DNA of 64,000 nucleotides from a virus, in the IMG/VR virus record IMGVR_UViG_3300033143_005857, positions 12,387 through 76,386 of that record; one strand, given 5' to 3'. Shown here piece by piece: positions 1 to 64,000 of this stretch (within the stretch, counting starts at the first letter, position 1; each line of letters opens with the position of its first letter). A program made the translations under genes and the position numbers. The notes under the pieces were generated by a model. It was given only the letters and a program-made list of their open reading frames with translations. It had not been told where the DNA came from and searched no databases.

Positions 1-2
1 TG

Positions 3-677
3 CATGGAAAAGTAGCAAAAATAGGCGAATCATTTACAATTCGAAAAGGAAAGAGTATGACTCAGCCACCACTTCATCCATTTTGTCGATGTGGTGTATC
101 TCCAGCATTCAATAAGCCATTCAAACCAAAGAAAGTTGCACCAAAGCCTAAAAAACCAATTACGAAGTATAAAGGATTTGTTGATAACGATTTGGCTATC
201 GTTAAGAAAATTGTTGGTTTGATACCAGACGAAATTAAGCAAAAAGTTAAAGTTCTTAACGGAACTCATCCTATTGTTAAAGTAAAAGGGAGGCTATTTG
301 ATGATAAAGAAGTTAGAGCGATAATACCAGCAGCCACACTGACAAAATATAAGAGTGCAACTGGTTTCTATATTAGTGGCAGTATAAATAAGGTTTTTCT
401 TTCAAGTGTAGCAACTAACAAGCAACTCATACATGAAATCGGACATGCAATCTATGACGAGTATTTCAGTTCCAATAAACGAGGAAAGTGGATTTTCATG
501 CATCAATTGCATACTATGTCTGGAGATTTCATTACTCCACGAGCATCAGTGAATCCAGACGAACATTTTGCAGATGCATTGAGAACGTTTATACTTAACC
601 CAGAAGTGCTCAAAACAAAATTCCCAGAATTATATGATTTTATTTTAGAAAATGTCTTTTTTGGTAAAGAGTTTTAG
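3..677 (+). CDS. MuF/SPP1 gp7-like head morphogenesis protein (5'-partial) with C-terminal zincin metallopeptidase domain
   Basis: Frame open from window start (HGKVAKIG...PPLHPFCRC, the MuF C-terminal signature), then HEIGH and downstream DEHFA zinc-ligand motifs. Confidence 0.75.
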   Translation, partial: HGKVAKIGESFTIRKGKSMTQPPLHPFCRCGVSPAFNKPFKPKKVAPKPKKPITKYKGFVDNDLAIVKKIVGLIPDEIKQKVKVLNGTHPIVKVKGRLFDDKEVRAIIPAATLTKYKSATGFYISGSINKVFLSSVATNKQLIHEIGHAIYDEYFSSNKRGKWIFMHQLHTMSGDFITPRASVNPDEHFADALRTFILNPEVLKTKFPELYDFILENVFFGKEF

Positions 678-689
678 GATTGATAAAAA

Positions 690-995
690 ATGGATTATGT
701 AGAAATTTACTACAACAATACAAAAATTGGCTATATTGCACAAGATAGTGAAGGACTTATATACGTCAATGCGAAAGACGACGGATACATTTCAATCTTA
801 AAGAGTTTTTTAATTCCGTTTAGAATAGATAAAGCAAGCGTTGAAGGAGACGTTAGCATATCAGAAGATTCCGTTATATTATCATCAGATCCAGACTGGA
901 TAAATTATCTTGAGTATAACTTGCCTAAAGACTATACAACGTCTGAGTTAAAGAATACAACCAAGAAAAAGTTTGTAAACAAAGGATTTGGTTAG
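690..995 (+). CDS. hypothetical protein (possible immunity partner of the MuF toxin domain)
   Basis: 101-aa ORF directly after the MuF-peptidase; function inferred from position only. Confidence 0.5.
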   Translation: MDYVEIYYNNTKIGYIAQDSEGLIYVNAKDDGYISILKSFLIPFRIDKASVEGDVSISEDSVILSSDPDWINYLEYNLPKDYTTSELKNTTKKKFVNKGFG

Positions 996-1611
996 ATTGG
1001 TGCAAGATTTAGACCTATTACAACCTCTCATAGACGGTTTAGATAATTGGGTCTTAGCATTTAAAAAGGGAATGGGTGCTTATATTGAAAAGACTATACA
1101 AGATATCTTTGTTCGTCAAGGACCACCAACAGATGACACAGACCCACTAAATCCAAGGGGTTTGAATCCTCAATGGAAACCTCTAAGCTGGATTACTGTT
1201 CAATTAAAGGGTTCAAGTGCAATTTTGTTAGATACAAGACAAATGGCTAATTTTGTGCGATGGGAAATAGAAGATAGTGAATGGGACGACCAGCAACAAA
1301 TAGTTAAAATAGGATGGTTTGAAGATGCTGGAGATCGTGTGTTTATTGCAGCAATTCATGAATTTGGGCTGACTGGAACAACATTTAAAACTCCAGACGG
1401 ACAAATAATGGGAGGAGAACCAATAGGACGAACAGCGACTGCACGAGCTGGTGTTCGTTCATGGTTCTATAAAACTCTTGGTTTGAAAGTGACTGGTCGT
1501 GTGATAATACCAGAAAGATCCATGCTTAGAAAGGCTGCTGATATTATTGTTCCAGACTTGGAAGATATGGCATGGGCAAGCTTTTTAAGCTTTTTGCGTG
1601 GTATAATATAA
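988..1611 (+). CDS. virion morphogenesis / neck protein (Mu gpG-like)
   Basis: WKPLS..T...K, LLDT, AAIHEFG and IPERSML motifs typical of this family. Confidence 0.65.
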   Translation: MVRLVQDLDLLQPLIDGLDNWVLAFKKGMGAYIEKTIQDIFVRQGPPTDDTDPLNPRGLNPQWKPLSWITVQLKGSSAILLDTRQMANFVRWEIEDSEWDDQQQIVKIGWFEDAGDRVFIAAIHEFGLTGTTFKTPDGQIMGGEPIGRTATARAGVRSWFYKTLGLKVTGRVIIPERSMLRKAADIIVPDLEDMAWASFLSFLRGII

Positions 1612-1623
1612 TAAGGGATTGAT

Positions 1624-2274
1624 ATGGGTTGCACAAAGTGTGAAATGGTTAAAACTGTTCAAAGAGTAGCCAAAAGCAACAAGGACAAACAAACAAAGGT
1701 TGCTCTCAGTAGTCGTGTAGTATTTGAAAGAATGGATAAATTATCTAAGTTTTCCAAGCCTATCGGTGCATTAAAACAACATAGCAACGAAAAAATAACA
1801 CAGAAATCGTTTGTGGTTCAAACGAAGGGGACTGGTAATTCTCTTGCGAGATATAAATACTATTTTGGAGAACAATTAAAACTCAAAATGCAACCATTTT
1901 CAAATATTATAGAATACGACAAAATTAGAGAACAGTTAAACAATATTGATGATAAATTATGGACAGCAAAGCGAGAATATGAAAGAAGTATGCTTGCAAC
2001 AGATCCAGAAGAAGAATTGCTTAAGGTTAGAATTGCTGCACGAAAATCGATGTTTGTTGGAAATAGCAAGCCAGCAGTTAGTGAAGGTGTTGTATATTTA
2101 GAGAGTGCTGTAATTCAACCAAAGCAAGATAATAATGCTAAGTCTGATGGTTTGTTAGATTGTATGTTAGACTCTGTAAATGAAGCAGAAGCAAAGAGAA
2201 AGTTGCATGCTGCTATAAAACGTGAACAACCAATGCTTAGCGACGATGTTATAGAAGATCTAATTGGGGAATAA
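1624..2274 (+). CDS. hypothetical protein
   Basis: 216-aa ORF in the head operon. Confidence 0.6.
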   Translation: MGCTKCEMVKTVQRVAKSNKDKQTKVALSSRVVFERMDKLSKFSKPIGALKQHSNEKITQKSFVVQTKGTGNSLARYKYYFGEQLKLKMQPFSNIIEYDKIREQLNNIDDKLWTAKREYERSMLATDPEEELLKVRIAARKSMFVGNSKPAVSEGVVYLESAVIQPKQDNNAKSDGLLDCMLDSVNEAEAKRKLHAAIKREQPMLSDDVIEDLIGE

Positions 2275-2277
2275 ACA

Positions 2278-2427
2278 ATGCCAAACAATCCTATATCACA
2301 AGAAACACGAGAACAGATCGAACAATTATCGAGAAAGGACTTTGCAATAAATCGAATAGCCAAATTGACAAATACGTGCAGACCAACTGTTAGAAAGTAT
2401 CAACACCTTATGAACGAAGCAGATTAA
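2278..2427 (+). CDS. small helix-turn-helix protein (49 aa, not in ORF track)
   Basis: Manual translation MPNNPISQETREQIEQLSRKDFAINRIAKLTNTCRPTVRKYQHLMNEAD, with an IA..T...R.TV.KY HTH pattern. Confidence 0.6.
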   Translation: MPNNPISQETREQIEQLSRKDFAINRIAKLTNTCRPTVRKYQHLMNEAD

Positions 2428-2466
2428 CATACTTTTATTATTTTTAATATCTAAGCGATCTCAGTC

Positions 2467-2481
2467 AAAATTTACATATAT
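2467..2481 (+). promoter_or_regulatory. putative late promoter motif AAAATTTACATATAT
   Basis: Identical 15-mer at 2467, 5554, 17468, 22695 and 33430; TATA-like; this copy precedes the protease/capsid genes. Confidence 0.7.
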
Positions 2482-2534
2482 TTAGTGATAACAATATCAA
2501 CTTAACTTAACCTTAAAATTGGTTGATATTTTTT

Positions 2535-3632
2535 ATGAGTCAAACAGTAACTGAACAGATAGCTGAAGAATACATTTCTCTAAGCGTAAAAACTGAAGAC
2601 GTGTATTCCCAAGGTGGAAGCTTATTCTTTGTAGCGAAAGCCTTAGTAGAAGCGTTCGTTCCAGTTGAAGTTATGGAGCAGTATGCGTGGACTGGTAAGG
2701 GGAAAGAGGCACGATGGAGACACGAATTACCAGAAGACGATGTAAACGTTCTTATAGGACACATGCACGATTGTTGGTTTGAAGACGGAGGTGTTAAAGC
2801 GTTTGTTGAAATTTGGGGATATAAAGAATCTCTAAAAGAAAAGCAAGCAAAAATAGAATCTGGAGAGTTTAGTGTTTCTCTTGGTTTTAAAAAAACATAC
2901 GACGAAGCCAACGAAAATATTGTAGGAATTTACATTCGGGAGATAAGTCTTACTCCAACACCACAATGCACTTTAGAACTTGGTTGCTCTATCGAATCAA
3001 TTATAGCATTAGAAGAAACAGATGAAGTTGAAAATACAATGCCAGACAACAACGAAATGATAGAATTGCTACAAAAAACTGTTATTTCTGAAAATACGAC
3101 GTTAAAGGCTCTGTCTAATGAACGTCTCGAACAAATTACCACGTTGGAAGCAACGGTATCTGCTATGGAAGAACGAATCGTTTCTTCAAATTCTATCATA
3201 TCAGAACAAGGTGAAAAAATAACTACTCTCGAGAAACAAGTAGACGAAGCAGAATCCAAGTTGGGACAATCTGTGACAACTGGTATTCGCAACGAGATTA
3301 TCGCACTTTTAGAAATTACGGACGAAAAAGCCAAAGAAGCTGAGTTTGAAGAACTTTCACAACTTAGCATTGAACAATTAAAAAGAGAGAAAAAGCGAAT
3401 CGAAAGGATCACTACACTAACACAGAAGAAGGCTAAAAAAACATTAGGACAACAGCCAATCTTTTCTTCTGATTTAGAGAATAGTGAAGAAGAAATTTCA
3501 GAGCTTGATAAGTTGACGCCAGAGCAACTTGCAGCAAAAGTAAACCCAGAATTTGCACAATATTTAAAAAAACGCAATGCTACTCCCGCTGGGTTTGACG
3601 TCAAAGATGGCAATGTGCCAATGATTGATTAG
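2535..3632 (+). CDS. prohead protease-scaffold fusion
   Basis: N-terminal HK97-type protease-like motifs (RH, SLGF, REISLTPTP), acidic coiled-coil C-terminus, position upstream of capsid genes. Confidence 0.7.
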   Translation: MSQTVTEQIAEEYISLSVKTEDVYSQGGSLFFVAKALVEAFVPVEVMEQYAWTGKGKEARWRHELPEDDVNVLIGHMHDCWFEDGGVKAFVEIWGYKESLKEKQAKIESGEFSVSLGFKKTYDEANENIVGIYIREISLTPTPQCTLELGCSIESIIALEETDEVENTMPDNNEMIELLQKTVISENTTLKALSNERLEQITTLEATVSAMEERIVSSNSIISEQGEKITTLEKQVDEAESKLGQSVTTGIRNEIIALLEITDEKAKEAEFEELSQLSIEQLKREKKRIERITTLTQKKAKKTLGQQPIFSSDLENSEEEISELDKLTPEQLAAKVNPEFAQYLKKRNATPAGFDVKDGNVPMID

Positions 3633-3643
3633 GAGAAAAGACA

Positions 3644-4525
3644 ATGAGCATAGAAGCATATCCAAATAGGACAACCTTTATTGCAGACAAATATTATCTG
3701 AAAAATGGTGTAGCAGTTAAGACGATGGATGTTATGGCTTTAACTGGTAATACTGTTAATGGACGATTAGAAGTAGACAAGATGAGTGGATCTTATACTA
3801 AAGACAAAGTAGTTGGAGTGACCCCAAACTCGCTTGATGCAGCTTATATTGACCGTGCTATTACTATTGGTGTAAAAGGACCGATGGTTGTTAAATTAGC
3901 AAAAGCAGTTGTAGCAAATCAAGCATTGCAAGGATCTTCTGGAACAATAACAGAAACTTTTAGCGGAGACAATACCGCACAGCAAGCAGTTGTTGTTGAA
4001 GCAGTTCCAATTGCAACCGTGACCAGTTTCAAGGAAGATAACCCAACAACTTTAACACGTATTACTGATGGGACAGCTCCTTCAACTAATGAATATTCGC
4101 TTGATGATACAACTGGTGCATTAATTATCGGTGGAACTTCAGTATCTGGAACAGATAACTACACGCTTATCTTCACAATCGACAGCGGACGGTTAGAACC
4201 GTTTGAAGAATTTGTTGAAGAAGTATTAACAGCAGCAGCCAACGTGATAACTTTATCACATGAACCAGATTTTATTGAATTTGTTGATCGAACAACTGGA
4301 ACTGCAACTGGTGGAACTACGCTTATTATTGGTGGAACAGTTGCAACTGGGGAGGGATTATTAGATAGAACTGCAAAGACAATAACGTTTTATGCAACAG
4401 ACGCTGTTTTAACAGCAACTATTCGTTATAAACCGAAAAATTATCGCCATTGTGCAAGAGCATTAGAATCAAAAGCCGCTGGAGAACAGTGCAATGTTTA
4501 CTTTGAAGGAGTTGAGGCTGCATGA
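3644..4525 (+). CDS. head decoration / cement protein
   Basis: Lies between scaffold and MCP; Gly/Thr-rich beta protein ending in RALE.AAG...V. Confidence 0.55.
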   Translation: MSIEAYPNRTTFIADKYYLKNGVAVKTMDVMALTGNTVNGRLEVDKMSGSYTKDKVVGVTPNSLDAAYIDRAITIGVKGPMVVKLAKAVVANQALQGSSGTITETFSGDNTAQQAVVVEAVPIATVTSFKEDNPTTLTRITDGTAPSTNEYSLDDTTGALIIGGTSVSGTDNYTLIFTIDSGRLEPFEEFVEEVLTAAANVITLSHEPDFIEFVDRTTGTATGGTTLIIGGTVATGEGLLDRTAKTITFYATDAVLTATIRYKPKNYRHCARALESKAAGEQCNVYFEGVEAA

Positions 4526-5505
4526 GCTACATACCAAACAACCTAAGAGGACCAGACGACAATTTAGGGCAATGGACTCGCCAATATCCATCGCTTCTAA
4601 AAAAGAATTTTATTGGAATTTCACGTATTTGGGACAAACAAGCTCCTCCAGTGACATTTCAATTGCTGCCACCAAGACCTATGCCTTTCCATTTCGCATG
4701 GCAAGTTGCTATTGATCCATCAATAATGGCTCCTTACGTGCAAGAAGGTGCAGACACTCCAATGGCTGACAGTGAGCAGAAAACAGAGAACTTTGTTTGC
4801 AAAGAAGCAAGACTTGGATCAAAAATCTCTCAACGTGCAATTAGCTTTGGTATTAAAAACATTGTGCAACGGAAAGTGACCAATCTTGTAGATGCAGTTA
4901 ATCTTACTCGTGTTTGGGAAAATATTCAAGCATTGACTGGAACTAATGCAAATCAATCGCTTGCTCTTACAAGATTGAATACTGCTGTTGCTGGACAACC
5001 TCACGGAAGTGGAACTGCGAAAGGTTGGGACGAAGAATCAAACACTTTACTCAAAGATATTATAGCCATGAAGACTGACATCCAAAAGAAAAGCGGACAC
5101 ATGCCAGAATGGTTGTTCCTCCCAATTGATGAGTATGAATATCTCCATGATGACTCAAACATTTTAGACCAACTGAAATATACAAGCGGAACTTTGCTTG
5201 TTGATGGTAGATTGACCCGAATCAAAGGATTGAAAATTGTAATTGTGCCTCACTTCTGGAAAGAACGTGCAAAAACTGGTGTAGAAACTAAACACTGGCT
5301 TTTACAAGACAAAGCAATTGTTGCGTGTAGTAATATTGGTTTTACAGCAGTTGCAGAACCTCAATCTGGATCTGCTCCAGTAATGGATCGATGGTATGAA
5401 AAGAAAGCACGAAGTGTGTTTATTCACGGCTACAGCTCATTTACCTCTGTTATTGAAGACTATGGTAAAATTGGTATTATTAGCGGAACAAACTCAAAGG
5501 TGTAG
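4522..5505 (+). CDS. major capsid protein (HK97 fold)
   Basis: 327 aa, APYVQEGADTP motif, canonical position, followed by an oligo-T terminator. Confidence 0.8.
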   Translation: MSYIPNNLRGPDDNLGQWTRQYPSLLKKNFIGISRIWDKQAPPVTFQLLPPRPMPFHFAWQVAIDPSIMAPYVQEGADTPMADSEQKTENFVCKEARLGSKISQRAISFGIKNIVQRKVTNLVDAVNLTRVWENIQALTGTNANQSLALTRLNTAVAGQPHGSGTAKGWDEESNTLLKDIIAMKTDIQKKSGHMPEWLFLPIDEYEYLHDDSNILDQLKYTSGTLLVDGRLTRIKGLKIVIVPHFWKERAKTGVETKHWLLQDKAIVACSNIGFTAVAEPQSGSAPVMDRWYEKKARSVFIHGYSSFTSVIEDYGKIGIISGTNSKV

Positions 5506-5516
5506 GAAAATACCAT

Positions 5517-5541
5517 TATTTTTTTTCTATTTTTTCTATTT
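5517..5541 (+). terminator. oligo-T (archaeal-type) terminator
   Basis: T-tracts (TTTTTTTTCTATTTTTTCTATTT) right after the MCP stop. Confidence 0.55.
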
Positions 5542-5553
5542 GTATTTGTGTCC

Positions 5554-5568
5554 AAAATTTACATATAT
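5554..5568 (+). promoter_or_regulatory. putative late promoter motif
   Basis: AAAATTTACATATAT upstream of the neck/tail operon. Confidence 0.7.
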
Positions 5569-5610
5569 TTTTGACAACCATTTCTTATTTAAAATTGGGT
5601 GTTTTACAGC

Positions 5611-5925
5611 ATGACTTTTAAACCTACAAGAGAACAAGACTTTCAGAACCTAACCGCTACTGTTGCTGGACAAGCTGCTGTATTAGCAAGAACTTATGTC
5701 AAAACATTGATTCAAGTAGATACTGTAGACGCAAGTATACGTATCGCAATTAATGGTATTGTTGCTGTTGCTGATATGGATGGAACAAAGGCGATAAAGG
5801 TTAATTATGGCACAGATTTATACATCGACAACCATTATGTAGAATCAATATCATTTATTCGTGATACTGGCGAGGTTTCTGACGTTGACTTTCATATCTT
5901 TGGAATGTCACGCAAATTTAATTGA
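5611..5925 (+). CDS. hypothetical virion protein
   Basis: ATG at 5611 downstream of the late motif. Confidence 0.55.
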   Translation: MTFKPTREQDFQNLTATVAGQAAVLARTYVKTLIQVDTVDASIRIAINGIVAVADMDGTKAIKVNYGTDLYIDNHYVESISFIRDTGEVSDVDFHIFGMSRKFN

Positions 5926-5939
5926 AAATGGTGAATTAA

Positions 5940-6431
5940 ATGACAACTAACTGGAAAAAGCACAAACCAAAGGTAGCGTTTTACTGTTTTGGTGATAGTT
6001 CACGTCAGTTAGATATAGACAATATAGTTATGGAAGACGCTGTTTTACTGCTAAATTCAGAATTAGATAAACTTAAAGAAAATCTTTCAGCAACAGCAAA
6101 CAAAACAGATCCAATGTTATTGCAAGCAATTGTATTTTTTGCTTGTCATTTAACTGTTAAGGCTGGAAGAGCAAACGAACGAAGCGGAAAAGTAGTATCT
6201 GAAAGTATGGATGGAATGAGTGTAAGTTATGAATCAGTTGGGTTAGAAAAAATAACACAACGCAACCAACCAAAAGATTTTTACAGTTCTGCTGTTGATA
6301 TGATTAATAGATACGCTGAAAAGTATCTACCTTCAAGAAAAACAGTGCCGTATGCTATTGCAAACAGTAGAAGTGGAATACTTGACGGACTCTATGATAA
6401 ATACACGGATAGATTTACACATGGCATTTAA
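5940..6431 (+). CDS. head-tail adaptor-like protein
   Basis: Position; helical N-half then V.SES.DG.SVSY typical of adaptors; GGTGA RBS. Confidence 0.6.
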   Translation: MTTNWKKHKPKVAFYCFGDSSRQLDIDNIVMEDAVLLLNSELDKLKENLSATANKTDPMLLQAIVFFACHLTVKAGRANERSGKVVSESMDGMSVSYESVGLEKITQRNQPKDFYSSAVDMINRYAEKYLPSRKTVPYAIANSRSGILDGLYDKYTDRFTHGI

Positions 6432-6792
6432 CAACTTTGCACCACTGATCCGAAGTCATAAAAGGGAATTTATACTTATATCAAGAACTTCTGGTGTAAG
6501 AGACCCTTTAACAAGCAGATTTAGGAAAGGTTCAGCAGATGACGGTATAAAATGTAATGGTGTGTTTGAAACAGTGACAGAAAAGGATTTGAAAAAACAT
6601 CCAGATTTTGAATTGTTAAGTTCTGACTTAAAACTAACCACTACTCCCGAAATGATAAAAAAGCATATCCCAACGTTGAAAGAGAAAATTGTGTATAATG
6701 GTTTAACATATTGGACTCATCGCATTGTAAATAAAGTGCATTACGGTAATTATTATATAATTTTTTTGAAAAAGGAGGAAACAAGCGTATGA
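6421..6792 (+). CDS. head closure protein
   Basis: Position and size in the neck module; beta-rich. Confidence 0.5.
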   Translation: MAFNNFAPLIRSHKREFILISRTSGVRDPLTSRFRKGSADDGIKCNGVFETVTEKDLKKHPDFELLSSDLKLTTTPEMIKKHIPTLKEKIVYNGLTYWTHRIVNKVHYGNYYIIFLKKEETSV

Positions 6793-7376
6793 TTACACGT
6801 GCAGAGCAAAAAGCACTGTTTGACAGTATAAATGGCGATTTAACAATAAATACTGTTCCAGATGGTTCTGGAAATGATGTAGTTATACCAATCGAAGTAA
6901 ATTGGGGATTTGAACCAATAGAACTTGTTTTACCTTCTATTACTATAAACTTCATAGTGTATGGAAGACCTAAGGAACGAACTCTCGGAGATTTATGGAG
7001 AGATACACCAGAAGGTTATTATATAGGTTATATTGCAACTTATAGTTTATTGGTTAAAATTAGAACAGCAGATCATACAGACTCTGATAATAATTTTATC
7101 GAAAAAACTGATATTGCTGAATCTTTGTATGATAGAGTATTCAAACAAGCACTACATTTTTGGGACAGTTTAGTTGACGAAGGTTCTGTGGAAGATGGAG
7201 GTATTGAGCCAGCAACAGATGTTTCGCAATTGTTAGGGCTTGAAGGTTTAAAAGAATTACAATTAACTATAAGGATCAAAAAATTGACTGGTGGAGTTCC
7301 AAACGAACAAGGACCAGTTCTTTTCTCGACTGCTCCGACAATACTTAGTGTTGACGGTATAGTTGAATTTGCCTAA
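6789..7376 (+). CDS. tail terminator / completion protein
   Basis: Immediately upstream of sheath; LPSITI motif. Confidence 0.5.
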   Translation: MITRAEQKALFDSINGDLTINTVPDGSGNDVVIPIEVNWGFEPIELVLPSITINFIVYGRPKERTLGDLWRDTPEGYYIGYIATYSLLVKIRTADHTDSDNNFIEKTDIAESLYDRVFKQALHFWDSLVDEGSVEDGGIEPATDVSQLLGLEGLKELQLTIRIKKLTGGVPNEQGPVLFSTAPTILSVDGIVEFA

Positions 7377-7391
7377 AAAAAGTGAAAAAAA

Positions 7392-8678
7392 ATGGGAAGA
7401 TATCTACAAATAGCAATTTCGACGGACGGGTTGTATACGGTTGGTTCTCGCTCGTGGGGAAATGTAGGCATTGTAGGACGTGGTATCGGTGCTGGGTTTA
7501 CTGCTAATGAGGCATATACAATCAGAAGTCCAGCAGACGCAGAAACTCTGTTCGGTATTACCAGTTCATTATACAAGTCTATTCTCTTACTGTTCGAAAA
7601 TGGTGCTACTAAAGTTATAGCAGTAGCTGCTGAAGTGACCGCTGACTCACAAGAATTATTCAATGGTGATGGTTCTACTAAAGTGTTTACAGTGACCGAA
7701 ATACCAGTGCAACCTCTTGATACTGTTGCTGTTGACGCTGGTGCAAAAACCGAAGGTATTGATTTTACTGTTGATTACGGTAATAAGCAAATTATCTTTG
7801 TTGTAGCTCCTCCAGCTGGAACTGATAATGTTGCAATAGATTATTCAAGACATTCTGTTGCACATATTCAAGCTGGACTTGCTGCATTAACAACTGAAGA
7901 TGTGCAAATTATGGTTCTTGCACAAACATACGAAACAACGTTGCTCAGTGAACTTAAAACGCATTGTGTTGCAACAGAAAGCACATCTCCTCGACGAGGC
8001 TATTATATGCTTCCAAATGGAAGCACTACATTGACTCTTGCCACAACTCTTGCATCATATTTGAGCACATTAATTGCACATAAATCTCTTAAAGATGCTG
8101 CTGCTGGTTGTGCTGGAAAGGTTGCAAGCTTAGCACCTTGGAAAGATCTAACAATGAAAACTGTTTCTGGGTTGCAACAAAGTGGACGGTTTACTCAAAG
8201 CGAAATTGATGCATTTGATGAAGTTTTTATTGTGACTATGTTTGATCCTCCAAAATTAACTGGAACTGCTGTTGTATTTAGCACTGGATGGACTATTGAC
8301 GATACTGCTGCATTTCAGTTTATTGATCAAATACGTGTTGCTTTTCATCTTACTGGTGTGCTTGATTATGGATTAACAAATCCAAACATTATTGGAGAAT
8401 TAAAAATGAACCGTTCTGGTTTACAACAATTGGATACATATATGAGATCGTTGTTGACTCCTTGGGTTAATGCTGGTGAAATTGACAATTATGTTATTGA
8501 TAATCCAGCATTACGTTTGTTTGAATTGACAGAACCAGAAGCATCAGAAGTTGCTGCTATGGCTGCATTACAAGCAGCAAGAAGGGTTGAAGGTGCATAC
8601 CAAGTTGGTGTGCAATTAATTTATAGCGGAACTATTATATTTCTGAAAATGAATGTTTCTCTAACTGGAGGAGTGTAA
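7392..8678 (+). CDS. tail sheath protein
   Basis: 428 aa; I.SP.DAE.LFG, ENGA.KV, NIIGE..N, GEI.NY sheath motifs. Confidence 0.8.
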   Translation: MGRYLQIAISTDGLYTVGSRSWGNVGIVGRGIGAGFTANEAYTIRSPADAETLFGITSSLYKSILLLFENGATKVIAVAAEVTADSQELFNGDGSTKVFTVTEIPVQPLDTVAVDAGAKTEGIDFTVDYGNKQIIFVVAPPAGTDNVAIDYSRHSVAHIQAGLAALTTEDVQIMVLAQTYETTLLSELKTHCVATESTSPRRGYYMLPNGSTTLTLATTLASYLSTLIAHKSLKDAAAGCAGKVASLAPWKDLTMKTVSGLQQSGRFTQSEIDAFDEVFIVTMFDPPKLTGTAVVFSTGWTIDDTAAFQFIDQIRVAFHLTGVLDYGLTNPNIIGELKMNRSGLQQLDTYMRSLLTPWVNAGEIDNYVIDNPALRLFELTEPEASEVAAMAALQAARRVEGAYQVGVQLIYSGTIIFLKMNVSLTGGV

Positions 8679-8679
8679 A

Positions 8680-9150
8680 ATGCCAAGCGATTGGAAAGCC
8701 AAATTATTTGTTAGTGTAATAACAGCCGACGGACAACAACTTTTAACACCAATTGTTGATATTAATCCAACATTCAATACACCAAATGTTCCAGAACATT
8801 CTCTCGAAGGAGATGGTGTAGGTGTGACTATGGGAAATGATACTTTTGCCTTTAATCTAACAGTTAAAGCATTAAGAGATCAAGTATCTGGAACAAATCC
8901 AGCAGAAGTAATGTCGAAATTACAACTAAAGCATGAAAAGTTTAATATCGTGATTGTTGAACGAGACACCAACATATCTGGAGGAAAAAATTGGGCATTT
9001 GACAGCCTTATGCTTGAAGATTGTTATGTAAATACTGGTTCGCCAAGCAGAGCAACACTTGGCACTTCACCAGTTGCAGTATTTAACTGTATGTGTTTGG
9101 GTGTTAATGTAGATGGAGAGTATTATAATGGATTCAAACCCCCAGCATAA
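8680..9150 (+). CDS. tail tube protein
   Basis: 156 aa directly after sheath. Confidence 0.7.
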   Translation: MPSDWKAKLFVSVITADGQQLLTPIVDINPTFNTPNVPEHSLEGDGVGVTMGNDTFAFNLTVKALRDQVSGTNPAEVMSKLQLKHEKFNIVIVERDTNISGGKNWAFDSLMLEDCYVNTGSPSRATLGTSPVAVFNCMCLGVNVDGEYYNGFKPPA

Positions 9151-9682
9151 TAGCCTACTTGACATAAAGCAGATGGTTCAATTTGGCACAAGAAAGCCAG
9201 AGGACTATTCTATTCTTTTTTATAAAGAAGTTTATGGCAAGGAAGTTAAAGTAAAAATACGAGGACTAAGTAATTACGAATATGATGAAATTAGTCTGGA
9301 AATGTATGCAGATATTAAAGATCCAGCAACAATCAAGTATGTATTTAATCCAACTCAGCCAAAGATTAAGGCAGAAACTGAAGAAACTGAGAAGGACGAA
9401 TTAGATACAGACCTACCAGAAAATATAAATTTGATTGAATATACAAGAGCACTAACAATTCGTAATGCTCTTATTGTATATTATGCAATGAGGGATTTTT
9501 ATCCAGACTTCACGCTTAATGATGTTAGACAATTGGAAGGAATCGATGAAATTGCACATAGAGTTAATGATAAATCTGGACGAACTGAAGAAGTAATGGA
9601 AAAAATCAAATTTTTTCGTGAACAACAACGAAAGCTCGACACTTCGGTATCTTCTGGAGAAGGGACACAAACTGTGCAATGA
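9128..9682 (+). CDS. tail assembly chaperone (G-like)
   Basis: Between tube and tape measure; VKIRGLS..E pattern. Confidence 0.65.
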   Translation: MDSNPQHNSLLDIKQMVQFGTRKPEDYSILFYKEVYGKEVKVKIRGLSNYEYDEISLEMYADIKDPATIKYVFNPTQPKIKAETEETEKDELDTDLPENINLIEYTRALTIRNALIVYYAMRDFYPDFTLNDVRQLEGIDEIAHRVNDKSGRTEEVMEKIKFFREQQRKLDTSVSSGEGTQTVQ

Positions 9683-9842
9683 TATTGACCAATATACAGA
9701 AGCTCAAGTTTTTTTTATGTTGTTGGTTGAAGAAAAGGCTTATTCAGATTCAGTTTTACCAGAAAAGTCGTTTTTAACAATTTCATCTGATGACGGAAAA
9801 GAAGAAATGAAACGTAAATTTGCAATGTGGAAAGGGAAATAA
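9618..9842 (+). CDS. tail assembly chaperone extension (T-like), probably reached by frameshift
   Basis: Overlapping +1 frame beginning at TTT TTT CGT (9611-9619) and ending 1 nt before the TMP start. Confidence 0.55.
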   Translation: MNNNESSTLRYLLEKGHKLCNDIDQYTEAQVFFMLLVEEKAYSDSVLPEKSFLTISSDDGKEEMKRKFAMWKGK

Positions 9843-11855
9843 ATGACAACGATTAGACGATTGCTACTTGAACTTGGTGTAGATGGTGATATATCTGCTA
9901 AAGAAAAGTTAAAAGACGTTCAACAAGCAGCAACAAGCCTTAAACAGTCTTTAGTAGAACTTGAAGTTCAATTACAAATCGTTGGTAAATCATTTACTGG
10001 CATGCCAACAATCAGCTCATTTGGAAATCTTGGTGGAGGAGGTGGAGTTGGTGGAGGAGTTGGTATATTAACAAAAAATGAGCGTAATGATGCACAAGCA
10101 CGTATGAATGCTGTTCGTGAGCAAGCAAGAATTACTCATGATATGGACATTAAAAAGTTAGATATTGCAAAAAAAACAAACGACTTGCAAGCAAATATTC
10201 AAAAAACATTAGAAAAACAAGTTTCTGAACAATTGCGTATATATCAAGAAACATCTAACGAACTCAAAGCAGATCGTATAATGTTTAAAAATATGCTAAC
10301 AAATTTACAAGATTTGATAACTAAAGCACAGCCGTATGTAAATAAAGCAAAATATCCAACTGGAAAGCGTGGAAGACCACCAAATGCGTATGAGGATTGG
10401 TTTGATCCGTCGATAGGAAAGAAAGGTATGCCAGCAAAAAGGCTTACTGCAAAGTGGGTTGTGTGGGCTGGAGAATTAAATAAATTAAAAGACGACATCA
10501 CAATTACTGCAAAACAATTACCAGTAGAAATAGGTTATATAAACAAACTATTGAAAGATGCTGGTTTGGACCACATTAAAACGTTTAAGGATTTAACAGA
10601 AGAAACAGAAAAAGCAAAAATGGCAATGACATTGCTTCGTAAGTATAGTTTACATGGCATTGATGTTAAACCATACACTAAGGCTGATGACTATTTAAAA
10701 TCTGGTTTATATCTTGAAAATCAACTAAGAGAAATGTCATACGAGCGTGGAGGCACTGCTAAAAAAGATTTAGACCTATCAAGTTCACTAATGGCTTCAA
10801 TAAGCAGAATAAAAAAAGAAGAAGCACCAACTCCAAAAGCTCCAACAAAGCAAGAATTAACAGAGTATGAAAAATTAGTTTTAAGACATTCAAAACTTCC
10901 ACCAGCAGATCCATACGTTTCACAAACAGCAGCAGAAAGAAGTAAAGAAGCAGATAAAGCAATAAAAGAAATAATGGCAAGACCAAAAGGAGAAGACTTT
11001 TATGCAAAAAATGCACGTGAATATAGAGAATATATAAAACGACAAGCAGCACCAAAAGAAGAAATTACACCAAAAAGAAAAGAGACAACGCTTGATGAAG
11101 ACATTACAGACTTTGAAGTAAGAATTGCTGCTTTAAAACATGCTCGTTCGGAAAATCAGTTTATTCCGTATATACCAAAGTCAAAATCATACAATGCACC
11201 AACACCTCCTCCACCAAAAAAACCAGTTCGACAATTAAATAAACGAGGATCTTCAACATTAACTTCACAACAGCTTGGTCTTCCACAATCAACAAGCAAG
11301 AATCCATTATCAGCAACAATAGAGGCTGAATATCTAAAAGCTCTAAATAATATAATGCACTATCAAAAAATACAGCAAGATAAAATGCAATTTAGATATC
11401 CAGAAGCAAGCAGAGCTGTAATTGCTAAACGGTTAGAAAGTGATGCAGAACGAAAACGTGTGCAAGAATATATTGAAAAAATTGAAAAACAAATACGTCC
11501 TACAATAGATCGTGAAGAAGAAATACGTAAACGTGGATTTGCAATTGAACCAGTAGAAAAAGCATGGAATTGGCAAAGAATTCAATCTCAAAAATGGGAA
11601 AGAACAAAAGAAAATATGAAAGGGAAAGCAATAAGTTTTATGAGTAAAAGTAGTATGTTTACACCAGCAAAGGATTATATTGCATCTCAGCGTGCTAAAA
11701 GGGTTCAAACTGCGAAAGATCTTGCACTAAAAGGTGCTGGTGCTCAAGTAATCAAACATTATAATATAGCTTTTAATTATGCAACAGTAGATTCTGATAA
11801 ACGTAAAGCTCAACTAATAAATGATTTACAACAAGCATTGAGGGGTGCAGACTAA
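9843..11855 (+). CDS. tape measure-position protein (atypical)
   Basis: Position and TMP-like N-terminus; body Lys/Arg/Pro-rich. Confidence 0.55.
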   Translation: MTTIRRLLLELGVDGDISAKEKLKDVQQAATSLKQSLVELEVQLQIVGKSFTGMPTISSFGNLGGGGGVGGGVGILTKNERNDAQARMNAVREQARITHDMDIKKLDIAKKTNDLQANIQKTLEKQVSEQLRIYQETSNELKADRIMFKNMLTNLQDLITKAQPYVNKAKYPTGKRGRPPNAYEDWFDPSIGKKGMPAKRLTAKWVVWAGELNKLKDDITITAKQLPVEIGYINKLLKDAGLDHIKTFKDLTEETEKAKMAMTLLRKYSLHGIDVKPYTKADDYLKSGLYLENQLREMSYERGGTAKKDLDLSSSLMASISRIKKEEAPTPKAPTKQELTEYEKLVLRHSKLPPADPYVSQTAAERSKEADKAIKEIMARPKGEDFYAKNAREYREYIKRQAAPKEEITPKRKETTLDEDITDFEVRIAALKHARSENQFIPYIPKSKSYNAPTPPPPKKPVRQLNKRGSSTLTSQQLGLPQSTSKNPLSATIEAEYLKALNNIMHYQKIQQDKMQFRYPEASRAVIAKRLESDAERKRVQEYIEKIEKQIRPTIDREEEIRKRGFAIEPVEKAWNWQRIQSQKWERTKENMKGKAISFMSKSSMFTPAKDYIASQRAKRVQTAKDLALKGAGAQVIKHYNIAFNYATVDSDKRKAQLINDLQQALRGAD

Positions 11856-12874
11856 TGGTTTCTCCAGAAGTAGTATTATTAGGCATTTTACCAATAAAAG
11901 TTGTTAAAAATATTACACATACACTTGGTTCAACTGCTGTTGGTTATGCTGTTGGAAACGGAGTTCGTGTGTATCAACCAAAAAACTCATTAGAACCAGA
12001 GAGAGTGCAATTGAATTGTAGTTTTTTAGACGCTGACAGATATTCGCACAAACTAATACTTGATTCAATGCACTATACAAAGATTCCATTTCCGTTTGTT
12101 TCTGGATTAGCTGCAATATCATTAGTCACAATCGAATCATTAGTATATATGCAAAATGCCAGCAGAAAGTCGTTTGCTGGTGGAGCAGTAATAGATTTTG
12201 TGATAACACTTTCAGAGTATAAAGCAAACATATTTACACGGATTGGTAGCAAAGTAGTTTGGGCTTTATGGACGTCATCAACGCATAAAGACGTTGGTGC
12301 AAATACTAAATTAATACCGACATATATTCCAATAAACGAATCTGCTACAACTACAACAGAAACGATAACAATGTCGTTAGAAGAATTGGAAGAACTTTCA
12401 ATTAGAGTTCCAGATAGTTGGACAACTGTTGAGATATCTGCAGCACACTCTCTTAATAGCAAATTTGATTTACTTCCATTTAATGCTGATGGTGTATTTC
12501 CACAATCTATAAAATTACGGTATCCTCCAACACCAGAACATGCTGAAAACTTTAATACTTTTACAAATATACCAGACCAATACGAGGATTATTGTTATCT
12601 TTATCCAGATTATGATTCAAACCAGAATGTTATTATTGAAATCACAATAATAGTAAAACAAACCCAAGGATCGATTTATACAACAATGAAAATAGTAGTA
12701 GATGGTGAAGAATTGTTCCAACGTAAAATAGTGCCAAATGTTGCGTATCAAATCGATGGTAAATATGAGATAGCATTTTCAGAGATAGATATTAAAGTAA
12801 AAAACATACAACCAGTTAATCTCGTTGGTGGAATTTATGGAAGCAAGCTAATAGGAGGTATTAGACTCTTATGA
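11855..12874 (+). CDS. tail tube initiator / baseplate hub-proximal protein
   Basis: Follows TMP; I.F.ITLSEY pattern. Confidence 0.5.
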   Translation: MVSPEVVLLGILPIKVVKNITHTLGSTAVGYAVGNGVRVYQPKNSLEPERVQLNCSFLDADRYSHKLILDSMHYTKIPFPFVSGLAAISLVTIESLVYMQNASRKSFAGGAVIDFVITLSEYKANIFTRIGSKVVWALWTSSTHKDVGANTKLIPTYIPINESATTTTETITMSLEELEELSIRVPDSWTTVEISAAHSLNSKFDLLPFNADGVFPQSIKLRYPPTPEHAENFNTFTNIPDQYEDYCYLYPDYDSNQNVIIEITIIVKQTQGSIYTTMKIVVDGEELFQRKIVPNVAYQIDGKYEIAFSEIDIKVKNIQPVNLVGGIYGSKLIGGIRLL

Positions 12875-14352
12875 GCATAATACTCAACAATCCAATGTAT
12901 TCTATCTTAATAAATGGTGTTCCAATTACAAATCAATTTGTTGATGCAGACATAAAAATAACGATGGACTCCTCGTTTGAACCAGACATTTTCAGAATTA
13001 ACATTTACAATATAAACGAAGTAATTCAACAAATTATAACAAATGGAGCTTTAGTAAATATAACTTTAGGCTATTCTGCAGCAATTATACGAACGTTGAT
13101 GACTGGAATTGCAACTAAAATTTACAGAGATGATACTGATAATGATGAGATTATTGTGATTGAAGGAATAGACCTTGTGACTCATTTGCTAAAGAAGAAA
13201 ACTATAAATTTAAACATAAATATACCTATGGATGTTGTTGAAATTGTTCGAAAAATTTGTATTAGTGCTGGTGTAATTTTAGCACCATCATCAATACCAT
13301 CTGGTATAATTCTGAGCAATTATACGATTGATGATGTTTCAGCCTATGAATCAGTAAAAGAATTGGCAAAACGTGTAAAATTCAATGCAACATCAAAAAA
13401 TAGTTTGTTATATTTTATTGCAAAATTAAATAATCCAATTCCGACATCTTCAATAAGCGACGGTGTTAATATAAAACTAACAAAAATTAGTGGGCTTAGC
13501 AATTCTGCTGAGAACAAATTAGAAGGATATAGTTTCTATGGTGTAGGTTTACCAACACTAATTCCTCTTAGTTTAGCAACAGTTTTAAAAACTACAGAAG
13601 GAATAATTGGCACATATCTTGTTGAAAGTGTTGTTCATGAGTATAATAGTAAAACTGGTTATTTATGTAATGGAATACTTGTAGAAATTAATGCAAATGA
13701 ACAAGAAGTAAAATTAACCAATTTACCAACAGAAAAATCAATTGTATCTTCTATTAAAAATCTTATTGAAAATTCGTTTAAAAATAAAAGAACGTTAGAT
13801 ACTGGTGTAGTAGAACAGTTATTTACAGTAGAACGACTACTAACATTAAAGTATGGGTTAAATCTTTATGATAATAAGCAGATAATAACACCAAGTCTTG
13901 AATCTGACATTTCTAAAGAAAATGTATTTTTAACAAAAAAGCCAGTTATGTCTATGCTTGCTGGCGACGGTTTTGGAATAATTACACCAATTTACAAGGA
14001 AATGCGAGCTGTATTAGGATTTAATAAATTTAGTTCGCAAGATGCAAATATATTAGGTTTTTTATGGAGAAAGGGATGGACAATACCAGAACATGATGAA
14101 GGAGAATATTTAATTCATCTTAAAAACCATTCTAAAATTAGTATGAAAGAAGATGGACATGGAATTTTTCAATTCAAAGGATTGAAGATAGAAATCAATA
14201 GTTCTTTAACTGCTGCAAAGACTACTGCAACGGACGATGGTAAATTAACAGTAATTTTGGGTTCTCAAGAAATTACAATGGATGGGTCTTCTATTGTTTT
14301 AAAAAGCGGTTCAACCATAACATTAACATCAAGCGGAGCTGACGTGACATGA
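12871..14352 (+). CDS. baseplate hub-spike fusion (gpD + gpV, VgrG-like)
   Basis: Hub-like N-half (I.IYN, V.ITLGY, IEGID), G.G..TP OB-fold-like part, beta-helix-like C-terminus. Confidence 0.65.
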   Translation: MSIILNNPMYSILINGVPITNQFVDADIKITMDSSFEPDIFRINIYNINEVIQQIITNGALVNITLGYSAAIIRTLMTGIATKIYRDDTDNDEIIVIEGIDLVTHLLKKKTINLNINIPMDVVEIVRKICISAGVILAPSSIPSGIILSNYTIDDVSAYESVKELAKRVKFNATSKNSLLYFIAKLNNPIPTSSISDGVNIKLTKISGLSNSAENKLEGYSFYGVGLPTLIPLSLATVLKTTEGIIGTYLVESVVHEYNSKTGYLCNGILVEINANEQEVKLTNLPTEKSIVSSIKNLIENSFKNKRTLDTGVVEQLFTVERLLTLKYGLNLYDNKQIITPSLESDISKENVFLTKKPVMSMLAGDGFGIITPIYKEMRAVLGFNKFSSQDANILGFLWRKGWTIPEHDEGEYLIHLKNHSKISMKEDGHGIFQFKGLKIEINSSLTAAKTTATDDGKLTVILGSQEITMDGSSIVLKSGSTITLTSSGADVT

Positions 14353-14747
14353 GCATAGAGGTTGCAGTTGATGGTATGACAGCAGTTTATACAAGTAGCG
14401 GACATGTTGCAGCAGATACTGGTGGAGTTTTGCCACAAGTTCCGTCTGGTTCATGGGGAAACACGTCATTTGTGGTTATAAAAGGTACGAAATGGTCTGT
14501 AAGCAGTAAAAAAGTAGAGTTAAGTGCAACTGCTACTTGGCTTTATACTGGTGGGATAAGTGGTCCACCGTCTGCTCCAGTTCCTATACCTCCTATACCA
14601 GATTCTGCATCATTAACAGCATCTACAACTAAAGTAAAAGATAAAGGTGCTAACGTGCTAAGAAAAGGAGATAAAGCAACTGGAACTATTGACAGTGATA
14701 ATTATATTGAAGTTGATTCTGGACAAACAAAATTAAAAAGTGCGTAA
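14349..14747 (+). CDS. spike tip (PAAR-like) protein
   Basis: VAVDG start, KVK..G..VLRKGD, SGQTKLKSA end; follows the spike. Confidence 0.55.
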   Translation: MSIEVAVDGMTAVYTSSGHVAADTGGVLPQVPSGSWGNTSFVVIKGTKWSVSSKKVELSATATWLYTGGISGPPSAPVPIPPIPDSASLTASTTKVKDKGANVLRKGDKATGTIDSDNYIEVDSGQTKLKSA

Positions 14748-14750
14748 ACT

Positions 14751-15128
14751 ATGAGTTATCTAACATTGAAAATAGAAGATGGTGATTTGCTTTTAAACAG
14801 CGACAATCAATTAGTTCTAACAGATGATGTTGCACAAGAATATAAAGTTTTAATTGAAACACAATTTGAAAGCGATTATCGTGATGGAAATTATGGTTTC
14901 AAACTATACGAACTTATGGAATCTGAATACGATGATAAATTGCAGTTAATACGTTTATATGTTGTAGAATGTATTTTTCAGCACTCTCGAACAGAGAGCA
15001 TTACGGAACTTACAATAGAAAAGATAGAAGAAGAAAACGTTCGTGATAGTAGAAAATATTTAGTTAATGTGACAGTAAAATTAAAAAGTGAAACAACAAT
15101 AAGTGTTGGTGCAACGATAAATGGCTGA
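14751..15128 (+). CDS. baseplate wedge / sheath initiator (gp25-like)
   Basis: DGDLLL, NYG motifs; precedes baseplate J. Confidence 0.65.
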   Translation: MSYLTLKIEDGDLLLNSDNQLVLTDDVAQEYKVLIETQFESDYRDGNYGFKLYELMESEYDDKLQLIRLYVVECIFQHSRTESITELTIEKIEEENVRDSRKYLVNVTVKLKSETTISVGATING

Positions 15129-16455
15129 ATACGGTATAACTGCAACTGGTTTTAACCAGAAAACGATAGACGTTATAGAAGAAGAATTTAAAGAATTATT
15201 AAAACAATTTTTCGGGACAAGTGTTGATGTTTCACAATTAAGCCCACTTTGGAAAATGGTGCAAGTTCCAGCAACAGAAGCAACAAATACTTGGACTCTT
15301 GCAGAATTGATGTTTTATAATAATTTTATAAATACAGCAGAAGGTGGAGCACTTGATCTTTTGGCAGAAGACCTTGGGCTTTCAAGAAAATCTGCGATAA
15401 GTGCTGAAGCCATATTAACTATTTACAAAAACAATGACGACCCAGTCACAGTTCCAATAAACTCTGTATTTGAAACGTCTGAAGGTATTCAGTTTAAAAC
15501 AGATACAGAATTAACAATAATTGTTGGTGCAAAAGAAACAACAACTGGAACTGTAAATTCAATTGCTATTAATGCTGGTATTGTTGGAAATGTTGCACCA
15601 AATACAATAATATTGCTTTCTGCAGCAATATCTGGAGTAGATAGATGTGATAACTTACTTGCTGCAGATGGTGGAGAAGAACGTGAAACAGATTCATCTT
15701 TGCGAAAACGTGTTAGATCGTATGTTAGAGCAACATGGACAGATGATGCAATAAGAGCAGCAGCATTAAATGTTGAAGGTGTTGATGGAGTAAAAATTAT
15801 TGAGGCTGCAACAAGTTATAATTGCTTAATTGTGCCAAAAACAGTATTTGATAACGATCTCAAAACAGCAGTTGAAATTGCAATAGAACCAGTGACTTGT
15901 ATTACTGTAGAATACACAGTTTTAGAAGCTGAAAGTGTAGGAATTGTTATTACTGCAGATATTAATATAGAAATAACATACGACGAAACAAGTGCAGAAT
16001 CAGACGCAGAAGTAGAAATCCGTGAATATTTGCAGACATTAGGTATTGATAGTGACGTATTCAGATCAAAAATAATACAAGCAATTATGGAAACTGTTGG
16101 AATAAATAATGCTTACAATGTTCTGCTATTTGCTCGACCAAATAATGAAACTCATCTTTATTTAACAGCTTCTGGCTTGACATACAACTTAGATTACTCA
16201 ACTGGAACTGATTCTGCAAGTGTAATAGTAAAAGGAACGCTTGCTGCTTCTCCAGATCATACGTTTGTAAAAACAACAGACTACACAATTGGCACAAGCC
16301 CAGCACGTGTAATATTTACTGGTTCTGGTGATTTGCCAGACAATGATACAGATATTTATGTGACTTACACATTTCCAGCAAATGCAATTGGAGACATAGA
16401 AATAAATCAAGACGATATTGCTTCATTTGGTTCAATAGACTTTACAGTAATTTAG
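15121..16455 (+). CDS. baseplate J-like protein
   Basis: YGIT.TGF, TAEG.ALD, G..GNV, GG.ERETD..LR.R motifs. Confidence 0.9.
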   Translation: MAEYGITATGFNQKTIDVIEEEFKELLKQFFGTSVDVSQLSPLWKMVQVPATEATNTWTLAELMFYNNFINTAEGGALDLLAEDLGLSRKSAISAEAILTIYKNNDDPVTVPINSVFETSEGIQFKTDTELTIIVGAKETTTGTVNSIAINAGIVGNVAPNTIILLSAAISGVDRCDNLLAADGGEERETDSSLRKRVRSYVRATWTDDAIRAAALNVEGVDGVKIIEAATSYNCLIVPKTVFDNDLKTAVEIAIEPVTCITVEYTVLEAESVGIVITADINIEITYDETSAESDAEVEIREYLQTLGIDSDVFRSKIIQAIMETVGINNAYNVLLFARPNNETHLYLTASGLTYNLDYSTGTDSASVIVKGTLAASPDHTFVKTTDYTIGTSPARVIFTGSGDLPDNDTDIYVTYTFPANAIGDIEINQDDIASFGSIDFTVI

Positions 16456-16463
16456 GTGATAAT

Positions 16464-17465
16464 ATGATAGAACGAATGGCTGCACGATTTAAAGGTTGTA
16501 TATCGTATGAAAACGGTATAAGAACAACAAGATTAGCAAGTTTCATAACTGATGGAACAACATTTACTACAACTATATTTGATATACCACATGAACCATG
16601 TCCAATATTGGCTACATTAAAAAATCAAAAGAATAACATACCATACGAAGACGAAATACCACTCCACTTTGAAATCAGCTATAAAAACCAAGATGACATT
16701 ACACATACCGCTTATTGTGAAATTCCAATTTATGCTGAAAAAGATTTAGACTTTCGTATAAACATGGAAGAACCAAACGATTTTGTTAAAGAAATACTAT
16801 CTATTGCACCTCGAACTGGATATACTGATTATAAAGGTGATCTTAACGATGTAGTTGAAATTATAGCATTAGAAGGAAATATAATTAAAATTCAAGCAGC
16901 AATCTCAATAATATTTAGCGAAGCATTATATCAAATTCGTGCTGTTTCAATACAGAAATTTGTTGAAACTGCATATTCTGGTGGTTTGAGACGATTAGCA
17001 CAAGACTTTGGGTTAAATCTTGGTTCTACATTTACAGAAATAGAATTACGGTTATTTACACGGATATTTTCAACGTTTGTTGTTCCGTCAAAATCGTTTA
17101 TGCAAGAAACTATGTCAACTATCTTTAAAGTATTAGATCCTACTGGTTATGTGGAAGTAATACCAGAATATAGCGACAGTTATTATAGAATGCTTGTAGA
17201 TATTTACACAACTATAACAGACTTTACAGAAAATAATATTAAAATTTTGTTATTATTTGCAGAACGTTACAGACCAGTTCCAGCAACAAATTTAATAACA
17301 GTAATATTTCCAGTATTATTTGACATTGACCTTGCAAGAGATGAAGGCAGCGTTGAAATAACAGAAGCAATTATAACTATGAGCACAGTCACATTTATGA
17401 GTTCAACAACTTATATGGGTGCTGGAAACATTATCGAGCCAGATTTACCAACTACATATCCGTAA
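16464..17465 (+). CDS. baseplate wedge protein (gpI-like)
   Basis: After J; ETA...L..LA.DFG and RP motifs. Confidence 0.5.
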   Translation: MIERMAARFKGCISYENGIRTTRLASFITDGTTFTTTIFDIPHEPCPILATLKNQKNNIPYEDEIPLHFEISYKNQDDITHTAYCEIPIYAEKDLDFRINMEEPNDFVKEILSIAPRTGYTDYKGDLNDVVEIIALEGNIIKIQAAISIIFSEALYQIRAVSIQKFVETAYSGGLRRLAQDFGLNLGSTFTEIELRLFTRIFSTFVVPSKSFMQETMSTIFKVLDPTGYVEVIPEYSDSYYRMLVDIYTTITDFTENNIKILLLFAERYRPVPATNLITVIFPVLFDIDLARDEGSVEITEAIITMSTVTFMSSTTYMGAGNIIEPDLPTTYP

Positions 17466-17467
17466 AC

Positions 17468-17482
17468 AAAATTTACATATAT
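17468..17482 (+). promoter_or_regulatory. putative late promoter motif
   Basis: AAAATTTACATATAT upstream of the fibre genes. Confidence 0.7.
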
Positions 17483-17514
17483 TTGTCAATAGAAAAATAA
17501 GATAGGTTAAAAAT

Positions 17515-18009
17515 ATGAGTGAAACAAAATTTGTGAAAGGAGAAGTAACAATCAATATAATTGATGCTAAAACTGGCAAAATTAAGGAGACTCATGAATT
17601 CACAAATATTTTAGTAGATACTGGTAGAAAAATGCACAGAAATTGGGCTGCAAGCATTGCACCAGCAACAGATCCTAATTATAATGTTGATACTCATATA
17701 TCTCATATTGCTGTTGGTGATGATAATACTGCTGTGGCTCAAACCCAAACATCATTAGGAAATGAATTATTAAAGAAAGAAGTGTATCCTACACCAAATG
17801 CTGGATGTGGTATCACGCTTGTAAACAACGAAACAGTGCAATATGAAATGCTAATTAATACATCTGAATTAAATGGTGAAACAATAAGAGAATTGTGTTT
17901 GATTAGCGAAACATTTACAAATTTTATGGTATCCAGATTATTGTGCGGCAATCTTGCAAAAACAAGTGATGTTCAGTTTTTAATTAAGTATAGATTTGTG
18001 TATGGTTGA
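17515..18009 (+). CDS. tail fibre-attachment / collar protein
   Basis: N.LVDTG, HIAVG, L.NE, IRE..L motifs. Confidence 0.6.
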   Translation: MSETKFVKGEVTINIIDAKTGKIKETHEFTNILVDTGRKMHRNWAASIAPATDPNYNVDTHISHIAVGDDNTAVAQTQTSLGNELLKKEVYPTPNAGCGITLVNNETVQYEMLINTSELNGETIRELCLISETFTNFMVSRLLCGNLAKTSDVQFLIKYRFVYG

Positions 18010-18014
18010 TAAAA

Positions 18015-20678
18015 ATGGTAGAAGTAAACTTAGAAGAATTTTACAAACAAAAAAATATAAAGCCAGAATATGATAGCAGTGGTGGAAGTGATTATGTTGA
18101 TACTGTTGACAATCTTCAAGCAGCGAAGTTTAATCATCGTTGGAATGTAGAAGATGTAATGTTTCTTTTACTTCAGAAGCATTTACGAAATTCTCGTGGG
18201 CTTTCAAACAACAAAATTGCATCTTATTTGTATCCACAAATTTCTGGAGATATATTAGCAAATTTAGCACGAAAACCATTTGAATCTATGCTTGATGCAA
18301 ATAATGCAATGGATTTCATTATACGAGGTAGTCATGCAACGATAGGTTTAAATTCACCGTTTAAAATGCAAATGCCAACTGCAGATTTTGTTGATATGGT
18401 TTATCCAGCAGAAGAAGAATTTAGTATCTTAAGCGGAACAACAAATCTTTTTGAAATACAAACAAATTATCCAACAACTGCTAATAGATGGTATCGATTA
18501 GGACATGATGGTGCTGAAGGTTCGCCAGACGTTGTTATAGTGCAGAAAGCATTGCCAAGTTCTGTGCAATGGGCAGTAGTGGAGATTGTTTTTGAAGATT
18601 ATCAAAACAATCCAACAACGAAAGACCAAGTTATTCGTATTAAAGGCGACGATCATAGCGAATACATAGAACTTATTTTAGATCCAGACAATTCAAATTA
18701 CAGATACAATTATGGATTATGGAATGGGAGCTCTTTGCAGACTGGCTCAGACCAAGATACTGGAGTAGCACGAAGCAGTGCAATACATAGATTTCAAATA
18801 GTGTGTTATAAAACAACTACTAAACTATACTTAGATAACAGCAACTTCTTTACGTCTCCAGTATCTCAGCGGTTTGAATACGTTGATGATTTAGAATTCG
18901 AAAGCGGAAACGATGGTGGAGGTGCTGATCATTTTGATATTATACGATTTAATGTATATCATAATGTTATGTTTACGCTTGCAGCAGACACAAAAAATTA
19001 TATATATATTGACCAAGCAGATGGTATAATTAAAGAAACAACATCATTACCAACTGCTATTCTTGGAGTTATATTATATATGGTAGATGTTCCAAGTGGT
19101 GCAAGCAGTATAATAACTGATTATGTAGCAGATTTACGGACATTAACTGGTTTTTATAAACAATACAAATATTTGGAGGATATGGTTGAAGCACTTGTAA
19201 TTGATAGTATTGCAAGTGGTGATTCAACACATGCACCAAGCAGAAATGCTGTATTTGACGGACTTGGAACAAAAGAACCTACAATCGCTGTTAAAGACAA
19301 TGCTAATCCTAAGAATCATGATAGATATGCTACTTCTGAAGCAAGAACTGATTGTGTTGCTGATTCAATTTTAGATGAAGATTTAACACACGCTCCAGAC
19401 GGAAACTCTGTATTTGATGCATTAGCATTAAAAGAAAACAATATAGACTATGGAATTGCAGACGGAAATGTTATGAAAGCAGAGAATACGGTAGTTGCTA
19501 CTGAAATTGCAAAGTTTACTGCTACTGGATTAGAAGGACAATCAAAGGCAGAAATGCTCTCATTTTTAAATGCTGCAGATGGTGCAGTTGATGGTGCTGG
19601 AGCACTTACTTATGTGCAAAATAATGGCTTACGTATGGCAGAAAGCAAAGTAATAAGCACAAATATTGCAGAAGATTCGTATGTTTATCGTGATGTTGCA
19701 TCTCGTTATGGTAATCAGACTGGAGCTTTATTAATTACATTGCCATCAGTTCCACCATCAACTACAAGAATGGTTGTTCATCTTGAAGGAACTGCACTTG
19801 ATGAAGGAGATGGTTCATATTATACATGGAGAGCAGAAATATCTGCTTATGCAATTGGTTCTAATGGCTGGTTTGCTCATGCAACTTCTGATATAGGGTT
19901 AGAAATATATGGAAAATGCTCATTTACTCCAAAAGTAAATCTGATGCAAACGTCACAATACAATCCAACAACTATGTATATGGTATTTGGAGATATAGCA
20001 GATGATGGAGCACTTGTAGAAAAAATTACGATAACTAAAGTAGAAATATGGGATTTTTCACATACTTGGGATGATGCTGGGTGTGCTACTGGGTGGACGT
20101 TATCAAACATCACAGATTTAACTGGATATTGGCATACACTTATTGGAACTACAGATGGAACACAAGCATTCTTAGATGGAAGTTATTTTGATGTTAATGG
20201 ATTTAATGCAGAAAAGACTGCAAATTTTAATGCTGCTACCAATTTTAATAGTATAGCAACGATTGCTGACCAAAAACGGCTTCGGTTTGAAAATTTTTCT
20301 ATTGGCACATTAGATGATAATGAATATAGTGGAATTACTGCAAAATTCTTAGTTGGAGAAACGTTAGTATTTGGAGATGTTTGTTATGTTAGTTCTACTG
20401 GTATGAAAAAAGCAGATGCAGATGGTGTATCTACATATCCAGCAATTGCAGTAGCGTTAGGAGCATGGAGTGCTACAAATGTTGAAGAATTTTTAATTAT
20501 TGGAATTTATTATGCTTCACAGTCTGTGACGGCTGGATTGCCAGTGCATCTCTCAGAAACATCGGGTGCTGTTGTAACATCTATAACTGGTTTGAATTAT
20601 GTTCAACGTTTAGGTATTGCACTTTCATCAAGAGTAGTATATTTCAATCCAAGCTTAGACGTATTAACAGCATCGTGA
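18015..20678 (+). CDS. tail fibre / receptor-binding protein
   Basis: ~887-aa mosaic with lectin-like part, internal repeat (THAP..N.VFD.L..KE x2), C-terminal decoration-like domain. Confidence 0.65.
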   Translation: MVEVNLEEFYKQKNIKPEYDSSGGSDYVDTVDNLQAAKFNHRWNVEDVMFLLLQKHLRNSRGLSNNKIASYLYPQISGDILANLARKPFESMLDANNAMDFIIRGSHATIGLNSPFKMQMPTADFVDMVYPAEEEFSILSGTTNLFEIQTNYPTTANRWYRLGHDGAEGSPDVVIVQKALPSSVQWAVVEIVFEDYQNNPTTKDQVIRIKGDDHSEYIELILDPDNSNYRYNYGLWNGSSLQTGSDQDTGVARSSAIHRFQIVCYKTTTKLYLDNSNFFTSPVSQRFEYVDDLEFESGNDGGGADHFDIIRFNVYHNVMFTLAADTKNYIYIDQADGIIKETTSLPTAILGVILYMVDVPSGASSIITDYVADLRTLTGFYKQYKYLEDMVEALVIDSIASGDSTHAPSRNAVFDGLGTKEPTIAVKDNANPKNHDRYATSEARTDCVADSILDEDLTHAPDGNSVFDALALKENNIDYGIADGNVMKAENTVVATEIAKFTATGLEGQSKAEMLSFLNAADGAVDGAGALTYVQNNGLRMAESKVISTNIAEDSYVYRDVASRYGNQTGALLITLPSVPPSTTRMVVHLEGTALDEGDGSYYTWRAEISAYAIGSNGWFAHATSDIGLEIYGKCSFTPKVNLMQTSQYNPTTMYMVFGDIADDGALVEKITITKVEIWDFSHTWDDAGCATGWTLSNITDLTGYWHTLIGTTDGTQAFLDGSYFDVNGFNAEKTANFNAATNFNSIATIADQKRLRFENFSIGTLDDNEYSGITAKFLVGETLVFGDVCYVSSTGMKKADADGVSTYPAIAVALGAWSATNVEEFLIIGIYYASQSVTAGLPVHLSETSGAVVTSITGLNYVQRLGIALSSRVVYFNPSLDVLTAS

Positions 20679-20682
20679 TAAT

Positions 20683-21012
20683 ATGACAACAGCAAAAGAG
20701 TTAGCACAAGCATGTATAGCAGAAAAGTGGCAAAATATCAGTAGTATTACTGATAACATACTTGGAGATTGTGCATTTTGTGTTGATGCTAAATCTCGTG
20801 CTGTTGCTGATGGAAAAACAATAACTGATAAAGATTCCATTTATTGTGATTATTGCCAAGCACCAACTAATCTTTGTAATAATAATAAAGAAACTGTTTC
20901 TATATTTGTAGATATGCGTAAGCTTATACGTGATGGTAATTCTGTTGACTTTCTTGAAAAGTTAAACACTTTCAAACAAGGGCTTTTACTTATTGCCGAA
21001 GATGGTGAATAA
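20683..21012 (+). CDS. hypothetical Cys-rich protein
   Basis: CxFC...CxxCxxPxxLC. Confidence 0.55.
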   Translation: MTTAKELAQACIAEKWQNISSITDNILGDCAFCVDAKSRAVADGKTITDKDSIYCDYCQAPTNLCNNNKETVSIFVDMRKLIRDGNSVDFLEKLNTFKQGLLLIAEDGE

Positions 21013-21558
21013 ATGGCAACAATAGAACTTACACCAAGATTAGACACAGCAGTGCATACAGATTGGAATCCGTATACATATACAAATATCGACGGAGGTT
21101 CTGGTGGATACAGTGATGGAACATCAATTAAAACTGTTGAGAGTGCAAATGCGTATGCAGAGCACTTGTATGATGCTGCACCATCAGACACAGATGTAGT
21201 ATCAAGCATAAGATTTTATGTCCGTTGTAAAAGGCTTGGAACACCAGCCACATGTGACGGAGAAATATATATTGCTGGTGCGTGGAAAGGAGAAAAAACA
21301 TATACTTTACAAACCGATTTTACAACTTATAGCCAAGTATGGACTGGTTCTTGGACAAAGGCACAAGTAGATGCTATGAAATTTAGAATTGAAGGGACTA
21401 ATGGTGACAAATCTCAAGTTCAAGTATCAGCAATTTGGTGTGTAATAACGTATACAATTATTCCAACTTATGATAAAGTTATTAACGGTGTAAGTAGTTA
21501 TTCTCATATTAATGGTGTTGCAGTTGCAGACATAACTGCATGGAACGGAGTGACTTAA
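21013..21558 (+). CDS. hypothetical virion protein
   Basis: Beta-rich; C-terminal INGV repeats. Confidence 0.55.
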   Translation: MATIELTPRLDTAVHTDWNPYTYTNIDGGSGGYSDGTSIKTVESANAYAEHLYDAAPSDTDVVSSIRFYVRCKRLGTPATCDGEIYIAGAWKGEKTYTLQTDFTTYSQVWTGSWTKAQVDAMKFRIEGTNGDKSQVQVSAIWCVITYTIIPTYDKVINGVSSYSHINGVAVADITAWNGVT

Positions 21559-21574
21559 ACTAAGGTGATATATA

Positions 21575-22024
21575 ATGGGAACAGACAAAGAACAAGCAGA
21601 ATCTATTATAAAAATGCTGCTACCAAAGGTTCAAGAAAGCATTACTGCAATGGTGGAAGGTAAATTTAGTGAAAAATTACCAGAACTAAAATCTGCCATG
21701 CAAAATGAGTTATGGGACAAAGCGGTAGAAGAAATAGGCAAACGAATGAATTTGCCAGCAGACCTAATTGCTAAACTTCAAACTATTGATGATTTAGTAA
21801 AATCACAAGAATCTCAGATTGGTTTATCTTTAGAAAAACTTATATCTGATGTAGAAGCCTTTAAAGATCGACTTAAAGGTGTAGACCTCAATAAGACTAT
21901 TACTATGTCTTATAAAGAATTACAGACCGTTCGTATAAAATCAGCACTCTCATGGGCTTTAATTAGTTTTGCACTTGGCTTCTTTGCTGGTATAGTTTCA
22001 TACGGAAAATTTGTAGGATTTTAG
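21575..22024 (+). CDS. coiled-coil protein with C-terminal transmembrane helix
   Basis: Hydrophobic C-terminus; GGTGA RBS. Confidence 0.55.
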   Translation: MGTDKEQAESIIKMLLPKVQESITAMVEGKFSEKLPELKSAMQNELWDKAVEEIGKRMNLPADLIAKLQTIDDLVKSQESQIGLSLEKLISDVEAFKDRLKGVDLNKTITMSYKELQTVRIKSALSWALISFALGFFAGIVSYGKFVGF

Positions 22025-22032
22025 GATGAGCC

Positions 22033-22692
22033 ATGAGACGTCGTTTTTTTTGGATGTTAATTGCATCTATACTGCTAACGATTGTTCTCATTTATATGCT
22101 TTCTGAATATATTGATTTCTTTAGCAAAATAACAAGTTTTATTACTTTCACGGTAGATTCAGTCAAAGACTATCTTGGCTGGCTTGGAACAGCAATAGGT
22201 TTTTTGATATACATTAAAAATAGGTTTCTCGACACTGGAATGTTCCGTAAAATACAAAAATCATACGGAAAACAACGTTTCATAGTTGCTTTGCGTGTGA
22301 TGCTCGAACTTCTTGATGTTTACAACCCAGAAATAGTTATACAAAAAATATCGCAAATAAGCAATACACAAACTGAGATGAGACGAGCTATGGTAGAACT
22401 TAACGAAATCCTTATTACTGTTGGAGAAACAACACAAGAAAATGTAATCATATTAAGTAATCGTGAAAGACGTCTACTTACTCGTGAAATCAACAAACTT
22501 CTTGAACTTATTGATAAAAAGTTCGACATACACTATACAACAAAAAATATTATGAGCAAGACCGATAAAGCCGTTGCAGTCTTGGAGAAAACCTTAGAAA
22601 AATCAAAGATCAAACGAGAATCATTATTCAAACGGAAGAAACAGAAAGATAAGGAAACTAATGATAAACTTCGTAAAAACCTTAATAATTGA
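22033..22692 (+). CDS. membrane protein (holin-like position)
   Basis: Two N-terminal hydrophobic helices; last gene of the late operon. Confidence 0.5.
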   Translation: MRRRFFWMLIASILLTIVLIYMLSEYIDFFSKITSFITFTVDSVKDYLGWLGTAIGFLIYIKNRFLDTGMFRKIQKSYGKQRFIVALRVMLELLDVYNPEIVIQKISQISNTQTEMRRAMVELNEILITVGETTQENVIILSNRERRLLTREINKLLELIDKKFDIHYTTKNIMSKTDKAVAVLEKTLEKSKIKRESLFKRKKQKDKETNDKLRKNLNN

Positions 22693-22694
22693 TA

Positions 22695-22709
22695 AAAATT
22701 TACATATAT
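22695..22709 (+). promoter_or_regulatory. putative late promoter motif with no downstream ORF
   Basis: AAAATTTACATATAT followed by ~80 nt and an oligo-T tract. Confidence 0.6.
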
Positions 22710-22729
22710 AAGCCAGTCGCTATATCCAT

Positions 22730-22808
22730 TAAATCCCACAAATTTTAACGCTGCTGACTTATTGTTTTGTTTTTCACATAGTTTCACCTTTTTTTTCTAT
22801 TTTTTTCC
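22730..22808 (+). ncRNA. candidate late small RNA with anti-RBS sequence
   Basis: Bounded by the late motif and a T-tract; contains CATAGTTTCACCTT. Confidence 0.3.
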
Positions 22809-22827
22809 ACCGAAAAGCAGCTGATCT

Positions 22828-22883
22828 AATTAATACCTAATTTCCCCTATATATATATATTAAGGGGAACAAAGGGATTAATT
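22828..22883. repeat. inverted repeat around an (AT)n tract
   Basis: TTCCCCT-ATATATATATATTA-AGGGGAA with outer AATTAAT/ATTAATT arms. Confidence 0.6.
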
Positions 22884-22985
22884 GTCTAAAAGCGAGAAGG
22901 TAAAATGATCCAAGCTAGGAAAGAAATGCTTGAATTTCGCTATCTCTCAGCCCAAAAAATAGGAAAAAAAAGTGGATTATACTAT

Positions 22986-23396
22986 CTAAATTACTTTTTC
23001 TCGAGTCACTTTTTTCACAATACGTGTTGCATGTTCTTGTGCCAATTTTGTAATAGCATCCCATAAGAAAGCGTCCCGTCCTCTATTAGATGTGCTATTT
23101 CCTCGCTTATATGGCTTAAACATTCGATTATAAAGCTTATATTCATTTGAGCCAGCCACTTTACGATTTGCAAAGATAATTTTCTCAAGTTCGATGAAAT
23201 CAATCTCTAAGGTGATGTCTTTAGATTCAATAATAATCATTTCGTTATCAAGCGATTGAAGGGCTGCTGCTATCTTGGCTGCGTCTTCGTCGGCTTGTTT
23301 TTCTGCTTTAGCGTTTGCTTTTTTAATATTTGTCTCTGTTTTTGCAAATGCTAATTTTGCTTTTTGATCTTTGATATTTTCTGCCATAGTCTTCAT
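22986..23396 (-). CDS. hypothetical protein
   Basis: 136-aa ORF coupled to the upstream gene. Confidence 0.55.
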   Translation of the reverse strand: MKTMAENIKDQKAKLAFAKTETNIKKANAKAEKQADEDAAKIAAALQSLDNEMIIIESKDITLEIDFIELEKIIFANRKVAGSNEYKLYNRMFKPYKRGNSTSNRGRDAFLWDAITKLAQEHATRIVKKVTREKVI

Positions 23397-23680
23397 TGCA
23401 CAATCATCTCCATAATTTCAGCATGTTCCAGTAAATGAGGTCGGTCCAAATACTTATTCAATTTACCATTCTGAAATAATTCGTTAAAGAAATTGTAGAA
23501 AAATTTAACTGTGGTTTTTTCCGAACCATTCAAACCTTCGGATACTGCTCTGTCTGGGTTAAAGATAATATTTCTTAACCAATCCCCAAGTTCAGCATTT
23601 TCTGGCTTTGTTGCTAAAAATTCCGCTGGTAGTCTAAGTGATACAACCTTAGCATCCTTTACTTTTGCTGGTCTTCCCAT
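23393..23680 (-). CDS. ribbon-helix-helix-like DNA-binding protein
   Basis: MGRP...VVSLRLP....WLR.II pattern; GGTGA RBS. Confidence 0.55.
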   Translation of the reverse strand: MGRPAKVKDAKVVSLRLPAEFLATKPENAELGDWLRNIIFNPDRAVSEGLNGSEKTTVKFFYNFFNELFQNGKLNKYLDRPHLLEHAEIMEMIVQ

Positions 23681-23754
23681 AATTTCACCATAATGTAAAC
23701 AAAAAAGTAATGTAATGTTTACAGAATAATAACGTAAACATTATTTAATAAATC

Positions 23755-24423
23755 TTAGTCTTCTTCTGCTTCAACAACAATAACGTTTTCTTTTTCTTCA
23801 TCAACTTCTTTTTGCCCATATACTACAAGTTCTTGTATAACTGGCTCACGAAATTGCATATCACAAACTTCTGATGGTTTAGTTTTGCCTTTACTAAACT
23901 TTGCAGTCATTGCTCTAATAATAGGCTTAGCATTTTTGTTTACTTTATTTGGTGCTGGTAATCTTGGTGTGCTATTTGGTGGAGGAGGTGGAAGAAACGG
24001 TTTGTCTGTAGGAGGACCGCTTGGAAATACGTTAGTTTGCTGTATCATGTTAGGAGATTGTTGTTGATTCTGTGGAAGATATACTAATTGTGGTTGTTGT
24101 GATCGTGCAGAAGCATCAATCAAACGTTTATGAGCATCCCACAGATTTGTGTCGTTGCTATCAATCTTTACTTGCAAAGCGTCAATCTTTTGTTGCATAG
24201 TTTTCTGCAAGTCTACATAACCATTTGTTAATTTTGTAATTTCTGTCCGATACTCTACATTGGTTTGAATCAAATGCTGAAGAGCAAGACGAAAAGTGCC
24301 GTATATTTGTGTAAGGTTCTTGAGATACAGATAACTTTCATGGTCTACCGTGACGCTGTGAGTTTGTGCAACTTTTATACTGAAAGCAATTTTATCTTTG
24401 CTTTTCTTTGTTGTTATTTTCAT
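23755..24423 (-). CDS. coiled-coil, proline-rich protein
   Basis: Coiled coil followed by Q/P-rich linker with PPPPP. Confidence 0.55.
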   Translation of the reverse strand: MKITTKKSKDKIAFSIKVAQTHSVTVDHESYLYLKNLTQIYGTFRLALQHLIQTNVEYRTEITKLTNGYVDLQKTMQQKIDALQVKIDSNDTNLWDAHKRLIDASARSQQPQLVYLPQNQQQSPNMIQQTNVFPSGPPTDKPFLPPPPPNSTPRLPAPNKVNKNAKPIIRAMTAKFSKGKTKPSEVCDMQFREPVIQELVVYGQKEVDEEKENVIVVEAEED

Positions 24424-24583
24424 GTGTTGTAACCTTTTTAATATGGTTTTCAATACGATCTAATACGATACTTAAGGAAATTATAAATGAAAGCACTCTA
24501 ATACCATTTTCACTAATCGGTATAAAATCTGCAACTAAGTAAAATAAAAGTAAAAAACATATATAATTCCATATCAATTTCAT
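24392..24583 (-). CDS. small membrane protein
   Basis: Two hydrophobic segments. Confidence 0.4.
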   Translation of the reverse strand: MKLIWNYICFLLLFYLVADFIPISENGIRVLSFIISLSIVLDRIENHIKKVTTHENNNKEKQR

Positions 24584-24772
24584 TTAAGTTCCCCAGTCCT
24601 CGTCAACTACAAAATCGCATTTTTGCTTGTTGTTTCGCAAATGATCTTTAGCAACTTCGTTGCATTTTTTATGCTTCCTATGGCATTTGTATTGAGAACT
24701 TCGAAAAATACAATTGTAGCAATTTTCCGATGTCCAATTACGTATCTTCTTCGTCATTTTCATCGTCCTCAT
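24584..24772 (-). CDS. small Cys-rich protein
   Basis: CxxC...C...C; start uncertain. Confidence 0.35.
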   Translation of the reverse strand: MRTMKMTKKIRNWTSENCYNCIFRSSQYKCHRKHKKCNEVAKDHLRNNKQKCDFVVDEDWGT

Positions 24773-26039
24773 CTTGTGAAATTAGGTCAATTAAAGATTC
24801 TACATTTAATTTGTTGTAAATTTCTTGGATTTTTGCAACTTTCTCAATATTAGATTCGTTTGTCTCAATAATTTTTTGCAGCTCTTTGGATTGATTGTAG
24901 ATGTAGGTTTCATAATCCTTAATCGCTGCGATATCGCCAGTAAATGCTCTGTTAATTTTGAGCATCTTTGAATATGGCTTCATAACACATTTATTAAAGT
25001 TAATATCAATAGAATCTTCGCCAGTTGCAGCAAGAACTATTTTTTCCCACAATCCTTCAAGTTGATCTCGCATATATCGATATTTTTTTGGCTTCATAAC
25101 ATACGGTTTTTTAATTCTGTTTATGTCCCAAATGCTTATATTTTCATCGATAACTTTTTCCGTATAATCACAAAATGGCTCAATTCCTACATTAACATAG
25201 AGATTGTCAAGTTCTAACCGATATTCTCCAAGTTGTGCAAGAGTCATTGCTAAACCAATATTTTTCATGTATTTCATTTGCTCTGCATTAACTCTTGTTT
25301 TTTCTTTGATTGTATCCCATAAGCTCGGATTGATTGAATCAAGCATATCAAAGTTGATACCAAAATCAAGTGTTTCATCAAACCATTGCTTGATATCTTG
25401 GTAAATACCAATTCCAGCAATGTCTAAATCATGGATAACACCAATCACAATGTTTGTTTTTCCATCTTCAATATTATCTCGGATTTCCATAATTGTTTCA
25501 ACAACTTCACACGCTGAAAAGCCTTGAGTAATGATAAGAACAATTTTCTCTTCCCATCCTCGCTTGTTCATTGCAGCAAGCCATTTTTTGCCGAGAGTTT
25601 CTTTTTCACAAATTGCAATCAATAACCCAGAATCAACATATTTTTCACGATTTTGTGGAACAATCATAATATCGTCACCAACACAGCCATAAGCAATGGC
25701 TCGTCCTTTAGATTCAATATTAAGAGATTTACGTAATATTCCCCAGTAGCTATTTTTGCTATCTATTTCGATTGCCTTGCTCACAATAGATTTCTTTTCG
25801 CAAAATGCACGAATTGATTTGAGCATAGTGTTGTATTGCTTGCTTGCATCTCCAGAGATGTCTAATTCGTCCGTTCCGAATTCTTTCTTATATTTAGAAA
25901 CGGAATTATACCATAACATACGTTGAGATATGCTATCCGAATGAGCTTGTAAATATTCAAACCCATGTTCGTATAACATGTCAAATCGTCGCTGAAGTTC
26001 CAAGCGAACGATACCAAGAAAATTTGATGCTTTACCCAT
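24738..26039 (-). CDS. Toprim-domain protein, Topo VI-A/Spo11/JetD-like
   Basis: ICEKE, QGF, HDLDIAGI.I, ELD motifs. Confidence 0.7.
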   Translation of the reverse strand: MGKASNFLGIVRLELQRRFDMLYEHGFEYLQAHSDSISQRMLWYNSVSKYKKEFGTDELDISGDASKQYNTMLKSIRAFCEKKSIVSKAIEIDSKNSYWGILRKSLNIESKGRAIAYGCVGDDIMIVPQNREKYVDSGLLIAICEKETLGKKWLAAMNKRGWEEKIVLIITQGFSACEVVETIMEIRDNIEDGKTNIVIGVIHDLDIAGIGIYQDIKQWFDETLDFGINFDMLDSINPSLWDTIKEKTRVNAEQMKYMKNIGLAMTLAQLGEYRLELDNLYVNVGIEPFCDYTEKVIDENISIWDINRIKKPYVMKPKKYRYMRDQLEGLWEKIVLAATGEDSIDINFNKCVMKPYSKMLKINRAFTGDIAAIKDYETYIYNQSKELQKIIETNESNIEKVAKIQEIYNKLNVESLIDLISQDEDDENDEEDT

Positions 26040-26119
26040 AATTTGTCACCAGCAGTGGTGTGATCGAAATATAGAACGCTTTTTATTTAAATATTGGTAG
26101 AAACCATGTATCAACTATA

Positions 26120-27865
26120 TTAAACAATTTTACAGTAAATAGGCTTTCTGCCTCGTGTTTTTGTATTAACCTTATATATTTTTATCATGTTATCTTTAAC
26201 AAGACGTTTGATAACTTCTGATACAACAGTATTCTGTCCTTTTATCTTTCTTATAATTTCAGTAATTGTATGATCTTTTTCTTCAAGTAGTGTTAAAATG
26301 TCTTCACGTATCCGATCTTCTTTGTCTTCTGTGACATATTCTGTTTCTCCACGTAATAATGACTCTAATTTGCCAATCGGCATACGATTAACATTTTTGA
26401 AAGGTAAAAGTAAATTTGTGAGTAAATAAATATAAGTTGGCTTATTTCGCTTTAATGCGATACGGATTCTATGAATTCCTTGAATTATGTTAGTTTCTCG
26501 CATGATATAATGTAAATCATCTTCATCATAGCCGAGAAGTATTGATTTTCTATGCAAATCATCCCTTCTTGGTTCTGGTGTTCCAAATATAACAACTACA
26601 TTAAACTTTTCATATTCGTTTGATCCTACAAGAGGATAATGATCTGTTGTAATATAGGAAGGATTAGAGTCTTTTATTTCTTCTTCGTATTTTTTACGGG
26701 AGAGAACAAGCACTGGTTCTTGGTGCTTATTGATAATAAGTTGAATTAAATTAATCAATCTTCGTCGTGTTTTAATATTTTTGTCCAACGTTCTCATAAC
26801 ATATTTTGCAGTGCTTATTTGATATATAGTAGATTTAATGTTGATCTCTTGCTCAATTGCTTGAATACTTCTCATAAACATCGACTGATAAAACTTAGGA
26901 GGTGTTGTAGCATCCAATATCATAACTTTGCATGGAAAGTCTAAAGCATCCAAATCGTATCGTGCAATATCAATATAGCTATGCTGCTCTCCAACAACAG
27001 TTTTAATGACGTTGTCAATGAACTCAAGGTGGTTTGGATCATACATTGGAAGATATTTTTTCCAGATTGCAGCAGCAGTTTCAAAGATAAATGTGACTAT
27101 ATTAGTAAAAATCTTTTTCTTTTGGAAATAATAAACAGCAAGTAAATGTTCATACTCTTCAGCAAAGTCTGCTAATGATTCTGCTGAACCATCAATTTTG
27201 AAAAATTGGTAAATTTGAGCATACAAATAAACATTATTTACAAACTTGTTTTGTAATGCAAATGCAAATTCATGTAAGAAATCAAACAGAAAATCTTTTT
27301 CTGGGCATTCTCTCATACGAGCAGCAAGATTAATTGTATTTACTATATGGCTATAATAAATTCGTTGTTGCTTGTAAATAGCGTCAATAAAGTATTCATC
27401 TATAACTACAACATCGACGTTGTTTTCTTCTACATACGAATTAACCAAACCTCCAAGATGGTGATGCACACCAATCCAAGACTGAGGTTCATGCCAGATT
27501 TCTATGATACGTTGATAATATTCACAAATACTCATATATTGGCATTCTGGGCAAAATTGCTTGATATTAATACCATACTTAATTAGTGGTTTGTATTCAT
27601 CGTTTCTACATAATCTGCGTCGTGATTCAATTTGTAGCAATCCAAATAATGCTTCATTTTTGTTTATTTGTTCGCTCGCAATAGTATGATTATTAACAAG
27701 ATAAATAAACAGAGAATCAGTATTATCAAGTTCCTCTGCAGTAATTGTAGTCTTTCCAGCACCAGCAAAATGATTTAAATGTAAGTTATAATCTGGTGGA
27801 TTTGGTGTATACAAGTAGTTTTTTACGGACTTTCGTAAAAATGCACGAATTTCATCAATATACAT
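26120..27865 (-). CDS. SF2-like helicase with Cys cluster and C-terminal winged helix
   Basis: GAGKTT, IDEY, DAT, QGIHRIR; C...CPEC...C; wHTH ending RGRK. Confidence 0.65.
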   Translation of the reverse strand: MYIDEIRAFLRKSVKNYLYTPNPPDYNLHLNHFAGAGKTTITAEELDNTDSLFIYLVNNHTIASEQINKNEALFGLLQIESRRRLCRNDEYKPLIKYGINIKQFCPECQYMSICEYYQRIIEIWHEPQSWIGVHHHLGGLVNSYVEENNVDVVVIDEYFIDAIYKQQRIYYSHIVNTINLAARMRECPEKDFLFDFLHEFAFALQNKFVNNVYLYAQIYQFFKIDGSAESLADFAEEYEHLLAVYYFQKKKIFTNIVTFIFETAAAIWKKYLPMYDPNHLEFIDNVIKTVVGEQHSYIDIARYDLDALDFPCKVMILDATTPPKFYQSMFMRSIQAIEQEINIKSTIYQISTAKYVMRTLDKNIKTRRRLINLIQLIINKHQEPVLVLSRKKYEEEIKDSNPSYITTDHYPLVGSNEYEKFNVVVIFGTPEPRRDDLHRKSILLGYDEDDLHYIMRETNIIQGIHRIRIALKRNKPTYIYLLTNLLLPFKNVNRMPIGKLESLLRGETEYVTEDKEDRIREDILTLLEEKDHTITEIIRKIKGQNTVVSEVIKRLVKDNMIKIYKVNTKTRGRKPIYCKIV

Positions 27866-27890
27866 AATAATTACCTAAAAAAATAAAGAA

Positions 27891-29999
27891 TTATTTAAAT
27901 TCTTTTTTGTTAATCATTATAAGATTTTTAACCACTCTTGTGCTTAATCTTAAGGCTCGTGCTACTTTAACTGGATCTCCATTCAATACATCACCAATTG
28001 AATTAAAACCAGCTTTGTATAGTAATTCTGCACGTTTCAAACCAATCTTTTTGAGTTTGCATAATTCAATCAATTCGGTGCGAAGAGTTCCAGCTTGGCA
28101 CATTAAGCTTAGGATTCCAAGAGAACTGCTAAGAGTTTTGTTGCTGCTGAAGATTACGCTTGCAGCATTAAACATACGGAAGCCATTTTCTTTGAGAAGC
28201 ATTTTATCACCAGTAGATAAGTATATTTTTTTGGTGATTTCGTATTTCTTAATAAGATCTTCGTTAAATGTTAAGAAATAGCATTTGAGAAGTTGTTTTT
28301 CAATTCGCCAATCAACTAAACGGATATATTCGTCGCATTCTGTCATTTCTGCATTTTGAATGTTGCAATTTGAAATTGATGCACACGTTGAACATGGTAA
28401 ATTGTTGCAATGTCGCTTCATTGGTGGAAATACTTCACCAAGATCGTGAGAAGCGTAATCCATGATTGTTTCGTCTTCTTTTCGAGCGGTCACAACATCG
28501 TAATATTCTGCTACTGTTCCAAATCGCACAAATAACTCTGTCAGATCTGTTGAATCAACGATATTGCATATTTGTCCTTTCCATGCAACAACAGTTTCTG
28601 GCATAACATACATAGCAACAGTTAAACGTCCGATTTTTGTAATTGCTAAGCCATATTCTGTTTTCTTAAGGAAGTCAAACATTGTAAGCCATTCTACTGC
28701 CTTATCTGCTTCTGCATCGCTAATTTCTGCATAACTACCAGCAGCAAGTTCCATGATATCCATTTTGTCGCTTGCTAATCCAGAAGCAATCCATTGTAAA
28801 ATCTTTTCGTGCAGTCTTGGTTTGAGTTTACTCTCAACAACAAGAGGATTTAACGCACGGTCTGTGATAACTTCTTCTAAGCGTTCTGGAACAAATATAA
28901 AGGCATAACCCATATCTGAAAGGTTTGGTCTGCCAGCACGTCCGATTGTTTGTTGAATTCGATTTGCTTCTAATGGTTCACTACCGTTAATGGCTGAATA
29001 TTGTTCAACATCAAAGAGAACACAGCAATCTGCTGGTAAATTAACACCAACAGCAAGAGTAGGAGTAGCACACACAACTTTGATAGTTCCATCACGGAAG
29101 GAGTCTTCAACATAATGTCGTTCTGCTTTGCTTAATCCAGCGTTGTGATAGCCGATACTATGCTCTTCAACTAATTCTTCTAACGTATGCCGTTTTCTGT
29201 CGTTTACCAAAGCATTTGCAACTTGGATTGTTCGAAGTCGAGATGTAGTGAAAATAATCCAATTTTTGTCTTTGTATTGTCTCATCAACGATCGAAGCAT
29301 TCTCATACGTAAATCAAAGTTTTTTTTGTGGTCTGGATAATCAGCCCAAGATACAGTAATTTCTTCGTATGTATTGATTTTAAGTTCAAGAGGAACTGGT
29401 CGTTCGCTTGGTTCTGCAAAAATTAGTTCTGATTCTAACCAGTCTGCAAAGTGGTGCGGATTACCAACAGTTGCACTTAAGAACATATATTTAAGTTCTG
29501 GATATGCAATACGTGTAGTGATTAAGTAGTTCTCCATACGATGTCCACGTGATGCATCGCCAATTGTGTGTGCTTCGTCTGTAATTATTAATCCAACGTC
29601 TTGCATAACAACTTCACGCTTTTTAGCAGAGTTCATAATAACGTCGAATTTTTCTGGAGTCATACACGCAATTCCCCACTCCTCTTCTTCGTATTCTGCC
29701 AACTTTTTGCGATGGTCACTATCATCAATAAGAGTAGGCATGATTTCTTGGAATTCACCAAATTGCTCTTCCGTTAATGCTTTTAGCAAGCCAATAAGAA
29801 TAGTTTTTTTCCCTTGCGTTTCCCACAAGTATTTAGCAGCCAGTTTCGCTGGTAATGTTTTTCCATAACCAGTTGGCAAAAAGAGTGCAACATTATTACC
29901 GTCTACAAAAGAGTTAATTGCTTCTAACTGTCTCTTTCGCATTTCGAACGGGAGCTTTTTCATGTGGCACAATTCTAAAATTTCTGCTTGATTCATCAT
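27891..29999 (-). CDS. hel308: Ski2/Hel308-like DExH helicase
   Basis: PTGYGKT, TPEKFD, DEAH, SAT, ATPTLAVGVNLPA, GRAGRP, C-terminal HhH. Confidence 0.88.
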   Translation of the reverse strand: MMNQAEILELCHMKKLPFEMRKRQLEAINSFVDGNNVALFLPTGYGKTLPAKLAAKYLWETQGKKTILIGLLKALTEEQFGEFQEIMPTLIDDSDHRKKLAEYEEEEWGIACMTPEKFDVIMNSAKKREVVMQDVGLIITDEAHTIGDASRGHRMENYLITTRIAYPELKYMFLSATVGNPHHFADWLESELIFAEPSERPVPLELKINTYEEITVSWADYPDHKKNFDLRMRMLRSLMRQYKDKNWIIFTTSRLRTIQVANALVNDRKRHTLEELVEEHSIGYHNAGLSKAERHYVEDSFRDGTIKVVCATPTLAVGVNLPADCCVLFDVEQYSAINGSEPLEANRIQQTIGRAGRPNLSDMGYAFIFVPERLEEVITDRALNPLVVESKLKPRLHEKILQWIASGLASDKMDIMELAAGSYAEISDAEADKAVEWLTMFDFLKKTEYGLAITKIGRLTVAMYVMPETVVAWKGQICNIVDSTDLTELFVRFGTVAEYYDVVTARKEDETIMDYASHDLGEVFPPMKRHCNNLPCSTCASISNCNIQNAEMTECDEYIRLVDWRIEKQLLKCYFLTFNEDLIKKYEITKKIYLSTGDKMLLKENGFRMFNAASVIFSSNKTLSSSLGILSLMCQAGTLRTELIELCKLKKIGLKRAELLYKAGFNSIGDVLNGDPVKVARALRLSTRVVKNLIMINKKEFK

Positions 30000-30012
30000 G
30001 TTTTTTTTCACC

Positions 30013-30034
30013 AATAGTGGTTTAAACCACTATT
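30013..30034. promoter_or_regulatory. 22-bp perfect palindrome (operator candidate)
   Basis: AATAGTGGTTTAAACCACTATT immediately upstream of the helicase RBS. Confidence 0.5.
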
Positions 30035-30074
30035 TAAAATATAGTTTAAACGGATATTTAAAATTTTTGTAGTT

Positions 30075-30848
30075 TTATTTCTTAGGTTTGAATCCATAAA
30101 TCCCAGTATTTTTGGTATGGTCTTTTTTCCATTTTTTAACGTCTCCTTTATCCACAACTGGACGTTTTTTATTCATAATATTCCATACTTTTTTAGCACG
30201 AACTTCCCCAATACCGTCAAGCTCTTGTAGTTGTTCTGGTGTAGCATGGCAAATTTCGTGAATGGATAAAAATCGATTGAGTAGCACTTTGGCAAGAATC
30301 TTTCCAAAAAAAGGAATCCCTCGCACCATTCTCATACGGACGTCTTCATCTTGTGGTGCATCTCGAAGCATTTCAAGTGATGGATTCAATTTTCCAGTAA
30401 GCTTTCTACAAAGAGTCACAAAATAATAGCAAAGCATTTCATCTGTGTCGAAAAACATTGTGCGTATATTATAACGAAGTTCCATGTCGGCAAGGCATGT
30501 ATACACTGCTTTTGCTCGTCGTGGGTCAATTTCTGACGGAGAACCAGACACCAAAAAGAAACCATATCGATAATTTTTTGCCATTTTTTTAACTTGTTTC
30601 CAAACACGTCCATCGTAAATTGAACCAACAAAATCGTTTATTTCTTTTCGTTCTCCAACAAGATTACCACAAACCAAGTCTCCAACTGGTATTTGTTTGT
30701 TTACAAGTGTAAAACCAATAAAATTTTTTGCTGCCATAAATTTTTCGACTGATGCAATAAGATACAGTATTTCTTCATAGATATGTTCTGGTTCACGTTT
30801 GTCTACATAGATAGTAGTTTGATCATTTTGTGTGCGTGGTTTTAGCAT
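30075..30848 (-). CDS. xpf: ERCC4/XPF-family structure-specific nuclease
   Basis: VDKRE, GD, ERK...DF..S..DGR...Q, tandem HhH. Confidence 0.85.
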   Translation of the reverse strand: MLKPRTQNDQTTIYVDKREPEHIYEEILYLIASVEKFMAAKNFIGFTLVNKQIPVGDLVCGNLVGERKEINDFVGSIYDGRVWKQVKKMAKNYRYGFFLVSGSPSEIDPRRAKAVYTCLADMELRYNIRTMFFDTDEMLCYYFVTLCRKLTGKLNPSLEMLRDAPQDEDVRMRMVRGIPFFGKILAKVLLNRFLSIHEICHATPEQLQELDGIGEVRAKKVWNIMNKKRPVVDKGDVKKWKKDHTKNTGIYGFKPKK

Positions 30849-31731
30849 GTTTTTCAAGCCATCTTTTACTTTTTTCTTCAATATAGTTGTCTAATGTTCC
30901 TCGATATATTGTATCTCCATCTTTCTCCGATTTAACACGTTGATAAAATGGATATTTGCCAATATCTACACAATTTTGCTTTGGAGCATAGAATTTGCAG
31001 TGATAGTATCGTGTTCTTGCTTTGTTGCTAATTATACTAATAGATATCTTACGTGGAGTATCTAAATATAAATCTTTTCTGGAAAGGATTCCACCAGAAG
31101 ACTTCATTAATACATCAGCATGGCGTCCATTTATAGCAAATCTACACCCAATTAACTTTTCTAACTGTGTAGTTGTAAGATTGTGGTGTTTGTAATATTG
31201 TTTTGGCTGTCTAAAATATTCTAATTTTGGTGGCACAAATGCAATATTTATTGGAATCCAATAACCATAACCTCCTTTACCGTCTACACAAGCTTCTGGA
31301 GAAACAAAGCCGACTAAGCTACCTTTAATATATTTTGGCATTTTTTCAATATAACCAAATTGTCGTTCACAATGATAAACACAGTCAACACATTTTTCTA
31401 TGAGATAATTTGCTACTGAAACTGTAATACAATTTTCTGGTTTTGTTTGTAATATTGACCAGCATAAAGTTGTCATAAACTCGTGTTCTTCTTGTTTATA
31501 ATTAAGTTCGATATACGTTCCTCCAACTTGGACTTTGCATTCATCATACAAATCAAATAGTGCAGCAAAATTATATTTTTTAAACACGCTCAATATCCAA
31601 TCTAAGCCTTGTTCTAAATACAAATCGTTATCAAACATAATAGTAGCACCAAGTTCTTCAAATTGAGCACTTAACTCTGTCAATTTAAGATATTTGTTTG
31701 TAAGAGCCTCGATTTCTACAACATCCACCAC
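30823..31731 (-). CDS. hypothetical protein
   Basis: 302-aa ORF. Confidence 0.6.
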   Translation of the reverse strand: MVDVVEIEALTNKYLKLTELSAQFEELGATIMFDNDLYLEQGLDWILSVFKKYNFAALFDLYDECKVQVGGTYIELNYKQEEHEFMTTLCWSILQTKPENCITVSVANYLIEKCVDCVYHCERQFGYIEKMPKYIKGSLVGFVSPEACVDGKGGYGYWIPINIAFVPPKLEYFRQPKQYYKHHNLTTTQLEKLIGCRFAINGRHADVLMKSSGGILSRKDLYLDTPRKISISIISNKARTRYYHCKFYAPKQNCVDIGKYPFYQRVKSEKDGDTIYRGTLDNYIEEKSKRWLEKHAKTTHTK

Positions 31732-31733
31732 AA

Positions 31734-31991
31734 TCAGTCCTCTTTGATAGAAACAAGGATATAATTTCGTCCACGCACCTTTCGTAATACAACACCGTTT
31801 CGAGTTAATTCTTCACGAATTAGCTTTGGAATCCAAGTTGTTATGTAGTCAGATGCAGTAAAACCAAAAAATTTTTCGATTACTGTTAAATCCATTTCGA
31901 CAATACTTCCTTTGTTTTTGCTAATAAACTGTTTAGCGTTTTCTTTAAATTGTAAACACTTATCTGTTAGACTTAGTTGTTTTCTGAACAT
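31734..31991 (-). CDS. hypothetical protein
   Basis: Likely start MFRKQ. Confidence 0.45.
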   Translation of the reverse strand: MFRKQLSLTDKCLQFKENAKQFISKNKGSIVEMDLTVIEKFFGFTASDYITTWIPKLIREELTRNGVVLRKVRGRNYILVSIKED

Positions 31992-32301
31992 TTTTCTTTC
32001 CCTTCTTTGCTGTTTTTTTAGTTTTTTTATTAAGTTTTGTAATTCCAATTGCTGCTGCCTCTTCCAAAGCAAGCACAAGATCGTCGTTTAGCTCTTTGAG
32101 TTTTCTCTTATCATCAACATGCTGTGAGATCACTTCTTCTTGGTGCTTGAATAATAACTCAAATTTGGCTTCACTTTGATTGTTTGCTTTTATAAGCTTA
32201 GTAATATACTTTTGATTGTTTGTATTTTTTAGGCGAAGAATTTCTTGTTTGAGAAGATTTACTTCCGTTTGCTTCTTTTTAATTTTGCTGTTGTTGTTCA
32301 T
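31960..32301 (-). CDS. basic coiled-coil protein
   Basis: 113-aa ORF. Confidence 0.5.
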   Translation of the reverse strand: MNNNSKIKKKQTEVNLLKQEILRLKNTNNQKYITKLIKANNQSEAKFELLFKHQEEVISQHVDDKRKLKELNDDLVLALEEAAAIGITKLNKKTKKTAKKGKKNVQKTTKSNR

Positions 32302-32340
32302 TGTGGTTAATCCTTTTATGCTTTGTTTGAAATAAAAAAA

Positions 32341-33339
32341 TTAGGCTACTAAAACTTGGTAAGCCTTTTCACGTAAGATTTCAAGTGTTCGTTCGCTTGA
32401 TTTGTCTGAATCGGTATGAGTTCCAACAAACGAGAGTGCTTGGCTCAACGCAAATGCTGTTTCACTGTTGTCGAACTCGTGCTTAAAGCGGTTAATCAAA
32501 GCAGTTTTAACATTGCGAATTTTGTCTTCGTCTTTGATGCTAAGTTTTAAATTTGTGATATATTTAATACCAACTTCCAAAGTCATTGCCTTAGTTGCAC
32601 CAGCAGTTATCATTTTTTGTGCAATTGAAGCAATTTCAACTGCAGATGTTAATGTTGTGCTTAATCTTTCTCGCCAATTTGCAGTATGTTTTATGCTGGT
32701 ATAATTTGCACAAATTACAGAATTTTGGCAGCTTGCAATTTTCATTTCGGTCATTACCTTAATTGCAGCCGTTTTAATGTTTCTACCAGATGTCACTTTG
32801 ATCTTTATGTCAAAATTGTCCAGTTCTGTTTCAAACATGCCGTAAGTCTTTTCCCAGATTAAAACACGGTTAAATTCTGTTTCAACAACGTCTTCTCCAA
32901 GAAATTCTTTTACTTCTTTACGCACTTGTCTGAAAGTAATAACTTGATGCTTCAAAGTGCTAAAAGCGTAAACAAACATATTGCCATTGTAGTCCGAAGC
33001 GTTAATTTGCAACATTCTACCATTCTGTTGATTAAGAATTGCTTGAAGTTCTGCAACTGTGTCAGAACTGTTTGATCTAACCATATCTTGTAATTCACGT
33101 CGTTTCATGCCGAGAAAGTCTGCTAACATACCAATTTTTGCCCAGCCAACACAGATTAAGTATTCGTTTGGGTTTTTTGGATCACGGATTTTAAGCACTG
33201 GCTTCCGTTTTTTAGCCATGCTTTCAACGATCAAATCGCTTGCACGAATTTTGATGTTTAGAAATTTACCACGCAAGTTATACTCTAATTTCCCATCGGT
33301 TTCTGGGTTTGAGTCCAAAAGTTTAGTTTGGTTTAACAT
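32341..33339 (-). CDS. DUF932-like hypothetical protein
   Basis: C.N...I.H and T...L.QA.S..GTH pattern. Confidence 0.5.
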   Translation of the reverse strand: MLNQTKLLDSNPETDGKLEYNLRGKFLNIKIRASDLIVESMAKKRKPVLKIRDPKNPNEYLICVGWAKIGMLADFLGMKRRELQDMVRSNSSDTVAELQAILNQQNGRMLQINASDYNGNMFVYAFSTLKHQVITFRQVRKEVKEFLGEDVVETEFNRVLIWEKTYGMFETELDNFDIKIKVTSGRNIKTAAIKVMTEMKIASCQNSVICANYTSIKHTANWRERLSTTLTSAVEIASIAQKMITAGATKAMTLEVGIKYITNLKLSIKDEDKIRNVKTALINRFKHEFDNSETAFALSQALSFVGTHTDSDKSSERTLEILREKAYQVLVA

Positions 33340-33429
33340 AGTTGGTTTGCACCAATGAAATAGTAGAACACAACATATTTAAGATTACTTAGTATCAACT
33401 ACATTTCAACGTTGTTTGGAAATTTATCA

Positions 33430-33444
33430 AAAATTTACATATAT
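33430..33444 (+). promoter_or_regulatory. putative late promoter motif
   Basis: AAAATTTACATATAT upstream of the + strand island. Confidence 0.7.
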
Positions 33445-33496
33445 TCAGCAATAGAAAATTAAGTTAATTACAATTAAAATCAATATTGATGATTAT

Positions 33497-34000
33497 ATGG
33501 CTATTACAACAATTCTCGACGAATATAACACTGTTGGTGAAACAGAAACCCAAAATGTCACAAATTGTAATATGGGAAGTGATGATTCACCAAACCTTGT
33601 TCCAGCTACTTATCCAATTAATGCTGGAAATAACGCTTTTGAGAAATATAATAAAATGAGATTTACTGGGACAGCAAATAAAGTAAATAAATTAAAGGTA
33701 TGGATATCTGCTGGAACTTTAGATGCTGAAGCAGCCCTAAAGACTTGTGCTCGTGAAGCTGCTTATGTAGAAAGAACATTTGTGACGCCAACAGAAACAA
33801 CAAGCACACAAGCAACTGAAGATATGCCAACAAGCGAACCGTCTGGTGCTAATCTTGGAATTGGTGGAATTTTAGCTGGTGAACATACTGCTTTTCCAGA
33901 CGTTTCGGATTATTTGGTGCAACAATATCAGACAACTGCTTCTCATCCAGCGGGAGATATTACACAACTAACATTAACATTCCAATGGGACGAACAATAA
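33497..34000 (+). CDS. putative virion structural protein
   Basis: Thr/Gly-rich beta protein ending TFQWDEQ; behind the late motif. Confidence 0.55.
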   Translation: MAITTILDEYNTVGETETQNVTNCNMGSDDSPNLVPATYPINAGNNAFEKYNKMRFTGTANKVNKLKVWISAGTLDAEAALKTCAREAAYVERTFVTPTETTSTQATEDMPTSEPSGANLGIGGILAGEHTAFPDVSDYLVQQYQTTASHPAGDITQLTLTFQWDEQ

Positions 34001-34018
34001 ACACTTTTTTACGAATAA

Positions 34019-34477
34019 ATGGAGGGCAATTCAATGCCACATCAATGGTTAGCACAATTAAAAGATAAAACTCAGATAAAACAGTTTGATAATGAAGGAA
34101 AAACTACGTGGGATAATGGAGAGAATAGTTTTCAGTTAGTCACAGATGCTGAAAAACAGAACAATTTAGATATATTTTTTGTTATTGCAGAAAAAAATAC
34201 TTTTGCTGTTGATTTGAATACTGGATTTTTCTATATTGACAATATTGCATTAGATCCAGCACCAGAACTAACTATGAAGAAAGAGAAATATCGAATAATT
34301 TATTGGAGACAAAGAAGAGAACAGCGTGGACCACAGAAAACACGAGAAGGAATTTATCTTAATGCTATCTTACTTGGTTGGCAAGTTCTCATTAATGGTG
34401 CAAATCATCAGCGTATGATGTTTATTACTCCAAACAATAGCGGTAATTATACTGTTGAAATCAGAAAAAAACATTAG
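34019..34477 (+). CDS. hypothetical phage protein
   Basis: W.A...D, VDL.TG.F, LLGWQ pattern. Confidence 0.55.
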   Translation: MEGNSMPHQWLAQLKDKTQIKQFDNEGKTTWDNGENSFQLVTDAEKQNNLDIFFVIAEKNTFAVDLNTGFFYIDNIALDPAPELTMKKEKYRIIYWRQRREQRGPQKTREGIYLNAILLGWQVLINGANHQRMMFITPNNSGNYTVEIRKKH

Positions 34478-34485
34478 GAGAAGTA

Positions 34486-34869
34486 ATGTTGACAGAAATA
34501 ACATTACCAAGTTGGACAGACCAGCTAAGAATTTCTGTTTTTGCTGGAAATGAATTGGTAGCACAACGAGATGTTATTTCTATATTTAATCCTATAACAA
34601 AAAAGCATGAAATGCACGTTCAACCATTTAAAATAAAAGTTGGACGATGTTGTGGGTGTGGAGATTGTTGTGGTGAAGGAGGGTCGCCATTTCCACCTAA
34701 AATGTTAGAAGAAGTAAAACAAAGACTTAAAGATTATGAATATTCCAAACATACACCTTGTCCTTTTTTAGCAGATGATGGATGTATTTTGAAAGGGAAA
34801 ATCCTTTTCTCGTGTGCTTCATCGAATTGTGAAGGATGGTCGAAGAATTGCACAGAGGTGCTTAAATAA
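34486..34869 (+). CDS. CxxCxxCC-type Fe-S/zinc protein
   Basis: CCGCGDCC...CPFL....C. Confidence 0.6.
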   Translation: MLTEITLPSWTDQLRISVFAGNELVAQRDVISIFNPITKKHEMHVQPFKIKVGRCCGCGDCCGEGGSPFPPKMLEEVKQRLKDYEYSKHTPCPFLADDGCILKGKILFSCASSNCEGWSKNCTEVLK

Positions 34870-36749
34870 TGGCTGGCTCTGATTATAATCTCACTAATGA
34901 GCGGATCGGGATTGATGGTGCGAGTTCGATTACATGGCAAGGGACTTGTGATCATGTTTCTTTAACAGATTGGGCTAAAACAAATAAGGCTATTATTTCT
35001 GTGTTTGTGCAGTCTACATCGCACACACCAACAACTGATTATTTTCAATTGCGTTGGCGAAATGCCACCGATTCTGGAACTTTTACAACATTAACCACAA
35101 GCGGAGAATTACAGCGAGGTATTTCAGCGGGTGCTATAAACAACGGTGATCCCGTTGGAGGTAGTGCTGGTTGTCAAACTACTGAATCTGATGAAGAAGT
35201 TGAAAATGAATCCCCACTCCAATCTCAATCCTTTAGCCCGTCGCAGAATGCTTATATTGAAATCCAATTTTGTGTAGATATTAGTAATGCTCTTGATGGA
35301 AAAGAGTATGAGTTTGATGTTTACGACGGAACAGATTCAGTTGGAACAATCACACCAACTATAACCATAGCTGCTGGAGCAACACCACAATCAATTACTA
35401 AAAATGCTAATGCACGAGTTGTATCAGAAGAATTTATTGCAAAAGTTGTAAATGCTCGTATTGTAGACCAGTTCTCAATTGAAAAAGCATTAGATTCTCG
35501 TGTTATTGGACATATTTCAATTGATAAGGTATTAGATTCTCGTGTTATTGGACATATTTCAATTGATAAGGTATTAGATGTTAGGGTTATAACAAAAAAG
35601 TTTATAGCAAAAGTAGTAAATGCTTTAGTTGTATCTTCAAATTCGATACCAAAAACTGCAGATGCACGTGTTATTGGGAATATCTCAATTGATAAGGTAT
35701 TAAACGCTCGTATTATAAACAAATTTTCAATTGATAAAATAGTAAACGTTTTGGTTGTAGCTTCAAATTTTATCCCAAAAACTGTAAACTCTCGTGTTAT
35801 TGGGCATATCTCAATTGATAAAGCATTAGATTCTCGTGTTATTGGACATATTTCAATACAAAAAACAGCAAATGCACGTGTTATTGGGCATATCTCAATT
35901 GATAAATCAGCAAATATTCGTATTGTAGATCAATTCTCAATACCAAAAACTATAAACTCTCGGGTTATTGGACATATTTCAATTGATAAAGTAGCAAACG
36001 CACGTATTGTTGACCAGTTCTCAATAGATAAAGTATTAAACGCACGTGCAATCGGACATATCTCAATTGATAAAACAATTAATGCAAAAATTATTGGTGG
36101 AGTAATACAAAATTCTATTAATAAGGTAGAAGATGCACGTGTTATTGGGCATATCTCAATTGATAAAGTATTAATCGCACGTATTGTAAATGATTTCAAT
36201 ATTACTAAAACAGCAAGTGCTCGTGTATACAGAAAAGAATCTATCACAAAAGATATTAATTCTCATGTAATAGGACATATTTTTATTGTAAAACAAACAA
36301 ATATTAGGGTTATAGCAAAAGAATCATTAGACAAAACAATAATCGTTCGTATATACAAAAAAGAATCTATAGATAAAACAGCAAGTGCTCGTGTATATAA
36401 AAAAGAGTTTATCACCAAAGACATTAATTCTCGTATAGTTAGGTTTGAATCCATAGATAAAAATATAAATATTTTTGTGACTGGTGTAAATTCAATAGAG
36501 AAAGTATTAAATGCACGGATATTTGCAGTAGTTTCTATCGATAAAACGGTAAATATAAAAGTAGTTCTTGATAAAAAATTAAACAAAGTAATAAATGTAT
36601 GTGTGGTTAATGTTGCTTATACCACGAAAACTGTTAATATTACAGTAGTTATTATTGAAAACACAGTTTTACATGCCGATGTTAGCAAATACAAAGACTT
36701 AAGAGCAACAGCAATTCCGTATAACAAATTATATACAACAATAACATAG
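34869..36749 (+). CDS. fibre-like protein with ~30 tandem 14-aa repeats
   Basis: Globular N-domain then SIDKVLDSRVIGHI-like repeats. Confidence 0.7.
   Translation: MAGSDYNLTNERIGIDGASSITWQGTCDHVSLTDWAKTNKAIISVFVQSTSHTPTTDYFQLRWRNATDSGTFTTLTTSGELQRGISAGAINNGDPVGGSAGCQTTESDEEVENESPLQSQSFSPSQNAYIEIQFCVDISNALDGKEYEFDVYDGTDSVGTITPTITIAAGATPQSITKNANARVVSEEFIAKVVNARIVDQFSIEKALDSRVIGHISIDKVLDSRVIGHISIDKVLDVRVITKKFIAKVVNALVVSSNSIPKTADARVIGNISIDKVLNARIINKFSIDKIVNVLVVASNFIPKTVNSRVIGHISIDKALDSRVIGHISIQKTANARVIGHISIDKSANIRIVDQFSIPKTINSRVIGHISIDKVANARIVDQFSIDKVLNARAIGHISIDKTINAKIIGGVIQNSINKVEDARVIGHISIDKVLIARIVNDFNITKTASARVYRKESITKDINSHVIGHIFIVKQTNIRVIAKESLDKTIIVRIYKKESIDKTASARVYKKEFITKDINSRIVRFESIDKNINIFVTGVNSIEKVLNARIFAVVSIDKTVNIKVVLDKKLNKVINVCVVNVAYTTKTVNITVVIIENTVLHADVSKYKDLRATAIPYNKLYTTIT
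35391..36650 (+). repeat. 42-bp coding tandem repeat (~30 degenerate units)
   Basis: Recurrent cgtgttattggacatatttcaattgataa at 42-bp period. Confidence 0.85.
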
Positions 36750-36760
36750 AAGGTTAAATT

Positions 36761-37132
36761 ATGTCAGTTGAAGATGAATTAGAGCCAATAAATCTAAACA
36801 CATTTATTGGAAACGACGTTTCGTGGACGTTTACGGTAAAAGACGAAAACAACGCAACACCAAATATTACTGCTGCAAAGCTTACTTTTACCTTAAAGGA
36901 TGAAATTGAAGGAACTGTGCTATTCCAAAGAAAGAATAGTGCTGCTGGTGGAGATGATACTGAAATAGAAATTACAGATGGTTCAAACGGAGAGTTTGTG
37001 TTATATATTGTGCAAACAAATACTATCAGCTTAGATATTTTTAAGACATATTATTATGATATCGAAATTGATCTTGTAAATTATGGCTTGAAAACAGTCG
37101 CACACGGAGAATTTATTGTGAATGGTAAATAA
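36761..37132 (+). CDS. BppU N-terminal-like Ig-fold virion protein
   Basis: G.D....FTVKD, I.ITD..NG.F, YYYDIE, G.F.V pattern. Confidence 0.6.
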   Translation: MSVEDELEPINLNTFIGNDVSWTFTVKDENNATPNITAAKLTFTLKDEIEGTVLFQRKNSAAGGDDTEIEITDGSNGEFVLYIVQTNTISLDIFKTYYYDIEIDLVNYGLKTVAHGEFIVNGK

Positions 37133-37171
37133 CGTTTACGTAAATGAAATATAACGTTTACGTAAACGTTA
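37129..37171. repeat. tandem ATAACGTTTACGTAAA with a 20-bp perfect palindrome
   Basis: TAACGTTTACGTAAACGTTA at 37152-37171, between convergent genes. Confidence 0.7.
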
Positions 37172-38194
37172 ATCATAAATTGGATTTCGTCTACCACAAT
37201 CTTCTGGACAGTAGCCTTTTTTTCTTATTTCGTGGCATGTTGGCATGTAATAGTCTTTGTGCATAATACTTCTAAACTTTCTGCCAAGATGTCCAGAATG
37301 ACGTCGTTTCCGTGCTGTTCCGAAATAGTGGTTAAATTCGTTGCTTGTAAACGATTTTCTTAGTATTGCAATAATTTCCTCAACTGAATATGGTATGCTT
37401 GTTGCTTGCTGGTCTTTTAGGTATAAAACAAGTAAGAATTTACCTTCACCGCTTAGATTCGGTGAACTTAGCCATGTTTGAACACACGGAGGAAATAGTT
37501 TGTATTCTACTTCTACTTTTACGTCGATATCCATTAGATTTGCTGCTATGTTTTCAAAGTCCATGTATAGATATTCATCTATATCCCAGCGTTGTAGACT
37601 TAATAGATATTTGCCAGCGAAACCACTCACAAAGTGTTGTTGTGAAGCATATTCATGAAACCATGATTCGCTTCGCTTCGTTCTAAATACTTTTTCATGT
37701 AATGGCACGCAATAACGTAATCCTTTAAAATTATACGTGTTTGGATAGCGAAAGATACGAGACGTGTCTCCAATTACTTTAGGATCGTTTTTAATTTGTA
37801 TTTGATGTTGTAAAAACCGTTGAAAATTGCCTATTGATTCTTTCTTGTTTGATACAACACCGTCTGTAAATATTAAACACTGAGTTCCACGACCGCTAAA
37901 CTGATTATATCGTAATATATCATATTTGTCGCACCAAGCATTTATTTTATAAATATCGTCTAACCAATCATCATCAAAATCAAAAAATACTTTATCGATG
38001 ACTGCTGTGCTTCGGTCTAATTCGCCTTCTTCTGTTAATGTTCTAAATTTATATACGCTAATGTAGAGATCGTTAGTTTTTATGTATTTTTTAATGTAGT
38101 CATCACGTTGTTCAGCAGTAAAAGCAATAAAACGCTGTCGTGGATTTCCCATAGAACGAGGGAAATCGGAAATTAAGTTAGCAGATTTGGTCAT
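37169..38194 (-). CDS. archaeo-eukaryotic primase with fused PriL-like C-terminal domain
   Basis: FFDFD, SGRG, D..RIFRYP.T.N, then FPPC...Y..PTC......YC..DC. Confidence 0.8.
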   Translation of the reverse strand: MTKSANLISDFPRSMGNPRQRFIAFTAEQRDDYIKKYIKTNDLYISVYKFRTLTEEGELDRSTAVIDKVFFDFDDDWLDDIYKINAWCDKYDILRYNQFSGRGTQCLIFTDGVVSNKKESIGNFQRFLQHQIQIKNDPKVIGDTSRIFRYPNTYNFKGLRYCVPLHEKVFRTKRSESWFHEYASQQHFVSGFAGKYLLSLQRWDIDEYLYMDFENIAANLMDIDVKVEVEYKLFPPCVQTWLSSPNLSGEGKFLLVLYLKDQQATSIPYSVEEIIAILRKSFTSNEFNHYFGTARKRRHSGHLGRKFRSIMHKDYYMPTCHEIRKKGYCPEDCGRRNPIYD

Positions 38195-38439
38195 TCTAAT
38201 TGTTCCATTTTGAGTTTTTTGCGATATTTGTTGGCAAGTGTTTTGTCTTGACGATCAAGAAATGTTCTATAACCTTCATCTGTTTTGTATGCGTTTAATG
38301 ACCTTTTTCTATTTTTTCGTGCAAATGCTTTATTGATTCTATTTGGTCTATGTGGACAATTAACACAAGGCAAAGATAGGTCGCATAAAAGCACATTTCT
38401 ACATGCGTTTTTACTGTTTAAGTTTTTCTTTTTTACCAT
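38191..38439 (-). CDS. small Cys-rich basic protein
   Basis: 82-aa ORF overlapping both neighbours. Confidence 0.5.
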   Translation of the reverse strand: MVKKKNLNSKNACRNVLLCDLSLPCVNCPHRPNRINKAFARKNRKRSLNAYKTDEGYRTFLDRQDKTLANKYRKKLKMEQLE

Positions 38440-39427
38440 ATCCCATCAACTTTACATGTTTTATATTTGCTTTAATTCTTTTCTTTGCTAATAAAATAGC
38501 TTTCTTATTTTTATCTATACCTATAAATTGTCGATTTAATTTTTTAGCAACAAGTAATGTAGTTCCACTACCACAGAATGCGTCTAATACAAGATCATAT
38601 TCATTAGAAGATGTTTTGATTATTCTTTCAAGTAATGATTCTGGTTTTTGTGTAGGATAGTTAAGATTTTCTTTAGAGGACGAACTTAAATATGTTATAT
38701 CATCCCATAACGAATGAACTCTTTGTCCAGCATAATTATCAGCATAAATCTTATAACGCAACTTGCCATTACTTGTAAAATAAAATATACGGTTGTTTTT
38801 AGCCCACCTTTCATCAATTGTTTTTTGTGACCATCTCCAACCAATATCTGTTGTTTTAACAACCTTTTTTCCACTTGGATAATAAAATGTTCGTGTTTCT
38901 CCATTAAATTTGAAATTTTGTTTTTGTTCTAAACTTGCAATTGGGTTAAATTTTCTATTAGTTATAGGTTCTATATAACTAAATTTGGTTAGATTTTTGT
39001 TAGATCTATATTGAATATTAAATGTATAGATTGTAGACTTAACGTAAAAAAGGATAGTATCAGTAATATTATCATATTCGTTGCTTAAATCGTGTGGTGA
39101 ACATCTTTTCCATATTATCTTACTTTTCATATTTTTATAACCAAATATATTGTCGCACACTACTCTAAGATAACTATCTGCATGATAATCACAATGTAAA
39201 TAAAAACTACCAGTTCTTTTTAATATTCGGTAAATTTCCATAACTCTAACTTTTATAAATTGAATATAATCCATTATAGAATAAAATTTATCATTAAACT
39301 CTACAAAATCACGCTGTGTAAAAAATGGTGGGTCGATGTAGCATAGATCAACACTTTCATTAGGAAGATTTTGCAGAATCTCTAAATTATCTCCACAAAT
39401 TATTTTTTTAATTGACTTTTTTACCAT
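38411..39427 (-). CDS. DNA amino-methyltransferase (N6-A/N4-C, beta class)
   Basis: GDNL, YIDPPF, YPTQKP..LLERII, VLDAFCGSGTT. Confidence 0.92.
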   Translation of the reverse strand: MVKKSIKKIICGDNLEILQNLPNESVDLCYIDPPFFTQRDFVEFNDKFYSIMDYIQFIKVRVMEIYRILKRTGSFYLHCDYHADSYLRVVCDNIFGYKNMKSKIIWKRCSPHDLSNEYDNITDTILFYVKSTIYTFNIQYRSNKNLTKFSYIEPITNRKFNPIASLEQKQNFKFNGETRTFYYPSGKKVVKTTDIGWRWSQKTIDERWAKNNRIFYFTSNGKLRYKIYADNYAGQRVHSLWDDITYLSSSSKENLNYPTQKPESLLERIIKTSSNEYDLVLDAFCGSGTTLLVAKKLNRQFIGIDKNKKAILLAKKRIKANIKHVKLMGYGKKEKLKQ

Positions 39428-39442
39428 ATCCCATCAACTTTA
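38428..39442. repeat. 27-bp direct repeats flanking the methyltransferase
   Basis: CTTTTTTACCATATCCCATCAACTTTA at 38428-38454 and 39416-39442. Confidence 0.85.
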
Positions 39443-39734
39443 TATGCTTGATTTTTGGTTCTTTTACTGGTATTTTACAATTTTTACATACTCCAGCAGT
39501 AATACTAACTCTTTTTTCTTTACAATAGCCGACAAGCTTCCATGTTTCCTTTACTTCGCTGCTTTCTTTACTATCAGTAAAAAATGGACAAAAAGGTAAT
39601 TTGGCTTTACAAACTGGACAGACTAACTTTCCTTCCTTATCTTGCGTGAAATTAAATGCTTCCTCTGTAAAACCGCACTTTTCACACGAATAGATGTTAT
39701 GTCCGTAATGTTTCATCGATATTCTTGTTGTCAT
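39408..39734 (-). CDS. zinc-ribbon protein
   Basis: CEKC...CPVC plus further Cys. Confidence 0.55.
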   Translation of the reverse strand: MTTRISMKHYGHNIYSCEKCGFTEEAFNFTQDKEGKLVCPVCKAKLPFCPFFTDSKESSEVKETWKLVGYCKEKRVSITAGVCKNCKIPVKEPKIKHIKLMGYGKKVN

Positions 39735-39998
39735 TTAATAAACCTCATAACTTCCTTTAATAAACGACCTTATTAGTATTATATAACCAATAATAATAAA
39801 GATAAATAATATTCCAATAGCACACAATATTATAATCCACCAACTATTTAATTCAACAAGTAAAAATAAATATCCGCTTTGATAATTATCAATTATTGTA
39901 AATAGTAGCAATGTAAACACAATAAAACTTAGTGCAACAAGACTACCAACCAAAACAAAAAACCAAGCAGCAACCAAATTATTTTTAAATTTAATCAT
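39735..39998 (-). CDS. membrane protein
   Basis: Two long hydrophobic helices. Confidence 0.55.
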   Translation of the reverse strand: MIKFKNNLVAAWFFVLVGSLVALSFIVFTLLLFTIIDNYQSGYLFLLVELNSWWIIILCAIGILFIFIIIGYIILIRSFIKGSYEVY

Positions 39999-40674
39999 TT
40001 TCTTGTTCTCCTATATCATCAAAGATAATTGGGATTAATGTTTGAAAATAGTTTAGAACTTCTAACATTATTTCTCTAATTTGTGGATGAGCGTATTTGC
40101 TTGTTCTCAGCTTAAGAATATGTCGCCACTCTGTAGGATTTGCACTTATTACAATATGTGTTTTAACATCAATTGGCAATACACCTCTTGCTTCTTGTGG
40201 AGTTTTACCTTCCTCTATTAATGTTTTGTAAGTAGATTCAGCAACAAGCATATTTTGCAGCCAATAGTGTGCTGGAGTAATAGGCTCATACATGAAATCT
40301 ATTGGCATATTGAGTTTTTGAGTTGCTTCTTTAATCCATAAAGGTTTGATAACAGTTAATTCTCTGTTATGTTTTTCCTTATTGTAATTGCAATAACGAG
40401 TGCTTTCTTGTGCATAACTTGCCAATCGATGTCTAACCAATTCGTGACTTAAACCACGATTACTAATTATATCAACTGTTATTAATCCACCATGCTCAAG
40501 CATAGCAAAATGCCCTTTAGCAACAAGGTCTTTGCATAATTTTTTATAACTGTTCTTAGTTATACGTTCCTCTGATTTATAGCAAACACGTGCTATTCGT
40601 TCAATTCTCTTAAGCATTTTTATACCGTCTAAGTCCTCATGTATAAACCAATTTTGCTCTATTACCTTTACCAT
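39991..40674 (-). CDS. thyX: flavin-dependent thymidylate synthase
   Basis: HELVRHR.ASY.QESTRY, ARGVLP, AHPQIR. Confidence 0.93.
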   Translation of the reverse strand: MVKVIEQNWFIHEDLDGIKMLKRIERIARVCYKSEERITKNSYKKLCKDLVAKGHFAMLEHGGLITVDIISNRGLSHELVRHRLASYAQESTRYCNYNKEKHNRELTVIKPLWIKEATQKLNMPIDFMYEPITPAHYWLQNMLVAESTYKTLIEEGKTPQEARGVLPIDVKTHIVISANPTEWRHILKLRTSKYAHPQIREIMLEVLNYFQTLIPIIFDDIGEQEND

Positions 40675-41538
40675 TTAATTCACAACTTTTTTGAAAGTTA
40701 ATACATATTCATGATATTTTACTGTTCTCCGCTGCTTTCGCACGGCATTATCTACTCCGCTCACAAATGGTGTTCGAATTACATTTATCACAACATCCCA
40801 TAATTCAAACCCAGCAGCCATGAAAAGTGTAATTGTATCGCCACTAAACCAGTGATATTTTCCATTTCGTCTAAAATCATTTACAACATAAGTGACAAAC
40901 TTGTTTGGTTTTAATATCTCATACAATATCTCAATTATAAAACCGTAATCAACCAAGAATGCTTCATACGTTTTAATGTCGCTTAGTTGTCCGTCGCAAG
41001 ACTCGTATCTCTCTACATTCCAATATGGAGGGCTTGTGTAGATGTAATCAAAGAACTCACTCAAATTACCATTTGTATCAAAATCTTTAGCGTCTCCAAG
41101 TGTTAGGTGGATATTTTTAGCCCATTCTTTGCCAGACGCAATAAGCTCTTTGACACGCTGGTCAACGTTATCGTAATAACTTTCAACAATTTCATTACCG
41201 TATCCTTGTCTACCAAAGTAAGCAGCAATAATACTTGTAGTTCCACGATTCATAAATGGATCTAAAACTTTATCCCCTTCGTCAGACCAAATCTGCAAGC
41301 AACGTTTAGCAATGTCTGGATTGAACTCAGAAAGTGGTTGTTTACCATTACCGTCTCGATATCGTTCCATACTATCATCTTTGACGAGCCGTGTCAATTC
41401 TTTTGATTTAGTAATATCCCATATACTTTTAGGGATATAACCATATCTGTCTTTGATCTTGCCTTCTGTAATAACAGTTTCCTTTCCAAGCAAGCCCTTA
41501 ATTTTCATTCGTTTTCCGTTTTTTATTAATTTTGCCAT
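40675..41538 (-). CDS. DNA methyltransferase (SPPY type, probably N4-C)
   Basis: VLDPF..RGT precedes TSPPY; HEYVL.FKK end. Confidence 0.85.
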   Translation of the reverse strand: MAKLIKNGKRMKIKGLLGKETVITEGKIKDRYGYIPKSIWDITKSKELTRLVKDDSMERYRDGNGKQPLSEFNPDIAKRCLQIWSDEGDKVLDPFMNRGTTSIIAAYFGRQGYGNEIVESYYDNVDQRVKELIASGKEWAKNIHLTLGDAKDFDTNGNLSEFFDYIYTSPPYWNVERYESCDGQLSDIKTYEAFLVDYGFIIEILYEILKPNKFVTYVVNDFRRNGKYHWFSGDTITLFMAAGFELWDVVINVIRTPFVSGVDNAVRKQRRTVKYHEYVLTFKKVVN

Positions 41539-41884
41539 AGTTCATCAACTTTTTTTGTATTTTTATATATTTAATTGCTGGTTTATCCTCTGGATACGTG
41601 CTCGCAAACGGCATATAGAGTTTTGGTTTATTGTCTTTAATCCCACGTTGATTCCATGCAACTTTGCAAATTATTTCCCCAAATCGTTTATCTTTTTGGT
41701 TGTAGGTTTGAAACCCATATTTCCAATAAGTTTTACATTTACGGTTCATACAGTGAATCAGTGTCATCTCTGTGTGAAAGTAATAAGAAAAACTACTTTT
41801 TTTGCACGATGGACATATAGGCAGCGACATATTTGCCTCTTTCATCCATATTTCGTTTTGAGCATATTTTGGTTTTTTTGCCAT
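41498..41884 (-). CDS. zinc-finger hypothetical protein
   Basis: CPSC...C.NRKC. Confidence 0.5.
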   Translation of the reverse strand: MAKKPKYAQNEIWMKEANMSLPICPSCKKSSFSYYFHTEMTLIHCMNRKCKTYWKYGFQTYNQKDKRFGEIICKVAWNQRGIKDNKPKLYMPFASTYPEDKPAIKYIKIQKKLMNYGKINKKRKTNEN

Positions 41885-42034
41885 TTATTATTCCTCTTTA
41901 TAAATTCTGCGTCGTTTAGTATGTAATAAGTTAGCAAGATTTGTTCGATATACCCTAACATCGCAATAATCTTCGTTTTCATGCCAACGACGCAATTTAT
42001 CTTGCAATTCAGTATTTGCTTCCATTTTAATCAC

Positions 42035-42265
42035 TTAATAGTGCATATCTGTTGGATGCTGCCAGTCAAATGGTGGATTATGTGTTATTGCTGCAAATTC
42101 TTCTTTTGGTATTTTTCTTTGAATGAAATGATCTTCTAAATTTGGGATAACACCAAACATTCCACATTTACATTTATTACACGGTTCATAGGCATACATA
42201 TCTTGTGTGCCTTTTTCTTTAGCCCAATCAATCGGACGTTGGCATTCATCGCATTTTTTAGTCAT
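42035..42265 (-). CDS. small zinc-finger protein
   Basis: CDEC...CNKC; likely start MTKKC. Confidence 0.45.
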   Translation of the reverse strand: MTKKCDECQRPIDWAKEKGTQDMYAYEPCNKCKCGMFGVIPNLEDHFIQRKIPKEEFAAITHNPPFDWQHPTDMHY

Positions 42266-42470
42266 TTTTAACCATTCCAACAATTTTTTTAACTCCAATA
42301 AATTGATTACATACTTTACAACAACCTCTTTCAATATCAAGATGTGGGCAAAAACGTTCTAAAAGTATGTCTATTAGCGAGGATGTATAACCATATTGCT
42401 GATTAGCCCGCTTATCGTTAAGCAACGCTTTTATAAATTTATCATTTTTTTCGCTCATTTTAATCTTCAT
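42258..42470 (-). CDS. small Cys-containing protein
   Basis: CPH....CCKVC. Confidence 0.45.
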   Translation of the reverse strand: MKIKMSEKNDKFIKALLNDKRANQQYGYTSSLIDILLERFCPHLDIERGCCKVCNQFIGVKKIVGMVKND

Positions 42471-43512
42471 CCATTACATGCTCAATTTCAAGCCACCTTG
42501 GATTGAATTCACACAAATCCCAGTAATAACCACACCATTCAAAGCAAGCATCTTTAGGAATAGGTTTAAACATTCCTTTGTTTAAGCGTTCCCAATACCT
42601 ATCAATTTGTTGCTGCACTGAACGTAATATATGACTATTTATTTTAACCAATTCTCTTGTCTTGTTAATGTCTTGAAAGAATAGCATAGCACCATAGTAG
42701 AACTCTGGTTTAAAACCAAGAACATCTTCAATGGGGAGTAGTGTTTCATCATCTTGAACAACTGCAACGTTATCTCCTTGCATTAATAAGGCATAAAACC
42801 CAATCTCACGGTTAATGGCAGATTTATGATATTGATTTGAAAAGTATTTTGGTTTTCCATACTTATATTCAACCATAGCAAATACATCGTTGGTTGTTCT
42901 ATCGATTCGGTCAATAATCCCAATCAAATTGTTGCTATAATTTTCAACTTTCAATTCATTTGCTACTGGAAATACATATCGTTCAATAATCTCTCTTGAC
43001 TTTCCAAGTTCATTGTAAATTCCATTAATCCTTTCTGTTTCAAACCAACAGAAGTTTGCAGCCATTTTCAATACGAACTTTGTGTCTTGTCCTTTAGGAA
43101 TTATTTCAAGATATTTATCCCATATTAACTTGTAAACGCTATTGATTCCGTCGTCTGTGTCTGTGTTGTAGCCGAGATCTATAAAGTCTTTTGGTTTAAG
43201 TTTTTTATTCCATATTGTCTCGTTTGCAAAATGCAAGTTCAAGCCGTCTATCATGATTCTGGTTCTATTGTCTAACGTGCATTTTACAATGTAGTTGCAT
43301 TTAAACTGAAACGGACAGTAGTGGCAAGCATTTAACCGAGATTTGCTTAGAAATTGTAAATTGTCTAAGATAGTATTAAAATCTGGTATGTCTGCCAAAG
43401 TAAATTTTCTTGTGACTGTGCCGTCTGAATGGTATAAGATTCTAAACGCTTTTTCAAGATCTTCTTGCGTTCTATCCTTTTTACGTATTATTGCCAATGC
43501 TCCACTGCTCAT
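42460..43512 (-). CDS. Cas4-like PD-(D/E)XK exonuclease
   Basis: LSKS.L..CP, GIIDRID, EYKYG, C-terminal C..WC.Y..LC. Confidence 0.8.
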   Translation of the reverse strand: MSSGALAIIRKKDRTQEDLEKAFRILYHSDGTVTRKFTLADIPDFNTILDNLQFLSKSRLNACHYCPFQFKCNYIVKCTLDNRTRIMIDGLNLHFANETIWNKKLKPKDFIDLGYNTDTDDGINSVYKLIWDKYLEIIPKGQDTKFVLKMAANFCWFETERINGIYNELGKSREIIERYVFPVANELKVENYSNNLIGIIDRIDRTTNDVFAMVEYKYGKPKYFSNQYHKSAINREIGFYALLMQGDNVAVVQDDETLLPIEDVLGFKPEFYYGAMLFFQDINKTRELVKINSHILRSVQQQIDRYWERLNKGMFKPIPKDACFEWCGYYWDLCEFNPRWLEIEHVMDED

Positions 43513-43523
43513 TTTATAGTCTC

Positions 43524-44036
43524 CTAATGTATCATTTTTTTACAATGTGGACAGAAAATACCAAATTTAAATGATAGAATTGTTAGCTCGTTATTGCATG
43601 TAGGACATAATATAGTAGAATTTGCAACACATTTGAATCTTATACCTAAGTTATTAACAAATGTTTTTCCAGCAACAGCAAGGTCTTCATCAACCATTCC
43701 GTTTACATATTCGTTTTCTTCTAATACTACTAAACCGCTTCTAATACCACACATACTAAAATATTGTGTGCAATATTCGAAAGGGATTTTTTCGTTTTTT
43801 ATTACTCCAGTTTTACTGCATATATTTGCAGCAAGGTCAAAATATTTACAAGGTTTTTTGCTTTCAACAATACCTATACGGTCTTCAGCCATTGCAGAAA
43901 GAGTAATAAGATCCATTTTCATTTTTATCAACACGTTCATGTGTTTACAACCTCGAAGAAGTTGCTTATACATATCTAATGGTTGATTGGAGTAATGTCG
44001 TTCTTGTTCTTCGCTTATTTCGTGTTTTTCTTCCAT
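43524..44036 (-). CDS. Cys-rich zinc-ribbon protein
   Basis: CPTC...CPHC; GGTGA RBS. Confidence 0.55.
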   Translation of the reverse strand: MEEKHEISEEQERHYSNQPLDMYKQLLRGCKHMNVLIKMKMDLITLSAMAEDRIGIVESKKPCKYFDLAANICSKTGVIKNEKIPFEYCTQYFSMCGIRSGLVVLEENEYVNGMVDEDLAVAGKTFVNNLGIRFKCVANSTILCPTCNNELTILSFKFGIFCPHCKKMIH

Positions 44037-44050
44037 TTAGTTCACCTTAA

Positions 44051-44123
44051 CGGGAAAAGAGGGCTTTGAACCCTCACCTTCTCAGTGCTAACCAAGACGT
44101 GCAACCAAATACACTATTTTCCC
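44051..44123 (-). tRNA. tRNA-like gene with atypical anticodon arm (identity undetermined)
   Basis: Acceptor GGGAAAA/TTTTCCC+G, D arm GTGT/GCAC with GG, T arm GAGGG-TTCAAAG-CCCTC; anticodon arm 18 nt instead of 17. Confidence 0.7.
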
Positions 44124-46879
44124 TTAGTTGTATAACTTGTCAGTCGTTTTACTTTAAATTTTGAAACAATTTCATCCCATGTAATGTCTATTGCTTCAAG
44201 TATAGTTTCTATTTTCATTTTTATTGTTTTCTCTATGAGTGTATTATAATCTATTATTTCTACAAGATGAGGTGGAATATAATAATTATCATCCAGTGCA
44301 ATAATTTCTATTCTGCTAAATGGATGTGGAACTTTAGAATATTTAATATACATAAACTTTGGTTTAGATCCTCCACCATAATTTGTTTGTGCTCCCCAAT
44401 AACCACTAAACTCATTTGTCCAACGTGCAGCACGTATCCAATCTTGGTTTCCGTATGTTTGTAGTGGCTTTGAAATACCTTTAGAGAAAGCCAACTCTTC
44501 TAACTCGTATTTACCATTTCGTATTTTAAACAGTTCCTTCTTAACATGTTTAATCATATCCGCTTTAGGTTTGCCATAGCAAGCCATTCGAAGCAGTTTC
44601 TTCATAAGCGTATTTCCAACACGGCTCATATCAGATCTGTCAAATCCTTTAATATCTAACTTATCTTTTTCATAATCTTCCCATACAACATGTCCAGCAT
44701 ATCTTTTCTTTGCTGCTCGGTTTGAATCCTTTTTGCGAACCATGAAAAGTGTTTTATAAATTTTTTCTGCTTTCATGAGAAAATAGTGCTTGTCAATATT
44801 GAATATTTCGTTAAAGATATCATACTTGCTGTTAAGATAGTTAGCCAAATATTTTGCTTCCTTTAAGCATTCTTGTGTATTATTTGATTTTAACAACGGA
44901 AATACACTGTCTGTATCTCCATAATACACAATATACATAAGTTTTATTAGAAGATCGATAGAATACTGGATAACTATACGACCAGTTGCTGTAATGTTTG
45001 CAAATATTTTTCTGTTGTATAGTCTAAACACTTCTAAGCCAAGCACACCAAAAATTGAATTTGTAATAAATTTTACAACAACTTGAATACGGTCAGTAAG
45101 CTTGCTTTCGGATATTTTGCCAGCATTCTTTTGCGTTTTAACAAGAGTTTTTAGGCTGTCACGATATTCTATAAGGTCGATTATAATCTCCGCTAAAAAG
45201 GATGTTTTATCCTTTCTAAAGTAAACATCTTTAATTGGTGATTTGATGAGTTCTGGTATACGTTCTGGTTCTGGGCTGTAGACTATTGTATCTTCACCCA
45301 TATTTAATGTTAGCATAGCATTTGGATACAAACTCTTTAAATCTAATACAGTAATCCAGTGTTGAATGCCTTTTTGAGGAGCTTGGATAACCAAAGCACC
45401 TTTTGATTTTTTATCTTTATTTTCAGCACGTCGTTTGCTTGGTAATACAATTTGTTGTTCTTTAGCTTTAAATAGCATATAAGAATCTACAATTCTGCTG
45501 TTTTTAAGCACATCTTCAAAGTTGCAACCGCTAAAACATTTAACATCATAAAAAAACTTAAATACTCCTTCCTTAACACCGATAGCGTATTCTAAGAACA
45601 CGTCTTGCACGTTATACAAGATAAGTTTGTTAATATCATGTTTATACATAGCATCTATGCCATTATGCTTAACTTTGCCAATACCAAATAAGTCTAAAGA
45701 TACATTATCCAATTTGTTGCTTTCACGTTCGTGTGTTAATGTTTTAACAAATCCTCGCCATGTATCAAACACTATCTTGCCTTTAATACGTGCAAACCCA
45801 CTTTTATCTATCCATACTGAACGTAATGGACTTAATTCTGAAGCATCCAATCGTAATTTTTTCATCCGTTCGATTATGTATGGTGCATCAAATTGCTTAA
45901 AGTTCCAGCCAGTAGGTATGTCTGCATTCATGTCTTTCCAAAAATCTATAAATGTATTAAGCATATCTATTTCGTTGTTAAATGTCCACAAACTTAATCT
46001 ATAATGTGGTTTGAGTTCGTTTTTAACAAATTCTGCAGTTGAAATGTATTCTTTTAATTTTTCTGTTAGTGTATAATGTTGTGTTGTATAATTTGTATAC
46101 CGTTTTTCTTCTTCGGTTAAATTTTCGTATGTAATATTGTCTGGTATAATTAAATCTATATCTATTATATCTTCATACTCTTTTTTTAATACATCTAATT
46201 CTACTATTGTTGATTTAATACTTTTTTCAATTGCTGCTGGTATAGGATTAGTATAATATTTTGTATATTTTGCACGATTTTTAAGATCCTTTCGAAATAC
46301 AAAGCAATATAACTTTTTTGAATAACTATCTAAACATGATAGGCTGTAAATACGATTTACTGGGTTTCTATACGATGGAAAGCGTCCACCAGTTTCTACT
46401 GTTGATACTTCAATATCTATATGCAAACGCTTTAATTCTACTCTGAAATCGCATGGTTCTATTTTATCTTTTCCATAAAATACGTCTTCCTCTTCCCCTT
46501 CGATTTCAAACCCAGATTTAATACCAAGTTCTAATAAAGAACGTGTTGTAAATTCTATATCGTCTTCAAATGTTTTGCTAAATCTAACACGGAAACCTTC
46601 CTTATCTTTTCTATTTCCACCGATATCAGATGGTGTCCTCATTACTATTTTCTTTAACTGCTCTTCTTTAATAGATTTCCAGCCTAAAGGTGTCATATCA
46701 ACAATTTTAACAATTCGTCGATTTTTAGGCACTGGTGTTGATTTTAATACATAAAAAAATGGACGTAAGTTATAAACACAAACATGCCAGTCTCTTAGTT
46801 GCTCATCACGACCAAACAAATGAACGATTGGTTTATCGTCTGATATAGTATATTCTGCAATAGATAAGGCAATTTTCAT
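44114..46879 (-). CDS. polB: family B DNA polymerase
   Basis: DIE, FD..YI, YN.QD, DLKSLYP, K...NSIFG, YGDTDS, KKRY. Confidence 0.97.
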   Translation of the reverse strand: MKIALSIAEYTISDDKPIVHLFGRDEQLRDWHVCVYNLRPFFYVLKSTPVPKNRRIVKIVDMTPLGWKSIKEEQLKKIVMRTPSDIGGNRKDKEGFRVRFSKTFEDDIEFTTRSLLELGIKSGFEIEGEEEDVFYGKDKIEPCDFRVELKRLHIDIEVSTVETGGRFPSYRNPVNRIYSLSCLDSYSKKLYCFVFRKDLKNRAKYTKYYTNPIPAAIEKSIKSTIVELDVLKKEYEDIIDIDLIIPDNITYENLTEEEKRYTNYTTQHYTLTEKLKEYISTAEFVKNELKPHYRLSLWTFNNEIDMLNTFIDFWKDMNADIPTGWNFKQFDAPYIIERMKKLRLDASELSPLRSVWIDKSGFARIKGKIVFDTWRGFVKTLTHERESNKLDNVSLDLFGIGKVKHNGIDAMYKHDINKLILYNVQDVFLEYAIGVKEGVFKFFYDVKCFSGCNFEDVLKNSRIVDSYMLFKAKEQQIVLPSKRRAENKDKKSKGALVIQAPQKGIQHWITVLDLKSLYPNAMLTLNMGEDTIVYSPEPERIPELIKSPIKDVYFRKDKTSFLAEIIIDLIEYRDSLKTLVKTQKNAGKISESKLTDRIQVVVKFITNSIFGVLGLEVFRLYNRKIFANITATGRIVIQYSIDLLIKLMYIVYYGDTDSVFPLLKSNNTQECLKEAKYLANYLNSKYDIFNEIFNIDKHYFLMKAEKIYKTLFMVRKKDSNRAAKKRYAGHVVWEDYEKDKLDIKGFDRSDMSRVGNTLMKKLLRMACYGKPKADMIKHVKKELFKIRNGKYELEELAFSKGISKPLQTYGNQDWIRAARWTNEFSGYWGAQTNYGGGSKPKFMYIKYSKVPHPFSRIEIIALDDNYYIPPHLVEIIDYNTLIEKTIKMKIETILEAIDITWDEIVSKFKVKRLTSYTTKGK

Positions 46880-46884
46880 GTTAA

Positions 46885-47355
46885 TCACTTAGTTTTTGTT
46901 TTCTTTTTTGGGTTGTAAATTTTGTATTTTTCTAAACCTACAAAATCTTCATGGTCTACTTTAAGAACATGTGTCTTTACAGTTGTTGAAAACTTCTTTT
47001 TGTTTGATTCTCCACGCACAATTTGTGCAATCTTAAACCATTTTGGTTGAATTAAGATTATAATATTTTCAACAGCTTTAATTGGCGAAGCATGTGCTCC
47101 ACAACTGTAAATATCTATAGATACATATAGTTCTTCTGGATATGTATGCAGACATAAATGGCTTTCAGCTAACAGCAAATTAATAGAAACTCCTTGTGGT
47201 TGAAATTGATGCTCTGTTGATTTAATTAATTTGTTATTGCTTAACTCAACTGATTTAAAGCAATTTGTTAGCAAAGTTATTTTGTCATCTAATAACTTTG
47301 GTTTACATTGACATTCAAACAAATCCAATATTAGATGCTTTCCTCGTGTTATCAT
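46885..47355 (-). CDS. speD: S-adenosylmethionine decarboxylase proenzyme
   Basis: GKHLI.D, HQF.PQGVS, AESH..HTYPE, D.YSCG. Confidence 0.9.
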   Translation of the reverse strand: MITRGKHLILDLFECQCKPKLLDDKITLLTNCFKSVELSNNKLIKSTEHQFQPQGVSINLLLAESHLCLHTYPEELYVSIDIYSCGAHASPIKAVENIIILIQPKWFKIAQIVRGESNKKKFSTTVKTHVLKVDHEDFVGLEKYKIYNPKKKTKTK

Positions 47356-47522
47356 GGTAATTCAACCCTAAATTTAACACCACAAGCACCACAAATTAAC
47401 CAATTTGTTGCTGTTTCTTGAGGTTGTTGCATAATTGCTGATTTGCCACAATTTAAGCAATACTTTACAGCTTCTAACCCAAGATATTTGGTTGGTTTAA
47501 CTTTTGGTTTGTCTTCACTCAT
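47352..47522 (-). CDS. small zinc-ribbon protein
   Basis: CLNC...CGAC; likely start MSEDK. Confidence 0.5.
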   Translation of the reverse strand: MSEDKPKVKPTKYLGLEAVKYCLNCGKSAIMQQPQETATNWLICGACGVKFRVELP

Positions 47523-48447
47523 TTTCATCATCCTCGTTATTGTCATCCATAGATTCTGCCAATTGATTGTTAATATCTTCATCATCAACACCATCTACAG
47601 ATCCTTCACCGTCTTCTTGGCTATCTTCTTCAAGTTCGGTTGTAGCAAGGATGTAAACCAAGTTTATTTCTTCGGTTGTTTTTCTAATAATCATTGGTCC
47701 TTCATTACATAACCAGATTTCTATTTCTCCTTTGAGATTTCCAAAAGCATTACCAAATCCATAACTGTAAATGCTACCAATCGTTTCTTTTGTTTTAATT
47801 TCTTTAGCATTTAACTGTCGTCGGATTTTAGCACCACTTTCATCATCAGAAACAGTTACAAGAACATATTTTTCATAAACTGTTATAGGAAAGCTTCGAT
47901 ACTCGATTTGTTCACCGTCTTGCACTACTTCCATAAACTCTTCAGCATCAATTTTGATATATGTATCCAGCACCAATTCTCCAGCAGACCATGTATTTGT
48001 CTTTTTGCTAAATTTGAATGGTATATCAGCACTAACAGACGATGTCACAGTATCTAAAGCGATTGTTGGTAATTCAACTTCAAGCTTTGGTTTCACACGT
48101 TTGAATATAACTATATCAGTTCCTTCATCTTGAACATACCGCACAGTTATAGTTTCATCGTTTTTGAACCGTTTAATACCATTTACATGATTTTTTTTGT
48201 TTGTTTCATCTAAATCAAATGGAATGTTTCCAATTTCTTTCACCAAATCTTTCTTCATAGGTGCTTTAATCAAAGTAATAAGCACTTCGTTTTCGTCTAT
48301 CGCTTCTACTTTAATATTTGATTTGGATACATTCAGAATTAGGTCTTTGAGCATCGGCTTGTTTTCACCTTTAACCGTGCGTCCAATTGCTTGCACATAA
48401 CTAAAGATATTTTTTAAAATTCCAGCTTTAATATTAAACTTGGTCAT
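47515..48447 (-). CDS. DNA sliding clamp (PCNA-like, divergent)
   Basis: PCNA-like pattern (I.V.A.D...V.I, YS..F, P.II, YILA), acidic tail, next to polB, RFC present. Confidence 0.65.
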   Translation of the reverse strand: MTKFNIKAGILKNIFSYVQAIGRTVKGENKPMLKDLILNVSKSNIKVEAIDENEVLITLIKAPMKKDLVKEIGNIPFDLDETNKKNHVNGIKRFKNDETITVRYVQDEGTDIVIFKRVKPKLEVELPTIALDTVTSSVSADIPFKFSKKTNTWSAGELVLDTYIKIDAEEFMEVVQDGEQIEYRSFPITVYEKYVLVTVSDDESGAKIRRQLNAKEIKTKETIGSIYSYGFGNAFGNLKGEIEIWLCNEGPMIIRKTTEEINLVYILATTELEEDSQEDGEGSVDGVDDEDINNQLAESMDDNNEDDENE

Positions 48448-48451
48448 CGTT

Positions 48452-48880
48452 TTACTCCGTTGTAGCAAGCCCAATAGACACTGAAACAGAATAAGATGCT
48501 GCAATCTTCTTTGCTTCAAACATCTTCTCCAGTGCTTTCTTATCAACAACAGTGGAAATCATGTCTTTGCTTACTCCAAGATCTTCAGCGATTGTTTCAA
48601 GCTCTGCTTTTGTTTTACCATCATAATTACTTGTCACAGTAAGAGAGTGGTGTTCTGGCAATTTCCACTTAAGTTTCTTTGCCTCTTCAATATTCTCAGC
48701 AAGTAAAAAGGAATATTTACGTGTAAACTTAAGTCCGTGCAAGTCTCCTTTATATTCTTTTTCTGCTGCATATCCACGAATTTTTGCGTAATGCTTGTCC
48801 ATGTCCTTCTCTGCTTTTTTCTTAGCAATTTTGGCACTTCGAAACTTTTTACATGTTTCTTCAAATTCTTTATCATCCAT
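48452..48880 (-). CDS. hypothetical protein
   Basis: 142-aa ORF with VDKKAL motif. Confidence 0.55.
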   Translation of the reverse strand: MDDKEFEETCKKFRSAKIAKKKAEKDMDKHYAKIRGYAAEKEYKGDLHGLKFTRKYSFLLAENIEEAKKLKWKLPEHHSLTVTSNYDGKTKAELETIAEDLGVSKDMISTVVDKKALEKMFEAKKIAASYSVSVSIGLATTE

Positions 48881-48916
48881 CGTTGTTTTCTCCGCTTGTT
48901 ATGTAAAATAAAAAAA

Positions 48917-49246
48917 TTATTTTGAGTGATTTACAGCAAACATATACTCTTCTTTAGAAGATTTGCTTCTATTTGCAAATTGGTTAATAACTCTACCAAA
49001 TTCTTCATCGTCCATAATTCCTCTAATAAGAATTACAGTTTCATTTCCGTCACAATACATTTCAACTTTCATTGGTCGATTTGGAGTTAAATGGTCTGGA
49101 ATGTTGGCTGCAAACAGTTCTTTGTCTAATCTCATATACAATTTACCGTCAGATTGACGAAATACTGGCAATGCAAAATATGAGCCATTATAGTCCCATC
49201 TACCACTAAGTTTTGGTTTTGGATGTTCTTCTGCCATTTTAATCAA
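48917..49246 (-). CDS. hypothetical protein
   Basis: 109-aa ORF. Confidence 0.5.
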   Translation of the reverse strand: MIKMAEEHPKPKLSGRWDYNGSYFALPVFRQSDGKLYMRLDKELFAANIPDHLTPNRPMKVEMYCDGNETVILIRGIMDDEEFGRVINQFANRSKSSKEEYMFAVNHSK

Positions 49247-49491
49247 TTCTTTTTTTGTGGTGTTAAGATAATGCTTCCATCTTCAAATAATACAGTCATT
49301 ATAGAGTTATCTAATATCATTTGTTGGATCTTAACAAAATCTGCAATTACTTCCTTTTTTTTACCATTTGCCAAATACGCTGTTATAGTAATTGATGGAG
49401 GGTCAGAAACAGTAATTTCACAGTTCATCTTACTGATAGCAAGACAAGTGCTGTTCTGAAAATCAAAACGCATATTCTTTGTTCTTCCCAT
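49243..49491 (-). CDS. hypothetical protein
   Basis: 82-aa ORF. Confidence 0.45.
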   Translation of the reverse strand: MGRTKNMRFDFQNSTCLAISKMNCEITVSDPPSITITAYLANGKKKEVIADFVKIQQMILDNSIMTVLFEDGSIILTPQKKN

Positions 49492-49500
49492 AGTTCTCGC

Positions 49501-50604
49501 CTACAACAAATCTTTGAACAAGTCAATCAAATCAGAAAATGTTGGATTCCCAGTTAATTCATAACTTCGTCCTTTCATGTTTTCTGTTTCAAACCGACTG
49601 TCAATTACACGTAATGTTCTAATTGTTTCTTTGTCGTCTCCAGAGCCGATTGTTTCTTTCTCATAACGAGCAATAACATCAACCCAGTAATCGCTGCCTT
49701 TTAGCACTTCTGAAATTTGATTTCCAGTCTTGTATCCGTCCATTGCACCAGAACCAGAAGAAGCCCACTCATCCTTGGTTTGAGCCACGAGTATAACGTT
49801 CATGTTGATGTTGCGTAAACGTCGTAAGAAGCTTTTAACCTTTTTTGTTCTCCACTTATACTGAATTGGGATTGGTTTTTTCTTTTCCTTTCCGTCATCA
49901 TCAAATCCGATACCAAGAATTTTATCAACCAATTTGAAATAAGCCCAATCACAGTAATCGCTAAAATTGTCAATAACGAGCGTGCCTTGTTCGTCGTCTG
50001 ATAAGGCATAAGCCCATTCTTCCAATTCTTCAATAGATTTTGTTGGGTCTATTTCTTTAGTTATAGGATTTTCAACGAAGCAGTTATGTATGATGATATT
50101 ACCTCCATCGATATGTTCTGGAAAATTGAAATCTGCTTCGTCTTCGCTTGCATTTTCTGTATCTAATACATAGATTGGATGTCCCGCTGGTATAATACGA
50201 CGTTTACCTTCAAATCCATCAAAGTCTGCTGGAGTAAAAGTGAAGTTAGTTTTACCAACCTTAGATCCACCATCAAGCAAAATTACAAGCCCTTTCTTGC
50301 GTTTTCCTCGATCTTTATTGTCAATCCTTGCTTGATCCCACGTATCTTCTTTGCTTCGCAATACACGTGCTTTAACCTTTCCAGTTCTAAGTTTTTTCTT
50401 CCATCCAGCAACTTTAACGTCTTCTGGTGGAGTTGCTTCAGATACTGGTGTTTTCTTGATTACTGTGGTTGGTTTAGTGGTTGCAACGCTAACAATCTTT
50501 TTTGTGCTTCCAACAACACGTTTTGTGACTGTTTTTTTCATTCCTTTTTTTACTATTGTTTTTTTCTTGGTTGTTTTTTTAGTTCTTGGCTTTCTAACTA
50601 CCAT
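49501..50604 (-). CDS. AAA_24/Sak4-like RecA-fold ATPase
   Basis: GGSKVGKT, LDTE, LVIDN, NVILVAQ; Lys-rich N-terminal extension. Confidence 0.7.
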   Translation of the reverse strand: MVVRKPRTKKTTKKKTIVKKGMKKTVTKRVVGSTKKIVSVATTKPTTVIKKTPVSEATPPEDVKVAGWKKKLRTGKVKARVLRSKEDTWDQARIDNKDRGKRKKGLVILLDGGSKVGKTNFTFTPADFDGFEGKRRIIPAGHPIYVLDTENASEDEADFNFPEHIDGGNIIIHNCFVENPITKEIDPTKSIEELEEWAYALSDDEQGTLVIDNFSDYCDWAYFKLVDKILGIGFDDDGKEKKKPIPIQYKWRTKKVKSFLRRLRNINMNVILVAQTKDEWASSGSGAMDGYKTGNQISEVLKGSDYWVDVIARYEKETIGSGDDKETIRTLRVIDSRFETENMKGRSYELTGNPTFSDLIDLFKDLL

Positions 50605-51956
50605 TTTCCATCTTCCTCTTCGGTTTCGTCTGCAGCATCATCGTCAGAATCAATTGTGTCAGTTTCATCTATGATTGGGTCAACAGTTCCTTCTGCTTCG
50701 TGGTTATCTTCTGTTCCACCACTTTCATCTTCGATGTCTTCTGGCTCAACTAAATCTTTAACGATAATACCGCTAACTTGGATGCTCGGTCGTCCCATTT
50801 CGTCCAGCACTTCGTTAGTAGCCATATCTTTCTTAAGGCTTGCACTCGTTTTACCAAACATAATAACAGTGCTGTATTTACCGAAACCAAACTCAAAGTT
50901 TGGATTTATCCAACAGTTTACTGATTCAAGGATGTCTTCACTGTCGTCATCACCAAATCCAAGCGATTCATCATCAATAAGCATTCGATGGTTATTATCA
51001 TTATCACTTTCAATAATATCAATTACTTGCCCTTCAGTAACAACAATACGATTGCAAAATTGCCGTGTGCCGTCAGCGTTTTCTTCCATAAAAGAGTCAT
51101 GATATTCTTGCAGTTCTCCAAGCGGAACATAGAAATTTGCAAAGTGTTCTGGAATTGAGTCTAAATCAAGTTCCAAATCTTCCATTAAGTTCCATTTTGT
51201 TACAGTAGTTGCATTAAGTTCCCATGATTCTTCGTTGTCTTTGCTTGTCTTATTTGTAGCCTTTGATTTATACCATTTACCAAGATCAAACCCAGCACCT
51301 ACAAATGATTTACCAGTAGGGTCTGCAAGTCTACCACTTATGGTCATTTCAAAAGGACGCAATTTTTCATCATCAATTGTTAAAAATGATTCACCAGTAT
51401 CCTCATCTATTGCTTTTTTGTTGAGAGGAGCACCTAATCCACCAATTGTCATAATGTAGGCATGTTCTGGCAGAGGTTTGCCAAAATTCCTATTATCCTT
51501 TCCAGCTTTTGTTTTTGGTCGCTCGTCAATTGGTATTACAGTTTTCTTTCCCCTTGAATCCCTATCAATCCTTACAAGCTTTTTCTTTTTTGCTTCTGCT
51601 GGATTTTTGGAATGAGCGTCAATATTTGCCTTATACCGTCTTGCACCGTAATCAAATGGATCACCAGCATATAACGGTGCGAGTCCCCAAGGAGCTGCAG
51701 ATGACCGTGTTTCGTTTTTATATTTTCCGTATAGATTTCGTCTCGCTGTCGCAAAGCATTTCTGCTTAGTCCAACGTTCTCCGTGTTTTTCCTGCAATTC
51801 GACTGCAATTGCTTGCAGTTCTGCTTCAAGAACCTCTACTGGACGTTTCATTTTTCTTGCCCAGCCAGTTAAGAAGGTTGTATCATACTCATCCTTCTTT
51901 TTGGTTGTTTTCTTTTTAGCAGTTGTTTTCTTTTTCGTTGTTTTCTTTTTAGCCAT
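50598..51956 (-). CDS. putative ssDNA-binding protein (OB folds)
   Basis: Adjacent to Sak4-like ATPase; acidic C-tail; Lys-rich N-tail. Confidence 0.45.
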   Translation of the reverse strand: MAKKKTTKKKTTAKKKTTKKKDEYDTTFLTGWARKMKRPVEVLEAELQAIAVELQEKHGERWTKQKCFATARRNLYGKYKNETRSSAAPWGLAPLYAGDPFDYGARRYKANIDAHSKNPAEAKKKKLVRIDRDSRGKKTVIPIDERPKTKAGKDNRNFGKPLPEHAYIMTIGGLGAPLNKKAIDEDTGESFLTIDDEKLRPFEMTISGRLADPTGKSFVGAGFDLGKWYKSKATNKTSKDNEESWELNATTVTKWNLMEDLELDLDSIPEHFANFYVPLGELQEYHDSFMEENADGTRQFCNRIVVTEGQVIDIIESDNDNNHRMLIDDESLGFGDDDSEDILESVNCWINPNFEFGFGKYSTVIMFGKTSASLKKDMATNEVLDEMGRPSIQVSGIIVKDLVEPEDIEDESGGTEDNHEAEGTVDPIIDETDTIDSDDDAADETEEEDGKW

Positions 51957-51957
51957 T

Positions 51958-52161
51958 TCACGTCAAATCCTTATTATCGAATTCGTAAATAAGATACGTC
52001 TTATGAGCTTTTTTAAGAATGGAAACGTCTGCTTCACAGCCCACCTTAATTCTCCAACCATCTTCAACCTCTTTAGGTATCTCTATGATATCGTTAGTGA
52101 ACCGTGCAGCTCTTTTAACTTTAACCTTAACACGTTGCTGGATTATTGTTGTATTTTCCAT
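51958..52161 (-). CDS. AbrB/SpoVT-like DNA-binding protein
   Basis: I.IPKEV....IK.G..V pattern. Confidence 0.5.
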   Translation of the reverse strand: MENTTIIQQRVKVKVKRAARFTNDIIEIPKEVEDGWRIKVGCEADVSILKKAHKTYLIYEFDNKDLT

Positions 52162-52268
52162 TTTAAAGCACCAATTAACATTCGTTTTAATTCACGATTT
52201 AATTGCTACTTTAACTATAAACTTTTATATTAATAAAGTTTGTTAAGTATTCAGTAATAGAAAAACCT

Positions 52269-52345
52269 TTTCGTAAACGAATCGTGGGTTTCGTAAACGA
52301 TATAGCATTTCGTAATGTTTACAAATTACGTTTCGTAAGCGAAAT
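52269..52345. repeat. four TTTCGTAA direct repeats at a divergent promoter region
   Basis: Copies at 52269, 52289, 52308, 52331. Confidence 0.65.
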
Positions 52346-52408
52346 TTATACGCTTCGAAACAAAAATGAGTTGATATCTTGGGTTTGAAACACGAAACAG
52401 AAAGCCAA

Positions 52409-53383
52409 ATGTCCCATCGGGTGTTTAAATGGTATAAAGCCAAAGGAAACTTTCCGTCCGACATTTCTGAACTTGATTGTTATTATCTGCTGACAAAATA
52501 CAATTACTTTATTGCTGAACAGTTTGACTTGCCATTAATAAAGCAACTCAAACATCTGAATGATATCTTAAAGGTTAAGCATTCTGTAATTGCGTTTGGT
52601 GATTTTACGTTAAATCAATTAAATGTTGCTATCAAATCGTTTAATTTTCCTAATCATAACAAAAACAAAATGATATACATAGATACATTAGAAGAGGCTA
52701 TTGATAATCGTATTTCAATAGCTACTAATGCTTCGTCGCACTTTAAAAGCACTATTGTTTATGTGATTGATAATGTTGAAAATTTAAATAAGAAATCTGT
52801 TGACTTCCTTTTGAAAATTAACAACGAATTAATTGATTCAAACAAATATATAATTTGTTGCACTATGTTGCATGATAAGGTAAATGATAGGGTTAAAGGT
52901 AAGATAAAGCTTGCACGTCTTGGCACTGCTATAAAAGATAAAACAAGTATAAAATATCTTATCTATCTGTTATTTAATGAGACAGACAGAAGAAAGGCAT
53001 TAAATATACTCAGTGCTGCTAAAATGTCTGAATCCTACTTTTTTTCGCTTGCATCTTATAATATGTTTACGTTTTATGGAAAAGATTTAACTGTATTTAA
53101 TCATAATATGGAAGTATTGGAACATGCTAATACTATGTTATATAAGGCTTCAACAAAGAAACTATGGAGATATGTAATATTTCGGTTTATCATAACAAAA
53201 AACAAGCGTGTTATTAGATTTCCACCACGAAACAACAAACAAACAAAGAAAACGGTAATTAAAAACAATAACCGACAATTTGGCAAAAACATAAGACGGC
53301 AAACAGCATTACATTCTATTACTAATAATACAATTAAGAAACAAATAAAGCGTAAGAGCGTTTTAAATTATGGCAAAAAATAA
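52409..53383 (+). CDS. degenerate clamp-loader large subunit-like protein
   Basis: VIDNVENL (Walker B-like), IICC, basic tail; no Walker A; upstream of RFC small. Confidence 0.45.
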   Translation: MSHRVFKWYKAKGNFPSDISELDCYYLLTKYNYFIAEQFDLPLIKQLKHLNDILKVKHSVIAFGDFTLNQLNVAIKSFNFPNHNKNKMIYIDTLEEAIDNRISIATNASSHFKSTIVYVIDNVENLNKKSVDFLLKINNELIDSNKYIICCTMLHDKVNDRVKGKIKLARLGTAIKDKTSIKYLIYLLFNETDRRKALNILSAAKMSESYFFSLASYNMFTFYGKDLTVFNHNMEVLEHANTMLYKASTKKLWRYVIFRFIITKNKRVIRFPPRNNKQTKKTVIKNNNRQFGKNIRRQTALHSITNNTIKKQIKRKSVLNYGKK

Positions 53384-53696
53384 TTTGAGTGCTATTGCTG
53401 TTAAAACAGCAAAAGATCTTGATGCAAATACTATGATTGCTAAGTCGTGTAGTTTTAGTGTGAATACGTTAGAATCCGAATCTATTAACGTTAGACGAGC
53501 AGAAAGAAAACTTGTAGATATGGTGTATTATCTTTCACGTATTTATAGTCAGAAGTGTCCAGCTACTGTTAAAGACTGGGAACACCTTGTCATGCCTAAA
53601 TTTTTAACGCTTGTTGCTCGAGGTATCGTAAGAGCAAAGATTAGAGAAAAGCGTTGTAGTGAACAAAATGTCAAAAACAATAAGCAAACTGGATGA
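53370..53696 (+). CDS. hypothetical protein
   Basis: 108-aa ORF overlapping neighbours. Confidence 0.5.
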   Translation: MAKNNLSAIAVKTAKDLDANTMIAKSCSFSVNTLESESINVRRAERKLVDMVYYLSRIYSQKCPATVKDWEHLVMPKFLTLVARGIVRAKIREKRCSEQNVKNNKQTG

Positions 53697-54648
53697 ACGT
53701 TGGCGACCAACAAGCTTTGCAGACTTGGTAGGAAACCAACCAGTAATAAGCGATGTTAGAACTATGGTAAAAAAGAAATATATACCACACTTACTTCTAA
53801 CTGGACCAGCGGGAACTGGGAAAACTTCGCTTGCGTTAGTTATCGTCAAGGAATTATTTAACGGAAACTCAAAGAGAAAATTCTGTGAGATAAATGCCAG
53901 CGATGACAACGGTATAGCAACAATTAGAGGACGGGTTAAGGAATTTGCTAAAATGTCTGGATCTCAAAATGGTGTAGACTTTAGGGTGATTATCCTTGAC
54001 GAAGCAGATAGTATGACTGATAAAGCACAAACAGCTCTTAGACGAACTATGGAAAAATATCACAAGCATTGTAGGTTTGTTTTAATTGGAAATTATAAAT
54101 GGAAATTTATAGATCCTATACAGAGTCGTTGCACTCGGTATGATTTTGTAGCAATTAAACCAGAAGAGATGCTACCACGTTTAAAATTTATTACCGAGCG
54201 TGAGAATATACGAATTGAACAAGACGCTCTTGAATATGTAGCAGATAAAGCCAACGGAGACATGCGTGCAGCATTAAATGATTACCTTGAACGCTTTAAA
54301 TTTTCAAGAAATGGTAAAATTACTCTTGCTAACGTTAAAAAATTAGCACCAACACAGCCATACGCACTTAAAATATTAAAATCGAGTTTAAATAACCGTT
54401 TTCTCAACGGCACACAACATTTCTATACAGCAATTAAAGACGGACATAACGTTCGCCAAATCATTAACCAGATTGATAGGATTTCGTATTCAAACCATAA
54501 GTATCCAGAAGCGATGATTGGGGATATTAGTATGGCATGTTTAGAAAGTGAAAAACTGATCATTGATGGTTGCACACCTAATCTTGTAGTAAATGCACTA
54601 TGTCGCAGATTGGGCATTTTAGGTAAAACTCATAAGCCGAGTAAGTGA
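53668..54648 (+). CDS. rfcS: replication factor C small subunit
   Basis: ERWRP, GPAGTGKT, INASD, ILDEAD, SRC, GDMR. Confidence 0.93.
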   Translation: MSKTISKLDERWRPTSFADLVGNQPVISDVRTMVKKKYIPHLLLTGPAGTGKTSLALVIVKELFNGNSKRKFCEINASDDNGIATIRGRVKEFAKMSGSQNGVDFRVIILDEADSMTDKAQTALRRTMEKYHKHCRFVLIGNYKWKFIDPIQSRCTRYDFVAIKPEEMLPRLKFITERENIRIEQDALEYVADKANGDMRAALNDYLERFKFSRNGKITLANVKKLAPTQPYALKILKSSLNNRFLNGTQHFYTAIKDGHNVRQIINQIDRISYSNHKYPEAMIGDISMACLESEKLIIDGCTPNLVVNALCRRLGILGKTHKPSK

Positions 54649-54653
54649 TTATT

Positions 54654-55109
54654 ATGACAAGCGGTATTTCACAAAGAAATATAGATCTTCTTAACTGTTT
54701 GAATAATAAAGGAGATTTAACACGGTCTCAATTAATGGAGCATACTGAGTTATGCTGGACAACTGTTTTCGATAATGCTAAAACGTTGATAAATTTAAAA
54801 GTAATTAGAAAATATTCTAAATATACTGGGCTTATTGGAAGACAGCCAGTATTTTTTGCTATTAAAGATAAGACAAAAACTGTTATGGAGTTGGTTAATA
54901 TCGCAAACGAAATTAAACAAATGCAGAAAAAATTAAAGTTAAAGGATGAAACTATTGATGTATTAAGCATCCAATTAGCTGAAAAGCGGACTACAATATC
55001 TAAACAACAAATAGAAATGCAGCAAATGCAAAAACGGCTTGACATATTCAAGAGAGATACTCTAACTATAAATGCTGCTATGGAAGGGCTTAAAAATGGT
55101 GGGACGTGA
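54654..55109 (+). CDS. winged-helix plus coiled-coil protein
   Basis: LTR.QL...T.L..TTV...L...GR pattern. Confidence 0.55.
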   Translation: MTSGISQRNIDLLNCLNNKGDLTRSQLMEHTELCWTTVFDNAKTLINLKVIRKYSKYTGLIGRQPVFFAIKDKTKTVMELVNIANEIKQMQKKLKLKDETIDVLSIQLAEKRTTISKQQIEMQQMQKRLDIFKRDTLTINAAMEGLKNGGT

Positions 55110-55284
55110 TTACAAGCACATAGATATCGGTTTATTAACCGATATGGCTAAGTCTGGCTATGGAGAAACGACAGAACAGAAGATACTATTTGAAAAGTTG
55201 CATAATAGGTTAAAACAAGATTGGCAGACCGAAAAAAAACCCGAAATCACCGCTGAGACAGTGATCTCGGGAAGGTTGGTATAA
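55096..55284 (+). CDS. hypothetical protein
   Basis: Short ORF coupled to the previous gene. Confidence 0.4.
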   Translation: MVGRDYKHIDIGLLTDMAKSGYGETTEQKILFEKLHNRLKQDWQTEKKPEITAETVISGRLV

Positions 55285-55462
55285 GTCGTTTTAGATTCTT
55301 TATTTTTTTGTTTTTGTTATACAATTTTACAATAGGAATTAGTCGGTTGATTTCCGCACTACATTCTTCCACCAAATAACTATTTGCAGAGTTATGGTGT
55401 CGATGTAGTATTAACAAATAAATCTCCCAAAAGGGAGAAAGCATGAGTTCTACATTGTCCAT
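55247..55462 (-). CDS. hypothetical protein
   Basis: 71-aa ORF. Confidence 0.4.
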   Translation of the reverse strand: MDNVELMLSPFWEIYLLILHRHHNSANSYLVEECSAEINRLIPIVKLYNKNKKIKNLKRLIPTFPRSLSQR

Positions 55463-55512
55463 TAGGGTTCACTTATTCTATAATTTAAATAAAAAAGGGC
55501 TAATAAATCTGC

Positions 55513-55770
55513 CTAATCAATAATACTGTTTATTATCTTAATGTTCGCACGTTTGAGCCCTAATTCATCAATAACAACGTCAATCATTTCTACAAAGCTA
55601 AAAGGCGATTGCTTAAGCCATCTTGTATAAACGTCGTCCATCTTCGCCTTAATAATGCAAACGTCCATATCCGTTTCAACAAATGTCTCTAAATAACCGT
55701 CGTTTTCGTCGTTTTCGTCTGGGTTATCTAAACCATATTTCGTGATAAACCGTAATTTTAATGTCGCCAT
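55513..55770 (-). CDS. hypothetical protein
   Basis: 85-aa ORF. Confidence 0.5.
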   Translation of the reverse strand: MATLKLRFITKYGLDNPDENDENDGYLETFVETDMDVCIIKAKMDDVYTRWLKQSPFSFVEMIDVVIDELGLKRANIKIINSIID

Positions 55771-55771
55771 G

Positions 55772-56041
55772 TTAATCAGCCGTTTTTATTTCTTCCATAC
55801 AACTCTTTAGGTTATGTAATGAAAGCCTAAATTTGTTGTGGATATCGTATGGAATCGGAGTGTTTTCCGTGCTTTTTACAAATAGTTCATACATCTTAAT
55901 CATCGTGGCTTTTCTATCTAAGCCAGTTCCGTCGCAAAATGCACATGGATAGTCGTCGTGCGTTCCTTCTTCTAATCCAGTGCCGTTGCAAGCAGAACAC
56001 TCAATTTTATGAGAGTCTTTGCTCATTTCTGTTTTCCACAT
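55772..56041 (-). CDS. DnaJ-type zinc-finger small protein (cassette ORF)
   Basis: CSACNGTG...CAFCDGTG; ATG abuts repeat copy 1. Confidence 0.65.
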   Translation of the reverse strand: MWKTEMSKDSHKIECSACNGTGLEEGTHDDYPCAFCDGTGLDRKATMIKMYELFVKSTENTPIPYDIHNKFRLSLHNLKSCMEEIKTAD

Positions 56042-56128
56042 TGATTTAACACCTTCTAAGCATTACGTGCTTAGTTTACGTGATTGCACCGAAATGGTGC
56101 AACCATACCGTAAAAAAGGAAAAAAGTA

Positions 56129-56329
56129 TTACTGTTTTCCATAAATTTTGATGTTTTCTTGTTGATCTTTTTCGTAATAAATTGAAAACATTAAACTTGT
56201 TTGAAATGCCTTCATTTTGTCAGTCATAATAAGTCCGCTGTGCCAAGCAGCAGCAATCAAATTTCCAACGTGTTCTTTGATTTTGTCGTATGCGTCTGCT
56301 TTCTCTTTATCTGTTGTTAATCGTTGCAT
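56129..56329 (-). CDS. cassette ORF, hypothetical
   Basis: Fills the space between repeat copies 1 and 2. Confidence 0.7.
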   Translation of the reverse strand: MQRLTTDKEKADAYDKIKEHVGNLIAAAWHSGLIMTDKMKAFQTSLMFSIYYEKDQQENIKIYGKQ

Positions 56330-56419
56330 TTTTTACACCTTTTTAGCAGCATAACGTGCTGCATTTACGTCCAAATCAGTATCTCTGGTTTGAATACCGT
56401 AAAAAAGTTAAAAAAGTAG

Positions 56420-56662
56420 TTATTTGTTAAGTTTGTCTTCTATTTTGGTCATTGTATCAATTGGAAGTTCGCTAACATGCAGCAAACCAATCAATCGGTA
56501 AAAGAAACGTTGCATATTAGTAATTCGTGCAGTAATCTCTGCAACTTTCATCCCGTTAGGAGAGTTCATATAACATTCGGTCAGTGAACACAAATCTGTC
56601 ACGTCTTCTTGTGTTAGGCTTATTTTCACAGTTTTATCATGTGTTAAATGTTTGAATTTCAT
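56420..56662 (-). CDS. cassette ORF, hypothetical
   Basis: Start corrected to MKFKH after the repeat RBS. Confidence 0.7.
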   Translation of the reverse strand: MKFKHLTHDKTVKISLTQEDVTDLCSLTECYMNSPNGMKVAEITARITNMQRFFYRLIGLLHVSELPIDTMTKIEDKLNK

Positions 56663-56750
56663 AAATTTACACCAGTTTGGTGGCTGTCGTGCCACCATTT
56701 ACGTGATTGCACCGAAATGGTGCAACCATACCGTAAAAAGTAAAAAAGTA

Positions 56751-56957
56751 TTACTTTGTTAAAAATAACCCGTCCAATAAACCAACCAAATACCAATATG
56801 CTTCATTTGTATAAAGCGTTTTAGTAATTGCTGATCCAACCCTAAACTGCCACATTTTTTTATCTCCAGCGGTCCAAACGTCTTGCGTGTATACGTTTTT
56901 AAAACCTTTATCGATAAATTTTTGTAATAAATTTTGTATCATTTTTGTCGTTGTCAT
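56751..56957 (-). CDS. cassette ORF, hypothetical
   Basis: Own GGTGA RBS; third gene of a 3-gene cassette. Confidence 0.65.
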   Translation of the reverse strand: MTTTKMIQNLLQKFIDKGFKNVYTQDVWTAGDKKMWQFRVGSAITKTLYTNEAYWYLVGLLDGLFLTK

Positions 56958-56970
56958 GTTTTTTCACCAA

Positions 56971-57195
56971 CTATCTCTTTTCTAAAAAAAACTGTGTTAA
57001 TGCTACCGTAATTCCAAGCGTATAACCACGCTCAAATAACTTTTCAGCATAGTGATAAGCCCACTTTAGTGTCGAAGCATTGTAAAATGATGCTTCACAG
57101 CTTAAATTTGTGCCAACAACAATATATTTTTGCTGTTTGGTTGGTTTCTGAATCATAAACACCTTTTCGTTAATTTGCTTATCAGCCATGCTCAT
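56971..57195 (-). CDS. cassette ORF, hypothetical
   Basis: ATGA overlap with the upstream gene. Confidence 0.6.
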   Translation of the reverse strand: MSMADKQINEKVFMIQKPTKQQKYIVVGTNLSCEASFYNASTLKWAYHYAEKLFERGYTLGITVALTQFFLEKR

Positions 57196-57560
57196 AACCT
57201 TTTAAGCACTGATTGGTATTTTTCAACAAGTCCATTGTAAACCGCTGTTGCTTTTCTGTAATCTGCGTCTGCTTCCCTAATCAAAGCCTTGTAATATTTT
57301 TTAAAGCAGCTTTTACAGTAGCTTTCACCACCATCTACCACTTCAACATCGTCAATATCAACAATTGTTTTACAATCAAAGCATACAGCCCAATCGTCTG
57401 AATTTTTGTGCGATGGGCATACTTCAAAGCACTTTTCGTCTTTGCATTCGTATAGTTCAACGTCGTCGTCTGTTGGCAAACCGAGTTTTTTACGTGTATT
57501 AATACACGCTCGAAATCTGGTCTCTTCGCCACGTTTGTCATGTTCTTCCCATGTTCCCAT
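57192..57560 (-). CDS. cassette ORF, zinc-finger protein
   Basis: CFDC...YCKSC. Confidence 0.7.
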   Translation of the reverse strand: MGTWEEHDKRGEETRFRACINTRKKLGLPTDDDVELYECKDEKCFEVCPSHKNSDDWAVCFDCKTIVDIDDVEVVDGGESYCKSCFKKYYKALIREADADYRKATAVYNGLVEKYQSVLKRL

Positions 57561-57649
57561 AATTTTTCACCTATTTACTGGCGTCGTCGCAGCCAGTTTT
57601 ACGTGATGATTTGGAATTCAAACCATCATACCGTAAAAAGTAAAAAAAG

Positions 57650-58066
57650 TTAGCCATACATAACTTCGCCAAATAAGGCTAACTGCAAAAAGCAATCAGC
57701 GGTTTCAGCATCTGCATTATCACCAATTAAATTAAGTGCTTGGCGATGCATCCGCTTGCCGTCCTTAGTCCGCATTTTTAGTAAACGTTCCACACCACGT
57801 CGCACAGCAGCATAGTCAAGCGTGTATTCTGCACCTTCGCTGTCGTTTGGGTCTTGGTCTGTAATAATTAAACTTCCACCATTTAGCACAATATCGTGCA
57901 TAAATCGGTCGCTTTCGTGCTTTTTATTTTTACGCACTATGCTATACCAGTAATTACTGCCACCTTCCAAAGCAGAAGCAATTAAACTGCTAACTTTGTC
58001 GTATCCAATAACAATAGGCTGCATTATATCAAACACAAATGCTTCGGTTTTTTCCATTGTTCCCAT
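57650..58066 (-). CDS. cassette ORF, phage-type hypothetical protein
   Basis: ALEGGSNYW...DAETAD.FLQ.ALFGEV.YG. Confidence 0.7.
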   Translation of the reverse strand: MGTMEKTEAFVFDIMQPIVIGYDKVSSLIASALEGGSNYWYSIVRKNKKHESDRFMHDIVLNGGSLIITDQDPNDSEGAEYTLDYAAVRRGVERLLKMRTKDGKRMHRQALNLIGDNADAETADCFLQLALFGEVMYG

Positions 58067-58152
58067 GATTTAACACCTTCTAAGCATTACGTGCTTAGTT
58101 TACGTGATTGCACCGAAATGGTGCAACCATACCGTAAAAAAGGAAAAAAAAG

Positions 58153-58356
58153 TTATTTGCTTAAAAAATCATTAAGCAAAGCGTTATCGATCTTTTTATA
58201 CAAAAAGGTCTGTGCTGGGTCGTGCTGATTTCCATATTGCTCCAACATTGCAACCGCTTCTTCTGGGCTGTCCACGTATATCATGTGAACTCGCTTGCGA
58301 ACTCGGTTTTTAAACTTTAATAAATAAAGTTTTAATTTAACATCGTTTTTTCCCAT
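58153..58356 (-). CDS. cassette ORF, hypothetical
   Basis: Start corrected to MGKND. Confidence 0.65.
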   Translation of the reverse strand: MGKNDVKLKLYLLKFKNRVRKRVHMIYVDSPEEAVAMLEQYGNQHDPAQTFLYKKIDNALLNDFLSK

Positions 58357-58443
58357 AGTTTTACACCTTTTACAAGCCATACGTGCTTGTTTTACGTAAT
58401 TGTAGCGATATGCTGCAATTATACCGTAAAAAGTAAAAAAGTA

Positions 58444-58815
58444 TTACAAATTGTCGTTGTTTAGGTCTCTAACTGCTGTTTCTATCCAATTAATTGCTTG
58501 TTCTACAGTATCTTTCAAGTCTTCGCCAGATTTAACACCAATTTTAAGCAATACAACGGTTTCTTCTAATATTTTGGTCACGTGTATTTGTTTGGCTTTA
58601 TCGTCTGTTTTTGGCTGCAAAATCGTTAAGCATTCCAAGTCTTCACTACAATCCCAGCAAGATATTTGGTAATCCCACTCGCTCGCTGCAAATATTGGCG
58701 TCATTGCTGATTTTTCCATTTTTTTATCCTTAACACACAGTTTGCAGTAAACTGCACCATTTTCGTCAGTATAACCAACGATATCGGCTGCATTCCATAA
58801 GTTGCTTTTTCCCAT
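58444..58815 (-). CDS. cassette ORF, zinc-finger protein
   Basis: Start corrected to MGKSN; YCKLC...PIF...EWD...CWDC. Confidence 0.7.
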   Translation of the reverse strand: MGKSNLWNAADIVGYTDENGAVYCKLCVKDKKMEKSAMTPIFAASEWDYQISCWDCSEDLECLTILQPKTDDKAKQIHVTKILEETVVLLKIGVKSGEDLKDTVEQAINWIETAVRDLNNDNL

Positions 58816-58906
58816 GTTTGTTTTACACCTTTTTGGTGGCTGTCGTGCCACCATTTACGTGCTATAAGCGATTTGCTTGTAGCATACCGTAAAAAGTAAA
58901 AAAGTA

Positions 58907-59110
58907 TTACTGTGTTGCGAAAAATGTATGCAACTGGTTTAATAGGTCAAATGCAAAGCGAAGGGCAAACATCTTAGCGATATAAGCCATTAACTCCCTT
59001 AGTTCTCCAGTAAATACTGGTCTTGGGTTGCTATCGGCAATAAACAACTGATATCTTGTTGATTCACCAAAGTAAACGGTGATATTGTTGGTTTCTGCTA
59101 TTTTTTCCAT
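58907..59110 (-). CDS. cassette ORF, hypothetical
   Basis: Bounded by copies 7 and 8. Confidence 0.65.
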   Translation of the reverse strand: MEKIAETNNITVYFGESTRYQLFIADSNPRPVFTGELRELMAYIAKMFALRFAFDLLNQLHTFFATQ

Positions 59111-59197
59111 ATTTTATTACACCTTTTAGCAGCCACCGTGCTGCTATTTACGTAATTGCAGCGATATGCTGTAATTATACCGTAAAAAGTAAAAAAG

Positions 59198-59455
59198 TTA
59201 AACCATATTAATTTTAAGGCTGTATACGTTGTCTTCGTCGAAGTTATTAAGGTTTTCCGCTTCTTGCTCCATAAAATCCCATAATAAAGCAACGATTTTA
59301 GGCACTTCGGTCCACTGAAACTCGCAATCCAGCGTTAAAGTAATGTTCTTAGCAAATGTTAGCCCTAAGATACGCTTTCGGGCAAACTCGACGTTGGTAT
59401 ACCAAAAACTTTTGTCTTTGATACAAAATCCGATAAATTGGGTTAAGTTATCCAT
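59198..59455 (-). CDS. cassette ORF, hypothetical
   Basis: Start corrected to MDNLT. Confidence 0.65.
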   Translation of the reverse strand: MDNLTQFIGFCIKDKSFWYTNVEFARKRILGLTFAKNITLTLDCEFQWTEVPKIVALLWDFMEQEAENLNNFDEDNVYSLKINMV

Positions 59456-59545
59456 AGTTTTACACCTTTTTGGTGGCTGTCGTGCCACCATTTACGTGAT
59501 TGCACCGAAATGGTGCAACCATACCGTAAAAGTGTTAAAAAAGTA

Positions 59546-60079
59546 TTACTTTGTTGTGTTTTTTAACCACGTATTAACGTCTGTTAGGCTTTCCAGTATA
59601 AATTTAAGCGTTTTACTATGGTTTGCATGATTATACTTACGCTCTAAGCTTTTTTTAACAGTAGCAACCATGTCGTTTGTTATTTCTAATATTTCTACTA
59701 TTTCTGGCTTATTTATTGCTACAAAATTAAAACTTAGGTTGTCCCACTCTTTTCTGTAGTTTAAATTAACCAGTTTAGCATTTGCAAACAAATTGGTAAA
59801 TGCTACATAGTTTTCAAACGTATAACCGTCGTAATAATCCACGTCGATACAAACCCTTAACTCGTTTAGTGTTGGGTTAAAATCTATTTGCGATAACCCG
59901 CACATAAACCACTGTGTTTTATACAACTGTGCCAATTCGCCAAAATGCTGCATAATTTGGTCTTTATATTGCAGTAAATTGTGTCCGCTGTTGTAAACGT
60001 TTTTGCCGTCAACTTTCTCGCAAATTGCAGTGCTTCTTTGCAAGAAAGCATTAAACTCTGTTGTGTCTTGGTTTTCCAT
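59546..60079 (-). CDS. cassette ORF, hypothetical
   Basis: Bounded by copies 9 and 10. Confidence 0.7.
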   Translation of the reverse strand: MENQDTTEFNAFLQRSTAICEKVDGKNVYNSGHNLLQYKDQIMQHFGELAQLYKTQWFMCGLSQIDFNPTLNELRVCIDVDYYDGYTFENYVAFTNLFANAKLVNLNYRKEWDNLSFNFVAINKPEIVEILEITNDMVATVKKSLERKYNHANHSKTLKFILESLTDVNTWLKNTTK

Positions 60080-60165
60080 GTTATTTTACACCTTTTACAG
60101 CCATACGTGGCTGTATTACGTGCTAACAGCGTTGTGCTGCAAGCATACCGTAATAAAGTAAAAAA

Positions 60166-60477
60166 TTAATGGAATTTAACCATTACAGTAATGTCTTCGC
60201 CAATATAGCCACGATTTAGGCTAAATGTTAGGTTGTAAACTTCCGTGTCGCCATAGTGGGCTTTGATTTTGTTGGTTTCTGCTTCTTTAAGCAGCGGTCC
60301 GTGTTGGTGGTCACGTATGCTAAAATTGCGTAAAACAGCGTAAACCATAATATTGTTTGCACTTCTTAGGCTAAATTCATAGGAATGCACAGTAGCAAGC
60401 CCAGTTCCATGTTTCTCAACGAGTTTTTTAACTTCGTCGCAGCAAAATGTTTTAAACTCTTTTGTGTATATGTCCAT
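60166..60477 (-). CDS. cassette ORF, hypothetical
   Basis: Start corrected to MDIYT. Confidence 0.65.
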   Translation of the reverse strand: MDIYTKEFKTFCCDEVKKLVEKHGTGLATVHSYEFSLRSANNIMVYAVLRNFSIRDHQHGPLLKEAETNKIKAHYGDTEVYNLTFSLNRGYIGEDITVMVKFH

Positions 60478-60565
60478 GTTTGTTTGCACCTTGTTGCAGC
60501 ATACGTGCTGCATTTACGTGCTATAAGCGATTTGCTTGTAGCATACCGTAAAAGGTAAAAAAGTA

Positions 60566-60895
60566 TTAAATTAACCGCTTAACAAATAGCGGTGATATTT
60601 TGTAAATTATAAGTTTTCCAATTGATTCTTGCCTTAAATTAGCACATTTGTCGGTAAAGTTAAATCTGTAAAACTGTGTTGCTGCTTTACCAGTTAAAAG
60701 CAATGTATCGCCAGTATCCAACATTGTGTCGGCTGTTGGGCAATATGCCATTAAATCTTCCACATAAATTAAAATGCCAGTTGTTTTTAACGTCATTAAG
60801 CGTTGTGCTGCAAGCAAATGTAATGTTGCTGCACCAAATAGTTGTTCTTGGTCTAATCGCTTAATAACATCCTTTAATGTTGCTGTTTTTTGCAT
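60566..60895 (-). CDS. cassette ORF, hypothetical
   Basis: Bounded by copies 11 and 12. Confidence 0.65.
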   Translation of the reverse strand: MQKTATLKDVIKRLDQEQLFGAATLHLLAAQRLMTLKTTGILIYVEDLMAYCPTADTMLDTGDTLLLTGKAATQFYRFNFTDKCANLRQESIGKLIIYKISPLFVKRLI

Positions 60896-60985
60896 AATTT
60901 ACACCTTTTAGCAGCCAACGTGCTGCTATTTACGTGCTATAACCGATTTGGCTATAACATACCGTAAAAAGTGGTTAAAAAAGCA

Positions 60986-61150
60986 TTAACTATACAGAGC
61001 AATTGCTTGCTGCTGTGCGGTTTGAACCGCTTGGATTGGCTTGGTTGTAGGCTGTTGTTTACCAATTGCTTTAAACATGCTAACATAATGTATAACAGTG
61101 TGTTTAATTGGTAAATAAATGTTAAAATTAACTGTAATTGGTTTTTCCAT
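60986..61150 (-). CDS. cassette ORF, 54 aa (not in ORF track)
   Basis: MEKPITVNFNIYLPIKHTVIHYVSMFKAIGKQQPTTKPIQAVQTAQQQAIALYS; fills the space between copies 12 and 13. Confidence 0.6.
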   Translation of the reverse strand: MEKPITVNFNIYLPIKHTVIHYVSMFKAIGKQQPTTKPIQAVQTAQQQAIALYS

Positions 61151-61243
61151 GTTTGTTTACACCTTTTAGCAGCATTACGTGCTGCTATTTACGTATTGGG
61201 TGCTAAATGCAGCCCAATATACCGTAAAAAGTTAAAAAAGTTA

Positions 61244-61582
61244 TTAATTGCTGTTAAATTTGCCGTTGTAATAATAACGGGTTGTTGTTTTTGTGCCTTC
61301 TGCTAAGCCCTTTAAGTATTTTGGGTATAACCAACTGTTGCACGCACCAGCGGCACGTGCTTGGTAGCCAATAAGCACACCGTTTACATAAGTAAACCGT
61401 GCAGCAAAGTGTTGGGCTGCAATAAAACGTTCAAAATGCACCATGCTTGCAACACGTGCCTTTTCCGTGTGTTGTAGTTGTGCAGCAACGTAAATAAGCG
61501 TGCTCCGCAATTCTGCAACGTCGTTGTATTTTGTGGCATTTATAATTAATGCCGCTAAATCGCTGTTATTTAATATTTCCAT
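61244..61582 (-). CDS. cassette ORF, hypothetical
   Basis: Bounded by copies 13 and 14. Confidence 0.65.
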   Translation of the reverse strand: MEILNNSDLAALIINATKYNDVAELRSTLIYVAAQLQHTEKARVASMVHFERFIAAQHFAARFTYVNGVLIGYQARAAGACNSWLYPKYLKGLAEGTKTTTRYYYNGKFNSN

Positions 61583-61661
61583 GTTATTTTACACCTTTTA
61601 CAAGCCATACGTGCTTGTTTACGTGGTTGCAGCGTTGTGCTGCACCCATACCGTAAAAGTG

Positions 61662-61949
61662 TTAAAAAAATTGCTGTATAATTAGGTGGGCTGCTTGCTC
61701 ATAGTTATCCACCATTTCGTTGGCTGCACTGCTTAATGCAACAGTTTGGCTAATAAACGGTATTAGCGGGTGTTTTACAACGTGTTTATACAATGCAGCC
61801 AAGCAATAACCAACTTTGCCGCTTGTATAAAACTTTGCCAGCCTATTGTGCTGGTATTTGGGGTCGTCCGTGCATTCTAAGCAGTGGTTTACATAATTGC
61901 TTAGTAAACTGTTTGCTGCATTAATTTGGGTTATATTTAGTTTTTCCAT
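61662..61949 (-). CDS. cassette ORF, hypothetical
   Basis: Stop codon lies in the T-tract of copy 14. Confidence 0.65.
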   Translation of the reverse strand: MEKLNITQINAANSLLSNYVNHCLECTDDPKYQHNRLAKFYTSGKVGYCLAALYKHVVKHPLIPFISQTVALSSAANEMVDNYEQAAHLIIQQFF

Positions 61950-62027
61950 GTTATTTTACACCTTTTAGCAGCCAACGTGCTGCATTTACGTGCTAAACGC
62001 TAAATGCGGTTAGCATACCGTAAAAAG

Positions 62028-62369
62028 TTAAAAAATAATGTATTTTAAGCCACTAAAAGCCATGCTACACGTTGGTGTGCTAAGCGTTTGCGTGTTAAAG
62101 TTAATAGTAATTGCCACAAACGGCTTGCGTGCTGGGTAGTTAAGCACATCCACCACACTGTGAAAACCAGCACGTAAATGCTGTTTTTGGCTGCCAGTTA
62201 ATAGGTTTGCAGTAAACTGCTTTGCTTTAAGCACTGTGGTGGGTGTATATTGTAATTGCCGTAATTGGTTTACCACGTGCTTGTATAAGGCTTGTGCGTT
62301 GTTATGCACAAATGCACGCACAACACCGCTGTTGTTATAAATTTTTAATATTACTGGTTGTTTTTCCAT
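62028..62369 (-). CDS. cassette ORF, hypothetical (1 Asp, 1 Glu)
   Basis: Bounded by copies 15 and 16. Confidence 0.65.
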   Translation of the reverse strand: MEKQPVILKIYNNSGVVRAFVHNNAQALYKHVVNQLRQLQYTPTTVLKAKQFTANLLTGSQKQHLRAGFHSVVDVLNYPARKPFVAITINFNTQTLSTPTCSMAFSGLKYIIF

Positions 62370-62460
62370 GTTTGTTTACACCTTTTAGCAGCATTACGTG
62401 CTGCTATTTACGTATTGGGTGCTAAATGCAGCCCAATATACCGTAAAAGTGTTAAAAAAG

Positions 62461-62835
62461 TTAAACCATTTTAATTATTTGCCCAATAAATTGGTTAATT
62501 TGGTAATACAGCATGCTGCTTGCTGGGCTGTATAAGTGCATACTGTATAAATGCTGCACCAGTTTGCACGCTTGCCATACAGCAATAAGTTGCTGCTTGC
62601 TAAGCATAATTTTAGGGCTTGGTTTAAACGGGCTAATAAATGGTGTTAATTGCTGTAAAACGCTGTTAATTACCGCTATTTGCCCTACCGCTGTAAATAT
62701 TTGTTTGCCAACTAAATGGCTAATTAAACCGTTATTAACGTGGTGGAAACTATTATTGCCTTGTTTTACTGCTGTTTGCAACACGTTAATTGCACCAATT
62801 AAGTGCATTTTAGGTATTTGTAATGTATATTGCAT
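62461..62835 (-). CDS. cassette ORF, hypothetical (no Asp, Glu or Arg)
   Basis: Bounded by copies 16 and 17. Confidence 0.65.
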   Translation of the reverse strand: MQYTLQIPKMHLIGAINVLQTAVKQGNNSFHHVNNGLISHLVGKQIFTAVGQIAVINSVLQQLTPFISPFKPSPKIMLSKQQLIAVWQACKLVQHLYSMHLYSPASSMLYYQINQFIGQIIKMV

Positions 62836-63018
62836 GTTATTTTACACCTTTATGCTGCAGCGTGCAGCATTTACGTGCTAAACGCTAAATGCGGTTAGCA
62901 TACCGTAAATAAAAAAGTAAACGTTGTTTGCTGTATTTGCACACAGCAGCCCAGTAGGGCTGTATTACGTGGTTGCAGCGTTGTGCTGCACCCATACCGT
63001 AAAATAGTGTTAAAAAAG

Positions 63019-63318
63019 TTATAATACAGCAAATAACTGCTGTTTAAACTGTGCAAGCGTGCTGCACCATTTAGTGCCTACATAATTGCCTTTAATGCCA
63101 ATGCCACCACTATACAAATGTATGGCTGTTTGCCCAGCCTTACGGTGTTGGCTGCCATACTTTTTGTTATTGTGGTAAAAATCCACGCAAATGTTTGGGT
63201 TTAAACGCACCATTAAAGCAGTGCCGTTGCAGCGTGCAATATGCTGCACCTTAAGCGTTTTTACAACAAAAATATAAATTGTTTTTTGCTGTTGGGTTAG
63301 GTTTGTTAGTTTTACCAT
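63019..63318 (-). CDS. cassette ORF, hypothetical (1 Asp, no Glu)
   Basis: Bounded by copies 18 and 19. Confidence 0.65.
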   Translation of the reverse strand: MVKLTNLTQQQKTIYIFVVKTLKVQHIARCNGTALMVRLNPNICVDFYHNNKKYGSQHRKAGQTAIHLYSGGIGIKGNYVGTKWCSTLAQFKQQLFAVL

Positions 63319-63408
63319 GTTATTTTACACCTTTTACAAGCCATACGTGCTTGTTTACGTGGTTGCAGCGTTGTGCTGCACCCATACCGTAAAAGTGTTA
63401 AAAAAGGG

Positions 63409-63798
63409 TTAAAAATAGGTTGCTACATTAATTTTAACTGCTTGCGTTATTTGCTTGGCTGTGCTGCCTTGTGCCAATGCTAAGCAGTTAATAAACAGTT
63501 GTGGCAAATCTGCAACCACATTAAGCATACTGGTTGCTGGGTTGCTGGTTTGTGCTGCCATACTGTTGGCAAACTGCATAATTTGGTTTAATACAAATAC
63601 ATGCTGTGGTGGGGTTAATTTGGCTATTAATTGCACTGCCAAATTATAAATAATACTGCTGGTTTGTGGTGCTGGGCTTTTAGGGCTGCCACTATTTACG
63701 TTGCACCAGTTAATAAAGCTGTTTAACTGCACCCAATTGGTTTGTTTACCAACCCAATAAGCCAGTTTTATGTTATTTACTGTAATTGTTGTTTGCAT
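63409..63798 (-). CDS. cassette ORF, hypothetical (1 Asp, no Glu)
   Basis: Bounded by copies 19 and 20. Confidence 0.65.
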   Translation of the reverse strand: MQTTITVNNIKLAYWVGKQTNWVQLNSFINWCNVNSGSPKSPAPQTSSIIYNLAVQLIAKLTPPQHVFVLNQIMQFANSMAAQTSNPATSMLNVVADLPQLFINCLALAQGSTAKQITQAVKINVATYF

Positions 63799-64000
63799 TT
63801 TTTACACCTTTAACAGCCATACGTGGCTGTTGCACGTGGCTAAAACGCTGGGTTTTAACCATACCGCACGGTGTAATGCCGTAATAGCTGCCATACATGT
63901 TAAGTGCCTTTAACTATGCCGCACGGCTTAAATTACAAGCCGTTTGCTACTGCTAAATTGCCATGCTAAGTTTATTTATACAGCCGTTGCATGCAAATTA

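Follow-up and report, generated by a model that had tools for sequence, protein, structure and literature searches.

Intergenic repeats that carry expression signals are known from bacterial and archaeal viruses. The promoter-early stem-loop (PeSL) cassettes of T4-type phages were defined in Arbiol 2010 (PMC2839356) and were also treated in Comeau 2014 (PMC4122927). They carry sigma-70 −35 and −10 boxes and a stem-loop that serves as the terminator. In the case of HGTV-1, a conserved motif preceding ORFs was reported (Sencilo et al. 2013) and, in a passage of PMC3950731, was likened to PeSLs. In the HGTV-1 sequence (KC292026, 128–143.6 kb checked), about 20 units of 103–185 nt were found at the genome end, and each unit consists of a T run/TATA-like box, a hairpin, AT boxes and an ATG before small minus-strand ORFs. 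For HF2, the intergenic repeats have been shown by experiment to be promoters, and a conserved motif surrounds their start site (PMC8707807; Russ, Pfeiffer and Dyall-Smith 2021).

The stretch of DNA analysed here (the window, 64,000 nt) belongs to the genome record of an uncultured virus (76,386 bp), which is bounded by direct terminal repeats (DTRs). An array of 20 units of about 95 bases, all co-oriented on the minus (coding) strand, occupies window positions 56039–63886 and begins directly inside the right terminal repeat. Each unit was read in the order stop codon, T6 + T4–5 tract, TTTACG-GTA, hairpin 2 (10-bp stem, 5-nt loop), CGTAAA, hairpin 1 (CGT in the loop), AAAAGGTG and ATG. The features, in window coordinates, were as follows.

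63887–64000, no strand: right copy of the 114-bp direct terminal repeat, identical to genome positions 1–114
63796–63886, minus strand: unit 1, without T tract and without TTTAC/GTAAA, both hairpins kept; 62 bits
63316–63409, minus strand: unit 2, hairpin-2 allele A and hairpin-1 allele b
62927–63019, minus strand: unit 3, "empty", with T tract and hairpin 2 (allele A), hairpin 1 atypical; 42 bits
62833–62925, minus strand: unit 4, from alignment and covariance model
62367–62463, minus strand: unit 5, 26-nt hairpin 2 with a 1-nt bulge
61947–62040, minus strand: unit 6, from alignment and covariance model
61580–61673, minus strand: unit 7, nearly the same as unit 2 across about 105 nt, flanking ORFs unrelated
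61148–61244, minus strand: unit 8, 96% identity with unit 5 over 99 nt
60893–60984, minus strand: unit 9, from alignment and covariance model
60475–60568, minus strand: unit 10, from alignment and covariance model
60077–60170, minus strand: unit 11, from alignment and covariance model
59453–59546, minus strand: unit 12, hairpin-2 allele H and hairpin-1 allele h
59108–59202, minus strand: unit 13, from alignment and covariance model
58813–58909, minus strand: unit 14, alleles F and h, reassortant relative to units 10 and 12
58354–58446, minus strand: unit 15, from alignment and covariance model
58064–58154, minus strand: unit 16, alleles H and j, 100% identity with unit 20 over 84 nt
57558–57653, minus strand: unit 17, hairpin 2 perfectly paired, three ORFs behind it
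56660–56753, minus strand: unit 18, from alignment and covariance model
56327–56419, minus strand: unit 19, from alignment and covariance model
56039–56130, minus strand: unit 20, followed by three ORFs (55247–56041)
55247–63798, minus strand: 23 small ORFs (54–177 aa), mutually unrelated

A covariance model of the unit was built from 19 of the 20 copies, and a search of the genome with this model recovered exactly these 20 units and nothing else (42–98 bits). The stop codons abut the T tract, the ATG lies 6–10 nt after GGTG, and the repeat runs on through the SD into the first codons of the downstream gene. Moreover, the GTA bulge and the flanking ACG/CGT were invariant across all 19 aligned units. 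A single ORF fills each interval, except at 62927–63019, where the unit has no SD, ATG or ORF, and between 57653 and 56753, where three ORFs occur. The three ORFs past unit 20 converge on a plus-strand operon ending at 55284. An earlier note had described this layout, namely 20 co-oriented repeats, stops at the T tract, an ATG shortly after AAGGTG, and one ORF of 54–177 aa in every interval but two, and the layout was confirmed, with the three ORFs beyond the last unit as an addition. A search of Rfam covariance models gave 0 matches at E ≤ 1 over 55500–64000 on both strands. Reading the repeat on the minus strand places the T tract before the hairpins, which corrects the earlier note.

In both hairpins, pairing rather than sequence is kept, through 12 and 15 variants, respectively. 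Hairpin 2 is 25 nt long (26 nt in two copies) and lies between TTTACG-GTA and CGTAAA. Its 12 distinct alleles had 95.7% of cells paired, with both sides changed in 11 of the 16 pairs; none of 500 shuffles reached the observed level, and slid controls paired at only 25–39%. A mismatch, a wobble or a 1-nt bulge was present in 11 of the 12 alleles, at stem positions varying from 2 to 8. For hairpin 1, 15 distinct segments in at least seven stem families were found, and every variant folded to one hairpin of 5–8 bp (z −2.9 to −7.3, mean −5.2), with CGT usually contained in the loop. The geometry of hairpin 2, its diverging but complementary arms with usually a single mismatch, and the parallel covariation of hairpin 1 around a CGT loop had all been proposed beforehand from the letters; these proposals held.

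The modules of the unit are also exchanged among units. Hairpin-2 allele H is found together with alleles h and j of hairpin 1, allele F with g and h, and allele C with c and e, while hairpin-1 allele b occurs with hairpin-2 alleles A and J; T-tract types and SD spacers were likewise re-paired. Units 2 kb apart were 95–100% identical over 84–105 nt, yet their ORFs were unrelated. Within this one genome, modules thus re-pair at several conserved cores, as in homologous exchange. Of the shuffling suggested earlier, reassortment of hairpin modules was found.

The comparison with HGTV-1 showed that the "undescribed element" of the earlier note has a precedent, because that virus holds a closely analogous array already likened to PeSLs (PMC3950731). 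Both viruses are archaeal myoviruses with about 20 units before same-strand small ORFs of unknown function that are transcribed inward. In HGTV-1, a T run directly after the stop is followed by GGTAT, an inverted repeat and the ATG, and the inverted-repeat motif precedes most ORFs of one arm; here, the 20 units cover the terminal 8 kb. However, the single clear hairpin of HGTV-1 is largely conserved in sequence (CTCCTCG..CGAGGAG), and its units contain three AT-rich boxes that resemble TATA but lack an SD, with spacing of the leaderless type. The present units have two hairpins with freely covarying stems, a 3-nt bulge that never varies and an SD, but no clear TATA. As the covariance model of the unit gave no match in HGTV-1, the two arrays are analogues and not the same sequence family.

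Similarly to PeSLs, each unit is an intergenic segment that joins two ORFans, from the stop of the first through the SD and ATG of the second, combines a termination signal, a stem-loop and expression signals in a hyperplastic orphan region, and bears signs of recombination between repeats. Unlike PeSLs, the units occur in a virus of an archaeal host and have the T tract ahead of the hairpins, and sigma-70 sites are at or below chance. Moreover, mini-circles and strain-to-strain shuffling are known for PeSLs, whereas here reassortment was seen within one genome. HF2, too, is an archaeal myovirus; its genome measures about 76 kb and has terminal repeats and repeated intergenic sequences (class I/II), and the PolB of the present virus is closest to the haloferacalesvirus (HF2) group (26%). 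However, HF2 has only 9 repeats (58 and 29 bp), which head long operons rather than single genes and have no covarying hairpins. Core proteins of the virus have relatives at about 50% identity, and in the distant relatives G001–G003 no such array was found. In kind, the array belongs with the regulatory cassettes of T4-type phages and HGTV-1, of which it is a more elaborate form, and it is not an integron.

The reading we prefer, and consider reasonably probable, is that each unit serves an archaeal tailed virus as a composite regulatory cassette at a gene boundary, PeSL/HGTV-1-like and without a dedicated recombinase. The archaeal nature of the virus, claimed earlier, agrees with its archaeal-type replication genes, and the units do punctuate small orphans at the genome terminus. 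The gene-end T tract, structured hairpins and RBS that had been said to be packaged together are all present in the unit. Since archaeal RNA polymerase terminates at T runs, the double oligo-T tract after the stop would end transcription of the upstream gene. Among the sense-strand runs of six or more T in the array, 22 of 24 fall within units; each of the 19 units located behind a gene has such a run, and the first unit, which no gene precedes, has none. T-run strings also lie behind the late operons of the virus. The segment TTTACGGTAT – hairpin 2 – ACGTAAA – hairpin 1 would serve the next gene as promoter region and structured leader, restarting and/or shaping its expression; in this segment, hairpin 2 may be a filler between a TTTAC-type box and the start point, and hairpin 1 a stem-loop near the 5' end, immediately before the SD. 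Translation would then be initiated through AAAAGGTG and an ATG 6–10 nt further on. SD-like GGTG/GGTGA also stands ahead of other genes of the virus, sometimes with a hairpin just upstream (e.g., the helicase gene).

Where transcription starts is a guess, as the unit contains no canonical BRE/TATA at a suitable distance. The only TATA-like candidates in the unit are T6AA(C) and TTTACGGTAT, neither of which matches the late motif AAAATTTACATATATT of the virus; TTTAC is common to the units and this motif, which relatives at about 52% identity have conserved. Should the TATA be formed by the T6 tract or by TTTACGGTAT, the unit's own promoter would not transcribe hairpin 2 in full, and the strong covariation of hairpin 2 would then call for a DNA-level role or read-through RNA. 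Bacterial signals were not enriched in the array: sigma-70-like sites numbered 20 against 24.4 expected, none consistently placed in units, and a scan for bacterial terminators was at or below chance. N4 hairpin promoters are read by a virion single-subunit RNA polymerase and have 5–7 bp and a 3-nt loop, in contrast to 10 bp and 5 nt here. The N4-type RNA polymerase (PF00940) had no match in the genome, as in the control genomes, which gave none either, and the virus has no ORF of more than 924 aa.

For gene turnover, the invariant cores of the cassette would offer many crossover points for homologous recombination, so that genes could drop out, be acquired and be joined to other hairpin modules, with no dedicated site-specific recombinase taking part. 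The virus encodes general recombination proteins (a Sak4-like annealing protein, a PD-(D/E)XK nuclease and ERCC4). The first unit, which keeps both hairpins with neither T tract nor TTTAC, counts against the cassette model.

That unit also bears on an unlikely alternative, in which the units are RNA punctuation of a polycistronic early transcript from a terminal-repeat promoter and the T tracts only attenuate. In the RNA, each unit would form a three-way junction whose arms are the helix between the U tract/anti-SD and the SD, the long hairpin 2 with its bulge, and hairpin 1. This junction would serve as a processing or stability site and, for translational coupling, would keep the SD closed until it is opened by the ribosome that completes the upstream ORF. 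Although unit 1 has no U tract, it has a perfect 7-nt anti-SD, an upstream TTACACC complementary to GGTGTAA of the SD, and pairing of its outer stem is preserved via one G–C swap and two sense-strand G.U pairs. A TATAAATA box inside the right DTR, approximately 150 nt upstream of the first cassette ATG, also fits such a transcript, but 19 serial double T tracts should halt most archaeal transcription. MFE folds gave the three-way junction in 9 of 10 units (z −1.9 to −5.4), with stop codons within or adjoining the 5' strand of the closing helix; however, that helix had no unit-specific covariation (own versus swapped partners, permutation p = 0.18), and U-run/A-run pairing is expected from low complexity alone. 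Sense-strand G.U pairs outnumbered A.C mismatches by 8 to 4, a strand bias that is not significant. The RNase III sites of T7 are, likewise, irregular long hairpins that separate successive early genes at the first-entering genome end, but they belong to an RNA proven to be polycistronic, and the host enzyme that cuts them is known. To our knowledge, most archaea have no RNase III. No processing enzyme or cleavage motif was identified for the units, and, as the stem defects lie at variable positions, there is no bulge-helix-bulge motif. It is more improbable still that the units are an operator array, with TTTACG, CGTAAA and the hairpin-1-loop ACGT as half-sites of the palindrome TTTACGTAAA. 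In that case, a dimeric DNA-binding protein encoded by the virus would bind the half-sites and turn every early cassette off (or on) at once, and the hairpins would bring half-sites together or be secondary. The five copies of TTTACGTAAA in the genome are all intergenic, where only 7.5% of the non-array genome is intergenic; four form two pairs 22 bp apart adjoining late promoters, and CGTAAACG-type sites are clustered upstream of the gene at 52409. The invariance of the bulge and its flanks in 19 of 19 aligned units suits half-sites as well, but the free-sequence covariation of the 10-bp inner stem and of hairpin 1 is left unexplained, the half-sites are missing from the first unit, and no regulator was found, the small replication-module proteins having no DNA-binding Pfam match. 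The operator reading is compatible with the regulatory cassette and not exclusive of it.

Integron attC sites have the consensus core sites RYYYAAC ... GTTRRRY. The array shares with them tandem co-oriented short ORFs split by imperfect hairpins, structure conserved over sequence, and a conserved stem base with unpaired bases. However, the invariant stem base here is TTTACG ... CGTAAA on the coding strand, unlike the inverse core/core sites, and there is no IntI or attI; the extrahelical bases of attC are fixed, whereas the defects here occur at variable positions in either arm. The tyrosine recombinase family PF00589 had no match at E ≤ 1 in the entire 76,386-bp record, although 14 of 14 control genomes matched, and neither a serine recombinase, a Y1 HUH transposase (PF01797) nor a reverse transcriptase was found in the terminal-repeat-bounded genome. 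The search beyond 64 kb that the earlier note had proposed is covered by the full record, and its term "integron-like" is not supported by these results and by the stem base. An integron was rejected, having no recombinase, a non-attC core, and a repeat that carries the SD and the start of the next gene, and is also disfavoured by module reassortment at several conserved cores. A REP/RAYT or IS200-type element is not supported, as no match to its Y1 HUH partner was found. We hold it very improbable that hairpin 2 is an attC-/HUH-like site in ssDNA, cut and joined by an unrecognised viral or host recombinase so that cassettes are excised and captured. The layout of conserved base, unpaired bases and variable paired centre, the one empty and the multi-gene cassettes, the orphan cargo, and the occurrence of integrons in Archaea (PMC9668308) and phages (PMC9892861) would suit it; yet the core is unlike attC R''/R', the repeat extends through the SD and first codons, no Rfam family matches, and modules re-pair at two to three conserved cores at the least, not at one crossover point. 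Equally slight is the chance that hairpin 2 is the structure-specific site of a recombinase from the orphan genes or the host, in a capture platform evolved independently of integrons. If true, it would be a genuine cassette-capture platform of non-integron origin in an archaeal virus. The finding does not amount to a new type of mobile element.

The cargo of the cassettes consists of orphan genes. A family match was obtained for one cassette ORF only (phrog_2355, function unknown), and two cassette proteins had no homologue among 5.8 and 1.8 billion sequences. The orphan genes of the terminal block are presumably early genes. The four ORFs nearest the terminus contain 0–2 Asp/Glu each.

Relative to the known systems, the strongly covarying double hairpin is new, as are the outer-stem arms identical to the intergenic-only palindrome TTTACGTAAA and a GA/TC-free gradient. 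The array is among the clearest cases so far of an archaeal virus ordering its terminal orphans as uniform one-gene units. As pairing is kept over 12 and 15 variants in such units, they are a good test bed for how early transcription is punctuated and timed in archaeal viruses, whether stem-loops at archaeal promoters act in RNA or DNA, and whether such repeats promote the turnover of genes in the way of PeSLs in T4-type phages. In the compositional gradient at the array, GA/TC dinucleotides disappear towards the terminus, and this ties the units to whatever selective or mutational process shapes that genome end.

The array was located in a virus genome of 76,386 bp (an IMG/VR virus record) that carries a 114-bp direct terminal repeat; the window corresponds to genome bases 12387–76386. 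The virus is tailed, encoding baseplate J and tail sheath proteins, and its replication module is archaeal-type. PolB best matched those of HF1/HSTV-type haloarchaeal myoviruses (26% identity), and a eukaryotic/archaeal-type primase large subunit, an RFC-like clamp loader, ERCC4, and a Hel308-like helicase were also encoded. On the minus strand at window 44051–44123, ARAGORN called a tRNA-like gene, anticodon undetermined, which directly follows the polB ORF and overlaps its end. The array starts directly where the right terminal repeat ends on its inner side, extends inward for 8.6 kb, and converges at its inner end on a plus-strand operon. It contained 23 ORFs with no mutual relatedness, one of which matched phrog_2355 (function unknown). 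When two of the array proteins were subjected to an exhaustive homologue search, none was found, unlike the core proteins of the virus, which had relatives at ~50% identity. The description of the cassette ORFs as unrelated orphans was borne out.

Twenty copies of a unit of ~95 nt each were identified on the minus strand of the window between 56039 and 63886, and one of them (62927–63019) was empty, with no ORF. The unit comprises the following elements, listed 5′ to 3′ on the minus strand.

Element 1: stop codon of the preceding ORF
Element 2: T6–8, 1–5 other bases, T3–6
Element 3: ACGGTA, placing GTA directly after TTTACG
Element 4: hairpin 2, a 10-bp stem with a 5-nt loop (25 nt; 26 nt in 2 copies)
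Element 5: CGTAAA, pairing with TTTACG and leaving GTA as a bulge
Element 6: hairpin 1, a 5–8 bp stem, usually with CGT within the loop
Element 7: AAAAGGTG, a 6–10 nt spacer, and ATG

Invariant positions were found at ACGGTAT, which runs from the last bases of the 5′ arm of the outer stem, through the GTA bulge, to the opening base of hairpin 2, as well as at the ACGT after hairpin 2 and at GGTG. In the case of hairpin 1, one C was invariant, inside a nearly invariant CACG. A covariance model derived from 19 of the copies recovered the 20 sites with 42–98 bits, and it gave no further match in the window, in the 12.4 kb of genome outside it, or in the relatives examined. The co-oriented repeats and the geometry of hairpin 2, both reported in an earlier note, were confirmed. 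An Rfam search of the array returned no family match.

Covariation, which had been proposed as a check on the hairpins, was strong in hairpin 2. Twelve distinct alleles were found, and in a MAFFT alignment, whose copies are paralogues of a single genome and hence non-independent, standard pairing was observed in 95.7% of cells and 11 of 16 base pairs were changed in both partners. Of 500 column shuffles, none reached any of five measures, and pairing was only 25–39% when the 3′ partner was slid by 1–3 columns as a control. Even so, shared descent cannot account for 12 alleles whose arms are very different. A stem defect (mismatch, wobble, or one-base bulge) was present in 11 of the 12 alleles, at positions 2 to 8 of either arm, and these variable positions look like mutation–selection balance and not like a feature fixed for recognition. 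The 15 distinct segments of hairpin 1 formed at least seven stem families, and every segment folded as a single hairpin, with z-scores of −2.9 to −7.3 relative to shuffles.

The T tracts were concentrated in the units: the array has 24 T6+ runs on the sense strand, and 22 of these lay inside units. Because such a run was present in all 19 units preceded by a gene and absent from the first unit, which is preceded by none, the T tract is tied to where the upstream gene ends. Archaeal RNA polymerase terminates at oligo-T, and the tracts would fit terminators of this type. T-run depletion in coding sequence (30 sense T6+ versus 172 A6+ runs) was rejected as support for termination, being explained by base composition alone. 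If each gene is terminated individually, transcription must also be restarted by each unit. A canonical BRE/TATA was not found within the units, and scans for bacterial-type promoters and terminators were at or below chance; the T6AA(C) tract and TTTACGGTAT remain as candidate promoter elements. The usual archaeal box-to-start spacing is ~26 nt. With TTTACGGTAT as the promoter box, we infer, and only infer, that the transcription start would fall around the point where hairpin 2 ends, in the vicinity of the invariant ACGT, so that hairpin 1 and the SD would form the leader. TTTACGGTAT shares TTTAC with AAAATTTACATATATT, a late-promoter-like motif that precedes five structural/late operons, 46–68 nt before the ATG, and is identical in L106 and L107, metagenome relatives whose proteins share only ~52% identity. 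Besides the array, a short hairpin just before or including the GGTGA site was observed at other minus-strand genes (AGTGGTTTAAACCACT..GGTGA and CACCACTGCTGGTGA); therefore, SD-adjacent leader hairpins may be a general habit of the virus.

Genome 7570, 14870, 17950, 29915, and 45840 (e.g., window 2480, 5560, 17530, and 33450): late motif AAAATTTACATATATT
Window 27866–27960, minus strand: leader hairpin upstream of the helicase gene 27891–30014
Window 26040–26120, minus strand: leader hairpin upstream of the gene 24738–26039

Similar composites have been described in other viruses. PeSLs of T4-type phages are promoter/stem-loop/terminator composites that run from the stop codon of an ORFan to the next SD and ATG, and they recombine (PMC2839356, PMC4122927). 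For halovirus HGTV-1, a conserved motif that combines a TATA-like box with an inverted repeat and precedes most ORFs in one arm has been reported and likened to PeSLs (PMC3950731). The intergenic repeats of HF2 are proven promoters (PMC8707807). In the HGTV-1 record at 128–143.6 kb, we found ~20 small minus-strand ORFs at the genome end, each after a 103–185 nt unit containing a T run/TATA-like box, GGTAT, a conserved hairpin, and further AT boxes, which is the same layout as in the present array. HGTV-1 and the present virus have very different GC contents and are distant in other respects. CTTTTTA, GGTAT, and a hairpin carrying GCACG close to its loop occurred in the same order in the present units and in HGTV-1 (L116:34000–49856, corresponding to KC292026 128–143.6 kb); these shared strings may reflect chance or a common functional constraint. 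The present array differs from the known systems in its two hairpins, whose stems vary freely yet remain paired, its invariant 3-nt bulge, its clear SD, an outer stem built from half-sites of an intergenic palindrome, and its position along a gradient in which GA/TC dinucleotides are lost. The best explanation, which we consider more likely than not, is that the unit is a PeSL-like regulatory cassette at gene boundaries, reshuffled through homology. The package of terminator, structured site, and RBS before orphan genes proposed in the earlier note was retained, whereas its integron-like mechanism and its novelty as a kind of element were not, the latter because PeSLs and the HGTV-1 array are known analogues.

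The units may alternatively act as RNA punctuation of a polycistronic transcript, which we regard as rather unlikely. When whole units were folded as RNA, the predicted structure was a three-way junction with the U tract paired to AAAAGGUG, and the first unit carries a perfect anti-SD, TTACACC, in place of the U tract. Unit-specific covariation of this closing helix was not found when own and swapped flanks were compared (p = 0.18); the predicted U-tract/SD helix is therefore unproven and is treated as a possibility. The hairpins had 8 sense-strand G·U pairs versus 4 A·C mismatches, a difference that was not significant and too small in number to separate RNA from DNA. An array of operators for a regulator is less probable still. 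A 10-bp palindrome, TTTACGTAAA (often CGTTTACGTAAACG), has TTTACG and CGTAAA as its ends and is present in five further genome copies, all intergenic; four of these form two pairs, 22 bp apart, adjoining late promoters.

Genome 2482, 7508, 7530, 49521, and 49543 (the last two are window 37135 and 37157): TTTACGTAAA palindrome
Window 52270–52400: TTTACGTAAA-related sites

Judged from this placement, TTTACGTAAA is probably the operator of some regulator, and since the outer-stem arms are the ends of this intergenic-only palindrome, a regulator common to these sites and the units is plausible. A Pfam search of ten small replication-module proteins found no DNA-binding domain. Structure-specific recombination at the hairpins was considered very improbable. 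Integrons occur in Archaea (PMC9668308) and phages (PMC9892861), but their defining parts are missing from the array, and the search beyond the 64 kb, as proposed in the earlier note, found no tyrosine recombinase, serine recombinase, Y1 HUH enzyme, or reverse transcriptase in the whole genome. Hairpin 2 alleles (capitals) and hairpin 1 alleles (small letters) were paired in mixtures, namely, H with either h or j, F with g or h, C with c or e, and b with A or J, and T-tract types and SD spacers were likewise re-paired among units. Units 2 kb apart were 95–100% identical over 84–105 nt with unrelated flanking ORFs. Therefore, these allele mixtures and near-identical distant units, together with the empty unit, show that exchange has taken place inside units at more than one conserved core, which argues against an integron-like mechanism. 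Such a pattern would be expected of homologous recombination or gene conversion, and the virus encodes annealing and nuclease proteins suited to homologous recombination, as in the favored cassette reading.

Relatives carrying the array were sought in several collections. An exact-pattern scan of IMG/VR (TTTACGGTAT-N23–27-ACGTAA) matched 104 contigs, each with just one hit, as expected by chance, and revealed no array, and IMG/VR searches with the RFC-like neighbour gene and with a capsid-module protein alignment found no relatives. A scan of genome contigs for close relatives gave nothing, and three distant IMG/VR relatives examined whole (27% identity in one protein) contained no dispersed repeat array. 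A metagenome scan yielded L106 and L107 (~52% identity), which cover the structural module only, and protein searches found longer relatives on contigs of 68,635 and 24,593 bp.

The observed/expected ratio of GA/TC decreased from 0.93 at 56.1 kb to 0.33 at 60.6 kb and 0.02 at 62.6 kb, and was 0 in genome bases 1–500. GA and TC were nearly missing (0–0.15) from window 61100–64000 and genome 1–2000; the array and the left ~2 kb constitute one GA/TC-free block of ~5 kb spanning the terminal repeat. In the purged zone, every unit core and every hairpin allele was GA/TC-free, and the proteins of the four terminus-proximal ORFs contain 0–2 acidic residues (Asp/Glu). Restriction avoidance of the first-entering end and a TC-specific mutational process are candidate causes. 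The ~2 kb adjoining the left terminal repeat (genome 1–2035) was also observed to be nearly ORF-free and G/T-rich, with short repeated motifs.

Follow-up and report, generated by a model that had tools for sequence, protein, structure and literature searches.

The promoter-early stem-loops (PeSLs) of the T4-type phages RB49/phi1, PST and nt-1 (PMC2839356, PMC4122927) are short composite regulatory units, each a stem-loop plus conserved blocks reaching the SD, that separate small early genes, most of them ORFans, within a hyperplastic region. PeSL copies recombine at several points (the interval between the SD and -10, the loop, and a point beside the AT-rich part), with no involvement of a dedicated recombinase, and their crossovers were mapped experimentally to several different positions within the cassette (PMC2839356). 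The array that we describe here resembles PeSLs, probably also in how its copies recombine: it carries a conserved stem-loop unit, 20 copies of it among 22 mostly family-less ORFs. There are also differences. PeSLs combine a sigma-70 promoter with a hairpin terminator, whereas our unit has an oligo-T terminator-like part without a hairpin and a likely archaeal host; it has two hairpins that are conserved in shape and free in sequence, and its promoter is only putative. For PeSLs, mini-circles and swaps from strain to strain are on record, whereas the array is known from one genome, a single metagenomic assembly.

In halovirus HF2, a tailed virus of archaea, intergenic repeats have been proven to act as promoters (PMC8707807). 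As is probably the case for our array, the HF2/haloferacalesvirus class I/II repeats belong to a tailed virus of archaea (~77 kb, with terminal repeats), are conserved over tens of bp, precede early-middle genes transcribed inwards from the genome end, and put virus-specific sequence blocks to regulatory use. However, they are conserved in sequence, contain a TATA box as well as a start site that has been mapped, and occur in seven plus two copies; the array instead has 20 tandem units around single genes, variable covarying hairpins and no canonical TATA box inside the unit, and the two share no sequence similarity. A likeness also exists to the attC arrays of integrons (PMC5027507, PMC3053210), where unrelated ORFs in one orientation lie between imperfect palindromes. 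The attC palindromes, as our units do, combine outer inverted boxes that are conserved with an unpaired element and a paired centre that varies. In the early mRNA of phage T7, intercistronic hairpins are processed by RNase III. The T7 sites differ from our units in being few and not combined with terminator-like tracts, and transcription through the T-tracts of our array is only hypothetical. To our knowledge, RNase III is mostly absent from archaea.

Anatomy of the intergenic unit and its array

We analyzed a window of 64,000 nucleotides, the whole stretch under study, from an uncultured tailed virus of ~76 kb, a myovirus, of which the array is the early ORFan region. The host is probably archaeal; the nearest named homologues of the RFC small subunit are archaeal, and the late promoter of the virus is BRE/TATA-like. 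The window holds the 20 copies at 56050-63869, with the genes on the minus strand: 19 full units and one without SD or ORF (62930-63018). A search of the genome for the complete unit pattern found it confined to this array, and comparison of the unit with Rfam gave no family match.

The unit is ~95 nt long, has two hairpins and lies between ~20 small early genes. Its order on the plus strand is CAT, spacer, CACCT, hairpin 1, TTTACGT, hairpin 2 (23-24 nt), ATACCGTAA, A/T tract and stop; the anchor ATACCGTAA occurs 42 times at one mismatch or fewer, against 14 expected. Read on the coding (minus) strand, the 5' part of the cassette consists of the stop codon, oligo-T tracts in tandem (TTTTTTAC TTTTT) and ACGGTAT. 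The middle is a 23-nt hairpin of fixed length; the outer stem that encloses it, TTTACG/CGTAAA, has a bulge of 3 nt (GTA). The 3' part runs through ACGTAAA, a short perfect hairpin whose loop starts with ACG, AAAAGGTG (the SD) and a spacer to the ATG.

Compensatory changes in the stems accompany this anatomy. In the outer stem and hairpin 2, 95.3% of the cells were paired, and both sides had changed in 11 of 16 pairs; none of 500 shuffles reached as high, and slid controls were 27-39% paired. Hairpin 2 was 23 nt long in 18 units and 24 nt in two. Its types group into related families (e/e'/h and b/b2/i/f) whose members differ by point and compensatory changes. Hairpin 1 occurred as 16 distinct sequences, each a perfect stem of 5-8 bp (mean z of -3.8 on folding), placed 4-5 nt ahead of the SD.

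The units serve 22 small ORFs (54-177 aa) at 55772..63798 on the minus strand, among them those at 55772-56041, 56129-56329, 56420-56662, 56751-56957, 56971-57195, 57192-57560, 57650-58066, 58153-58356, 58444-58815, 58907-59110, 59198-59455, 59546-60079, 60166-60477, 60566-60895, 60986-61150, 61244-61582, 61662-61949, 62028-62369, 62461-62835, 63019-63318 and 63409-63798. These ORFs are mutually unrelated, all in the same orientation and nearly all without any family; one cassette ORF, of the phrog_2355 family, has many relatives elsewhere. Records of array proteins exist for 2-3 contigs.

Reassortment of the unit parts

An earlier note on this DNA had listed hairpin halves joined in differing combinations, and every combination on its list is present. 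With hairpin 1 types in capitals and hairpin 2 types in small letters, type C (TGGTGGCTGTCGTGCCACCA, TGGTGGC..) was joined to type a in unit 3 (56670..56752, T-tract variant AGTA) and unit 9 (59463..59545, GTGTT) and to type b in unit 7 (58826..58908, AGTA). Type a also followed type A (CTAAGCA..) on the plus strand in units 1 (56050..56129) and 5 (58074..58153), both with AGG, and type b followed type B2 (TGCAGCA..) in unit 11 (60487..60567, GGTA). Type E (ACAAGCC..) was joined to type e (AATTG..) in unit 6 (58364..58445, AGTA) and to type h (GGTTGCAGC..) in units 14 (61592..61672) and 19 (63328..63408), both with GTGTT. Beyond that list, we found type i with differing hairpins 1 in unit 15 (61959..62039; F, AGTT) and unit 17 (62845..62924; I), and type h not only in units 14 and 19 but also in the solo copy at 62930..63018, copy 18 of the earlier note. 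This solo copy, which has a degenerate hairpin 1 and neither SD nor ORF, lies ~50 nt from unit 17 and is possibly the scar of a lost gene.

The pairs 1/5, 13/16 and 14/19, reported as identical over their cores, match over 84, 89 and 91 nt, respectively, and adjoin unrelated ORFs despite this identity. Units 13 (61160..61243) and 16 (62379..62462) both carry H and the 24-nt type g, after which the T-tract variants differ (AGTT and GTGTT). The remaining units are unit 2 (56336..56418; B, c, AGTT), unit 4 (57568..57652; D, d), at the head of a three-gene operon, unit 8 (59120..59201; F, AGTA), whose e' is e with two changes, unit 10 (60089..60169; G, f), which has the core variant ATTACGT and is the first unit without GA/TC, unit 12 (60902..60983; F, b2, GTGGTT) and unit 20, the most upstream (63805..63869; G', j), which lacks a T-tract. 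Hairpins identical over 19-23 nt cannot have arisen by chance.

The two halves assorted independently when they were compared separately: the pairwise distances of hairpin 1 and hairpin 2 were uncorrelated (Mantel r = 0.016, p = 0.42). The Mantel r was -0.10 between T-tract and hairpin 2 and 0.18 between hairpin 1 and the SD spacer. In a type-sharing test on 18-20 units, which has low power, 4 of 11 pairs were linked across the TTTACGT core (P = 0.007), as compared with 3 of 11 where the T-tract variant meets hairpin 2 (P = 0.15) and 3 of 11 where hairpin 1 meets the SD spacer (P = 0.11). Significant residual linkage was thus seen at the core alone of the three junctions. These data show that four variable sub-segments, namely the T-tract variant, hairpin 2, hairpin 1 and the SD spacer, assort near-randomly.

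The earlier note had placed the exchange at the short TTTACG junction. One part of this claim holds: the halves are uncoupled, and because they share no other sequence, exchange between them must have occurred in or beside the 7-nt core. The core is not, however, a preferred crossover, since residual linkage is significant there and at neither of the other two junctions. Nor did the proposed mobile unit of hairpin 1, RBS, ORF, T-tract and hairpin 2 withstand the comparison; the T-tract is uncoupled from hairpin 2 and the SD spacer from hairpin 1, so that this cassette has been broken as often as the core. The ends of shared tracts were spread over all zones of the unit in this genome, and such scatter is what the note itself had set against a site-specific reading, which by this measure fails here. 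Parts of the unit are mixed at all of its conserved stretches, a pattern that looks like ordinary shuffling driven by homology and not like the work of a dedicated cut-and-paste site at TTTACG. Within this genome, both the mosaic of sub-segments and the solo unit are in keeping with scattered recombination of the PeSL type.

We considered whether the pattern could have arisen with no exchange at all, through duplication with uneven divergence, palindrome-templated mutation or assembly chimeras between repeats. The types of hairpin 1 and hairpin 2 form a bipartite graph without closed cycles, so that a bound of the four-gamete type gives zero obligatory events; the point and compensatory changes within the hairpin 2 families agree with divergence in place, and the contig is metagenomic with repeats of up to 91 nt. 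However, there are pairs of units that match at 100% in one hairpin but differ by 45-65% in the other, with either hairpin as the matching one, and no rate model yields this. Misjoins at identical repeats generate no new local sequence, and the occurrence of array proteins on more than one contig also speaks against such an origin. We therefore regard an origin without exchange as extremely improbable.

Role of the unit and mode of exchange

Probably, the unit is a resident terminator/leader cassette, possibly also a promoter, and its copies trade sequence through homologous recombination or gene conversion. As we picture it, a cassette of ~95 nt would stand before and behind each gene and stay resident in the array. 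Its oligo-T tracts would terminate the upstream gene in the archaeal manner. In 19 units hairpin 2 has tandem T-tracts immediately upstream of it, and tandem tracts of T5 or longer follow 16 of 20 array genes as compared with 16 of 81 other genes, where they mostly stand ahead of an intergenic gap and not of an adjoining gene. Tandem oligo-T fits archaeal termination, and we take the tracts to be a putative archaeal-type terminator. Scans for sigma-70 promoters and intrinsic terminators gave matches at chance level, and not at the units.

Exchange between copies would be driven by homology and could start in any conserved block, with TTTACGT as one of at least three exchange zones and in no special position among them. 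Each self-complementary hairpin would segregate as one block, because palindromes that do not match can be looped out from both strands of a heteroduplex between two units. Exchanges in the blocks beside start and stop codons would then swap, delete or add ORFs, as PeSLs do in T4-type phages. Near the array, the virus has genes for a Hel308/Hjm-like helicase and for an annealing protein of the Sak4-like kind. For classical homologous recombination a core of 7 nt is very short, which leaves room for template switching or a structure-specific enzyme.

As a promoter, the unit would use its TTTAC box, which it has in common with the late promoter, with hairpin 2 as a spacer and the transcript starting near ACGTAAA. 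Unit 20 retains both hairpins but has neither T-tract nor TTTAC boxes, which argues against this version and for a role of the hairpins in RNA or elsewhere. A canonical TATA-like box (TATAAATAAA) lies ~110 nt upstream of unit 20, which would place both hairpins in a 5' leader.

The hairpins may act in read-through RNA. It is possible, though we think it unlikely, that both, placed ahead of each SD, are signals for processing, stability or translation in long early transcripts that run past the T-tracts, comparable to the RNase III sites of T7; this differs from the cassette reading in the function of the unit only, and the mixing of parts would still be homology-driven. The compensatory changes preserve pairing, hairpin 1 is close to the SD, and haloviruses make long transcripts that are later processed (PMC8707807). 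Non-Watson-Crick cells comprise 10 G.U on the minus strand, twice the number of A.C (5), and the outer stem of unit 20 (GUGCG/CGUGC) is paired solely via G.U on that strand. However, with 7 other mismatches added to the A.C cells there is no clean strand bias, so the structure may act as RNA or as DNA. The position of the T-tracts just upstream of hairpin 2 means that much transcription should end before it is reached, the strict 23-nt length suggests a spacing constraint on DNA, and a match to Rfam is absent.

The same architecture raises the question of structure-specific recombination as in integrons, in which folded, bulged hairpin 2 would be the site, strands would be exchanged at the core so that hairpin 1, SD, ORF, T-tract and hairpin 2 move together, and the enzyme would be an unrecognised one of virus or host. 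The likeness to attC includes an unpaired 3-nt element and a fixed size, and each distinct hairpin 2 type has at least one non-Watson-Crick pair; the unrelated ORFs in single orientation, the solo unit without an ORF and the halves in differing combinations are also in keeping with this idea. However, six-frame searches of the 76-kb genome found no tyrosine recombinase (Phage_integrase, PF00589; positive controls in 14 of 14 genomes), serine recombinase (Resolvase) or Y1 HUH transposase (Y1_Tnp), and controls for the latter two also worked. Integrase, attI and the core-site consensus are all absent; there is no box of the RYYYAAC/GTTRRRY type, the outer boxes being TTTACG/CGTAAA with one 3-nt bulge, and in place of extrahelical bases there are mismatches at varying positions. 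Within this genome the palindrome is unlinked to the adjoining segment on the ORF side and the core is the most linked junction, contrary to what integrons would give. Each unit moreover has its own SD and T-tract, and the element is a virus genome. Among the 80 viral loci retrieved for the phrog_2355 family (425 tblastn-confirmed stretches in all), the unit was present in none. We conclude that the resemblance to attC is confined to overall shape and that integron-like recombination is very improbable here. A version in which hairpin 2 is the folded-DNA recombination site of a family-less early protein or a host factor, with the other breakpoints due to overlaid gene conversion, is quite improbable as well; if true, it would be the first integron-like structure-specific gene-cassette system in an archaeal virus.

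Implications for early regions of archaeal viruses

The test of linkage at each conserved junction is open to reuse on other arrays of this kind, and here it corrects an attractive analogy with integrons as unsupported. The array is a compact system in which to ask whether early promoters or leaders of archaea rely on hairpins in DNA or RNA, and its unit is built otherwise than that of T4-type phages, with oligo-T tracts and two hairpins that keep their shape but not their sequence. If the cassette reading is right, the use of regulatory cassettes as recombination handles, described for T4-type phages, extends to a probably archaeal tailed virus, in which about twenty unrelated early genes would be held under one control design while the genes themselves turn over fast.

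Structure of the repeated unit

The array repeats a single intergenic unit 20 times (window 56050-63869), 19 times in full and once without the SD, and its genes are all on the minus strand, reading from the contig end inwards. Read on the coding strand, the unit starts with the stop codon of the preceding gene, usually within TAATAC or TAAC, and continues with TTTTTT-AC-TTTTT and ACGGTAT, then hairpin 2, ACGTAAA and hairpin 1, and finally AAAAGGTG, TAAAA and a few bases before the ATG of the next gene, which is often followed by GAAAAA. We folded each copy and found that hairpin 1 has a perfect stem of 5-8 bp with a loop that starts ACG, and that hairpin 2 has a stem of 10 bp and a loop of 5 nt, around which TTTACG pairs with CGTAAA as an outer stem, leaving over a 3-nt GTA bulge. 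In a MAFFT alignment of the 20 units, 95.3% of the cells in the outer stem and hairpin 2 were paired, and changes on both sides occurred in 11 of the 16 pairs; none of 500 shuffles reached 95.3%, and slid partners were only 27-39% paired. All 16 distinct hairpin 1 sequences also folded (mean z -3.8). Hairpin 2 measures 23 nt in 18 units and 24 nt in the other two, against a range of 18-25 nt for hairpin 1. The GTA bulge was also considered as a K-turn or a bulge-helix-bulge motif, and both readings were rejected, since tandem G.A pairs are lacking, the bulge is single, and bulge and loop are 10-11 bp apart. Rfam gave no family in window 55000-64000, its only match being a sub-threshold one to CyaR outside the units.

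The stems of hairpin 2 contain 10 G.U pairs (coding strand), 5 A.C pairs and 7 other mismatches, with at least one non-Watson-Crick pair in every distinct stem; this mix of wobble pairs gives no clear preference for either strand. Across window 56082-63860, each of the 12 distinct hairpin 2 stems has one or two such pairs, at varying positions, and all 16 distinct hairpin 1 stems are perfect. The imperfection of hairpin 2 may have been selected, for example against a perfect long palindrome.

Many array ORFs (window 58350-62370) start with ATG GAA AAA (M-E-K) or ATG GG, so that the conserved unit extends a few codons into the gene. ATGGAAA starts retain some of the few GA dinucleotides remaining in a purged zone: on the plus strand, GA counts along window 56000-64000 are 24, 16, 12, 20, 11, 5, 1 and 1 per kb, and TC falls from 85 to 2 per kb, where about 40-80 would be expected for GA/TC. 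Both dinucleotides are still near zero in record bases 1-2000, which lie before the window. They are absent from units 10 and 13-20, where the hairpin 2 loops read GTTGT or TAAAT instead of GAAAT, GATAT or GATTT.

Exchange between sub-segments of the unit

An earlier note on this DNA claimed that the two hairpin halves reassort between copies through a crossover at TTTACG. All the hairpin combinations that it listed are present in the array, as are its three identical non-adjacent pairs, 1/5, 13/16 and 14/19, which match over 84-91 nt. The halves do reassort: pairwise distances of hairpin 1 and hairpin 2 were uncorrelated (Mantel r=0.016, p=0.42), and unit pairs with one hairpin identical differed by 45-65% in the other, whichever hairpin was the identical one. 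Because duplication and divergence cannot give identity in one half together with a 45-65% difference in the other, exchange between the hairpin 1 and hairpin 2 halves is real.

Within this array, the exchange is not specific to TTTACG. The unit has two further variable sub-segments, the filling of the T-tract (AGTA, AGTT, AGG, GTGTT and others) and the spacer between the SD and the ATG, and both were just as uncoupled from their neighbours as the two hairpins are from each other (r=-0.10 for T-tract and hairpin 2; r=0.18 for hairpin 1 and SD spacer). Three T-tract variants adjoin hairpin 2 type a, and three spacers adjoin hairpin 1 type C. These values argue against the mobile unit proposed in the same note, composed of hairpin 1, RBS, ORF, T-tract and hairpin 2, since its T-tract is not coupled to hairpin 2 nor its hairpin 1 to the SD spacer. 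Linkage at each junction was measured as the number of unit pairs with a common type at two adjacent sub-segments. Both types were shared in 4 of 11 pairs across the TTTACGT core between hairpin 2 and hairpin 1 (null mean 0.78, P 0.007), in 3 of 11 at the T-tract/hairpin 2 junction (null mean 1.44, P 0.15) and in 3 of 11 at the hairpin 1/SD spacer junction (null mean 1.30, P 0.11). Given these counts, and given that ends of maximal identical tracts lie in every zone of the unit, exchange would have three zones or more, of which the core is one and perhaps even the most intact. Scattered breakpoints had been named beforehand as the mark of ordinary homologous recombination or gene conversion, and by that criterion the scatter argues for exchange of this ordinary kind. 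All of this is drawn from 20 units in one metagenomic assembly.

How would module boundaries come to lie at hairpin edges? A heteroduplex between two units could span the whole unit, because three conserved blocks make up about half of its 95 nt. A non-matching hairpin, being self-complementary, could loop out on its own strand and be repaired or segregated as a block. Segregation of this kind would need no site-specific enzyme to give sharp module boundaries at the edges of the hairpins. A virus-encoded annealing protein and a branch-migration-type helicase would be at hand for the exchange; replication template switching at hairpins would be an alternative route. Domains of tyrosine recombinases, serine recombinases and Y1 transposases were found in no frame of the genome.

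The array genes

No paralogy was found among the 22 array ORFs, which are mutually unrelated; three different ORFs are headed by identical hairpin 1 types, and four different ORFs precede identical hairpin 2 types. None of the 22 reached the Pfam cut-off, and the largest matched only itself in a word-indexed homologue search. The ORF at 57650-58066 (minus strand, 138 aa) is a member of phrog_2355, a widespread phage family of unknown function, for which 1,472 cluster representatives were found at E<=0.001; hundreds of IMG/VR contigs, 4-448 kb in size, carry relatives of the protein. Its protein has no Pfam family and shows the conserved pattern EGGSNYWY...DAETGD..LQ..LFGE..YG. We searched 80 viral loci with phrog_2355 (fetched out of 425 confirmed), using a unit pattern that finds 20 copies in this window, and the unit was absent from all 80. 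Because these homologues are distant (at most 38% identity), the loci are weak evidence, but they fit a resident control unit better than a travelling one.

The product of the last array gene (55772-56041, minus strand) is 89 aa long, has two CxxCxGxG motifs and matches, below threshold, the DnaJ central zinc-finger domain, Anti-TRAP and a Q-like antiterminator PHROG. The SD-less copy (window 62930-63018), about 50 nt upstream of unit 17, combines hairpin 2 type h with a degenerate hairpin 1 that lacks the ACG loop, and has neither SD nor ORF; it is possibly a deletion scar, left when a gene was lost between two units.

The virus and the probable function of the unit

The window covers bases 12387-76386 of an IMG/VR virus record of 76,386 bp, whose two ends overlap by 114 bp. 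Among the genes of the record are those for an HK97-type major capsid protein (MCP), a tail sheath and a baseplate wedge, as well as for a family B DNA polymerase, a Hel308/Hjm-like helicase, a Sak4-like annealing protein and a replication factor C (RFC) small subunit; every one of the nearest named homologues of this subunit is archaeal. The late genes have a BRE/TATA-like box, AAAATTTACATATAT, in six identical copies. Tandem T5+ tracts follow 16 of the 20 array genes versus 16 of 81 other genes, in the latter mostly where an intergenic gap follows, and oligo-T is the termination site of archaeal RNA polymerase. Taken together, these genes, the late box and the tandem oligo-T suggest a tailed virus, probably with an archaeal host. 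Searches against IMG/VR, GTDB genomes and GenBank phages, with RFC and MCP each as a single protein or an alignment, gave no relatives' DNA; JGI metagenomes gave one 2.5-kb contig, which ends before any array, and related contigs of 63-78 kb (ENA, Logan and NCBI) appear as protein matches. The exact unit motif had only 10 matches in IMG/VR, single and of chance type.

Read most simply, the T-tracts would give every array gene a terminator of its own, in which case each unit would require a start signal. The sole candidates are the TTTAC boxes in TTTTTTACTTTTTACGGTAT, considered because the late TATA-like box also begins TTTAC. The usual archaeal spacing would put the transcript start at ACGTAAA or close to where hairpin 2 ends. 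Hairpin 2 would in that case serve as a DNA spacer of fixed length, and hairpin 1 would form in the 5' leader, ahead of the SD. Two points speak against this reading: a canonical TATA box is missing from the unit, and both hairpins are kept in the first unit (63805-63869), which has neither T-tract nor TTTAC boxes. A canonical TATAAATAAA lies about 110 nt upstream of that first unit, so both hairpins would be in RNA there; the alternative is that both may act in RNA. A bacterial promoter and terminator scan gave chance-level results, and its models do not fit; sigma-70 readings of the conserved blocks, made by eye, were rejected for wrong spacing.

Outside the array, oligo-T tracts are often directly followed by canonical TATA-like boxes (55463-55512 and other operon ends). 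In one case the box, TTTTTTATTTAAATTATAG, is about 20 nt upstream of the ATG of 55247-55462, and such closeness suggests transcripts that are leaderless or have a short leader. Two copies of the palindrome TTTACGTAAA lie 22 bp apart at window 37135-37166, in the gap between convergent genes. The units' split outer stem, TTTACG...CGTAAA, spells the same word, and the palindrome has TTTAC in common with the late promoter box; the word may be a common recognition site of a viral DNA-binding protein.

The likeness of integron attC sites to hairpin 2 is confined to shape: an integrase, core boxes, extrahelical bases and a fixed crossover point were looked for in this genome and none was found. The closest archaeal precedent is the intergenic repeats of HF2, virus-specific repeated units before early-middle genes that are proven promoters (PMC8707807). 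Closest in behaviour are the promoter-early stem-loops (PeSLs) of T4-type phages, composite promoter/terminator stem-loop units between ORFan early genes, which recombine with each other at several mapped positions to give gene swaps and mini-circles (PMC2839356; PMC4122927). Our preferred view of the array is as an archaeal-virus form of such recombining regulatory cassettes.

Follow-up and report, generated by a model that had tools for sequence, protein, structure and literature searches.

The duplex step 5'-GA-3'/5'-TC-3' is almost absent from the DNA around the junction of the genome ends of a tailed virus, probably of archaea, of about 76 kb. The depletion reaches about 97% in the core of the affected block, on both strands and in coding as well as non-coding DNA, and is graded over kilobases along an array of small genes, several of which encode proteins with hardly any Asp or Glu. 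The explanation that is tentatively preferred, with a little less than an even chance of being right, is that the DNA first exposed in the infected cell would be concealed from some activity that reads a 2–3-bp element in DNA.

The record, IMGVR_UViG_3300033143_005857, is a single contig of 76,386 bp. The 114 nt at its start are repeated exactly at its end, and it is classed in IMG/VR under 'direct terminal repeats'. The window, that is, the whole stretch of 64,000 nt that was analysed (positions 12,387 to 76,386 of the record), ends where the contig ends; coordinates given below are those of the window unless genome positions are stated. The right-hand copy of the 114-bp direct terminal repeat (63887..64000), recognized by the identity of the contig ends, is free of GA/TC. 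The purge runs past the window, across the terminal repeat, to genome position about 2035. The block thus spans the terminal repeat of the record, and it adjoins the terminase genes; its location is supported as the place where the genome ends and the packaging site are expected.

On recounting, GA or TC occurs three times in all of 62370–64000, at 62746, 63182, and 63509, exactly as the first-pass annotation of this DNA had claimed. The deep core of the purge, from position 62370 to genome position 2035, comprises 3,552 nt and holds 14 GA/TC where 414.7 are expected; mononucleotide shuffling of the same DNA gave a mean of 414 (s.d. 16) and a minimum of 359. The part of the core that precedes the repeat in the window (62370..63886) contains three complete genes and their leaders. 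The part outside the window (genome 1–2035) consists of about 2 kb of ORF-poor DNA without convincing genes, purged on both strands, with 11 GA/TC over its length and none in genome positions 1–573. Dinucleotide odds ratios over 62001–64000 are 0.02 for GA and 0.03 for TC, compared with 0.96 and 0.97 over positions 1–55000, which served as the reference and represent roughly the rest of the genome. A control was assembled from 3,707 one-kb windows of 120 unrelated IMG/VR loci (1.03 Mb). These loci were single chance matches to the pattern of the leader units presented below, the only kind of match that this pattern gave across IMG/VR. The observed-to-expected ratio of GA/TC averages 1.01 in the control (s.d. 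0.15, minimum 0.41), whereas it falls to 0.017 in one-kb windows of this genome. The longest run without GA/TC measures 951 nt; in 1 Mb of unrelated viral DNA no such run exceeds 98 nt. The block has lost GA in every NGAN context; what is avoided is a step of 2 bp and not a 4–8-bp site of restriction-modification type. The sites that survive are mainly TGGAAA, and mostly TTCC/GGAA.

The two edges of the purge differ in shape. The first is sharp and coincides with an element, conserved in the closest relative, immediately before the terminase genes; the other fades over about 7 kb along the small-gene array, in the direction of transcription. Upon synonymous resampling, the genes at 55.5–57.2 kb have z-scores mostly near 0 (+0.5 to −0.7), with one gene at −2.1. 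A graded zone was delimited by per-gene frame analysis at 57192..61150 (z about −1 to −5), where the GA/TC at codon junctions, in xGA/xTC codons, and in TCN serine codons are progressively removed and the Asp/Glu codons are kept. The next zone, 61151..62369, has lost essentially all GA/TC other than the GA of Asp/Glu codons (z −5.5 to −5.9). The earlier count of about 18 GA/TC between 61200 and 62370, nearly all forced by acidic residues, was reproduced: there are 18, and in 16 of them the GA begins an Asp or Glu codon of the minus-strand genes. From position 61244 on, the GA/TC count equals the number forced by Asp/Glu plus zero or one per gene. The statement that GA/TC is common at 56–58 kb holds only in part, since it does not apply to GA on the plus strand (TC on the coding strand), for which the odds ratio is already 0.38 over 56–60 kb. 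Judged by the resampling z-scores, successive genes do not follow the gradient evenly, and cassette history may therefore contribute to it, a point against the explanation preferred below.

Around 20 repeated leader units of about 85 nt, recognized by their sequence pattern on the minus strand between 56034 and 63886, lie one ahead of each small gene. Each unit contains a T-run, ACGGTAT, a hairpin, ACGTAAA, another hairpin, and a Shine–Dalgarno sequence reading GGTGT; even this last element is thus free of GA, where some other genes have GGTGA or GGAGG. The RNA folds of the units have z-scores of −2.5 to −6.9, with an outer helix that pairs with the Shine–Dalgarno sequence. Along the array, the number of GA/TC per unit drops from 4–8 to 0 while the fold is maintained. 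The switch of the hairpin loops from GAAAT/GATAT/GATTT to TAAAT/GTTGT/GCTGG, which had been noticed in the first pass, was confirmed.

The array comprises 22 small ORFs, all on the minus strand and pointing away from the junction, about 20 of which are preceded by a leader unit. These appear to be genes of the early type, which would be expressed early in infection. Asp and Glu together make up 0–2% of residues from position 62028 on, compared with 12.9% across the other proteins of the virus, and five maintained ORFs in the block encode proteins with 0–2% acidic residues. The outermost gene of the array (63409..63798, minus strand) encodes 129 residues with one Asp, no Glu, 21% Gln plus Asn, and a pI of 9.6. 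Further along the minus strand are genes at 63019..63318 (99 residues, one Asp, no Glu, pI 10.1), 62461..62835 (124 residues, neither Asp nor Glu, pI 9.95), 62028..62369 (113 residues, one Asp and one Glu (directly after the start codon), pI 10.2), and 60986..61150 (54 residues, no Asp, one Glu). Two other minus-strand genes, 61244–61582 and 61662–61949, encode 6–7% Asp plus Glu and contain essentially no other GA/TC, the former having one beyond those of its Asp/Glu codons. The acid-free ORFs are real: the acid-poor frames are each open with P about 0.001–0.004 (joint 4e-12; about 0.0007 for 63409..63798), and the other frames carry 5–14 stops. No homologue of the 63409..63798 protein was found among 1.8 billion representative proteins, and none was detected for the products of 63019..63318 and 62461..62835. 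Homologues of the three acid-free proteins, sought for their ancestral residues, were found nowhere beyond the same virus. The array proteins show no paralogy inside the array and no match in the loci of the relatives. Searches of Pfam and PHROGs with 20 of them gave a weak zinc-ribbon match and one family of unknown function, and no nuclease domain.

The depletion results from selection at the level of the nucleic acid. The first-pass annotation had considered amino-acid composition an unlikely cause, and this was upheld: both strands and non-coding DNA are purged, and synonymous resampling, run as the codon-level control, gave z-scores of about −1 to −5.9 in the purged genes. The low Asp/Glu content is a consequence of the purge and not its cause. 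There is an order of loss, coding-strand TC and the GA at codon junctions and third positions vanishing before the Asp/Glu codons. Cheap synonymous sites are lost first and Asp/Glu codons last, which leads to the five ORFs poor in acidic residues. A mutational footprint had been proposed as the alternative, in which a TC-specific deaminase acting on exposed DNA would convert TC to TT (GA to AA) without any selection for avoidance. TC is indeed the context that APOBEC3-type and DddA-type deaminases prefer, and TC depletion is known as a footprint from some human viruses (PMC7449416, PMC4999249). The replacement spectrum is however not that of deamination. In the leader repeats and a duplicated palindrome, GA is replaced by TA, GT, GC, and GG, and TC by AC and TG, not by AA/TT, with the hairpins remaining paired. 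Neither AA (1.44 in the core and 1.40–1.49 in the neighbouring zones) nor TT (1.15 and 1.13–1.16) is enriched. Gln is 3.5 times enriched and Lys is not, indicating replacement of Glu by Gln instead of Lys. Moreover, the ORFs are intact, and a depletion of about 97% is far above the published footprints. At the level of sequence comparison, the paralogues and the amino-acid shifts thus show selection rather than deaminase drift; the footprint explanation is largely refuted and we consider it extremely improbable.

Restriction-type avoidance, as the first pass had supposed, is a major force in this virus. Seven short words (CTAG, GTAC, GGCC, CCGG, CGCG, GCGC, and CAGG/CCTG) occur 0–2 times in the whole genome where 17–165 occurrences are expected. 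The core avoids more words: the ratio of AGCT is 0.06 compared with 0.36 in the bulk, and GGCG/CGCC is absent where 10.9 are expected, both being post hoc picks among about 100 words. A stronger defence penalty in the block would give such additional avoidance. The closest relative, from another sample (74% TerL identity), has the same avoided words and the same purge edge, with no GA/TC in the 228 nt before the shared edge where 27.6 are expected (P about 1e-12). A relative at 65% identity has other avoided words and no purge; further TerL relatives lie at 61–64% and 51% identity. In IMG/VR, a TerL relative was found neither with a single protein nor with a profile. GenBank phages gave no nucleotide match, and only distant PolB and TerL matches (22–27% identity). 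No provirus and no close relative of the TerL and AdoMetDC genes was found in 185,579 species genomes.

In the preferred explanation, about 8.7 kb across the junction of the genome ends would have been rewritten without the GA/TC step and kept so by selection. This domain would consist of the approximately 2 kb of non-coding DNA beside the packaging genes and the promoter-proximal two thirds of the early-type array, the purge weakening with distance along the latter. Non-coding and synonymous sites would have been cleared first, then AGA, CGA, GGA, and TCN codons, and last Asp and Glu, swapped mainly for Gln, His, and Asn. We infer that the DNA of the block enters first and is exposed first and longest in the newly infected cell, ahead of any viral counter-measure. 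Meanwhile, some activity would act on DNA through a 2–3-bp element containing TC/GA. The size and strand symmetry of the purge, the hierarchy of loss, the reality of the ORFs, the replacement spectrum, the extreme avoidance of other short words, the position, and the conservation were counted in favour of this explanation. The preferred candidate for the reader is a CRISPR system that captures spacers or interferes by way of a TC-type PAM; next may come restriction or phosphorothioate system families with GA/TC half-sites, and then an enzyme, specific for TC or GA, with modifying or cutting activity on single-stranded DNA. The particular restriction-modification, phosphorothioate, and DarT activities put forward in the first pass are likewise no more than candidates. 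Archaeal type I CRISPR systems read dinucleotide PAMs (PMC3025118), spacers are taken preferentially from the free ends of first-injected viral DNA (PMC6546361, citing Modell 2017), and archaeal phosphorothioation marks d(GpsA) (PMC6459918). A more specific version, possible but rather unlikely, is that an undescribed activity of the host, which is probably archaeal, reads only the GA:TC step on incoming DNA, either as an immune reader or as a TC-PAM CRISPR system at the entering end, and that the virus answers with a step-free first-exposed 5–9 kb, five proteins included. Some points argue against this concealment. Escape from restriction needs only the removal of specific 4–8-bp words, as in the rest of the genome. 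GA/TC is normal in the other 65 kb (odds ratio 0.96–0.97), so the bulk must be fully protected in some other way. To our knowledge, no prokaryotic DNA-level defence is documented as making every GA/TC step a liability. Finally, if the 114-bp repeat represents the physical ends, the 2-kb non-coding part sits at the other end from the gene array and is left unexplained by first entry alone.

The main rival explanation, although unlikely, is that the virus marks its own GA/TC step and that the junction block is kept without this step and enters as ordinary unmarked DNA. The marker would be one of two N6/N4 DNA methyltransferase homologues or an unrecognized enzyme, and the benefit could be to permit immediate-early transcription or protein binding, or to evade modification-dependent restriction. 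Two N6_N4_Mtase genes flank ThyX, and, among solved structures, the relatives closest to the first include A-methylating enzymes of GA-containing sites (MboIIA, CcrM, DpnA, RsrI). The words fully avoided in the bulk are all without GA/TC, and GATC (0.68) and TCGA (0.80) are largely kept, which fits GA/TC sites protected by a mark. Palindromic hexamers with and without GA/TC are however avoided alike (medians 0.65 and 0.67, P = 0.49), surviving AGCT sites are only slightly enriched in flanking GA/TC (34%, about 27% expected), and the extra purge of AGCT and GGCG in the core is not predicted. A DpdA/TGT homologue and a ThyA-type hydroxymethylase were both looked for and are absent from the genome. 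Among the large unannotated proteins of the replication module, those examined proved to be a PCNA-like clamp and possibly an OB-fold protein (weak structural match, TM below 0.5), and not modification enzymes. Simple methylation is also not expected to impair transcription enough to account for the loss of Asp and Glu.

Immunity of the virus to its own early nuclease, a variant of the two-step entry of T5, would account for the dinucleotide specificity and for the confinement to one block. An early product would shred host DNA at TC/GA; the segment already inside the cell would lack the target, and the rest would enter or replicate after the activity is shut off. T4 endonuclease IV, an enzyme used against host DNA that cleaves single strands 5' of dC, preferably at TC, provides a precedent, and a terminal block of many small homologue-less genes, each with a promoter-like unit, is in line with the idea. 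It is nevertheless improbable: none of the 20 searched array proteins has a nuclease domain, the recognizable nucleases (PD-(D/E)XK, ERCC4) sit in the replication module, and the avoidance of many ordinary restriction words by the closest relatives is left unexplained. A physical or chromatin property, with the loss of GA/TC as a side effect of a DNA shape suited to packaging, ejection, an origin, or wrapping or exclusion of archaeal histones, is still less credible and in our opinion very unlikely. The non-coding block does have a G+T-rich strand, iterons, and palindromes, and a 10–11-bp periodicity of AA/TT and GC is seen in the core and not in the bulk. But this periodicity is weak (autocorrelation 0.05–0.12), the gradient tracks codon cost and not helical phase, and we know of no structural code that demands that one step be cut to 3% of expectation. 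Almost equally doubtful is escape at the RNA level, in which early transcripts would evade a dinucleotide-specific RNA defence such as a CmdT-like ADP-ribosyltransferase acting on the A of GA in single-stranded RNA, or a HEPN RNase with a dinucleotide preference. CmdT targets GA dinucleotides of mRNA for modification and shuts down translation (PMC11618068), and the messages of the last genes are almost free of GA. Its published trigger is however late, namely the capsid protein. UC is also lost from the messages, and before GA, so that two RNA specificities would be needed where one DNA step suffices. Together with the purging of the ORF-poor 2 kb on both strands, this led to the rejection of RNA-only targeting.

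The proposed concealment of first-exposed DNA can be compared with known systems. The leading regions of T7 and T5, which are first-step-transfer DNA, are poor in restriction sites, and the avoidance of such sites is known in phage genomes. As in these regions, words are here removed by selection most strongly in a terminal block of small, inward-transcribed genes, for which early expression seems likely, and the cluster of small genes with promoter-like leader units pointing inward resembles the early regions of T5 and T7. The rest of the genome likewise shows complete avoidance of 4–6-bp words, as in other phages; unlike ordinary site avoidance, the block avoids a 2-bp step, in a manner graded over kilobases and at the expense of Asp and Glu in the proteins. 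Context-dependent DNA modification is known in phages, with dPreQ0 at GA (CAjan-type), Mom, and hypermodification of thymidine. There too what counts is a two-letter context, but the present genome has only methyltransferase homologues and no genes of a deazaguanine or hydroxymethyl-pyrimidine pathway. In CRISPR defence through a PAM, a fixed element of 2–3 bp makes every copy a liability, and the step avoided here is likewise this short and purged on both strands. For phages, only weak PAM depletion has been reported, and the residual TTCC/GGAA sites would not be spared by a TTC PAM. Spacer acquisition centres on the entering end and declines with distance; the purge, too, weakens with distance. 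CpG depletion against ZAP occurs in viruses of eukaryotes. As in escape from ZAP and from TC-directed APOBEC3 (PMC7449416, PMC4999249), a dinucleotide-reading host factor would shape the viral composition, but those depletions are partial and extend over the genome or a class of genes, whereas here about 97% is lost in one block with a spectrum that is not that of deamination. CmdTAC is specific for GA and would select GA-free messages (PMC11618068); it acts on the single strand of RNA and late, in contrast to a purge that is strand-symmetric and includes the UC of messages and non-coding DNA.

If true, the preferred explanation implies a DNA-level reader of 2-bp resolution in the conflict between archaeal viruses and their hosts, whether as a novel defence or as a novel effect of one already known, and a sequence-only way to locate the first-exposed end of uncultured viral genomes. 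Should the block instead be exempt from a modification, an archaeal virus without a known hypermodification pathway would carry a DNA mark that depends on sequence context. Nucleotide-level selection overriding protein composition is rarely recorded as quantitatively as in this gradient, which runs from synonymous sites to codon choice and then to amino acids. The five acid-poor array proteins are natural and maintained, with an alphabet of essentially 18 amino acids lacking Asp and Glu, and bear on protein design and on questions of reduced alphabets. The 62461..62835 gene illustrates this. All 10 of its Ser codons are AGY, and its product is recorded identically on two contigs. Single-sequence AlphaFold2 predicts a mostly helical protein with four helices and two short strands (mean pLDDT 66, pTM 0.57).

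Recounting gave three GA or TC dinucleotides at window positions 62370-64000 (62746, 63182 and 63509) and 18 at 61200-62370, in agreement with the first-pass annotation. The last two 1-kb bins of the window contain 2+2 and 0+2 GA/TC, against about 118 expected in each; in 1-kb bins outside the array of small minus-strand genes near the right end, the genome is at expectation. The dinucleotide odds ratios proposed there as a check were 0.02 for GA and 0.03 for TC at 62-64 kb. These are the sole dinucleotides lost, GC being raised to 2.26 and TG/CA also increased. In a control set of 120 unrelated IMG/VR loci (1.03 Mb, 3,707 windows of 1 kb), the observed/expected ratio of GA/TC was on average 1.01 (sd 0.15) with a minimum of 0.41, compared with values down to 0.017 in the virus genome. 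The longest run without GA/TC was 951 nt in the virus genome versus 98 nt in the control loci.

The window covers the rightmost 64 kb of one virus record of 76,386 bp (L001, the source of the genome coordinates used here), the first 114 nt of which are identical to its last 114 nt; IMG/VR classes it under direct terminal repeats. The purge crosses this 114-bp repeat and continues at the record's left end, with zero GA/TC in genome 1-573 and eleven in genome 1-2035. The deep core, from window 62370 across the repeat to genome 2035 (3,552 nt), contains 14 GA/TC versus 415 expected (shuffles: sd 16, minimum 359). As genome 1-2035 holds only short, low-complexity ORFs, the left-end region is essentially non-coding. 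It carries palindromes, iterons and a G+T-rich strand. The iterons GGGCTGGAAA (within L001:570-850, plus strand) are spaced by about 92 nt. One oriented word, TGGAAA, holds half of the GA surviving in the deep core, iterons included, and the iterons may have been spared from the purge as terminase or origin binding sites. An AT-rich, origin-like palindrome with G/C clamps occurs in two copies in inverted orientation (L001:1652-1720 and window 22825-22893).

The left edge is abrupt, the GA/TC frequency returning to normal within about 100 nt at genome ~2035-2130. Downstream lie a small ORF, a probable small terminase gene and the TerL gene (L001:4396-6024). An element at the edge (L001:2059-2180), consisting of AAAAAAGCCA.TGCA, a G-run and GTCGTCCGA, is conserved in the closest relative, L002 (positions 200-330). 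It is followed by a GATC cluster, with three GATC within 20 nt in L001, and may serve as a signal for packaging or cleavage or mark where the late operon begins.

The array arm comprises 22 small minus-strand ORFs at window 55.5-63.8 kb, about 20 of them each following a copy of a ~85-nt repeated unit. According to frame-resolved counts, coding-strand TC is scarce already at 55.5 kb, GA at codon junctions and in xGA codons dwindles over 57-61 kb, and Asp and Glu themselves vanish from 62028 on. From 61244 on, the remaining GA is almost only in letters 1-2 of Asp and Glu codons, which bears out the earlier view that these residues forced its retention. Synonymous codons were resampled with the virus's own codon usage, a codon-shuffled control called for at first reading. 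The z-scores were mostly near 0 in the first six array genes (one gene at -2.1), -1 to -5 for those at 57.2-61.2 kb, and -5.5 to -6.9 in the last six. The ORFs listed at 56420-56698, 58444-58854 and 59198-59491 (minus strand) share the N-terminal peptide MVARQPP. Since this peptide is the leader hairpin GGTGGCTGTCGTGCCACC read as protein, their true starts are probably at a downstream ATG.

The five innermost array proteins are depleted of acidic residues, with 0.6% Asp and 0.4% Glu versus 6.4% each in 23 other virus proteins. Relative to other virus proteins, Gln is 3.5-fold and His 2-fold as frequent, Arg is reduced to 0.3-fold and Lys is unchanged; every Ser codon is AGY and the pI is 9.6-10.2. 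The acid-depleted ORFs are maintained genes. The probability of each frame being open, given the local stop frequency, is about 0.001-0.004 (joint 4e-12), and the alternative frames contain 5-14 stops. Two of the proteins were found again on other contigs, and one, modelled without alignment, is predicted with modest confidence (pLDDT 66) to be mostly helical. In the unpurged or weakly purged part of the array, strongly acidic proteins (15-21% Asp+Glu, pI 4.4-5.2; one Cys-rich) are encoded on the minus strand at window 55513-55770, 57192-57560, 57650-58066 and 58444-58854. They could be anti-defence proteins of the DNA-mimic type, made after the acid-free ones.

The leader units (window 56034-63886, minus strand) share a conserved fold of three helices with covarying stems, the outer helix being formed by ACACUUUU and the Shine-Dalgarno sequence AAAGGUGU. 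The Shine-Dalgarno is GGTGT in every unit, and GGTGA or GGAGG in several other virus genes. One RNA structure of this predicted kind, or a factor binding the ACG(G)UA motifs, may gate translation of every array gene. A loop position that is GA in 7/7 upstream units reads TA in four purged units, GT in two, GC in one and GA in one; AA occurs in none of them. Where a further column had GA, the purged units show GC, GG or AT, and a TC column is replaced by AC; the helices remain complementary. In the outermost array genes, the start-adjacent Glu (ATGGAA) becomes Gln (ATGCAA). The purged copy of the duplicated palindrome differs from its 22.8-kb twin at every compared GA/TC step of the bulk copy, by transversions or rearranged bases and not by C-to-T changes. 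A TC-specific deaminase had been put forward as an alternative source of the depletion; the replacements in leader units, palindrome and start-adjacent codons are unlike the products of cytosine deamination, and the substitution spectrum of paralogous copies within the genome lacks that pattern. Because the replacement spectra do not fit deamination, the purge is taken to be maintained by selection, not by mutation.

Avoidance of short words extends to the whole genome. In the bulk (window 1-55400 plus L001:2200-12500), CTAG occurs once versus 108 expected, GTAC once versus 146, CAGG/CCTG twice versus 165, and GGCC, CCGG, CGCG and GCGC are each absent versus 17-29 expected. CGTAG, GTWAC, CATATG, GTTAAC, GTGCAC and CCATGG are absent or nearly so from the bulk. 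The ratio for AGCT is 0.36 in the bulk and 0.06 in the core, and GGCG/CGCC, at 0.83 in the bulk, is absent from the core versus 10.9 expected. Given the words missing from the bulk, avoidance is the virus's main answer to DNA-level defence; given the lower AGCT and GGCG values in the core, the per-site penalty appears higher in the purged block.

Homologues of TerL were found in metagenomes only, one relative being located in a Loki's Castle marine-sediment assembly. L002, the closest TerL relative with DNA sequence (74% identity, from a different sample), begins 1.8 kb before TerL. Within the first 228 nt of L002 there are 0 GA/TC versus 27.6 expected (P ~1e-12), and GA/TC is normal again at the element aligning with the L001 edge. 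L002 avoids the same words as L001. No purge was found in the 9.3 kb upstream of TerL in L003, a 65% relative with a different set of avoided words, or in the 2.8 kb of sequence from a 71% relative. Avoided words differ among relatives: GGCC and AGCT in L003, ACGT and CATG in L004, GATC in L006 and L007. Since L002 shares both purge and words, and L003 neither, the trait is heritable yet lineage-specific, travelling with a particular restriction environment.

Assemblers do not usually work with a k-mer of 114 nt, and an overlap of that length would be expected from a linear genome carrying a short repeat at its termini. Short terminal repeats also occur in haloarchaeal myoviruses of equal size that are distant relatives. 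If the genome is linear in this way, transcription of the array would run inward from a start about 120 nt inside the right end, and the 2-kb non-coding block would occupy the left end, next to the terminase genes. The array arm is then accounted for by first entry, but the left arm is not; a process acting on ends, for example nucleolytic processing or the capture of spacers from free ends, would account for both. Alternatively, the DNA would physically end at the sharp, conserved edge (~2.04-2.17 kb), which would make the whole block a single contiguous segment at the leading end and give a natural explanation for the sharpness of the edge. Both models place the block where the early-type and packaging modules meet.

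We tentatively favour, at a little under even confidence, a stealth-domain reading, in which first- or longest-exposed DNA is written so as to lack an element required by some activity at the DNA level. Such a reader must rely on 2-3 bp, since the genome drops 4-6-bp words while sparing amino acids, yet here sacrifices Asp and Glu. Duplex DNA presents GA and TC as one and the same step, whereas in RNA they are separate words with no relation to each other. One DNA-level reader, of duplex or of either single strand, would thus suffice where RNA would need two. An RNA-level explanation by a CmdT-like system is further argued against by the order of loss in array messages, UC first and GA last, and by the purging of 2 kb of ORF-poor DNA on both strands, although such a system proves that GA-specific defence chemistry exists (PMC11618068). 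The best-fitting known reader would be CRISPR adaptation and interference through the PAM, since each PAM puts the virus at risk, archaeal dinucleotide PAMs have been described (PMC3025118) and spacers are acquired mostly from the free ends that are injected first (PMC6546361). Other candidates would be d(GpsA)-marking phosphorothioate systems (PMC6459918), groups of restriction systems whose sites are made up of GA/TC half-sites, and enzymes specific for TC in single-stranded DNA.

The main rival, that the block is exempt from a mark placed by the virus at its own GA/TC, would agree with the occurrence of GA/TC in none of the fully avoided words. A known hypermodification pathway is nevertheless absent from the genome and two protection tests were both non-significant, and this explanation is considered unlikely. 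Less probable still is a T5-like immunity of the virus to its own early nuclease. Avoidance of defence targets in early-entering DNA is an established idea. No published precedent is known, and none emerged from a literature search, for the purge of one dinucleotide, for 97% completeness over 3.5 kb, for grading of a purge by codon cost, or for proteins without acidic residues resulting from one.

The structural genes (sheath, baseplate wedge) and the replication genes point to an archaeal tailed virus. The best matches of PolB are from haloarchaeal tailed viruses (26% identity), and the replication module includes an archaeo-eukaryotic primase large-subunit homologue, an RFC-like clamp loader, XPF/ERCC4-HhH and ThyX. 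The protein encoded at window 47515-48549 (minus strand), without Pfam match, is structurally a PCNA-like sliding clamp (TM 0.68-0.86), and that at 50598-51956 (minus strand), also without Pfam match, bears only a weak resemblance to OB-fold or RPA-like proteins. Two N6/N4 DNA methyltransferase homologues flank ThyX (38411-41538, minus strand); compared with the Pfam model, the second has a permuted motif order. A pyruvoyl-type S-adenosylmethionine decarboxylase gene (46885-47355, minus strand) overlaps the PolB start by 4 nt; the enzyme may supply polyamines, deplete SAM against methylation-dependent host systems, or provide an aminopropyl donor. A tRNA-like element detected by ARAGORN, its anticodon not called, overlaps the PolB end (44051-44123, minus strand).
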